64,000 bases of DNA, from contig NIVC01001325.1 of the NCBI GenBank assembly GCA_002269645.1, positions 124,001 through 188,000 on the forward strand, written 5' to 3'. Position 1 is the first letter of the stretch; the number at the start of each line of letters is the position of its first letter. The DNA comes from Macrostomum lignano (lineage: Eukaryota). Under the pieces are notes generated by a model. That model had not been told where the DNA came from. It did no database searches and saw only the letters and a list, made by a program, of their open reading frames with translations. The position numbers were made by a program, and so were the translations under genes. This document shows positions 1-64,000 of the stretch, piece by piece.

Positions 1-1319
1 CGTAACATTTTAAAAAGGCTTTTCGTATGAAGGCCTTTCTTAGAAAACTCTACTCATGAAGAGTGGCGCACAGACAGTGCACAAATGGCACATAGACGGC
101 ACACAAATCGTCCCAAAAAATTATTCCGGCGCACACTGTGCCACCTTCCTGACTATGGTGGCCTATGGGACATTAGTAGTAAATAGGCCTATATAAAAAG
201 CAAAAAATATAAAGATTATGTGATAGGCAGTAATAATAATATACAAATATTTTAATTTAGTTTACCTTAACAGATCCCAGTCCCTCAGGCTTATAGGGCC
301 TAGGAAAAATACACTACAAAATAAAAAAAATCTTGGAAAATGCCAAATGGTTTTAACTTTTTTATTCTTAACTTAGACTGATTTTTATGAACTAAACATT
401 TTTAAAACCTCTCAACAAGATCTATATGATTAAATACAAATATTCTAAAGGGCCTATTTTTTAAATAAAAAATCTCACTGAAGGCCCTAACATTAGTAAC
501 ATTAGAGTTCTATAATATAGTAGGTAAAGCCTAGGCCTTTGCTTATTAGGCCTATTGAAATTCGTTCCTTACAAATATTACAAATTGATAGAACATGATC
601 TAAGGTTTTAGATTATACACAGGAATACTTACTCGTACAAAATGAGGGCCGAGAGACGCGTGACTCGAGTCACCGAAGAAATTATTTACTTCGTAGATTT
701 GGCTCCCCGCTTCAACTTGATGCTTGTTGAATAGTATTTCTTGGTTAGTGACTGGCACAGGGCGAAATGGAATTGCAAAAACAGCAAAAATTTTCTGCTT
801 CTTAGCAAGTTGCTTGCCCATGAATGAAAGCCATGATTAAAATGTTTTAAATGGGGATTTAACCCGATTAAAAACTTAAATTTTGAAGGGATATATACTA
901 GAGTCGATTAACAATGAAGAAAAGAAAATTTGAATTTATGTTTCGTTGCATCACACATTCAATACAAGCAGTAATTTATAACAAAAAAATTTCTTTTTAG
1001 TAAGATCTATGGCTAAGAAGCGGATTTCTACTAGTTGAACTTAAAATTATTAGCTGGATATTATTTATATTAAGCATTATAACTTGAAATGACACATGGT
1101 TAGAGGAGCATCTAATATTCGAGTAACTGTAAAATCCTACAATTAGAAGGTTACGGTCTTAAATTATCTATTTGTCTTCACATATTGAGGAAATTTTACA
1201 ACGACGACGCTTTTAGATTTAGAAACATGCAATTCGATTCTAAGTGCATTCGGCTGTATGTGCCATAAACAGTATATATGTTTTCGTTTAGAAGATTAGA
1301 TTATTGTAGTTCGTCTGGA

Positions 1320-1660
1320 AAATTAGAATTCAATCATGTACTTAAAAATAAAAAAGGAATGGCACAGCTCAATTCTTTATGGTTTCATTTCATGAATCTA
1401 TTTTATCATCTCTGTTACACATAACACAGCCAGCTAAGAATGATAAAATAGACCCATCAAACCAATGATCGAGCCGATCGCCGTGCCACTTAATGGGTGA
1501 TTTTTGGCAGAGCCCGCAGAGAACAGGAAATAATATGTATAACAGGATAAGAAAGTCAAAATATATCGAAAGATGAACATTGGGTCTGCCTTCATCGAAA
1601 GCAATAACATTTTTTGTGCTCAAGATATGAAAACTTTCTATCTCCGAAAGTGTACCAAAA
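1320..1660. mobile_element. Partial copy of the foldback MITE family also found at 12287-12901 and 42761-43211
   Basis: Shares GATGAACATTGGGTC(T/A)GCC..AAAGCAATAACA.TTTTTGTGCT and AAAATTAGAATTC with the other two copies. Confidence 0.6.
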
Positions 1661-2047
1661 ATTGGCCTGGGACGTTCTTCTCATGCTATTTAAATGTACA
1701 CGCGCTGGCCGAGAAAACATACGCAAAATGACTTGATTACATGTACATGTACATTACAAATAAACTATTAGATACAACTTCTAATGAATGAGGTCAGAGA
1801 AAGTCGCGTGTGTAAATTAATTACTTGACTAGCTGGATCAGTCCCAAAATCTGAGAGTTATATAATTGAAAATTAAAACTTCAATCATTCATAATTATGG
1901 TGTACTCAAGTCTAGACAAAATACTTTTCAAAATTAGGGTCAAAACATGCATGGAAAAATCGAAATTTTCAGTTAGGCAAGAAATCAAGTCGGGGGCGGA
2001 GTCCGGTCCGTGTCAGAGGTCAATGGGTGCAGCGGAGCGCCTGCGGC

Positions 2048-2314
2048 CTACTTGCCGTGCAGGTGGCGGTAGATCCTGTAGGCGGCCCTGGCGTAGCGGT
2101 ACACCTTCCTCCACCTGATGCGGCGGAGTCTGATGCGCCACTTCTTCTGCAGCTCGGCGGCCTTCTCGTCCGTCATCTCCGGCTCGTCCATGTCGGCCAA
2201 AGCCTCCAGCGCCGCCATTGCCTCCGCGTCCTCCTCCGACATCTCCTTGCTGCTGGGTCTGGCGACGGCCAGAGCCGCGCACAGCAGGAATCCGAGAACG
2301 AACTGCCACCTCAT
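2048..2314 (-). CDS. Secreted prepropeptide (88 aa): signal peptide, acidic pro-region, KK site, Arg/Trp/Tyr-rich cationic peptide ending G-K; putative antimicrobial peptide precursor
   Basis: Second ATG (2314) of ORF 2048..2467 gives MRWQFVLGFLLCAALAVA (hydrophobic signal), RPSSKEMSEEDAEAMAALEALADMDEPEMTDEKAAELQKK (13 D/E), then WRIRLRRIRWRKVYRYARAAYRIYRHLHGK-stop. GC-rich, intronless. TATA-like CATAAATA on the minus strand near 2410. Confidence 0.8.
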   Translation of the reverse strand: MRWQFVLGFLLCAALAVARPSSKEMSEEDAEAMAALEALADMDEPEMTDEKAAELQKKWRIRLRRIRWRKVYRYARAAYRIYRHLHGK

Positions 2315-2654
2315 GCTTGCTTGGTTGAGTTGTGTTGTCTGATGAAGTTGAGAAGCTAAGAGATATCTCGTTTGCTGTTGGTTGAGTTCTGCTCTCGCAG
2401 GGGTCTCGTATTTATGCAGATAAACTCGGCACGTTTTTCGGCAAGTTGTTTTTTTTTGTTTTCGCAATGGCCTTCACGAGCAACTGCTTTCTTTTGAGTC
2501 TGTAGGTCAAGTGCAATAAAGTTGCTCTCCTACTTCGACTCAGTGTATAATTTTATCATTGCTTGTTCGCTTTTCAAGCATAGAGCGGCATTGACCTTAA
2601 TAGACGGCAACCTTCAATGCTGGAATAGCGTCTGGTGACTGAAGACATCTGAAT

Positions 2655-2830
2655 GAAGAAGAGAGAGGAGAGAGGGGAGAGGGGAGAGGGGAGAGGAGGG
2701 AGAGGGGAGAGGAGGTAGAGAAGAGAGGAGGGAGAGGGGAGAGGGGAGAGGGGGAGAGGGGAGAGGGAAGAGGGGAAAGAAAAGAGAAGATTAGAGAAGA
2801 AAAGATAGAAGAGAGCTGAGAAGAGACACA
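2655..2830. repeat. GA-rich (GGAGA/GAGGG) simple repeat
   Basis: Purine-only tract visible in the sequence. Confidence 0.85.
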
Positions 2831-2940
2831 AACCTTGAGCGGGCCGGATTGCTTTTGTGAAGTTTCAAAGGACCCGAGGGCCGGATAGAGAGGCTTCGCG
2901 GGCCGCATGTGGCCAGTGGGCCGGAGTTGGCTGACCCCTG
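2830..2940 (-). mobile_element. hAT/Charlie-like (MER58-type) terminal sequence
   Basis: Minus strand from 2940 reads CAGGGGTCAGCCAACTCCGGCCCACTGGCCACATGCGGCCCG, resembling Charlie-type TIR/subterminal motifs. A related end (CATGGGTCGGCAAACT) is at about 62117. Confidence 0.5.
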
Positions 2941-3969
2941 GATTAGAGGCTCAGATCTTATTACTATTGATGACAGACTGTCCATTGTCGTGTCCATCAT
3001 TTGAGGTTTGCCTATTGTTTATGCTTGATCAGCGAAATTGGACTCCCTGTCCGAGGACTACAGGGATCTTCTGAATGCACTAGTCACATACGGAAAAATT
3101 CAACCTTCTGACAGAATCGTTGAATATCTCGTCGGTCTGTCTGGAGGTCCTGCGACTTGACTCCTGTTTGGAAAGGCGCAAAACAAAAATTGTTTTTTTT
3201 TTAGTTCTGAAATTTCGCGTGCCTGCGTTGCGACGACGTTGTTTAACAAGGTATCGACTTCAGAGAAAATTCAAGCACAACTAAAGCCTCTTCCTATCTC
3301 TCCAGTTTATTTTTTATAAAAGGATTTTTCCCGACTCATTGTTCCTGTCCGAGTATTATTTATCAGTTGGGAAAACCCATTTCATTTTATGATTTCACTG
3401 AGCAAAGCGTTTCGATGGTTCCCATCTTGTTGACGAATTTTGAAGCAAATTGAGGCTTTCAAATTAATTCTAATAAATTGTAAATTTAGTCTTCATTTTA
3501 TTAAAAGCCAGTTAGCGGCACTCTGATAAAGCCAACTGCAGCAGTCTTGCAAATTGACTGCATTAGGGACCGTTTGATGGTAACCGCCTTGATTAAAAGT
3601 TGAATTAGTCTGCCGTCAATTTTCAATTGTTTTGGCGTTAATAAAAAAATAATTTGCAGTAGAAATCATTGATTCTTTTGTGAAGTGTGACATTTTGTTA
3701 TCCTCGATTTTTGTTAGCTCGGTTGAGATCATAAGAATTCGTCTGGGAATTTTTGCCCAAATTGGAATGACAATTAAATAAAAAGCATTTCCTATAAACC
3801 AGTTCAGAAGGGAATGATGTTTAGTCACTTGAATAGTTTCTGCAATAAAGAAATTCGGATCTGTCAGAAACTGAGCATGCAGTTGGTTTCTTAATGTCAG
3901 ACTGTGGCGCATTGGGAAAACCTGTTCATCAAGTTGTTATTCTGTCTGATGTAGCTATGAACTCATTGA

Positions 3970-4380
3970 TCACGGATAGCTGAATCCGAAGACCTGAATC
4001 TCGCAGATGCTGAGGCACTGGTCAAAGTCATTGATGACAGTCAGCTGGCTGCCGAATCTGCTGCAGCTGAAATTGCCGATTGCAAACGGAAACGTTTCGT
4101 TCCTTTCAACGCAGGTGACTCCGTCCAACTGGATTGAGAACACGTTTAACCTCTTTGCCTGGTTGTTGTCCAGCCGGTTATAGATGATCAAGTCCGAGAC
4201 AAAGGATGCAGCAGGGAGGCTGGCTGTCCACCATTCCTGTCGACCAGACCCGCAGCCGGTGTGCATGCAGCAGTACCCGTTTTTAAAGTTTTGATCCGTG
4301 TTGCCATCAATCGCATTGGAGCACGATGCATTCTTGTACAGTGTGGACTGCGAGCAGTTTTGCAGCTGCAGTCGCTCCAT
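3970..4380 (-). CDS. F-type lectin (fucolectin/FTP) domain exon
   Basis: ORF contains SNAIDGNTDQNF, CMHT, WWTASL, IIYNRLDNNQAKRL and CLSICEIQVFG, matching the F-type lectin pattern (His of HT plus R-x-D-x..R). Acceptor CTAACTTTAG lies just upstream of ATG 4380. No signal peptide, so an upstream exon is likely missing from the model. Confidence 0.8.
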   Translation of the reverse strand: MERLQLQNCSQSTLYKNASCSNAIDGNTDQNFKNGYCCMHTGCGSGRQEWWTASLPAASFVSDLIIYNRLDNNQAKRLNVFSIQLDGVTCVERNETFPFAIGNFSCSRFGSQLTVINDFDQCLSICEIQVFGFSYP

Positions 4381-5071
4381 CTCTAAAGTTAGCAGGAAAA
4401 CAGAACAACTACTAGAGGCCTGATTCGGGCTGCGATGGATTTGGGAAGGGCGCTTTCACAAATTCCGTAAATTCTACATATGCCAAAAAGACTAGCATCC
4501 ACTTTTATAGGCGTTTCACAAGGCCTAAAACAAACATCTTTGAAAGCAATGCTTTTAAAGTCTTGCTAAGTTGAGGGCTTGTGCAGCCACTAGTTTTGAT
4601 TTTTATGAAATAGGAGTGGAACTCCTCCTTCGGAGGAGAAAGGGGAAGAACTCCCATCACCAGAATTCTATTCCCTGAAGTATCCATCAACTGAAATTCC
4701 ATTTCTTGAACCCTATCTTCCAAATCGTCTCCAAATTCTTTACAAAACCTTTCAAAGACCATAGCTCAAAGACTCTCACGTCTCTCATATCTCCTCTCTC
4801 CCCTCTTCGCTATTATCGTGACTCTCTTCTCTCTCCTCTCTCTCGTCTCATCTCTACCCCTACTCCCTTATTTATTTATTTGCAGTTTTCCCATATAAGT
4901 TTCAACGCTGACTTGCCAGTAGTCTAGGAGAAAAATTGCAACACACATACATACAGACAAACATCGCACCAGTTTTAGTATTAAGAGGCTTATAAAGTAT
5001 TGGTATTATGAAGTTAAAAGCCTATCATTTAGGTTTCTGAGCCCCCCCCCATAGTACGCAGGTAGACTCAC

Positions 5072-5391
5072 TGAGTGGCCGAGTGAAGACGGCGGTGTCC
5101 GGCTCCGAGACCGTCCAGCTGCCGAAGAACGCGTCGAATGCGAACAGCCGGCACAGCTCTCGGACGAAGGCGAAGCCGAAGCAGCCGCTTCGTTCAGTGC
5201 AGCGACTTCCGCATTCGATGGCGGAGCTGCCGCTGGTTGAGTGAAAGTGGGACGGCGCTGCTGAGCCAATAGCGCCGCTGCAGCCCGTGAGCCGTCAGGA
5301 CTTGCAGCAGCAGCAGCAGCAGCATAGCTGCTAGCCAAGCTGATGTCTTCATGAGAGCGCAGGACTGCTAAGACGGAGTGGATGCTGTGCG
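5072..5391 (-). CDS. Probable internal exon, Ala/Ser-rich low-complexity, unknown gene
   Basis: GC-rich island bounded by acceptor GATGCAG|5391 and donor 5072|GTGAGT. Only one frame is open (HSIHSVLAVLRSHEDISLASSYAAAAAAAS...). Partner exons not identified. Confidence 0.4.
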
Positions 5392-5859
5392 CTGCATCGG
5401 CAAACAAATACTTATAGGCAATGCCGCCACCGAAGGGGCGGGTCTCGTTTGCCCAACACTGCCGATTTGCTGGCTCCCGAGCAGTGGGGGCAGTGACAAA
5501 AATGGAAATAAAAAGCCGGTTTGATTTATTTGCTTTATTTTTGCAAGAGTTTCAGATTCAGAATTGGAGCAGGAAAGCTATATTTAGTAACAATTATTAT
5601 TACCAACCATTATTTTAGTAACAATCATCAAGTCCTCCGTTTTAAATTTCAACCATTAAAAATTATTTTATCGCCGTTGTTGATAGTTAGTAAATAAGAA
5701 GAGTAGCAGCGAGATAGAGCTCAGTAGACAGTACGAGAATTTTATGGCCTTGTTTTTTGATACACTTGTAAAAGCTCACAGCATTGAATCACATCAAAAA
5801 TATTCTAACTTTTCAAACCATGCAAAATTTTCTCAACCATCCCTAAAACCATCCGTCAG

Positions 5860-6800
5860 CCACCCCAGAACCACACCTCAAACACCCCTCAACCATTCGA
5901 CCACCCCTCAACCTTCCAAACACCCCTCAACCTCCCAACCACCCCCTCAAACACCCCTCAACCACCCAACCACCCCCTCAAACACCCCTAAACCACTCGC
6001 TCAACCACCCCTCAACCACCCAACCACCCTCTCAAACACACCTCAACCACCCAACCAGCCCTCAAACACCCCTCAACCACCCCTCAACCACCCAACCACA
6101 CTTCAACCCCTCAACCCCTCAACCACCCCCTCAAACACACCTCAACCACCCAACCAGCCCTCAAACACCCCTCAACCACCCCTCAACCACCCAGCCACAC
6201 TTCAACCCCTCAACCCCTCAACCACCCCCTCAAACACACCTCAACCACCCAACCACCCCTCAAACACCCCTCCACCACCCCTCAACCACCCCTCAACCAC
6301 CCAACCACACTTCAACCCCTCAACCACCCAACCACCCCCTCAAACACACCTCAACCACCCAACCACCCTCTCAAACACACCTCAACCACCCAACCAGCCC
6401 TCAAACACCCCTCAACCACCCCTCAACCACCCCTCAACCACCCAGCCACACTTCAACCCCTCAACCCCTCAACCACCCCCTCAAACACACCTCAACCACC
6501 CAACCACCCCTCAAACACCCCTCCACCACCCCTCAACCACCCCTCAACCACCCAACCACACTTCAACCCCTCAACCACCCAACCACCCCCTCAAACACAC
6601 CTCAACCACCCAACCAGCCCTCAAACACACCTAAACCAGCCCTCAAACACCCCCAACCACCCCTCAAACACCCCCAACCACCCCTCAAACACCCCTCAAC
6701 CACCCAACCACCCCTCAACTACCCAACCACCCCTCAAACACCCCCAACCACCCCTCAAACACCCCTCAACCACCCCTCAAACACCTCAACCACCTCTTAA
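5860..6800. repeat. C/A-rich degenerate minisatellite (CCTCAAACACCCCTCAACCACC-like; G-rich on the minus strand)
   Basis: Tandem CCTCAA/ACCACC motifs. Accounts for ORF 5744..6634. Confidence 0.9.
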
Positions 6801-6835
6801 CCCTCCACCCTTCAACCAGAAAGACCAGTCAATGG

Positions 6836-9800
6836 CTAGTGCCGCTTGAAGTGCCTCAGCCGTCGCAGGTTGGTCTTCAGCAGGTTGATATCGCGAGACA
6901 ACGTGGATAAGTCAAGAATCACAACAAGGACGCAGAACACCACCACGATCATGATGACTACGGCGCCAACGCTTCCAGCGTTGCCTGCCTCCTTAGCCGG
7001 GGGCACGTAGTGCTTCTGGTTGCCTTGTAGTTGGAGTGCCTCCGACTTCTCTGTTGATATTACAGGTTGCATTAAGGCATTCACGATCGATGAACATAAT
7101 TGATAGTCTATTATCTTTTAATTCTGTCTGCCCTCTCCTTTTTCTGTTTAATACAGCCAAGCCACATCTCTTCCTGCGAGCCCTCGCGCTTCCCTCTTTC
7201 CAGCTTGGCACTGGCTATTTCTCACTGTTCGATTCTAACTATTTTCTAAGAAACAAAAGTCCTTCCTGTTCGCCTCTAACTATTTTCTAAGAAACGAAAG
7301 TCCTTCCTGTTCGCCTCTGACTATTTTCTAAGAAACAAAAGTCCTTCCTGTTCGCCTCTGACTATTTTCTAAGAAGCAAAAGTCCTTCCTGTTCGACTCT
7401 AACTATTTTCTAAGAAACAAAAGTCCTTCCTGTTCGACTCTAACTATTTTCTAAGAAACAAAAGTCCTTCCTGTTCGACTCTAACTATTTTTAAGAAACA
7501 AAAGTCCTTCCTGTTCGACTCTAACTATTTTCTAAGAAACAAAAGTCCTTCCTGTTTGACTCTAACTATTTTCTAAGAAACAAAAGTCCTTCCTGTTCGA
7601 CTCTAACTATTTTCTAAGAAACAAAAGTCCTTCCTGTTCGCCTCTAACTATTTTCTAAGAAACAAAAGTCCTTCCTGTTCGCCTCTGACTATTTTCTAAG
7701 AAACAAAAGTCCTTCCTGTTCGCCTCTAACTATTTTCTAAGAAACAAAAGTCCTTCCTGTTCGCCTCTGACTATTTTCTAAGAAACAAAAGTCCTTCCTG
7801 TTCGACTCTAACTATTTTCTAAGAAACAAAAGTCCTTCCTGTTCGACTCTAACTATTTTCTAAGAAACAAAAGTCCTTCCTGTTCGACTCTAACTATTTT
7901 CTAAGAAACAAAAGTCCTTCCTGTTCGCCTCTGACTATTTTCTAAGAAGCAAAAGTCCTTCCTGTTCGACTCTAACTATTTTCTAAGAAACAAAAGTCCT
8001 TCCTGTTCGACTCTAACTATTTTCTAAGAAACAAAAGTCCTTCCTGTTCGCCTCTAACTATTTTCTAAGAAACAAAAGTCCTTCCTGTTTGCCTCTGACT
8101 ATTTTCTAAGAAACAAAAGTCCTTCCTGTTTGCCTCTGACTATTTTCTAAGAAACAAAAGTCCTTCCTGTTCGCCTCTGACTATTTTCTAAGAAACAAAA
8201 GTCCCAGTGAATGAGGCGTAAGACGCTGGCTCCTCACTAATGCACTCGGGCAGATCGCTGGTATTCCACTGGCCATCGGCTTTGCAGAACAGAGCCGGCT
8301 CTCCGACGCCAGTCTCGGTGCCATTCTCGCACGTGAAGCTGATCTCAGTGGCGTAGGGGTAAGTCTCAGGTAGGTTGACCTCGATTGCGGGCACAATGGC
8401 CACTGTGCCATTTCCGTACTTCACCGTGGTTTTGGCTTTGTACTGGGCGTTCTTCACGATGGCCGCGGCGTCAGCTGTCCGACGGATGATTCTGTCTGAG
8501 AGGCAGCTGACGGCTGTTGCGGCAAGGAAAGAAGAGGACGTACGTGATTATCCTTGAGTGTCAGACTGCGAAAGACGTTTATTGCGCTTGGGTTTTTATG
8601 ATTCGAAATCTTTCAAGATGCGAAACCTGTGCTCAGAAGTAACAGTTAGCAGGGAGTGAAAGTGCTCAGAGTGCTTGTTGTACTTTGAGGCAGCGTGGCC
8701 AAAACCACTAGCCAATCAGAACGCAAGAACTCTAGGCGGCGGGCAAGCCGCATACACAACAGTGCTCACTCACGCGTGCACTGCAGAGTTTTGAGCCGTT
8801 GCAGATCCGTACCCTGCGCTCCGTACCACTGCGCCTTGATGAGGCTGCCATTGGCTAGGCCGCAACGGAGCAGCTTCTCAAACTGGCGGTCCTCGAAGAA
8901 GTAGCCAATTTGACGACACTTGACGGACACCAGGTTTGGATAGAAGGGGAAACTCGACTGTTGAAATTCGCCGTAGCTCTTCTGGTCGTCGCGATTCTCC
9001 GCCTTGTACGGAGCCGCCTGGCTGCTGATCACAGTGCTGATGTCGTCGCATTTCACGGCTGGATTGGATTGGAGAGTTGCACTCAAATATAGCAAAGGTG
9101 ATCATTTTATTTTATTTCTGACCAGATGTAACCAACGGACCAAATTCGAGATCATTCGAGAAAGCCACTTAAACCCCCAGACACCCAAGGATGGGTTTCA
9201 CAAACGCGAAATTTTTTGCACTTACTTTCATATACGAAGTCTTTTTAGCGGTTGTGAAAGTTTTGAGTAGCGGTTGTGTAAATGGTATTAAGATAACATT
9301 TAGCGGTTGTGAAGTTTCGCGTTTGTGAAGTTTCGCGTTTATGAAAGTAGGTGATTTAGCGGTTGTGAAGTTTTGCGTTTATGAAAGTAGGTGATTTAGC
9401 GGTTGTGAAGTTTTGCGTTTATGAAAGTAGGTGATTTAGCGGTTGTGAAGTTTTGCGTTTATGAAAGTAGGTGATTTAGCGGTTGTGAAGTTTTGCGTTT
9501 ATGAAAGTAGGTGATTTAGCGGTTGTGAAGTTTCGCGTTTATGAAAGTAGGTGATTTAGCGGTTGTGAAATTTCGCGTTTATGAAAGTAGGTGATTTAGC
9601 GGTTGTGAAGTTTCGCGTTTATGAAAGTAGGTGATTTAGCGGTTGTGAAGTTTAGCGTTTATGAAAGTAGGTGATTTAGCGGTTGTGAAATTTCGCGTTT
9701 ATGAAAGTAGGTGATTTAGCGGTTGTGAAGTTTCGCGTTTATGAAAGTAGGTGATTTAGCGGTTGTGAAGTTTCGCGTTTGTGAAAGCAACCCACAACCG

Positions 9801-12800
9801 GGACACCCAAACCCTAAGACTCAAGGAGATCACTAGAATTGGACTCTCGCGCCAAAAGTATCAGGGTTCGATTGCGCGAGCAGCCACGTTAATTTGGTGT
9901 TCTTGCACAGAAATTTGTCGGGGCCACGGATACTAAAATAGCTAGATGGGCCACTCAGGCATAAATACTTGGTAAAACACCTGTCTACTTTCAGTTCAGT
10001 AGCAAAGAAGAATACATAAGCTATTTTATAAAAATAAAGGCAGCTGAAATTTCTTTGATAAGTTTAGAAGCCCAAGCTTGCAGGCGTAAACAACTTGCTA
10101 ATTGGTTCAGCAGTAATGTAGATTGGCCAGTCCACTGGAATGTTATACATGGCAGCTTTGGCTTGGAATTCCGAGAAAAGCAATAAAAATTGAAGGGGCG
10201 AGGAGCATAGTGGGGAAAGGCGCGGTTCGAGGGTTTAGGCGGGGTGGTATTAAGAGCCAATAAATGAGCTTTGGCTTAAAAATACATTCGAATTCTTCTG
10301 TACTACTGAACTGAAAGTAGCTTACACGCAAATATACTGAGTGGCCCATCTAGTTACTCTAGCATCTGTGGCCTTAGGTAAGATTCGCGCCCAAGAGGGC
10401 CAACCTTAAGGCATGACAAGTCGACTCTTACATTACAAAACGATGAGCCTCAGGATCAACTTCTATCCTTGCTGATTTCTACCACCTAAATTCTAAACCC
10501 ATTTAGATTTGCACTTGATTGCAAACGCACCGGTGCAAGTGTTGAGGTCTGGCGGGCTCCATTCTCCCTGCGTTGGATCCCTGAAGCTCTGGTCGCAGGC
10601 GATCTCGCCAGTAATCACACTGCTGTTCTTGTAGGACACGTAGCCTTTCTTGCAGTTGACGCTGAACTGATGCGTGTAGTTGTAGAATTCGTGCACCAGA
10701 GTGTCGGCGTACGGCATCACGTGCGGAATGCGCATGTCCGACTTCAGGATGGTGGCGTTGCAGCGAATCGCTGAAATAATAAAATGACTTTATTTCAAGT
10801 CAAACAAAAACAAAACAAAACATCAAGCGCGGAGGTGACAGCAGCGCGCACTTGAGTCCATTTCCTCCATTCCAAGGACTGGAGGGGGGGGTCGCCACAA
10901 ACACACCCTCAATGACCCCAGCTAATGCTGGTACCCATTTTACAGCCGGATGAATTGAAGTATAATGCAGAGTTGAGTGTGTTGCTCAAGGACACCAACT
11001 GTTCCAGCATGATCGAGAATCGAACCCCCAACCTTTCACTCGTGAGTCCAATGCTCTAATCACAAGGCTACAACCACCTCCCATTATTGTAGAGAGCATA
11101 AAACCAACTATTATGACACAAGCAACCCAGCCTCACGATAGCAGGGCTCAATCGATCCGTAGGCAAAGGTGCCATTAGCCAAGCAGAACGCTTGATGCGG
11201 CAGCAGGCCCTCCGGTGTGGGCGTCGCCGCCGGAGTCTTCGCTAACGGGCTGTCGCTGTTCCTGTAGAAGCCGGGCCGACAGCGGATGTCGGACAGCAGC
11301 CCGTGATGAGGCACATTCTCGAGGTGCAGGCCATAGCTGATGTTCGACATGACCATCGTCAGAGGGTTGAGGCCGCGGATCTGGGACACGGAGCATGTGC
11401 TGGCTGGGGACGTTGGTGTGGGGGGAGCATATTGTGAAACCTAAACATTTTACTACTCTTCAATAGTACGAGTAATTGTCGCAGATTTCAGTTAGAAAGC
11501 GCACCTGGCTTCTCGCAGACCACGGTAAAATTGTTGGTGCAGCTCTCGGCTCGAAGGCCCGAGCTGGGTGCCCAGTAGCCGCTAGCAGACGCGACGCTCA
11601 CATCGATGATCAGCCGGCTGCAGTTCCGACCGGCCGGGCTCGCTGGCAAACCGCCGGGGGACCAGAACTTGCTGTCCACAGAGGCACTGGTAGCCTGCCA
11701 GATCCATTCGCTGTCTGCAGAGGGTGGCAACATCAAGTCTTAAACTGTACTTACTGAAAGAGGGCACTGAAATCCAAAACAATCATCGAACCCATGAGGC
11801 AGAATTAGACCTGAAAGAGTTTTCTCGGACGCATTCAAATGGCATACGAAAACTCACGCAAAGAGCCATTGCACGCAATACAGTTTAGACAAAAAGGTAC
11901 AACGCTCATGCAGCAACCGACCGTTCTTGGGCGACACAACCGCGTCGGCCCAGATGCTCGCCCCGGTGAACAGCACCGCCATGCAGTAGGCCGACAGGTC
12001 GAATACGTTCGCATCTCCGTCCACTCTGGCCAGACTGCCGCCAGCGGTGGCGCATCGTTGCCGCGCGGTCTCTCGGCCGACGGGAGCGTAGACGCTGCCG
12101 AGACGTTGGTAGCACTTGCCAGACACCGGCATGTAGGTCCACTCAGAGCCTGAGCACACTGTGGCACCGTTCACTGGCGGCATTGCATTGGCCGAAGACT
12201 GGAAATCTGCAGGTAAATCAAAGTGGTGAAACTCAAGTTAGGAACTCAAGGACTACTAAATTAGAAGGAAGCAGCGCCCGAAATCTATGGAAAATGTTTT
12301 GAAGGCCACTTTTCGCCGAAAAATACACAACGGAGATAGGAAGTTTTCGTTTTTGAGCACAAAAATTGTTGTTGCTTTGGATAGGAGGCAGACCCAATGC
12401 TCATCTCTTGATATGCTGTGCCTTTCTTATAGCTCTATTGATATTCATAAAGCTTTTTGTTCAGAAAATTAGAATTCTATGTTAATTTCTTATCCTACTT
12501 ACAATTGCACATGTCCTGTGCCTAAAAACCATTAAAATGGCACGGCTCAGCTCATTGGTTTTATGAATCTACGGCTCGTATTTTGTCATTCTTAGCTGAC
12601 TGTGTAACAATATATGTTTACAGCAGAGATGATAAAATAGATTTATAAAACCACATATTCGAGCTGTGCCATGTATTTAATGATTTTTAGGTACAGGAAA
12701 CATAGAATTCTAATTTTCTGAACGAAAAGCTTTATGAATATCAATAGAGCTATTAGAAAAGCACAACATATCAAAGAGATGAACATTGGGTCAGCCTCCT

Positions 12801-13112
12801 ATCAAAAGCAATAACATTTTTTGTGCTGAAAAAATGAAAACTTCCTATCTACGTAGTGCAGTATTTTTCGGTGTAAAGTGGCCTTCAAAACCTTTTTCCA
12901 TGAAACATGTGTCGCGTCGTGTATACGATGCTTTAGTTTTCCCTGTGGGAACTAAGAGAACTAAGATAACTAAGGTAACTAAGGTAATAGTTACTAAGGT
13001 AGGGGAACTAAGGTAAAAACACTGTATATAGAGTCAGGTAAAATCGAATGTCAAAACACTCACCCATGAGCCACAGCAAAGCAGCCGTTAAATGGTAGAG
13101 TAAAAGCAGCAT
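6836..13112 (-). CDS. Type I membrane C-type lectin + 4 sushi/CCP-like modules (selectin-like architecture), about 608 aa, 8 exons
   Basis: Exons 13112-13064 (signal MLLLLYHLTAALLWLM), 12206-11922 and 11714-11505 (CTLD: C..W...GKCYQ..A...C...GGSLA..IW..EWIW..FW..C..C..VCE), 11403-11137, 10770-10531, 9058-8774, 8513-8238 (sushi-like, Cys..C..GY/F..C..G.W..C), and 7050-6836 (TM VGAVVIMIVVVFCVLVVILDL plus basic tail). All introns are GT-AG and phase 1. Exon total 1827 nt, in frame. Confidence 0.85.
7235..8200. repeat. 41-bp minisatellite in the last intron of the lectin-sushi gene
   Basis: Unit TTTTCTAAGAAACAAAAGTCCTTCCTGTTCG(C/A)CTCT(A/G)ACTA, period 41, about 23 copies. Confidence 0.95.
9270..9790. 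repeat. 40-bp minisatellite (intronic)
   Basis: Unit TTAGCGGTTGTGAAGTTT(C/T)GCGTTTATGAAAGTAGGTGAT, period 40. Confidence 0.95.
10870..11075 (-). mobile_element. tRNA-derived CORE-type SINE
   Basis: Minus strand has a tRNA-like head with box B (GGTTCGATTC), then TGTCCTTGAGCAA and CTGTAAAATGGGTACC, typical of the CORE domain. Second copy at 47220-47415. Confidence 0.75.
12287..12901. mobile_element. Foldback MITE with ~200-bp inverted arms (intron 1 of the lectin-sushi gene)
   Basis: Left arm ATGGAAAATGTTTTGAAGGCCAC...AGAAAATTAGAATTCTATGT mirrors right arm ACATAGAATTCTAATTTTCT...GTGGCCTTCAAAACCTTTTTCCAT. Confidence 0.85.
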
Positions 13113-14769
13113 TGACAGTCGTTTCTTACACGAGTAAAAGAGGCCTGAAGAGAACAGAAGATGAGATTTTCAGCCTCCAGTAGATTAACTTGAGGCAGAA
13201 TTTTTATACACCAAAAAGCTGGCCGAGGGGAAGAACAAGAAGGGGTTTAGCAGGGCAAAGCTTCTTGTGCTTCTGGATTACCATGGCAACGGTTAGTCAC
13301 AAGAGAGAAGCACTCTCAGCTCCCTCTGCCCCGGCAGGGTGGGGACTCCAGTGTTTGCCTAGTTGCCGCTTCCGTTGCCGGCCAGTATAGGCTGGAAGAA
13401 TACGATGGGAAGCACCGCTGCTGCTTCGCCAACTTTTCCGCTAAACTGCGCTCGCCCGTATACGACTCAAAACCTGCGCAGTAGAGTAAGCATATACAAA
13501 GTAAGATGGAGCTGCTGGAAACTCAAACCACTGTTTTTCTAGCTGCAGTTTCCTACCAAATATTGGCACAAAAAGCAACTTTTCTACTTGGCAGTCTACC
13601 CCGCACGAGGCGGCGAAGGTGTTCTTGGCTTGAGTATTACATTACAGTTACAGCCCCTGGCTGCAGGCAAACAAAGTAGCATTTGCTTTAAACATTTTCC
13701 TTAGTAGGATACTTACAATAGCAACCGTACAAGGTCAAAAGCTACATGCAGTTTATTCCCTAATGGGGGGCGCAGATTGCTAGTCCACTATACTAAAAAT
13801 GGTTTGTCCGTAGCTACGATCGTATATCTATCTCGTATCTATCTATAGGTTCGTGCTGGATTTCAGAAAAAAAATGGCTCAATCCATTTTCTTGAGACTT
13901 GCACCGTTTGATCGGAAATTTTCCAGTGACAGTACTTGTCGGGAATAAAACAATTGGTCAATGCTAAAGGGATTAAATATTCGAAAAACAAGCTTTTTGC
14001 AAAGGTCAATCAGCATTTCCGAAAACGAATGCAAAGAATGACTGAATTCTGATTCTGACAAAGATTGCATCACAACAGGAATTTTATTTATTATCAGTTA
14101 TTTGGTGAAATTGTTGACTATAGGCATATATAGGCATATGCCGAATGTAAAATGAAAAATAATAAATTCTGTATGCATTTAGTGTCAATGCGCTAAAATG
14201 TCACACATTGTTTTGTTGCAGACTAAGCCAGATGATAAAAGCTGCTACCTCGGGTCAGGCACCACTGCGCTTAATTGTCTCTGCTTACTGTTGCAGCAAT
14301 TCATGAGACCGATCCGTGTACCCTCTCAATGACTGCATTGCTATTTTGGAACATGTGTACTCAGCAACATTGAAAAGTTGCCAATCTATGCGCCAGTGAG
14401 CAATTTCTCTGAGACTATTCTGAAACAAAAGATACGAGAAAACTGATCGGGGCAGCTTTAATCCGTCCAACAAAACCCTCGCACACCGCTCCCCCACTTC
14501 ATTCCTCAACCCAAGTCTGCCGCGGCGTACCTGATTTGCGTCACTCGCAAGATTGAGAGACTTTACCTGCACTCTCAAAAGTGGCGACAACAGACGGAAT
14601 CTTGTGTGACGGCGAATTTTCGATGTGGCTGAGTATATTCTTCTATTCTGAAAAAGGCATTCTAAACTATTTTGTTGCATTAGCTCATATTCCTATAAGA
14701 TGTATTGCATCCGTGTAGCAACCTACCAACCCCAGGGGAAATTCCGACGACTTTTCTTTTAATGCTCCA

Positions 14770-15130
14770 AAGGGGGGCCGTAGCCCAGCGGTAGCGCAGC
14801 TGCTCTGGTGTGCCAGCGACCCAGGCTCGATTCCAAGTGCAGCCACATTAATTTGGGGCTGAATTGGAATCTCGGCTTGGCTCTGCTCGTGCAATTAACG
14901 GCCTTGAGAGCCAACCCCCCAAGGCGCAGTGAAGTGTACATGCCTAACGATAATATAAAGTTAGGGCCGCTGTACACTCCTGTGTGAGTGTGTGCCTGCG
15001 TACGTATCCGCGCGCTTGTATGCCTGCTCAGGGGAGTCGGCGGAATGGGTAGTAATGCCTCTCGCCGGTTGTGTGCCTATGTGGCTTAAAGTGCGCCAGG
15101 GTGCACACAACCCCCTGCCTCAAAAAAAAA
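14770..15130 (+). mobile_element. Full-length tRNA-derived SINE with poly(A) tail and 12-bp target-site duplication
   Basis: Head GGGGCCGTAGCCCAGCGGTAG (box A) and GGCTCGATTCC (box B); A9 tail at 15122-15130; flanked by TTTAATGCTCCA at 14758-14769 and 15131-15142. Related fragments near 9860, 19025 and 31095-31260. Confidence 0.85.
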
Positions 15131-15384
15131 TTTAATGCTCCAGCGGGTTTGATACCTCTTCCTAGCTGCTGGCTGTAGCACAATTGAGGGAGCAAGTCAT
15201 GGAAATAAATGAATGCATTTCTATAGTGTGGGGAAAGGCTTGAGCGACGACGACTGAGGGATCGATTGACTCTGCGAAATGTATCCTTGGCTGTTATTTT
15301 TCAATTAGGATTTTGTTACGCCGAAGCGATAAGTTAACTATTTTCGAAGCTAAAACGCAAGCAAAATACGTAACGATGCAACAT

Positions 15385-18300
15385 ATCAAACATGAAAGAA
15401 GCGGCATGTCAAACATGAAAGAAGCGTCATGTCAAACATGAAAGAAGCGGCATGTCAAACATAAAAGAAACTTCATGTCAAACATAAAAGAAGCGTCATG
15501 TCAAACATGAAAGAAGCGGCATGTCAAACATGAAAGAAGCGGCATGTCAAACATAAAAGAAACTTCATGTCAAACATAAAAGAAACTTCATGTCAAACAT
15601 AAAAGAAGCGTCATGTCAAACATAAAAGAAGCGGCATGTCAAACATAAAAGAAACTTCATGTCAAACATGAAAGAAGCGGCATGTCAAACATAAAAGAAG
15701 CGTCATGTCAAACATGAAAGAAGCGGCATGTCAAACATAAAAGAAACTTCATGTCAAACATGAAAGAAGCGTCATGTCAAACATAAAAGAAACTTCATGT
15801 CAAACATAAAAGAAGCGCCATGTCAAACATAAAAGAAACTTCATGTCAAACATAAAAGAAGCGTCATGTCAAACATAAAAGAAACTTCATGTCAAACATA
15901 AAAGAAGCGTCATGTCAAACATAAAAGAAACTTCATGTCAAACATGAAAGAAGCCGCATGTCAAACATAAAAGAAACTTCATGTCAAACATAAAAGAAGC
16001 GTCATGTCAAACATGAAAGAAGCGGCATGTCAAACATAAAAGAAACTTCATGTCAAACATGAAAGAAGCGTCATGTCAAACATAAAAGAAACTTCATGTC
16101 AAACATAAAAGAAGCGCCATGTCAAACATAAAAGAAACTTCATGTCAAACATAAAAGAAGCGTCATGTCAAACATAAAAGAAACTTCATGTCAAACATAA
16201 AAGAAGCGTCATGTCAAACATAAAAGAAACTTCATGTCAAACATGAAAGAAGCGGCATGTCAAACATAAAAGAAACTTCATGTCAAACATAAAAGAAGCG
16301 TCATGTCAAACATGAAAGAAGCGGCATGTCAAACATAAAAGAAACTTCATGTCAAACATGAAAGAAGCGTCATGTCAAACATAAAAGAAACTTCATGTCA
16401 AACATAAAAGAAGCGTCATGTCAAACATAAAAGAAACTTCATGTCAAACATAAAAGAAGCGTCATGTCAAACATGAAAGAAGCGGCATGTCAAACATAAA
16501 AGAAACTTCATGTCAAACATGAAAGAAGCGTCATGTCAAACATAAAAGAAACTTCATGTCAAACATAAAAGAAGCGCCATGTCAAACATAAAAGAAACTT
16601 CATGTCAAACATAAAAGAAGCGTCATGTCAAACATAAAAGAAACTTCATGTCAAACATGAAAGAAGCGGCATGTCAAACATGAAAGAAGCGTCATGTCAA
16701 ACATGAAAGAAGCGGCATGTCAAACATAAAAGAAACTTCATGTCAAACATAAAAGAAGCGTCATGTCAAACATGAAAGAAGCGGCATGTCAAACATAAAA
16801 GAAACTTCATGTCAAACATGAAAGAAGCGTCATGTCAAACATAAAAGAAACTTCATGTCAAACATAAAAGAAGCGCCATGTCAAACATAAAAGAAACTTC
16901 ATGTCAAACATAAAAGAAGCGTCATGTCAAACATAAAAGAAACTTCATGTCAAACATAAAAGAAGCGTCATGTCAAACATAAAAGAAACTTCATGTCAAA
17001 CATGAAAGAAGCGTCATGTCAAACATGAAAGAAGCGGCATGTCAAACATAAAAGAAACTTCATGTCAAACATGAAAGAAGCGTCATGTCAAACATAAAAG
17101 AAGCGTCATGTCAAACATAAAAGAAGCGTCATGTCAAACATAAAAGAAACTTCATGTCAAACATAAAAGAAGCGTCATGTCAAACATGAAAGAAGCGGCA
17201 TGTCAAACATAAAAGAAACTTCATGTCAAACATGAAAGAAGCGTCATGTCAAACATAAAAGAAACTTCATGTCAAACATAAAAGAAGCGTCATGTCAAAC
17301 ATAAAAGAAACTTCATGTCAAACATAAAAGAAGCGTCATGTCAAACATGAAAGAAGCGGCATGTCAAACATAAAAGAAACTTCATGTCAAACATGAAAGA
17401 AGCGGCATGTCAAACATAAAAGAAACTTCATGTCAAACATAAAAGAAGCGTCATGTCAAACATAAAAGAAGCGCCATGTCAAACATAAAAGAAACTTCAT
17501 GTCAAACATAAAAGAAGCGTCATGTCAAACATAAAAGAAACTTCATGTCAAACATAAAAGAAGCGTCATGTCAAACATAAAAGAAACTTCATGTCAAACA
17601 TGAAAGAAGCGGCATGTCAAACATAAAAGAAACTTCATGTCAAACATAAAAGAAGCGTCATGTCAAACATGAAAGAAGCGGCATGTCAAACATAAAAGAA
17701 ACTTCATGTCAAACATGAAAGAAGCGTCATGTCAAACATAAAAGAAACTTCATGTCAAACATAAAAGAAGCGTCATGTCAAACATAAAAGAAACTTCATG
17801 TCAAACATAAAAGAAGCGTCATGTCAAACATGAAAGAAGCGGCATGTCAAACATAAAAGAAACTTCATGTCAAACATGAAAGAAGCGTCATGTCAAACAT
17901 AAAAGAAACTTCATGTCAAACATAAAAGAAGCGCCATGTCAAACATAAAAGAAACTTCATGTCAAACATAAAAGAAGCGTCATGTCAAACATAAAAGAAA
18001 CTTCATGTCAAACATAAAAGAAGCGGCATGTCAAACATGAAAGAAGCGTCATGTCAAACATGAAAGAAGCGGCATGTCAAACATAAAAGAAACTTCATGT
18101 CAAACATAAAAGAAGCGTCATGTCAAACATAAAAGAAACTTCATGTCGAACATAAAAGAAGCGTCATGTCAAACATAAAAGAAACTTCATGTCGAACATA
18201 AAAGAAGCGTCATGTCAAACATAAAAGAAACTTCATGTCAAACATAAAAGAAGCGTCATGTCAAACATAAAAGAAACTTCATGTCAAACATAAAAGAAGC

Positions 18301-18430
18301 GTCATGTCAAACATAAAAGAAACTTCATGTCAAACATAAAAGAAGCGTCATGTCAAACATAAAAGAAGCGTCATGTCAAACATAAAAGAAACTTCATGTC
18401 AAACATAAAAGAAGCGTCATGTCAAGCATA
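15385..18430. repeat. 23-bp minisatellite, about 3 kb, with alternating variants
   Basis: Unit CATGTCAAACAT(A/G)AAAGAA followed by GCGT, GCGG, ACTT or GCGC; period 23. Confidence 0.95.
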
Positions 18431-20156
18431 AAAGACTCCTTGGGGGATCGGCTCATGAGGGGGGGGGGCGGCTGCTGAGTTTTCGGGGCTCATGGAGAAA
18501 TACCCGAAATGCTGTGGCTCAAGGCTCATATGGAATTGCTGAGATGTCAAATATTCCGGTGTGAATTGCTGAAACGTCAGAGCTCACGGGGGATGGCTGA
18601 AATACTGTGGCTCTTGATCCAGTTGCTGAGATAGTAAGGCTAACGGGGGAATAGCTGAGATTTCGAGACTCATGAGGGGATTGCTGAAATGCTGCTGCTC
18701 ATCGGGGGGAGGGGGTAGCTGAGATACCAAGGGTCAGTTGGATTCTGTTGGTAGGCCAACCTCGCTCACAGAGGATGCTGACAACTTAGACTATTTAGCT
18801 GGCTTTCAGGGCTGATGCTCTTTGCTTTTAACACCATTTCCTCAGGATATACTAACAATAGAGACTAAATTTAGCTTTCGAACATTGCATGCTTGAATTG
18901 ACAACTTCTATGCTCAAAGTTGCAAGACAGAGAAAGTACATTCTTTTTGAGTCCTAGATTCAAATGAGCACCTTGCAGAGCCTGGTAGAAGTACCTAAAT
19001 GTTGAGCACACTGAGCCAAAGACCTTGGGCTCGATTCCATGCGCGGCCACATTAATTTAGGCCTCGTGTACGAAATTTGACACCTGGAGCTCGGAGAGTG
19101 TACATGAATGGACTATGAGAAATTTAGGACCCGTCTCCGTATCCGTTAGTATCCGTCTGTATGCTCAAAGGTCTGCTAGCAAGCCTGCATCGATCGACTT
19201 GACGAGATTATACCGGCGTTAAATTTCTACGTTGGATCTGAACTAGTCTGTACTGCAGGCTGGAGCGGTGAGAGCTGCTTGAGTGAGATGGACAGATTTA
19301 AGGGCTCTAAAAAGCCTTGCTATATTAAGCTCGTTGAAAGCCTCACTCACTACGAGCTAAACACTGCCTATGGTTGATTGACAAATACGCATACCAAACC
19401 ATGGATCTTTCAGTCGTGAGTCCAACGCTTTAACCACTAGGCTGCAAAAATGCTGTGACGGTGAACCGATTCAGCTCTTTTAAGTGCTGGATGGGTGCAA
19501 ATTTGACCATAAGCTTAAGATTATCAAAGCTTCGTATATCAGAATGCACAAACCCAACCTGAATGTGCAGCTTGCTGGCAATGGGGTGGAGCGTGAGCTA
19601 AGAGTACTGTGAGCAGAGCCGTGCCTATTTCTTTTTTTTCTCTCTCACTTTGTTGTGTACTTGGCACTTTCTAAATTCTACCGGACTGTTTTGACCCGCC
19701 TCTGGACTGTGCAGTGATTTTTGCTTAAATATATTGGTGGTGTGATCTTAGGTTGATTGAATTTGCCCTGACGACGTCTTGTGTTTGACGAAACGCGTTG
19801 GCTAGAATTAAACAAAGTTTACTTTTTATGTTTTTGTAGACGTTTATTTTCCCACTAGGCTGCAACTCTTTAATTATAAATATAACTACAATCAAGCAAC
19901 TAATAATTATTTGCATTGTTTGCGCTTTAAGACAGCACTGTCAGATTAGGCACAAAACTCTGTAGCGTGTATTTTCCTAACACAAAAATGCATTGAACTT
20001 ATCAGACATTTGCAAATAGTTCAGAACCATTGAAAGAAAAAAAGTACAAAAATAAAATTACAAAATACATAATACGACTTTAATAAATAGGGAATAATGC
20101 TTAATGCACTTGAAGTTGACAAGCACAAACTAGCCAAGTCACACAGTCAAGTCCTA

Positions 20157-21437
20157 TCAATCAGGCGCTACAGAGGGCATCAGGCCTCTGATGTACAAAT
20201 TTCCCGCGCTCTTCGACCGCTTTTTCTTGTTTTTCTTAGCCTTCTTCGGGCGCGCAGGCTCTGCATCTACATCGGGCATCTCCTCATGTTCTGCCGCCAC
20301 CTCTGAGAGAGAATCCAGTTGCTTCTGTTTCTTCTTCCGTTTCTTAGATGATTTATTTTGCTTGGAATCGTCATCGTCGGCTGCGGTCGTAGAAAAAGCG
20401 CGCAGTAACAGGTCAGCAGCTCGCCGATGCCTGCGATTAGTGATTAAAGGTGGCAGCACACTGTATGCGGCACTGATGGATCAGGTATATGATAGCACAG
20501 ACAGCCAGACGTACAGACAGACAGACAAACAGTCAGTCAGTCAGTCAGACAGACAGACAGACAGACAGACAGACAGCCACATAGACAGACAGACACTAAG
20601 ACACTAAGACAGTCAGACAGACAGACAGTCAGTCAGACAGACAGACAGACAGACCAACCTGTCATCCGAGCCCTCTAGATTTGGCTGCTCATTTCTGGCC
20701 GGCTGTCCCTCCTCCTCAGCTGGCCGACCCCGGCGCTTCTTTCTTCTTCGAGCTGGCACCGCCGGACCCGCCGACTCTTCCACCGGATTGTCGGCTTCAT
20801 CAGCCTCGGCCGGAGCCGTCACCAGCGCCGACGCTTCAGCCGCAGCTTCGTCAACGTCGGTATCGTCGATTCGCGACGGCAGCCGCTTGCCGAGCCGGCG
20901 GGCCGCCGCGCAGGCGGCTCCGTCAGAGGGCGGAAATTCCCTGAGGCGACGCCGCAGACTGGCGTAGACTTCGGCGGCAACGGCGGCGTTGGCCAAGGCC
21001 AGGACGCGACAGCGGGCCAGGACAGCCAGCAGCACAGTGTAGAGGCGAACCAGGTGGCCCATTGCCAGGTAGGGCAGCAGCAGCCGGGCGCAGCGGTCCG
21101 CAGCGGGCTGGACTTCCATCAGGCGACTGCGACGGTTGCGCAGCAGGAGGAGCGCCCGGACAGCGGCGGCGCGGTTCGGGCGTTGATTCGCGTCGATCAA
21201 CGAGCGGACAAAGTCGCGCAATCGACGCTGCTCGTCGTCATTTCCGTTGTCGATAATAGCGCGTCGAAATTTTCTGCGAACTTTGGCGAACGCGCGCCAG
21301 TGCAGAAAATGGCGCTGCACGTGGCAGTACTTGACGTGCAGCTGGTCCATGAGACGCAGCTCTTGGCCAGCCACTGGACAGTCCAGCGACTCCGCTAGGC
21401 GAAGAAGCGACTTTTTAAAGTCGACGGCCGACTGCAT
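20157..21437 (-). CDS. NEPRO: NEPRO/RMP64-like (DUF4477) nucleolar protein, about 360 aa, 2 exons
   Basis: Exons 21437-20659 (donor GTTGGT, phase 2) and 20460-20157 (acceptor CATACAG). Helical N-terminal part with HFLHWRAFAKVRRKF and AADRCARLLLPYLAMGHLVRLYTVLLAVLARCRVL resembles the DUF4477 pattern; C-terminus is acidic with K/R-rich NLS/NoLS-like runs. Family assignment is by recognition only. Confidence 0.55.
20505..20655. repeat. (GACA)n microsatellite in the NEPRO-like intron
   Basis: Visible in the sequence. Confidence 0.9.
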
Positions 21438-21469
21438 CAATGAAATTCATTTAGTTGAAAATTCGGTAT

Positions 21470-21785
21470 GTGTCTAAGGTCTAGGGGTCTGTGTCTCAGG
21501 TCTAAGAATGTGTGTCTCAGGTCTAGGGGTCTGTGTCTCAGGTCTAAGAATGTGTGTCTCAGGTCTAGGGGTCTGTGTCTCGGGTCTAGGGGTCTGTGTC
21601 TCAGGTCCAGGGGTCTGTCTCAGATCTAGGGTCTGTGTCTCAGATCTATTGTCTGTCTCAGATCTAGGGTCTGTCTCAGATCTAGGGTATGTGTCTCAGA
21701 TCTAGGGTATGTGTCTCAAGTCTAGGGTATGTGTCTCAGATCTAGGGTCTGTCTCAGATCTAGGGTCTGTCTCAGATCTAGGGTC
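21470..21785. repeat. 18-20-bp minisatellite (TGTGTCTCAG(G/A)TCTAGGG) immediately upstream of the NEPRO-like gene
   Basis: Visible in the sequence. Confidence 0.9.
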
Positions 21786-22467
21786 AACTGTCGGTAAAGT
21801 AAAAACAATTAAGATTGTTTTAAATAAAAAAATCAATAAAACAAAGCAAATGAGAATACAGTTATATTTTTCAATAAAAACAAGCGAGAAAGTCAAGAAA
21901 CGCTTAAAAGTAGTGAGTTACGTAAATTTACTGCAGTAAAATCCGCCACGACTAAACAATTCATTGTTGGCTTAAGAAAAATCCAAAACCAAGCAAATCA
22001 CCAGATTACAGGTACGTGATTTCTTACAACCTGGTAGAATAGTGAAGCCTAACTTAATTGGCTCTAACTTGTGCATCAAAATATGAATAATAAAAAGGGT
22101 AAAAGCGCTCCACCAAAAAATTTTCATAATAAATTCAAGCACCGAGAAAAATTAAAAATCCACTATGCTAAAAATGAAATCCGATAGTTCTAGCTCTCTT
22201 CCTCACCTGCCTCTTCCCCATCTGTCTCTTCCCTACCTGCCTCTTCCCCATCTGTCTCTTCCCTACCTGCCTCTTCCCCATCTGTCTCTTCCACACCCGT
22301 CTCTTCTTCCGATTCTTCCCCATGTGTCTCTCCTCCTCCACATCTCCCTTCCCTTGTCTCTTCCGCACCTCTCCTTCTCACCTGTCTGTTCCCCCTCCTC
22401 TTCCCCACCTACCCTCTTCCAGACTCCTCCAGAGGGGAGCCGAGGACCTTTCAATCCAGCAGCCATT

Positions 22468-23010
22468 TTAATCCATCAAGTCAACATCAAAGTCTACAGT
22501 AATTTGAGTTCTTTTAGACTCAAATTGACACATAGAGACGCCGGCCTTCGCCAGCATGCGCTTAGCTGCTTTGGTGGCCGGCTTTGTCCGATGCTTATCG
22601 GACAGATAAACCACCTCCTTGATGCCTGACTGGATTATCAACTTGGCGCACTCGTTGCACGGAAACAAGGCCACGTAGATTGTGCAACCTGCAACTGTGG
22701 CTGAGTTCTTATTCACAATAGCGTTCATTTCGGCGTGGCACACGTACAAATGCTTGGAATCCATGGAGGTCGGATCTTTAGATTTGCCCCAGGGCAGCAG
22801 ATCGTCGTGGCAACCGGTTGGCATGCCGTTGTAGCCAACTGCCACAATGCGCCTGTGCTGGTCCACAATGCAGCAGCCAACCTGGGTGACAGGGTCCTTG
22901 CTGCGCTGACCTGACAGGCAGGCCACGGCCATGAAGTAGTCTTCCCAGCTCAGGTAGTCACGCCTGGGCCCGGCTGTGTCCCCATTGGCACTGCTCTGGC
23001 TGTCCGGATC
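22468..23010 (-). CDS. DCTD: Deoxycytidylate (dCMP) deaminase
   Basis: [50 protein letters not shown] (HxE) and [26 protein letters not shown] (PCxxC). The frame is open upstream of ATG 22932 to acceptor TTCCAG|23010 (phase 0, [15 protein letters not shown]). Confidence 0.95.
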
Positions 23011-23024
23011 CTGGAATTGGAGAA

Positions 23025-24925
23025 TGCCGTGCGAGCGCGGCAGTTCACTGAATTATGCTGTGTGAGTGCGGCAGTTCACTGAATGATGCTGTGTGAGTGT
23101 GGCAATTCACTGAATGATGCTGTGTGAGCGCGGCAGTTCACTGAATGATGCTGTGTGAGTGCGGCAGTTCACTGAATGATGCTGTGTGAGAGTGCGGCAG
23201 CTCACTGAATGATGCTGTGTGAGAGTGCGGCAGTTCACTTAATGATGCTGTGTGAGAATGCGGCAATTCACTGAATGATGCTGTGTGAGTGCGGCAGTTC
23301 ACTGAATGATGCTGTGTGAGCGTGCAGAAGTTCACTGAATGATGCTGTGTGAGTGCGGCAGTTCACTGAATGATGCTGTGTGAGAGTGCGGCAGTTCACT
23401 GAATGATGCTGTGTGAGCGTGCAGAAGTTCACTGATGATGCTGTGTGAGTGCGGCAGTTCACTGAATGATGCTGTGTGAGGCTGCAGCAATTCACTGAAT
23501 GATGCTGTGTGAGTGCGGCAGTTCACTGAATGATGCTGTGTGAGCGTGCAGAAGTTCACTGAATGATGCTGTGTGAGTGCGGCAGTTCACTGAATGATGC
23601 TGTGTGAGAGTGCGGCAGTTCACTGAATGATGCTGTGTGAGCGTGCAGAAGTTCACTGATGATGCTGTGTGAGTGCGGCAGTTCACTGAATGATGCTGTG
23701 TGAGTGCGGCAGTTCACTGAATGATGCTGTGTGAGGCTGCAGCAATTCACTGAATGATGCTGTGTGAGTGCGGCAGTTCACTGAATGATGCTGTGTGAGT
23801 GCGGCAGTTCACTGAATGATGCTGTGTGAGAGTGCGGCAGCTCACTGAATGATGCTGTGTGAGAGTGCGGCAGTTCACTGAATGATGCTGTGTGAGAGTG
23901 CGGCAGCTCACTGAATGATGCTGTGTGAGAGTGCGGCAGTTCACTGAATGATGCTGTGTGAGAGTGCGGCAGTTCACTGAATGATGCTGTGTGAGAGTGC
24001 GGCAGTTCACTGAATGATGCAGTGTGAGAGTGTGGCAGTTCACTGAATGATGCTGTGTGAGTGCGGCAGTTCACTGAATGATGCAGTGTGAGAGTGTGGC
24101 AGTTCACTGAATGATGCTGTGTGAGTGTGCAGCAGTTCACTGAATGATGCTGTGTGAGAGCGCGGCAGTTCACTGAATGATGCTGTGTGAGTGCGGCAGT
24201 TCACTGAATGATGCTGTGTGAGAGTGCGGCAGTTCACTGAATGATGCTGTGTGAGAGTGCGGCAGCTCACTGAATGATGCTGTGTGAGAGTGCGGCAGCT
24301 CACTGAATGATGCTGTGTGAGAGTGCGGCAGTTCACTGAATGATGCTGTGTGAGGCTGCAGCAATTCACTGAATGATGCTGTGTGAGTGCGGCAGTTCAC
24401 TGAATGATGCTGTGTGAGTGCGGCAGTTCACTGAATGATGCTGTGTGAGAGTGCGGCAGCTCACTGAATGATGCAGTGTGAGAGTGCGGCAGTTCACTGA
24501 ATGATGCTGTGTGAGTGCGGCAGTTCACTGAATGATGCTGTGTGAGTGTGCAGCAGTTCACTGAATGATGCTGTGTGAGAATGCGGCAATTCACTGAATG
24601 ATGCTGTGTGAGTGCGGCAGTTCACTGAATGATGCTGTGTGAGAGTGTGGCAATTCACTGAATGATGCAGTGTGAGAGTGTGGCAGTTCACTGAATGATG
24701 CAGTGTGAGAGTGTGGCAGTTCACTGAATGATGCTGTGTGAGTGCGGCAGTTCACTGAATGATGCTGTGTGAGAGTGCGGCAGCTCACTGAATGATGCTG
24801 TGTGAGAGTGCGGCAGTTCACTGAATGATGCTGTGTGAGAGTGCGGCAGCTCACTGAATGATGCTGTGTGAGAGTGCAGAAGTTCACTGAATGATGCTGT
24901 GTGAGAGTGCGGCAGTTCACTGAAT
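23025..24925. repeat. 31/33-bp minisatellite directly upstream of the DCTD acceptor
   Basis: Unit GCAGTTCACTGAATGATGCTGTGTGA(GA)GTGCG. Confidence 0.95.
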
Positions 24926-25744
24926 GCTACACGAGAAGGGATAAGCGAGGATGATATACAGGGTCTAGTCAAAGGTTTTCCAATCAGTGAAAAAGTCACA
25001 AATAAAAAATGCAAGACAGTGAGTTACAGCAGATCAACAATTAAACAATAGAGGCATTTGCTCCACAGCAAGTTTATTACAAAAAAACAATTGATAAAAG
25101 ACTCATTCTCAGGCAACAATGCCCCAGAAGTGTGATACAGGGAAAGCTTATATCGGTGATGCTCCGGCTGCACTCTCTCGAATAAAGAAGATATTGGAAG
25201 GCTGAAAAATTTTCAGCAAAAGTATCTAGTTTTAACCGGTGCTATTAGCTGAATAGGCAAACACAGGATAGTTGAATATAAGAGAAGAGCGGGGATATAT
25301 GCCAACTAATAAATTGATAATTAATAAATGCTATCGAAGGTCCTTTGAAAGTGGCCACTTTGGCTACAAAATCAAACAATATAGTGTACTGGTTTTATTA
25401 AAGAAAAAATAGCTGGGGTAACCATCTGCATCAACTAGCGCCAATAAGTCGCTTTACTTACTACTGAACAAATAAGTAGAAAGCAAGTTTGAGACACTTT
25501 TTTTGAAGAATCTCATTAGATTTGCATGTACATATATTTGAATGCAATAAACAGGTGATTTAATTAAAGAAAAGCTGACTTTTGGCCAGCTTCAGTTAAG
25601 CTACTTTCAGTTTGTGCGTCGCTAATTGCACTCTAACTAGCCTACTGAGTTAGTAGAAAGTTAAGCAGGCCAACATAACGATTCTTGGACGACTATTTCG
25701 CGATTCTTTTACGATTCAACAACTTACGTGACGCGCTTGTGTTG

Positions 25745-25880
25745 CAACAGTCGCCTCTCAGTCGCATTAGATGCGTTTTGAGTCTTTGAAAGTCACAAGA
25801 GTCGCTAGAGAGTTGTTTGGAACGACTTCTAAGCAGTTATGTTTACGGTAACGATTTCAACGGGTCGAGGTTATAAGTCT
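25745..25880 (-). promoter_or_regulatory. Putative promoter/5'-end element upstream of DCTD (homologous to 57355-57490)
   Basis: Minus strand: AGACTTATAA, about 20 nt, GTTACCGT, GACTCTTGTGA, AGGCGACTGTT. The same blocks occur in the same order and spacing upstream of F-box paralogue 2. Confidence 0.45.
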
Positions 25881-25889
25881 TAATAATCA

Positions 25890-26585
25890 ACCATCATCAT
25901 CGTCAATCATCATCATCATCATGATCAATCATGATCAATCATGATCAATCATGATCAATCATCATCATCATCACCATCATCATCATCATAATCAATCATC
26001 AACAATCATCACCATCATCATCGTCAATAATAATAATAATAATCATCATCATCATCAATCACCATCAATCATCACCATCATCATCGTCAATAATAATAAT
26101 AATCATCATCATCAATCATCATCATCATCATCATCATCGTCAATCATCATCAATCATCATTATCATCACCAATCTTCATTATCATCATCAATCATCAATC
26201 ATCATCATCGTCAATCATCATCAATCATCATAATCAATCATAAATAAACATCATCAATCATCATAATCAATCATAAATAAACATCATCAATCATCATAAT
26301 CAATCATAAATAAACATCATCAATCATCATCATCGTCAATCATCATCAATCATCATCACCAATCATCATTCTAATCATCAATCATCATCATCAATCATCA
26401 TTCTAATCATCAATCATCATCATCAATCATCATTCTAATCATCAATCATCATCATCAATCATCATTCTAATCATCAATCATCATCATCAATCATCATTCT
26501 AATCATCAATCATCATCATCAATCATCATTCTAATCATCAATCATCATCATCAATCATCATTCTAATCATCAATCATCATCATCA
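25890..26585. repeat. (CAT/AAT/TCAA)-based microsatellite continuous with the poly-Asp tail of F-box paralogue 1
   Basis: The ATC-type array begins inside the last GAT codons of the ORF ending at 26570. Confidence 0.9.
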
Positions 26586-29500
26586 TCATCCAAATCGTGG
26601 TCGTTGTCCTCGGAGCTGCTGTTGCTGTCCGCATCGGACGAGCCGAAGCCGTTAATGTCCTCGAGCATCTGCCGTTCGTAGAACTCGTCGCTGTCCATGC
26701 TGAGATTCTCTTCTTCCTCATCGAACTCGTCCTCGTCATCATCGCTAAGCCAGGGCGGCATGTGCTCATAGTCGAACATGAATAGATTGCCTGCCTCGGA
26801 TTCGTCGCTGTCGTGTTCCTCCTCCGCCGACGAGTCACGGTCGTCGTTATCACCGACAGAGGCAGCGGCGGGGCTGGCAGTTTCGACAACTTCAACTCCG
26901 AAGCCTAGGCGAAGCCGAGCAAGACGCTCTGACAGCGCCAGAGATGCATCCGCATCCCCATCGCCTCCCCCAGCCTCGGCTTCTTCGTCCTCCTCCGAGT
27001 CACTGCCTCTGCTGCCGCCACCGCCGCTGCCGCTGATCCGCAGGCGGAGTTTCGGGAACCGGTCGAAGCCGTCCGACAGAGCGGTTCGCCTGGCCAGAGC
27101 GGTAGCCAGCTGGCCGGGCCTGGCCAAACCCGGACACCTGGTCAGGTCTAGGCTGACGAGACGCCGACAGTTGGCCAGCAGGGGCGCCAGGCCGCCGGGG
27201 CCGAGCATCGGGCAGCGGGCTGCCAGCAGCTCCTGCGGTGGTGGTTGAGCGGGCAAACAATGAAGCGTGCGCTCGGAGATCAAGCAGAACTATTATGCAT
27301 TTGAGTAGGGGCTCAAGTATTGCGAAATCACACTAATGGAAATCACACTAATAGAAATCACACTAATGAAAATCACACGAATGGAAATCACACGAATGGA
27401 AATCACACGAATGGAAATCACACTAATGAAAATCACACTAATGAAAATCACACTAATGGAAATCACACGAATGGAAATCACACGAATGGAAATCACAATA
27501 ATGGAAATCACAATAATGGAAATCACAATAATGGAAATCACACTAATGGAAATCACACGAATGGAAATCACACGAATGGAAATCACACAAACGGAAATCA
27601 CACAAATGGAAACCACACTAATGGAAGTCACACTAATGGAAATCACACGAATGGAAATCACACAAACGGAAATCACACGAATGGAAATCACAATAATGGA
27701 AATCACACTAATAGAAATCACACTAATGGAAATCACACTAATGGAAATCACACGAATGGAAATCACACGAAGGGAAATCACACGAATGGAAATCACACTA
27801 ATAGAAATCACACTAATGGAAATCACACTAATGGAAATCACACGAAGGGAAATCACACGAAAGGAAATCACACTAATAGAAATCACACTAATGAAAATCA
27901 CACTAATGGAAATCACACGAATGGAAATCACACGAATGGAAATCACACTAATGAAAATCACACTAATGAAAATCACACTAATGGAAATCACACGAATGGA
28001 AATCACACGAATGGAAATCACAATAATGGAAATCACAATAATGGAAATAACAATAATGGAAATCACAATAATGGAAATCACACTAATGGAAATCACACGA
28101 ATGGAAATCACACGAATGGAAATCACACAAACGGAAATCACACAAATGGAAACCACACTAATGGAAGTCACACTAATGGAAATCACACGAATGGAAATCA
28201 CACAAACGGAAATCACACGAATGGAAATCACAATAATGGAAATCACACTAATAGAAATCACACTAATGGAAATCACACTAATGGAAATCACACGAATGGA
28301 AATCACACGAAGGGAAATCACACGAATGGAAATCACACTAATAGAAATCACACTAATGGAAATCACACTAATGGAAATCACACGAATGGAAATCACACTA
28401 ATGGAAATCACACGAATGGAAATCACACAAATGGAAATCACACGAATGGAAATCACACAAATGGAAATCAGGACACGGGAAATCAGCACACGAACCAAAC
28501 TATTAAAACTGATTCCTAAGCTCATTGCTCACCTGCAGCTCTGGCGGCGGCGGCTGTCGTCCGTCAAAGGCGGTGCCGGACGCGTCTAGGAAGCTCAGGC
28601 GGCAGAGGCCCTTCAGCGAGGCGAAGTCTTCGTTAGCGAGGCCGGCGCAGTCCGGCAGGTCGAGTCGGCGAAGCTGCGGCAGGCGGGTGACGAGGCAGCG
28701 AAGGCAGCCGCCGGTCAGGTCAGCCCTGCCGAGATGGAGCGCCCGGAGGCTGCAGCCGTTCAGCTGCCAGGAGGCTTCGGCGGCTGCGGCGCTGCCTTCT
28801 CGGATCATCGGCCAGCGAGTCCAGTCCTCGAAGAGTGCGACATCCTTCGACTGAGGGGGGAGGCGAACGGGTTTCTTGGGTAGTGGGGTATTGATACTGG
28901 GGTATTGGTATTGGGGCATTGATATTAGGGTATTAGGGTATTGGGGTATTAGCCTTGATACTGGGGTATTGATATTTGGGCACTGGGGTATTGATACTGG
29001 GGTATTGATATTTGGGCACTGGGGTATTGATACTGGGGTATTGATATTGGGGTATTGGGGTATTATTACGTTTTAGCATTTGAGTATTGGGGGCATGGAT
29101 ATTTGGGGTATTGTGTATTGATAGGGAGTGTTACCCGCTCGATGCGCAGCTCCTCCAGCTTCTCCAGCTTCTCCCATCCGACTCGGTCGCCGAGCCGCTC
29201 CAACCGCCTCGCCAGCGTCAGCCGAAGCGACACCAGGCCGGAGCCGCAGGCCTCAGCTGCGGCCGTCACGACAGTCTCGTTCGCCACGTTGGTCAGCGTC
29301 AGCTGGCGAAGTCGGCAGTCGGCGATGAAGCAGAAGGCCTCGGCTTTGCGCAGCTGCTGGGCTGGCAGGCTGAGCTGCTCCAGGTGACGGCCGCAGCCAC
29401 GCATGAGCAGCCAGAGGGCCTGGGGGCGGGTAAAGTGAACTTTTGCACAGCACTAACACGATAACAGGATGTCTGTAGCTAACAGGATGTCTGTAGATAA

Positions 29501-32500
29501 CAGCATTTCTGTAGCTAACAGGATGTCTGTAGCTAACAGGATGTCTGTAGCTAACCGGATGTCTGTAGCTAACCGGATGTCTGTAGCTAACAGGATGTCT
29601 GTAGCTAACAGGATGTCTGTAGCTAACAGGATGTCTGTAGCTAACAGGATGTCCATACCCCAAGACGGACACCGAGTATCTTTCTGACTGTGTATCACAG
29701 CAGCGCGTCTCTAACTCACCTGGTCGTTGAACCGCTTGACGGCCTGCCGCGAGCTTCTCCGCCAGCCCCTGGGCAGCCGGCTGTCGGGGTCAGCCAAGTG
29801 CAGCACCGTCAGGCACCGCAGACTGTCGCCAGCCAGCAGGCAGTCGAGAGGCGACGGACACACCGGCAGGCGCAGCTCCGTCAGCGCTGGCAGGCAGCGG
29901 GCGATGCGCGACAGCGCCAGGCTCAGGCCGGGCGGCGTTGCCTTGGTAACTGACAGGCTGCGGAGGTCAGACGCAGAGCCCAAACAGCGCAGGAACTGCT
30001 GCAGCTCGTCTTCCTCCTGCTGCCGCTCGCCGCTGTCGTCAAGGGAGTCGCCGCTGTCGGCAAAGTCCAGCTGGCGAAGTCGCAGGCCGAGCCGCGGTCG
30101 CCAGGAAACGAGCCGGCGAAAGCAGACGCAGGAGCGGCTCAGCCTCAGCCAGTCGGACGGCGCCAGGCGGTCGAGGACGCCGTCTTGGAATGCGCCGGGC
30201 GGCAGGCGGCGGACCGGACAGTCCGGCCGGCAGGAGGTGGGCGGGCCGGCCGGCGGCTCCGGGAAAATCTCGGCGCCCGGCAGGACGAAACGGCAGCGGA
30301 CGCGGAAGCTCCAGTCCTGCTCGGCGTGGAACAAGTCGTCCAGGTTGCTCAGCTGCAGCACGAACCGCGCCGTGCCGTCTCCGCTGTCGCTGCTGGCGCT
30401 GGCAGCTGGCCGCGTCTTCATAATCAGGCCAAACTGGCCCAGTTTTGCTTCCAAGACGCAACTACGACTCTCCGTGTTGTTTTTCTCCCACTGTACAAAT
30501 GATTTTTTGAGGGAGATGGAATGAGAGGTCACGCTCAAATACTCGCTAAAGTGCACGCTCAAATACTCGCTAAAGTGCTCGCTCAAATACTCGCTAAAGT
30601 GCACGCTCAAATACTCGCTAAAGTGCACGCTCAAATACTCGCTAAAGTGCACGCTCAAATACTCGCTAAAGTGCACGCTCAAATACTCGCTAAAGTGCCC
30701 GCTCAAATACTCGCTAAAGTGCACGCTCAAATACTCGCTAAAGTACACGCTAAAAAACTTGGATAGAAAAATATGATAGCACTATCAGTAGTTAATTTGA
30801 GACAACCAACTTTATTGATTGGGATTAAATATCAGACGCAAGCACAAACATTGGTTACCAATAAAACAAAAGCAGAGTTTGGCAAACTCACTGAGTCAAT
30901 TAGCAGTACGCAGCTGACGCAGTGAGACAATCGTCTGAATGAGATCTTGTGCTCGAGCTCGACTGGCTCCAGGCTGAAGTGCGAGGGAAAGCGAGTTATC
31001 AGCTTCCGCATAGCAGCCTCGTACGACCACGAAAAAACTTGAGCACGAAAATTGGCCGGTGGCTTGTCGTCCGATTCACACCCATAAGGGCCAACACCCC
31101 CCTCCCCAGAGAGTGTACATGCCTGACGATTAGAAAGTCAGGGCTGCTGTACACCTTGTGTGAGCGTGTCATGAGTGCGTGCCTCATACAGTATTGGCGC
31201 GCTTGTGTGTCCTCAGGAGTCAGAGGAACGGGCAGAATTGCCTCACTGGCTGGTTACGGGAAGGTGTTGCCTGCAGCCCTCCCGCAATTGACAATACTAC
31301 TATAGGCAGGTTTAAGGCTACTCACATTTCCTCCGGATTGATCCACTTATCGAAGAAGTCGTCCAAGCCAGCGGGCAGCGGCGGCGGCACCAGCAGTTGG
31401 CGCGCCTGCCGCCAGCCAGCCGGGCCCAGGAAGCCGAGCCCCAGCAGCAGGCGGGCCACCAGACGGTCGAACTGGCGAATCGTCAGGCCGTCCGGTGGAC
31501 TGCCGGCCAGCTCCTGGGCCGGGGCTCTGGCCGGGCCGGGCAGGCAGGGCCAGTCGGACAGGCGGCGGGCGAATTGGCGCCAGAGCCGGTGGCGGGCTAG
31601 CCTGTGAGAGCGGGAGCGGGAGAAACGGCCTTTGATTTTTAGACGCTTAACCAATTGTAACAATTGAACTGACTAGATAAAAATTTGGGAAATTAGACAC
31701 TGCATTTTTGAAGCCCCGTTTCCGAGACCCCAATACACAAATCCTAATTCCCAAAATCCCGATTCCCAAAATCCCAAATCCTGAAATCCCAAATCCCGAA
31801 ATCCATATTCTCAAAATCACAAATCCTGAAATCCCATATTCCCAAAATCCCAAATCCCGAAATCCCATATTCCCGAAATCCCAATTCCCAAAATCCCAAT
31901 TCCAAAAATCCCAATTCCCAAAATCGTAATTCAAAAAGTCCCGATTCCCAAAATCCCGATTCCAAAAATCCCGATTCCCAAAATCCCGATACTCTAAATC
32001 CTGCTTCCAATAACTTCGATTGCCCAAATCCCAACCATAATAATCCCGGCTGCCAAAACCCAATTCCCGAAATAAAATTCTCCAATCTACAATTTCCACT
32101 AAATTCCAATTTCAAATAAAATAAGATCAACCCTCTGTTTCGAAGCCCCGCTCCTTAACTCTCAATAACGAATCTAATCTTCAAGACAAAGCCAAAACTG
32201 CCCGGTAGCTTGACCACCCCCCATTCAACACACGAGAACAGCAAGTTCACCTGGTTAGCAGATGCGGCGTCAGCGACGTCTCCACCGACAGCCTGCACAG
32301 CCGGACCTCCTCGACAGCAGCCGACCAGCCGGCGTCTGCGTCGGCGCCTCCGCCCAGAGCTTCGACGCAGGCCTCCGCAGCGGCGTCGCCGTTGGTGTCG
32401 CCGTCGCCATTTGCGCTTAGGCGAGCGTTCGGCAGGTCTTTGTGATAATTGTGCAATAAAAATTTTAAGTACACGGTAACACGATTTGATGTTACGAATT

Positions 32501-35204
32501 ACGATTAACATGCTCTAATAATACCAGCTACAGACGGCACTGTAACACAAGCTACAGACGGAACTGTAACACCAGCTACAGACGGCACTGTAACACCAGC
32601 TACAGACGGTACTGTAACACCAGCTACAGACGGCACTGTAACACCAGCTACAGACGGCACTGTAACACCAGCTACAGACGGTGTAAGCCCATATAATCAA
32701 AGCTAGGAGATTATTAAATTTCCTCAAAGTATCTTACCGGCTCCAAAAGTGGCCTGGAAGTCTCGCAGAGCTCGGGTGAGCAGACCGAGAAGTCCGCCGC
32801 CGCAGCCGTCGCTGCCCACCTGCCGCAGCTGTCGCCTGGCAACAGCAAAGAACAGACGCGAGGCCAGAAGATGCTTCAAGCCGTCTGGCAAAGGCTGGCC
32901 AGTCACAGCCTCGAGCAGGCTGAAGCTGCACAGCTCTCCAAGGACCACTCTCGGCCGGGAGTTCAGCCAGCCGTCCAGGGCTGCCTGCAGGTCCCAGTCA
33001 CCGCCGCGGTCGCCAGCCACCGGCCACCGAGGCTCGAAGGCGAGTCGCCGCAGCAACCGGCAGGCGGCCTCGTCCTCGGCCAGTCGGTCGGACACCAGCG
33101 CGTCCAGCTGTCCAATTCTGTCCGATGCGTCGGAAGGCAGCGGCTTGGAGCGGCAGGCAAAGAAGGACAACAGGCGGCACAGCTCCGGCCAGCTGCGGCC
33201 ACTCAGGCTCTCCCGCAGTTGCCAGAACTCGGCGAGGCTCAGCGTCCGCTCCAGGAGTCCATCGGCGAGACGGCGAGAGAACTCGGCCAGCTGATCCACG
33301 TATTCGGCTCCGAGCTGGTCGCGGAAGTGAAGACAGTCGTCCAGCGGCTGCCACAGCTCGGACAGAGACAGCAGACGGGGCAGAAGCTGCATTGGGGAGC
33401 CGCCTTGGCGCCACAGATCCGGGAAGTGGCGGGCGAACACTTGCGAGAGCAGCGAGGCGCGCAGAAGGTTGCGGTAGCTGAGAATTGGATAGCTGTTCAA
33501 GCGACCGCCGGAGTTGACTTGGATGCGGCTGCAAATAGTTGGGAAAAATAGGGAACAGACTGTTCGAGACTGGCTGTCTGTTCCAGAGTGAAGAGATGCC
33601 TGTACCAGAGTGAAGAAATGCCTGTTCCAGAGTGAAGAAATGCCTGTTCCAGAGTGAAGGGATGCCTGTTCCAGAGTGGAAGAGATGCCTGTTCCAGAGT
33701 GGAAGGGATGCCTGTTCCAGAGTGGAAGGGATGCCTGTTCCAGAGTGGAAGGGATGCCTGTTCCAGAGTGGACGGGATGCCTGTTCCAGAGTGGACGGGA
33801 TGCCTGTTCCAGAGTGGAAGGGATGCCTGTTCCAGAGTGGAAGGGATGCCTGTTCCAGAGTGGACGGGATGCCTGTTCCAGAGTGGAAGGGATGCCTGTT
33901 CCAGAGTGGACGGGATGCCTGTTCCAGAGTGAAGAGATTACTGTTCCAAAGTAAAGAGATTACTGTTCCAGAGTGAAGAGATTACTGTTCCAGAGTGAAG
34001 AGATGCCTGTTCCAGAGTGAAGGGATGCCTGTTCCAGAGTGAAGAGATGCCTGTTCCAGAGTGAAGAGATGCCTGTTCCAGAGTGAAGAGATGCCTGTTC
34101 CAGAGTGGAAGGGATGCCTGTTCCAGAGTGAAGAGATGCCTGTTTCAGAGTGTAGAGATGCACTAACTCCCTAATCAGTGCACAGAGAAGAGCTCACAAG
34201 TCAGGTAGGCTATTAAAGACACTCCGCAGCGGTCTCAATCGCGGTTCATCATCCCAGCCAATGCCGCTAGCATTCTCAGCATCGTACGCAGCCAAAACGG
34301 GACCCCAGCGTTGGGCCAGCCGAGACAGAAGGTGATTCAATAACGCTGAAGGACTGTCAATGCTGCCAGTGTTGGCAGTTACATTAGCAGCCTCAGCCAG
34401 CACTGAGGCTGCACTGGCTGCAAAGCTAGCCAATCCAGAATCTGCATAGGCTTCATCGCTCCAGTCGAGCCATTCGACGCCGAACCGGACCAACTTCAGA
34501 CAGACAGCATCCCTGTTGGCATTTTTATTGGTCAGAATTTGAATTGCCGAAGCAAGATGGCTGGCTTCGAACACCACAACAATATTGGCACGCTGGACCA
34601 GGCTGCAGACCGTGTCCGCAAGGATGCCGAGTTGGTTTGGCTGAATGGCGGAGAAAAACAGTGTGGCCAAGGCTGGCTGGCGATCTTTCAAGCGAAGAAA
34701 GCGCGGCAATTGAGGCGACGGCGAAGGCGAGGACGATTGAAGGTCGAGCGCTAGGTGAAGAAGCGACTCGCCGAGTCCCTCGGCGTTGACAGCCAGCCGG
34801 CAGCCGGCCAGCAGCTGGCTGCAGAAGTCCGACCAGCGACCGTCGGTGGCAGCGGCTGAGACGCAGAGAAGCGCGGATTCGTCTTTAACCGAAGTGCTCA
34901 ACAAGTGAAAATGATGGCTCGGCGTCAGCGGCCTGACCCGGGTGACGACAGTCCGATGCGGGAATCTGGGATGCCGATAGCGCAGAGAATAATCCCATCC
35001 GCCTGGCGGCAGACACATGGAAATTTGGATGCCGAATTGAGTGGCTTCTAGCAGCCGAATGGAATGGCGACAGTTGCCGCAGCAGACGGTGAGCTCCAGC
35101 TGCAGGCCGCTGTAGGAATGCGGCAGGCCGGCCAGCGACGCCTCTGAGGTGGCGCTTAGGCCGGAGAATTGCAGGTAGAAATTTTGCACCTGCTGCTGAG
35201 CCAT
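26570..35204 (-). CDS. Large F-box/leucine-rich-repeat protein, paralogue 1 (about 1423 aa, 9 exons)
   Basis: Exons 35204-34198, 33477-32738, 32437-32251, 31601-31326, 30973-30892, 30433-29720, 29419-29135, 28850-28533, 27232-26570; all GT-AG, phases match, total 4272 nt. F-box-like PVRRLPPGAFQDGVLDRLAPSDWLRLSRSCVCFRRLV at about 30215-30105. FBXL-type LRRs (LRALHLGRADLTGGCLRCLVTRLPQLRRLDLPDC; LLANCRRLVSLDLTRCPGL). D/E-rich tail. Confidence 0.8.
27318..28470. repeat. 15-bp minisatellite GGAAATCACAC(T/G)AAT (intron), with a 540-bp internal duplication
   Basis: Rare variant AAACCACACTAATGGAAGTCA occurs at 27610 and 28150. Confidence 0.95.
28880..29120. repeat. Degenerate GGGGTATTGATA repeat (intron)
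   Basis: Visible in the sequence. Confidence 0.85.
29462..29650. repeat. 18-bp minisatellite AACAGGATGTCTGTAGCT (intron)
   Basis: Visible in the sequence. Confidence 0.9.
30530..30750. repeat. 24-bp minisatellite CACGCTCAAATACTCGCTAAAGTG (intron)
   Basis: Visible in the sequence. Confidence 0.9.
31720..32100. repeat. Degenerate CCCAAAATCCCGATT repeat (intron)
   Basis: Visible in the sequence. Confidence 0.8.
32520..32680. repeat. 24-bp minisatellite ACACCAGCTACAGACGGCACTGTA (intron)
   Basis: Visible in the sequence. Confidence 0.9.
33560..34160. repeat. 22/23-bp minisatellite GGGATGCCTGTTCCAGAGTG(G)AA (intron 1 of paralogue 1)
   Basis: Same family as 47915-49045 and 50240-55370. Confidence 0.95.
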
Positions 35205-35279
35205 GCAATTGTACAGGATTGTGTCATTGTAGCAGCCTTATGCCTCATGCGGATCGACCTTACAGCGATCCAAGATTCT

Positions 35280-38200
35280 CTAGGCGGTCTAGGGACAATT
35301 CTGTAACGATCTAGGGACCATTCTGTAACGATCTAGGGAGCATTCTGTAACGATCTAGGGACCATTCTGTAACGATCTAGGGAGCATTCTGTAACGATCT
35401 AGGGACCATTCTGTAACGATCTAGGGACCATTCTGTAACGATCTAGGAACCATTCTGTAACGATCTAGGGACCATTCTGTAACGATCTAGGGACCATTCT
35501 GTAACGATCTAGGGACCATTCTGTAACGATCTAGGGACCATTCTGTAACGATCTAGGAACCATTCTGTAAGTGGTCTAGGAACCATTCTGTAACGATTTA
35601 GGGACCATTCTGTAAGCGGTTTAGGGACCATTCTGTAAGCGGTCTAGGGACCATTCTGTAACGATCTAGGGACCATTCTGCAACGATCTAGGGACCATTC
35701 TGTAAGCGGTCTAGGGACCATTCTGTAAGCGGTCTAGGGACCATTCTGTAACGATCTAGGGACCATTCTGTAACGATCTAGGGACCATTCTGTAACGATC
35801 TAGGGACCATTCTGCAACGATCTAGGGACCATTCTGTAAGCGGTCTAGGGACCATTCTGTAAGCGGTCTAGGGACCATTCTGTAACGATCTAGGGACCAT
35901 TCTGTAAGCGGTCTGGGGACCATTCTGTAAGCGGTCTAGGGACCATTCTGTAACGATCTAGGTACCATTCTGTAAGCGGTCTGGGAACCATTTCTAAGCG
36001 TTCTGGGGACCATTATACAAGTGGTCTAGGGACAATTCTGCAAGCGATCAGAATGGTCTGGGGATCATTCTGTAAGCGTCTAGGGACCATTATGCAAGTG
36101 GTCTAGGGACAATTCTGCAAGCGATCAGAATGGTCTGGGGACCATTCTGTAAGCGGTCTAGGGACCATTCTGTAACGATCTAGGGACCATTCTGTAAGCG
36201 GTCTGGGGACCATTCTGTAAGCGGTCTAGGGACCATTCTGTAACGATCTAGGTACCATTCTGTAAGCGGTCTGGGAACCATTTCTAAGCGTTCTGGGGAC
36301 CATTATACAAGTGGTCTAGGGACAATTCTGCAAGCGATCAGAATGGTCTGGGGATCATTCTGTAAGCGTCTAGGGACCATTATACAAGTGGTCTAGGGAC
36401 AATTCTGCAAGCGATCAGAATGGTCTGGGGATCATTCTGTAAGCGTCTAGGGACCATTATGCAAGTGGTCTAGGGACAATTCTGCAAGCGGTCAGAATGG
36501 TCTGGGGATCATTCTCTAAGCAGTCTGGGGACCATTGTCTAAGCGGTCTGGGGACTATTCTCTAAGCGGTCTGGGGATCATTCTCTAAGCAGTCTGGAGA
36601 CTAGTCTCTAAGCGGTCTGGAGACTATTCTCTAAGCGGTCTGGAGACTATTCTCTAAGCGGTCTGGAAACTAGTCTCTAAGCGGTCTGGAGACTAGTCTC
36701 TAAGCGGTCTGGAAACTAGTCTCTAAGCGGTCTGGAGACTATTCTCTAAGCGGTCTGGAAACTAGTCTCTAAGCGGTCTGGAGACTATTCTCTAAGCGGT
36801 CTGGAAACTAGTCTCTAAGCGGTCTGGAGACTATTCTCTAAGCGGTCTGGGGATCATTCTCTAAGCAGTCTGGAGACTAGTCTCTAAGCGGTCTGGAGAC
36901 TATTCTCTAAGCGGTCTGGAGACTAGTCTCTAAGCGGTCTGGAGACTATTCTCTAAGCGGTCTGGAGACTATTCTCTAAGCGGTCTGGAAACTAGTCTCT
37001 AAGCGGTCTGGAGACTAGTCTCTAAGCGGTCTGGAGACTATTCTCTAAGCGGTCTGGAAACTAGTCTCTAAGCGGTCTGGAGACTATTCTCTAAGCGGTC
37101 TGGAGACTAGTCTCTAAGCGGTCTGGAGACTATTCTCTAAGCGGTCTGGAGACTATTCTCTAAGCGGTCTGGAAACTAGTCTCTAAGCGGTCTGGAGATT
37201 AGTCTCTAAGCGGTCTGGAGACTATTCTCTAAGCGGTCTGGAAACTAGTCTCTAAGCGGTCTGGAGACTATTCTCTAAGCGGTCTGGAAACTAGTCTCTA
37301 AGCGGTCTGGAGACTAGTCTCTAAGCGGTCTGGAAACTAGTCTCTAAGCGGTCTGGAGACTAGTCTCTAAGCGGTCTGGAAACTAGTCTCTAAGCGGTCT
37401 GGAAACTAGTCTCTAAGCGGTCTGGAGACTATTCTCTAAGCGGTCTGGGGATCATTCTCTAAGCAGTCTGGAGACTAGTCTCTAAGCGGTCTGGAGACTA
37501 TTCTCTAAGCGGTCTGGAGACTAGTCTCTAAGCGGTCTGGAGACTATTCTCTAAGCGGTCTGGAGACTATTCTCTAAGCGGTCTGGAAACTAGTCTCTAA
37601 GCGGTCTGGAGACTAGTCTCTAAGCGGTCTGGAGACTATTCTCTAAGCGGTCTGGAAACTAGTCTCTAAGCGGTCTGGAGACTATTCTCTAAGCGGTCTG
37701 GAGACTAGTCTCTAAGCGGTCTGGAGACTATTCTCTAAGCGGTCTGGAGACTATTCTCTAAGCGGTCTGGAAACTAGTCTCTAAGCGGTCTGGAGATTAG
37801 TCTCTAAGCGGTCTGGAGACTATTCTCTAAGCGGTCTGGAAACTAGTCTCTAAGCGGTCTGGAGACTATTCTCTAAGCGGTCTGGAAACTAGTCTCTAAG
37901 CGGTCTGGAGACTAGTCTCTAAGCGGTCTGGAAACTAGTCTCTAAGCGGTCTGGAGACTAGTCTCTAAGCGGTCTGGAAACTAGTCTCTAAGCGGTCTGG
38001 AAACTAGTCTCTAAGCGGTCTGGAGACTATTCTCTAAGCGGTCTGGAAACTAGTCTCTAAGCGGTCTGGAGACTATTCTCTAAGCGGTCTGGAAACTAGT
38101 CTCTAAGCGGTCTGGAAACTAGTCTCTAAGCGGTCTGGAGACTAGTCTCTAAGCGGTCTGGAGACTAGTCTCTAAGCGGTCTGGAAACTAGTCTCTAAGC

Positions 38201-38345
38201 GGTCTGGAAACTAGTCTCTAAGCGGTCTGGAGACTATTCTCTAAGCGGTCTGGAAACTAGTCTCTAAGCGGTCTGGAGACTATTCTCTAAGCGGTCTGGA
38301 GACTAGTCTCTAAGCGGTCTGGAGACTATTCTCTAAGCGGGCTGG
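35280..38345. repeat. 22/23-bp minisatellite with a unit-sequence gradient, upstream of paralogue 1
   Basis: Unit shifts from TAGGGACCATTCTGTAACGATC to TGGA(G/A)ACTA(T/G)TCTCTAAGCGGTC along the array. Confidence 0.95.
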
Positions 38346-38984
38346 GGACCAAATTAATTATTCGTGACGCTATCAATACTTCAATCTGGCAGGCAATAAA
38401 AAACAGGAATTTGGTAGACAAACACATTGTGTCCGCTATTTGTGCTTGGCACAGTTCTCAACACAACAGCTTGTAATTAATAAAAGTAATTACTTACAAC
38501 ATTGACGATAAATTTTTTGGCTACTATGAGAAAAAAATAATTGAATTAAATACTGGAGCAGTATTGATAACAATTTAACCATAAGTATCTGAGACTACAC
38601 TATTTTACCAGGGTTAAACTTGAGCAATGTTGTCGACATTAACTATTTAATAACATACCCCAGTTAATTGGATACTGCAACGCAATAATAATAATAAGTG
38701 ATAAGTTGGTCCTCTTGATCGATTTCACGCGCTTAAAGCGCTACTAACAGTAGAAATCTAAGTGGTAACTGCTAAAATAGCTGAATAAAGCAAAAATAAG
38801 ATAGTTAGAAAGACAGTTTTACTGATCTAATTTTCAGAATAATGTTAATAATTGGAAGGCCTTTTAAAAAGGAAATCGGACAAGACAAAATCGCGGCATA
38901 GCGATAAAATTTGACATATACAACTGAAAGTGGGGTGAATTTGCATTGTGTCTATATATATGTGGATGTATCTATGTAGAGAAA

Positions 38985-39134
38985 TACAAAGATAAGTAGA
39001 TGAAGATAGAGAAAGATAAATAGAGACGGACAGAAAGATAGATAGACACAGATAAATGATAGGTAGACAGATGGATAGATAGTTATATAGATAGATAGTT
39101 ATATAGATAGATAGACAGATGGATAGATAGATAT

Positions 39135-39181
<47 letters not shown>

Positions 39182-39214
39182 TATAGATAGATAGATACAT
39201 ACATAGATACATAG

Positions 39215-39274
<60 letters not shown>

Positions 39275-39285
39275 GTAGACAGATG

Positions 39286-39332
<47 letters not shown>

Positions 39333-39342
39333 GGATAGATAG

Positions 39343-39373
<31 letters not shown>

Positions 39374-39397
39374 GATGGATAGATAGATAGATAGATG

Positions 39398-39486
<89 letters not shown>

Positions 39487-39517
39487 GTAGACAGATGGAT
39501 AGATAGATAGATAGATG

Positions 39518-39567
<50 letters not shown>

Positions 39568-39689
39568 AAGATAGATAGATAGATGGATAGATAGATAGAT
39601 AGATGGATATATAGATAGATAGATAGATGGATAGATAGATAGATAGATAGATAGATGGATGGATAGATAGATAGATAAATAGATAGATG

Positions 39690-39774
<85 letters not shown>

Positions 39775-39785
39775 ATAGATAGATG

Positions 39786-39868
<83 letters not shown>

Positions 39869-39970
39869 GGATAGATAGATAGATAGATGGATATATATAT
39901 ATATATAGATAGATGGATAGATAGATAGATAGATAGATGGATGGATAGATAGATAAATAGATAGATGGAT

Positions 39971-40009
<39 letters not shown>

Positions 40010-40010
40010 C
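38985..40010. repeat. (GATA)n microsatellite
   Basis: Visible in the sequence. Confidence 0.97.
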
Positions 40011-40389
40011 AAGGGTACGCTGTAATACAATAGACACAATGCTGGATCATGCCGCAGTTTTATTGAATTCATAAGCCCAAATTCTAAACAGTTAAAGTTA
40101 ATTATAATTGATTTATAAGTCAATCGGCACCGGCCACCAGTATAGCACGCAGTTTAAAAGCCTTCCTAACAGCCGATAAAATAACTTTTGTAGTCTACGA
40201 GGCTAGCAAGGCTGATCACAGGATAAGCCACAAGAGTATAAGCGCTGACCGCACTTGGAGACAGGTGTAGACTTTTATATAGCAAGGCAAGCTGGTCAAT
40301 CCAGCTAGTAGGCAATGTCCAATACAGCTGTGCACAAAATCGATAGTCTATGGCCAGCCCCGCTGACTCCGCTGGCGGCAACGGGGGTT

Positions 40390-56372
<15,983 letters not shown>

Positions 56373-56440
56373 CTGCAATTTGTATGTTTGTTTGTAAATT
56401 TAACAGTACAAAGCCCTAAAATATAGGCACAAATTCCTAA

Positions 56441-57051
56441 TATACTGTCCGTCAAAAGCTCCGGAACCCTTGCTACGATGTCTTCTAGCGGACATAATTT
56501 CAGTCTGTTTCAATTGTAACTTGATTCAAATGAAAGCTGCGGATCTCAGCTCCATGATGTGGTCAAGAAAAAGTTTATTCGAAGGAGCGCGTGTGAACAG
56601 GCCAGTGTTATGTACATAAAGGTTAGAGAAAAAAAGTGAGAAAAAGACAAACAAGCAATTGTTTTTTACTCTTTTTTACTCTCCCATGAAAGCTGACTGC
56701 ACAAGAATCCATAAGAGCCTGTTGATTTCAACACAAGTTTTGGCCATAGACTAATGTTAGCCAGGCTGAACACTGCGCGCAAACCGATTCCTTCCCATGT
56801 GTGTTTGCTCCATAGAGTCAGCAACCATAGACAATTGCTTGTTTGTCTTTTCCTCACTATTTTCTCTAACCTTTATGTACATAACACTGGCCTGTTCACA
56901 CGCGCTCCTTCGAATAAACTTTTTCTTGACCACATCATGGAGCTGAGATCCGCAGCTTTCATTTGAATCAAGTTACAATTGAAACGGACTGAAATTATGT
57001 CCGCTAGAAGACATCGTAGCAAGGGTTCCGGAACTTTTGATGGACAGTATA
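56441..57051. mobile_element. Foldback MITE with ~220-bp inverted arms and TA ends (Tc1/mariner-type)
   Basis: TATACTGTCC(G)TCAAAAG...AAACAAGCAATTG mirrored by CAATTGCTTGTTT...TTTTGATGGACAGTATA. Confidence 0.85.
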
Positions 57052-57354
57052 GTACATTGATGTCATATGTCACGTACAAGTCATCAAAGAGTCGTCTAAG
57101 AGTCAATTTGAGACGTTTTATTGTCTGCAACTCTGAAACGACTCTGGGGCTATAGAATCCGCGACTGAGACGTGCTAGAGTTGCCGTAGAATCACTAAGT
57201 TGCATCTAAAGTGCCTCTGCGTCGCTTCATGAGTAAGAATCGCATTTTGGCATTTAAAACAACAATTTTTAGTCTACTTGAGTTAGTAGGAAGTTTAACG
57301 CTAACACGACTCGTGGACGATTTTTTCGCAACTCATACAATTCTGCAACATACT

Positions 57355-57490
57355 TAACAGTCGCCTCCATTGGATGGCAGTCGTTTGAATCGCTAAAAAT
57401 CACAAGAGTCACCAGTGAGTTCTTTGCAATGACTCTAGCGATTTTTTATCACGGTAACATTTACTATGGTTCCAAAAGCTATATAAGTCT
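57355..57490 (-). promoter_or_regulatory. Putative promoter/5'-end element upstream of F-box paralogue 2 (homologous to 25745-25880)
   Basis: Minus strand: AGACTTATATA, about 20 nt, GTTACCGT, GACTCTTGTGA, AGGCGACTGTT. Confidence 0.45.
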
Positions 57491-59329
57491 GGGTTGCTGA
57501 ACCAAAAAACTCCAAACACCACAATTCTAAGAACTGATTATCTCATTTAGATAACATGTATTGGGACAGTAAAAAGTATTATGTGAAAGGTTTTTGAAAA
57601 ATTCCACTTGAGATGATCATGTGGTAGGGCATAGTAGTATGCTAGTGCGGATTTGCTTTTAAGCTACTGTTAGTAGTTTCAGTTTTAGAAATGGCAGTAG
57701 ATTGGTTAGTTACGAATCATAGGTCATTGAAGGATTTTTTAATCCTTATAATTAATTAACTAGAAACAGGTGGCAAAACTCTTTCAAACATTTTATAAAA
57801 AAAGAATTCTATAGAGTTGTTACTACTATTAGAATAAATAAAGTTCAAAGACTATTTTGTCACTAAATTAGAATATTTGATTTGTAAGACTCTTGATGGC
57901 TACCTATATTTTTGCATAGGTATTAACTTTATACAAAGTCTTTTAAGACCTACAAAAGAGATATAATATATTTTTAAATGCAAAACTAGATTATTCCATG
58001 AGTATTATCATAAGGAGCATAAAAATTTTACTAGATAACTATCTATAAAATATAAACTTTTTAATAGAGTTTAATGCCAAAACCAAGATATATTTTGTTA
58101 ACTATATATAATATTAATGTTTAGTAATATATTTAATCTTAATTTTTCTTCTATCTTTGTTATGCACTTATATGATATAGTACCTTTTTGAGCTCCATGT
58201 TTTATATCTATAGAGCATGTAAAGGTTTTGAAACATTATAATAAAATAAGCATTATTTGCATTGATATAATCATGCTTATATATGTTAGGAAAATTTTGT
58301 CAATTGTCAAGTATTGATTATAAAAGCTATAAAGATGGTCTTTAATAAAATTTTCACCAAAGGTAGGCCTACACTTGACCTAGAAGGTTATAGTGCAACT
58401 ATATGTGTTGCTATTGAGCTGCCTGCATTTTGGGAAAAATATTGTATTATATGCTACTTTAAGCTACTATTGCATAAGATAAACCTACCTATGCAAGGAT
58501 CTAATAATAGACTACCTAAAAGACATCATACCCTAAAAAGCTGATATTAGCAAAGGACCACCTATAATGTATGAACCCAATAGAATTTGGCACCTAGCCA
58601 ATATGACCCATTAGGAAGGAATTTAGAAATCCTAGGCTTTGGAAATGTGTTAGACACCTTAGTGACAGGCTCTCATCTGTTTTGTGGTAAATGTCAATTC
58701 CCTAGTTGTGAAATTGATCTCCTGGGCATTCCTACAAAAATACAAATGGTTAGCCCTATCTGATAAATAGTTAACACTAGTAGATAATGGTCTCCAATGA
58801 GCACTGAGGAATAGACCAGGTCTATTAAAGTGGGTTGGTGGTACAAAGCCTTGCAAATAATAATGAGTTTTGTAATTAATACCACTCAACTATTTTGCCT
58901 CTAGGCTCTCCCTATTTATAGGTTAGCAATTTTTATGATGTAGCCCCATATGGATTCAAATCTTATTGCAATTTATTTGAGTGCAAGTACAATGGTTCAC
59001 TAATTACTATGCTAGATTGCTAACTGTGACTTTTTTCTAGCATTAGATTAATCAAATAAAATATTTTAAAATTCCAATATAATCATATTCATTTAGGACT
59101 AAATTCTATCTTTTCTTACATCTGCTTGTATACTTATTGCCCTTGAGCACTAATCCATAAGTCCAAGGTATAGAGAAGTATATATGCCTTAGAACAATAA
59201 ATAAAGTTAGGGGATACTATATATTCCTATATATTCCTATAGGCTATATTCCTACATTTCTCACTGTTGTAAGGGTGGTGAAATGGGCAATAATGCCATC
59301 TGCTAATTGTGAAAAAATGTTTCTTAATG

Positions 59330-59642
59330 TTAGTGTTAGGGTTTAGGTTTAGGGTTAGGTTCAGGGCTATAGTGTTAAGATTTGGGCTAGGGTTAGGGCT
59401 AGGGTTAGGGTAGCTTATAACTTAGCTCATGAAGCTTATTAAAAATGTTTATCATAGAAGTGTCATGTAAAAATAATGGAAGCATCATGTGAAAAATCAT
59501 GGAAGTGTCATGTGAAAAATCATGGAAGCATCATGCAAAAAATAATAGAAGCATCATGCAAAAATCATAGAAGCATCATGCAAAAACTCATGGACAAAAT
59601 ATTAAATTTAGGGTTATGGTTAAGGTTAGGGTTAGGGTTAGA
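59330..59642 (+). repeat. Degenerate TTAGGG tracts bracketing a ~22-bp GAAGCATCATG repeat
   Basis: TTAGGG/CTAGGG units at 59330-59412 and 59610-59642. Confidence 0.7.
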
Positions 59643-60099
59643 AGTTTGACAGGAGATTTTTTAAGATTTCAAGGCTACATGTAGCTTATTAAAAAATGTG
59701 TATTGCATTTCTTTGGCTCCCTAATGGGGGGCGTAGATTGCTAGTTATACCTAGAAACAGTGCTACCACCCTTGTGAATTTTCTTTACTGAGCAAATTTT
59801 CAGTGATCAAATCTGAGCAAAGCCTCTAGATTTGAAGCAAAACCTCCAAAAAAATTAGAGCAAGATCAACTATTATTAAGTGAGCAATAAAACAGACTGC
59901 TAAGAATGTAGCTTGGCAAAAAAGACAAGCAGAATTTTCTGCTTGAGCTGCCCTACCCAAGGTGCCAAGAAAGTAAAATAAGTGCTATTGAGTTTTTATA
60001 AAGTTAAAAATTATAAAGCTTGACAATTTTATTACTAGTATAAACCACTATTTTATTGTGCCAAGCATGTGCCTATGGGTATGTTATACAGTTTGCTAT

Positions 60100-62050
60100 G
60101 CTTATTTTATGAAGACTGGAAAGTGAAGAAAGTGAAGAAAATTGAAGTGAAGAAAAAATCTTTTGAGCCTTACAAAGCTGCGATCCAGGAAAATTTGGCT
60201 GCCCATGGAAACACTGATGCCCATGTACCAATTCTCTGGGATGCTGCCCATTTTGTCAACCTCTTACCTCACTGTGACTGATGTACGAGATAGTGCAGGT
60301 GTGTTACTGCGTGTATTTATTAAGCGAGCAAACACTTTGCTCATCTTTTCTGGCATATCCATAGATTTGCTACATTGGATGTAGATAGTGTTTACTACCA
60401 TTTTCAATTTAGTTTGCTCATAAGTGTGTCAGATTTAAGCAGTCATTGTCTACCACTCTACAAAAAGCATCAAAAGATTCCAGTGCAATGCAAGTTATCC
60501 CTAACTTTGCAATGCAGTGCTTTTTAAGTTTGAGCATCAAGCAGTAGGATGCCATTGCTGCCTCTTATAGAAAGCTGCACACTGCATTCCATGCAGAAAA
60601 CCCACAATGCAGCATGAACAAGACCTCGCAATATAAGCTATTTGGTAATGATTTTGTCATGGAGATTCTGTGCCTGCTGGACCTGTTTGCACCTCTACAG
60701 GCCTTTATGACCCTCATGCAAGATAGCAATCTGCCACATTGGAAGGTTTCCACTCACTGGTAAACAGTTGCCAAACATTTGCGCATTTGAGGCAAATGTT
60801 TTTGAAGGTAGGGTTGATAACAAATGGGAAGAATAGAGAATAATGCAACTTTATAATATGAAATCAACTGACAATCTTTTTCCACTTATTAAAAAAATAA
60901 TAGGTCAGACTACCCACAGTATGACAAATGTGCTGATAACATCAAACTGGACAGTGAATACAATGGTGTCACCTTGTTGGAGGGCTGGCTAATTAATGTT
61001 GCTCCTGAAAGTAAGGTTCTGGTGGCTGCTGCTGGTAGACGGTGTTGTCCTGGTAGTCTAGTGCATTGGCACTGTTGTAAACAGCAGTTAGGTGGCAAAC
61101 TATGCCTCTTACAGTATTGCATAAAAAATACTGTAACTTTGAATTAATAACTATTCCTTTAACCAACTTAATACAGGATATTGAGGTGGATATTTGCAAT
61201 CTTGCCAATGAACTACATTGTAGCTTCACCTCGCGAGTCACGCATTGTTTGAGTGAGTACAAGGGGGTGGACTGCTTGACAATGGATGCCACTAATGCTA
61301 TCAGCATCTTGGTATCCGATAATGTCAATGTCAATGTTGAGGAGCTGACTTCATCAGCTATGTTGCTCCAACTTGTTGAATTAGGCTTCCTGTTTTGAGC
61401 ACTTGCAGGACTGCATGTATGTAGCTTCATTTGTGACCCCAGTTCACAAGACTATCCTATCAGGCGAAGACTGCAAGGGTTGGCTAAGTCCAGATGTCCA
61501 TAGTGAGATCATTAGTTTAAAGTGCGCTCTTTTGCAGCACCCAGCCAATCTCAATCTGCACCTGGCAGGCAAAACTCAAGACAGGAAGCATTTTGTTGCC
61601 ACTGTAGATGAAGCTGCCATCTACCAATCATTTTATAATGATCTATGCATCTATAGCTTGGCTAGGCAAAAGGCCTGTGCACTGCTTGATTTTGCGTTAT
61701 ATTGCAGTGGCTGAGGTAGGAATACTTTTTATGAAAAAATTGTTAAACAAATTTTAATCTCATTTTATCTCTCTGTTTTAGAGGCTATAGTCGAGACTTT
61801 ATTTGACTATGTGGTCACAGTAGCAGCACAGCAGCTGGAAAAATGCAACATTACAGCTTCGATCAAAGCTGAAATTGATGCTGCCACCATTAGGCAGCAG
61901 CTTGGGCGAGTGCTTCCTAGATGAAGAAGCAAAAATATATTATAGGGGATAGTGACAGGGGTGTCTAAAAGCATTGAACACCTTTTTTTTCAATCCACAG
62001 GCAAAGAGCTACAACACTAGCAAGGTTGTTGAAAAGTGGAAGCAAGCATT
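60100..62050 (+). pseudogene. Degraded hAT-like (ZNF862-type) transposase remnant
   Basis: Fragments in shifting frames with stops: VPILWDAAHFVNL, GNDFVMEILCLLDLFAPLQAFMTLMQDSNLPHWKV, IYQSFYND..ACALLDFAL, and EAIVET after an apparent intron (about 61716-61780). Family assignment by motif recognition only. Confidence 0.45.
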
Positions 62051-62114
62051 CTCCCTCTGCCCATAACATCAACAATTTTTACTTGATTTTTTACTTTCCT
62101 ATATGTAAGCATGG

Positions 62115-62370
62115 CCATGGGTCGGCAAACTTTTGACTTTAAGGGCCAGTTAAGTAATCTAGATTATTGCTGCAGGCTAGAAGAGAATAGAAGAAAAGTT
62201 AAGATAGAGGAGAGAGAAGAAAGAGATAACAGAAAAGATGAAAGATAAGAGACATGATGAGAGAAGATATGAGAGGGGAGAAGATAGGTAAGGAGATGAG
62301 ATCAGAGAAAAGAGAGGAGAGAACTTAGAAGAGATGCCAAGCTTGCGCAGGCCAGATTGCTTATAGTCTA
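62115..62370 (+). mobile_element. hAT/Charlie-like end followed by a GA-rich tract
   Basis: CATGGGTCGGCAAACT, then a purine tract, then CTTGCGCAGGCCAGATTG; a similar GA-tract plus CTTG.GC.GGCC.GATTG junction occurs at 2655-2850. Confidence 0.4.
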
Positions 62371-64000
62371 GATCATGGCAGGTGTATGCCAGAATAAAAA
62401 TTCATGTTTTTCAATTTAAAAAAATTGAAAAAAATTTATGCCAAGGTCAGAGTTGTTTGTACGCCAATTTTTAAGAAACATATTTTTAGACATAAAAGAG
62501 TTTTACTAAACTTTAGCATGGTTGTTTTTTGCTTAAAACTAATATTCTTTGTTTTTATTCTTTGTAAGTATAGGCTAGAACATGTAAGTCTTATTATTTC
62601 TTATCTTAAAACTATCTACTAAAAATACTCTTTTAACTTCCTTTGATATATTCATGTATAAAACTAGAAGCATTATTAACATTAGGCAAGAATATTGTAA
62701 AAGATATTCCTAATATTAGCTGGCATGCATTCAAAACTTTTTTGGCGTGCATTGGCATGTATTTGTATTTGTTCAATTTTTGTTTGGACATGCACGCACC
62801 CAGCACAATCTAGACTATGGGAACTATGCAGTTATTTCTCAGTATTTGTCATAAAAATAAATAGAAAAAACTGCCTATTTCTATCTCTTAGCAAATTATG
62901 ACTAGACTATAAATAACAACAAATGTGCCTGCGAATTTTTCTGAAAGCTGCGAAAAAAAATAAATTCCATCCCATGGTGCTAAAGCAAAGGCAATTGACT
63001 AAAAGCTAAAGACTATTAAAGGCAAGACTTCAAGAATAAAGTTAAATTGGTTTGTATATATTAGCAAAGTGCTGCTAGTCAGTTTTTAGGCCTTTAGCTC
63101 AATATGTTAATCTGTTAATACAAGGAACCAACCGATAATAAAAATGTTATTAAAAAGATCGATACAAGTTGGTCACTACTCACTGTGGTGCCACATAAAA
63201 AATTAGTTAAAATGATAAACTGGTTAAAGGAAGAGATTAAGTAACGTTAACCTTATAAAAACCTGGTAAAATATTCACAAAACAAATTATGGGATCATTT
63301 AATTTACCTATTTATACGTCTTACTCTTACTCAATACTCAGTCACATTAGTCGTTGCGTTGCCTTGTATTAAGGAACCATCATGTGTTTCTTGGAATTTT
63401 TACAATTCAAATACGAGCGTCTTGCCGTTCAATTGTTGCAAAATTATTGATGCTTGTATTTTAATATGAATCATACGAATTGGCTTAAGGCTTGTTGTGG
63501 CTTGGTTTAGTTTTAGGAAGTTACTTACTTTTTATTGGAAGAGATGATGCCTCATGATAAATTATAATTACATTCAATTAAGCTAGGCTTCTGCCATGCA
63601 TCGGAAGCCTTATCAAGGGGACAATACCATGCAATACCAAGATCTATATAACTAAACTTCGGTTTATGAATTTAGACTAACACCATGTAAATAAATAACG
63701 TTCAATTCAATAAACGCAGTAAACCGTGCCATCAGAAACAAGATCAAAATGTACATGTAACTATACTGTGATATTTATTGTGAAACCCACCAGAGGAGAA
63801 AGTACGCTCGTATATTAAACGTAGAACGTCCTTCTGCTTCTTCAACAGAATTTTGCTGCTTGCAGAGATCTTGGATCAGAAATTCATCAGAAATTTTAAA
63901 TCAGAATTTTTAATCCAGTGTCTCTGTGCATGCAGCTGGACACAAGATTACACAAGTCTGTTGCAAAAGCTGAAGACGACCCGCAGGAACGCAGCCACTT

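Follow-up and report, generated by a model that had tools for sequence, protein, structure and literature searches.

A single-exon gene of Macrostomum lignano encoding the candidate precursor of an amidated, Arg/Trp-rich antimicrobial peptide

The ORF listing and translation of the window, i.e. the whole 64,000-nucleotide stretch of M. lignano DNA that was analysed, revealed an 88-codon open reading frame contained in a single exon and read from 2314 to 2048 on the minus strand. The first-pass annotation had placed it at exactly 2048..2314, where it is indeed present, and had left the strand unstated. The complete CDS (2048..2314; ATG 2314-2312, stop TAG 2050-2048), whose frame is kept in paralogues, encodes an 88-aa prepropeptide reading MRWQFVLGFLLCAALAVA / RPSSKEMSEEDAEAMAALEALADMDEPEMTDEKAAELQKK / WRIRLRRIRWRKVYRYARAAYRIYRHLH / GK and stop. 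All the features described below are on the minus strand. The predicted signal peptide MRWQFVLGFLLCAALAVA (residues 1-18; 2261..2314) was recognised by inspection and by its conservation in the family. It has a clear n-h-c layout with an A-x-A motif (A-V-A at -3 to -1), and its residues 3-17 are predicted to be helical. It is followed by an acidic propiece, RPSSKEMSEEDAEAMAALEALADMDEPEMTDEKAAELQKK (residues 19-58; 2141..2260; net charge -8), which ends in KK57-58 (2141-2146), a putative processing site conserved in the family alignment. The predicted mature cationic peptide, WRIRLRRIRWRKVYRYARAAYRIYRHLH (residues 59-86; 2057..2140; net charge +11), precedes Gly87-Lys88 (2051..2056), a predicted C-terminal amidation signal whose G-K pair is invariant in the close subfamily. 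A recount gave 13 D/E residues in the propiece and, in the 28-aa tail, 10 Arg and 1 Lys with neither D/E nor Cys. These figures agree with those of the earlier annotation, and the succession of KK site, tail and G-K-stop is read in the translation as it was claimed.

The GC content of the ORF is 0.65 versus 0.36-0.47 in its flanks, and its GC3 reaches 0.92 versus 0.69-0.79 in the exons of the neighbouring gene. Submitted to Pfam, the 88-aa protein gave as sole match a sub-threshold and meaningless hit to UPF0149, and a PDB sequence search with the same protein returned no match below E=0.27. Minisatellites are extremely abundant across the window.

Upstream of the ATG, the inferred 5'UTR of ~65-70 nt (2315..2384), the start of which is deduced from the TATA position only, is strongly conserved in the paralogues. 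A TATA-like box, CATAAATAC (2409..2417), lies ~100 nt upstream of the ATG, and an upstream promoter motif, GAAAAACGTGC (2429..2439; consensus GGAAA[AC]ACG[TA]G), is found 12-22 nt upstream of the TATA box. The promoter signature can be written as GGAAA[AC]ACG[TA]G, 12-22 nt, [CT]ATAAAT. All the close copies carry an upstream [CT]ATAAAT box, and the pair recurs in the distant members L005, L006 and L007; in L009 the ACGTG element is kept and the TATA box is degenerate. In the ~187 kb of sequence scanned, the exact combined pattern was detected in family promoters only. On the other side of the CDS, ~55 nt of proximal 3'UTR (1990..2047) are conserved and the similarity between paralogues stops there. 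The canonical AATAAA or ATTAAA signals are absent within 650 nt downstream of the ORF.

The search for paralogues across the genome proposed in the first-pass annotation was carried out: the same frame is open in five further intact copies of M. lignano, and tblastn revealed none inside the window. This species also carries two degraded copies and two 5' fragments. Three of the intact copies form a tandem cluster on contig NIVC01001664 (L003), together with one degraded copy that has lost its ATG and carries a stop and a frameshift, a second degraded copy from which 1 nt is deleted, and the two fragments, made of promoter and 5' sequence. The remaining members of the family are dispersed; their surroundings are unrelated and include Bestrophin, CRAL_TRIO, PARP and proteasome genes. 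The window copy and its paralogues resemble each other in DNA over ~450-600 bp only, covering the promoter, the 5'UTR, the CDS and the ~55 nt of 3'UTR.

Indels between intact copies are in frame. The dN/dS ratio (Nei-Gojobori pN/pS, 15 pairs) is 0.30 in the signal region and 0.28 in the propiece but rises to 0.64 in the tail, where some pairs exceed 1; synonymous divergence is remarkably small in the signal region (pS 0.07). Purifying selection acts on the prepro region and is relaxed in the tail. The high GC3, the frame kept open in the paralogues, the in-frame indels and the low dN/dS take the ORF beyond what chance would produce, and we conclude that it is a genuine, independent, single-exon gene encoding a prepropeptide.

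Transcription of this type of gene could be followed through the sister copies. The GenBank annotation of assembly Mlig_3_7 (BOX15 models) was built on a genome-guided RNA-seq transcriptome (PMC5730564), so that the standalone paralogue models of 78-89 aa (P0002, P0003 and others) are transcript-supported; P0002 and P0003 begin at the ATG. Another gene model, P0001 (139 aa), was set aside as a chimera of two tandem copies linked via the 5'UTR of the second one. The sister transcript RNA815_1838.3 (501 nt) corresponds to Mlig001477.g4 according to Table S11 of PMC7336406. Its ISH primers match exactly at L003 9977-10000 and 10320-10340, and the forward primer sits in a stretch homologous to the inferred 5'UTR. 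The 364 bp spanned by the primers equal the stated probe length, a match showing that no intron interrupts the mRNA, whose 5'UTR, CDS and 3'UTR are all colinear with the genome. The sister copies are therefore transcribed.

The relatives of the window gene amount to at least 25 M. lignano proteins, every one of them labelled hypothetical, and the exact protein of the window copy has no match among public gene calls. HMMER, run exhaustively on 1.84 billion representatives, yielded ten clusters, and a broader profile search yielded 23 clusters (90% identity), all from M. lignano with the exception of one Logan contig. Literature searches with Macrostomum AMP, the gene IDs, the peptide strings and RNA815_1838 returned no description of the family; in the supplements of further papers the family IDs were not found, and a match to Mlig024774 concerned an unrelated gene, g6. 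A gene-encoded AMP family of such a type was likewise not found for free-living flatworms in the searchable literature. The earlier annotation, which recognised no named family, was right on this point, the relatives being all unnamed hypothetical proteins whose sequences and gene IDs occur in no paper found. The family seems to have gone undescribed and to be confined to Macrostomum.

The alignment of 15 members gives the anatomy of the family. The signal, nearly invariant as M-[KR]-W-Q-x-x-L-G-L-L-L-C-x-x-L, is the most conserved segment, with M1, L7, G8, L10, L11, C12 and L15 invariant. The propiece is acidic with an EAL core in which L36, E37 and L39 are invariant or nearly so, and the cut-site Lys (K58) is nearly invariant, usually within KK or KKK. 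Past the cut site the tail is hypervariable. Long helical Arg/Trp/Tyr peptides characterise the subfamily of the window gene, and the other members carry a Pro/Arg repeat (FLRVRLPRVRMPRVRLPRVRLPRLRVRFRWSKK), a form with two Cys, or one of many 6-10-mers in which hydrophobic and basic residues alternate (FVRVRVRL, IFRVRVRI, WLRVRARVRI, FIHIHF). The tails range from 6 to 34 aa, the longest 34-mers reaching +16, and 18 of the 22 distinct ones end in Gly, Gly-Lys or Gly-Lys-Arg (G[KR]0-2). Together with the near invariance of K58, these endings support the predicted dibasic processing and Gly-(Lys) amidation, features that the first reading had presented as hallmarks of linear AMP/toxin precursors.

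The net charges of propiece and mature peptide, calculated at the aligned cut sites, are strongly anticorrelated (Spearman rho -0.91, n=22, p=4e-9), and the relation holds on the means of the 10 subfamilies (rho -0.84, p=0.002). Such a covariation is the pattern expected if the propiece serves to neutralise the peptide, and no other new result speaks as strongly for the earlier proposal of an acidic pro-piece masking a cationic peptide. Two properties of host-defence precursors are thus found in this family: an anionic propiece that balances the mature charge, and a conserved prepro associated with a hypervariable mature peptide and birth-and-death multigene dynamics. The architecture of a secreted prepropeptide with predicted cleavage and amidation is well supported by these comparisons.

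The shape of the predicted mature peptide was analysed by structure prediction and by hydrophobic moments. With the family alignment, AlphaFold2 models residues 49-86 as one helix (pLDDT 73-86) and no globular fold (pTM 0.31). The peptide had been described as alternating Arg with hydrophobic residues in its N-terminal half and as helical in its C-terminal half. That description agrees only in part with the moments: the beta-type moment is maximal at peptide residues 6-17 and the alpha-type moment amounts to 0.45-0.57 within residues 9-28, a level seen in the C-terminal half only; over the whole 28-mer the helical moment (muH 0.28) does not exceed that of shuffled sequences (p=0.24). The C-terminal stretch YRIYRH[LM] is conserved in 4 of the 6 intact close members, window copy included.

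The tail also contains an internal furin-type site, R-L-R-R (residues 62-65; R-x-[KR]-R), and an R-K pair at residues 69-70. Because either of them may be cut, the exact 28-mer is uncertain, and the convertase acting at KK might instead free a 21-mer or a 16-mer. The calculated monoisotopic masses of the amidated products are 3882.262 for the 28-mer, 2845.611 for the 21-mer (after RLRR) and 2106.150 for the 16-mer (after RWRK).

These data are compatible with the following pathway. The 18-aa signal peptide would direct the precursor to the secretory pathway and be removed after A-V-A18. During transit or storage, the 40-aa acidic propiece (net -8) would neutralise the tail (+11). A subtilisin-type proprotein convertase would then cut past KK57-58 and a carboxypeptidase would trim the basic residues; Lys88 would be trimmed as well and Gly87 converted into the C-terminal amide. 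Flatworms are known to cleave prohormones at basic sites and to amidate them (PMC2953531). The product would be WRIRLRRIRWRKVYRYARAAYRIYRHLH-NH2, an Arg/Trp/Tyr-rich and largely helical peptide of 28 residues, or the 21-mer if RLRR is also cut, or the 16-mer after RWRK. Once freed, it could attack anionic membranes as a host-defence (antimicrobial) peptide, comparable by convergence to the arminins of Hydra. Where the precursor is cut and whether it is amidated are inferred from its sequence, and so, above all, are the antimicrobial effect of the peptide and the place where it acts. We propose with moderate confidence that the window gene encodes a secreted prepropeptide of a Macrostomum-restricted, fast-diversifying family that is processed to an amidated antimicrobial peptide.

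The antimicrobial function, which we consider the most likely reading and to which we give an intermediate degree of belief, sits awkwardly with the sparse expression data. For the sister copy L003:10001 (RNA815_1838.3), an ISH pattern described as "gonads" (Ramm et al. 2019) is tabulated in Table S11 of PMC7336406; according to that table, the ISH source is a study of socially sensitive gene expression. In positional RNA-seq, the same transcript collected 93 reads in head-only fragments, 94 when the testis region was added, 49 with the ovary region added and 176 in the whole worm (class 0,0,0). Expression of the sister copy is low and extends beyond the gonad regions. As the paralogues are 80-90% identical, both the ISH and the RNA-seq probably mix copies. 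Low expression of the sister copy combined with gonad staining makes the gene unlike a classic abundant epithelial AMP.

The gonad staining leads to a second reading, possible though on the whole unlikely, in which the gene encodes a fast-evolving reproductive peptide of the testis and/or ovary, acting as a paracrine or gamete signal, as a player in sexual selection or as an AMP protecting gametes or eggs; the gamete-protecting version overlaps with the best explanation. Besides the ISH pattern of RNA815_1838.3, the hypervariable tails and the birth-and-death dynamics suit reproductive proteins, which are argued in PMC7336406 to evolve fast in Macrostomum. In planarians, pc2 and prohormones are expressed in the testes, described as "likely a site of prohormone processing" (PMC2953531), so a processed and amidated gonadal peptide is plausible. 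However, reads are equally abundant in the gonadless head-only fragment, and adding the testis or the ovary region brings no enrichment. A signalling ligand, moreover, needs neither a charge-matched propiece nor a cationic amphipathic tail.

The reads in the head fragment would also suit the precursor of a neuropeptide or peptide hormone, in which case the amidated product would bind a receptor instead of acting on membranes. The signal peptide, the dibasic site and the Gly amidation signal are all present, and some short members would resemble RFamides or RLamides, for example IFRVHVRF-NH2 and FVRVRVRL-NH2. We nevertheless regard such a ligand as quite improbable. Paralogues of neuropeptide genes normally keep the mature peptide and vary the spacer; here the conservation is reversed, the dN/dS of the tail being higher than that of the propiece. 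The C-terminal pharmacophore is not conserved either, the pre-Gly or last residue being H, L, C, P, I, F, K or D and the tail length varying from 6 to 34 aa across members. As a mature-peptide motif is not conserved, a neuropeptide role is disfavoured. In addition, each peptide carries 10-16 basic residues, propieces matched in charge are unusual among neuropeptides, and the family is absent from the flatworm neuropeptide literature that was searched. In favour of such a precursor, some Hydra neuropeptides also act as AMPs (PMC5614986).

A secreted offensive or defensive toxin or a surface-active product (component of rhabdites, mucus or adhesive release) devoid of antimicrobial role is very improbable, although the sequence alone hardly distinguishes it from an AMP. 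The precursor architecture is the same as that of many venom and skin-secretion peptides, conotoxins and frog-skin peptides likewise join a conserved prepro to a hypervariable mature part, and the short tails alternating Arg and hydrophobic residues could self-assemble. Against this reading, gland- or tail-specific expression was not seen (class 0,0,0), and in part 1 of 5 of Table S11 of PMC7336406 the adhesive, antrum, prostate and cement-gland entries do not include the transcript.

Finally, UniProt entry A0A1I8JEL3 (P0004; "Sushi domain-containing protein", 634 aa, with a Pfam Sushi match and a weak galactose-binding-like one) presents the ORF as the last coding exon of an upstream Sushi-domain gene. 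It fuses eight upstream exons, near-identical to exons of the window, to the ORF from residue 20, joining ...FGFSYP to PSSKEMS... and omitting the signal peptide; it maps on one strand to window positions 11336->3973 and then 2257->2051, and its cationic tail is identical to that of the window. We conclude that this fusion is a prediction artefact, and the reading drawn from it is extremely unlikely: the donor CC|GTGATC is weak and overlaps the in-frame TGA of the Sushi ORF (3972-3970), the acceptor GTCGCCAG|A is cryptic and lies within codon 19, the splice would make intronic an ATG and a signal peptide that are nevertheless the best-conserved part of the family and under purifying selection, the window gene owns a conserved TATA box and promoter motif, Sushi or fucolectin-like sequences are absent within 5-10 kb of the paralogue loci L001-L004 while L006-L009 have other annotated neighbours, and the transcript-based paralogue models P0002 and P0003 start at the ATG.

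If the preferred reading of a processed antimicrobial peptide is correct, the family would open a way into the innate immunity of flatworms and into the control of their microbiome. M. lignano is transgenic and amenable to RNAi, which makes a family of at least 25 members directly testable. With its compact common promoter and conserved prepro cassette, the family represents a natural library of tails, from 6-mers (FIHIHF-NH2) to 34-mers (+16). It also shows clearly how the charges of propiece and peptide can evolve together, and its likeness to Hydra arminin is a striking example of convergence. Should the staining of the gonads prove genuine, the gene also bears on the immunity of the reproductive tract or of the gametes in hermaphrodites. 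The analysis further flags A0A1I8JEL3 as an erroneous fusion model in UniProt.

Several known systems resemble the flatworm family. In the preprodermaseptin-type AMP superfamilies of amphibians, a conserved signal and acidic propiece precede a hypervariable, cationic and amidated peptide. The flatworm genes share with them a prepro conserved in protein and nucleotides, a dibasic site, a hypervariable mature peptide, Gly amidation and many paralogues; they differ by unrelated sequences, by KK instead of KR and by the animal itself, a flatworm. The alpha-defensins of mammals have charge-neutralising propeptides, and likewise the anionic propiece balances the cationic mature charge across the flatworm paralogues (rho -0.91), although the flatworm family has no Cys framework and no homology with them. 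The putative "arminin-like" AMPs of Trichoplax, likened here by their description, were also called by architecture alone (PMC12013895); in this architecture a signal is accompanied by N- and C-terminal regions that are acidic and basic, respectively, and by a Gly at the end (PMC12013895).

The closest likeness is to arminin 1a of Hydra (ARM1A_HYDVU). It was absent from the first-pass annotation. Both precursors are 88 aa long and tripartite (signal, anionic propiece, cationic peptide), with segments of 18 + 40 + 30 aa in the window gene and 18 + 39 + 31 aa in arminin 1a, and both have amidation-type ends, GK and GKK respectively. Their tails have in common the motif K-x-W-R-x-R...R-[IV]-R-W-R-K-V. 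The active fragment arminin 1a-C, KPWRFRRAIRRVRWRKVAPYIPFVVKTVGKK-NH2, is amidated, helical and membrane-disrupting (PMC6217004), and the flatworm tail is predicted to be helical as well (AlphaFold2). Both families are tandemly clustered, taxonomically restricted and multigenic, as reported for the arminins in PMC10945409. They differ, however, by the KK site of the flatworm gene, which the arminin lacks (NDA|KPW), and by their expression, very high in the endodermal epithelium of Hydra for the arminins (PMC10945409) and low with an ISH pattern "gonads" for the flatworm sister copy. Their distributions differ too, the arminins being reported as confined to the genus Hydra (PMC10945409) and the relatives of the window gene coming, one Logan contig aside, from M. 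lignano.

The likeness was quantified at several levels. Pairwise BLASTP of the window protein against arminin gave E=0.6. The Smith-Waterman score of the tail against arminin 1a was 61 versus 28 +/- 5 for sequences shuffled at constant composition, a value reached by 0/5000 of them in what is a post hoc comparison on a short, low-complexity motif. Alignment of the flatworm and arminin profiles with hhalign gave a probability of 89%, P=2e-6 and a score of 34.8 over 71 columns. Because both families share an extreme segmental composition, the columns of the arminin alignment were shuffled within segments as a control. When all three segments were shuffled, the null score was 15.2 +/- 3.5 and none of the 300 replicates reached 34.8; shuffling the tail only gave 21.8 +/- 2.5, again with 0/300. 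After shuffling of the signal and propiece only, the score remained at 29.0 +/- 3.6 and 7% of the replicates reached 34.8. This hardly lowered score indicates that an order-specific likeness exists only in the ~17-residue motif of the tail. Membership in the arminin family on the strength of the hhalign P=2e-6 was rejected, since the segment shuffle shows the prepro match to be compositional.

As the likeness sits in the fast-evolving flatworm tail and not in the conserved prepro, convergence is the simpler interpretation; retention of the tail motif since the cnidarian-bilaterian split is implausible because the tail is precisely the hypervariable part of the flatworm family. Convergent evolution of an Arg/Trp motif for membrane binding therefore seems to account for the resemblance better than descent does. 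We leave a slim chance to a pair of more far-reaching outcomes, either that the flatworm family and the arminins are true homologues or that the genes encode amidated cationic peptides expressed in the gonads under social regulation. In the first case, both would be remnants of an ancient metazoan prepro-AMP gene so diverged that only a functionally constrained WRxR...RxRWRKV core is still recognisable, and the arminins would no longer be an orphan family specific to Hydra. In the second, mating and sexual conflict would be linked to the antimicrobial protection of gametes in a hermaphrodite. Under the preferred reading of convergence, the window gene would be arminin-like in its working rather than an established member of the arminins, and it appears to fit a known class, that of cationic amidated host-defence-type precursors with a charge-matched anionic propiece.

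The members of the peptide gene family share a promoter signature, in which the motif GGAAA[AC]ACG[TA]G is followed 12-22 nt downstream by a [CT]ATAAAT box. In the window copy, the GGAAA[AC]ACG[TA]G-type motif lies at 2429-2439 and a TATA-like box at 2409-2417, and the signature was also found at 395-428 of the Logan contig L005 and upstream of the ATG in the loci of distant members L006, L007 and L009, the TATA box of L009 being degenerate. This signature is retained among members whose protein identity falls to ~40-50%. The ACGTG core of the motif points tentatively to a factor of the bHLH or bHLH-PAS class as a candidate regulator. A microsatellite of the purine-rich GGGAGAGG type, ~150 bp long (2650-2800), lies directly upstream of the peptide gene's conserved promoter region.

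The neighbour of the peptide gene is a multi-exon gene coding for a Sushi-repeat protein, mapped on the minus strand by eight tblastn HSPs (3970-11336); a weak galactose-binding (F5/8-type-C-like) match is also present in this protein. The Sushi gene has its own TGA stop codon (3972-3970). The UniProt model A0A1I8JEL3 joins the two genes, a fusion that is wrong. Between the mapped exons of this gene, a minisatellite (CTCAACCACCC)n with 11/110-bp periodicity extends over 5744-6802. A 296-aa Pro/Thr-rich open reading frame on the plus strand (5744-6634) coincides with this array and is most likely a repeat artefact rather than a gene. A second composite model was found at L003, the M. lignano locus with tandem family copies, where the GenBank model BOX15_Mlig001477g4 (P0001, 139 aa; 10001-37330 of L003, NIVC01001664.1) is a chimera of two copies located 27 kb apart. 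Its first 31 codons come from one copy and are followed by the translated 5'UTR and the full CDS of another, which points either to tandem copies being joined by read-through or cis-splicing, or to an artefact of transcript assembly.

Seven very large minisatellite arrays (15382-18435, 23029-24926, 27324-28470, 35275-38349, 41387-42757, 47918-49043 and 50244-55373) by themselves make up about a quarter of the window. One array, for instance, contains 66 units of 46 bp, another 59 units of 33 bp, and a third 225 copies of a 23-bp unit, ATGCCTGTTCCAGAGTGGAAGGG; this 23-bp unit is found repeatedly, at 33578-34161, 47918-49043 and 50244-55373. Two long tetranucleotide microsatellites, (AGAT)~245 and (AGAC)~190, occupy 39032-40009 and 45617-46371. 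The window also contains a segmental duplication (29715-33487 versus 44402-50021), in which 29715-30436 corresponds to 44402-45123 and 32720-33487 to 49254-50021 with 98.3-98.6% identity across blocks; the repeat arrays between these blocks are of unequal length in the two duplicate regions. At 47352-47421 on the minus strand, Rfam gave a tRNA match of 34.7 bits, just over the gathering score, and ARAGORN called no tRNA at this position; the match could represent a pseudogenised tRNA or a repeat derived from a tRNA.

A divergent family member is encoded at 541-813 of L005 (929 bp, Logan SRR31628392). Its tail, which lacks a terminal Gly, is a proline/arginine repeat (RLPRVR-type repeats) and recalls the Pro/Arg-rich antimicrobial peptides.
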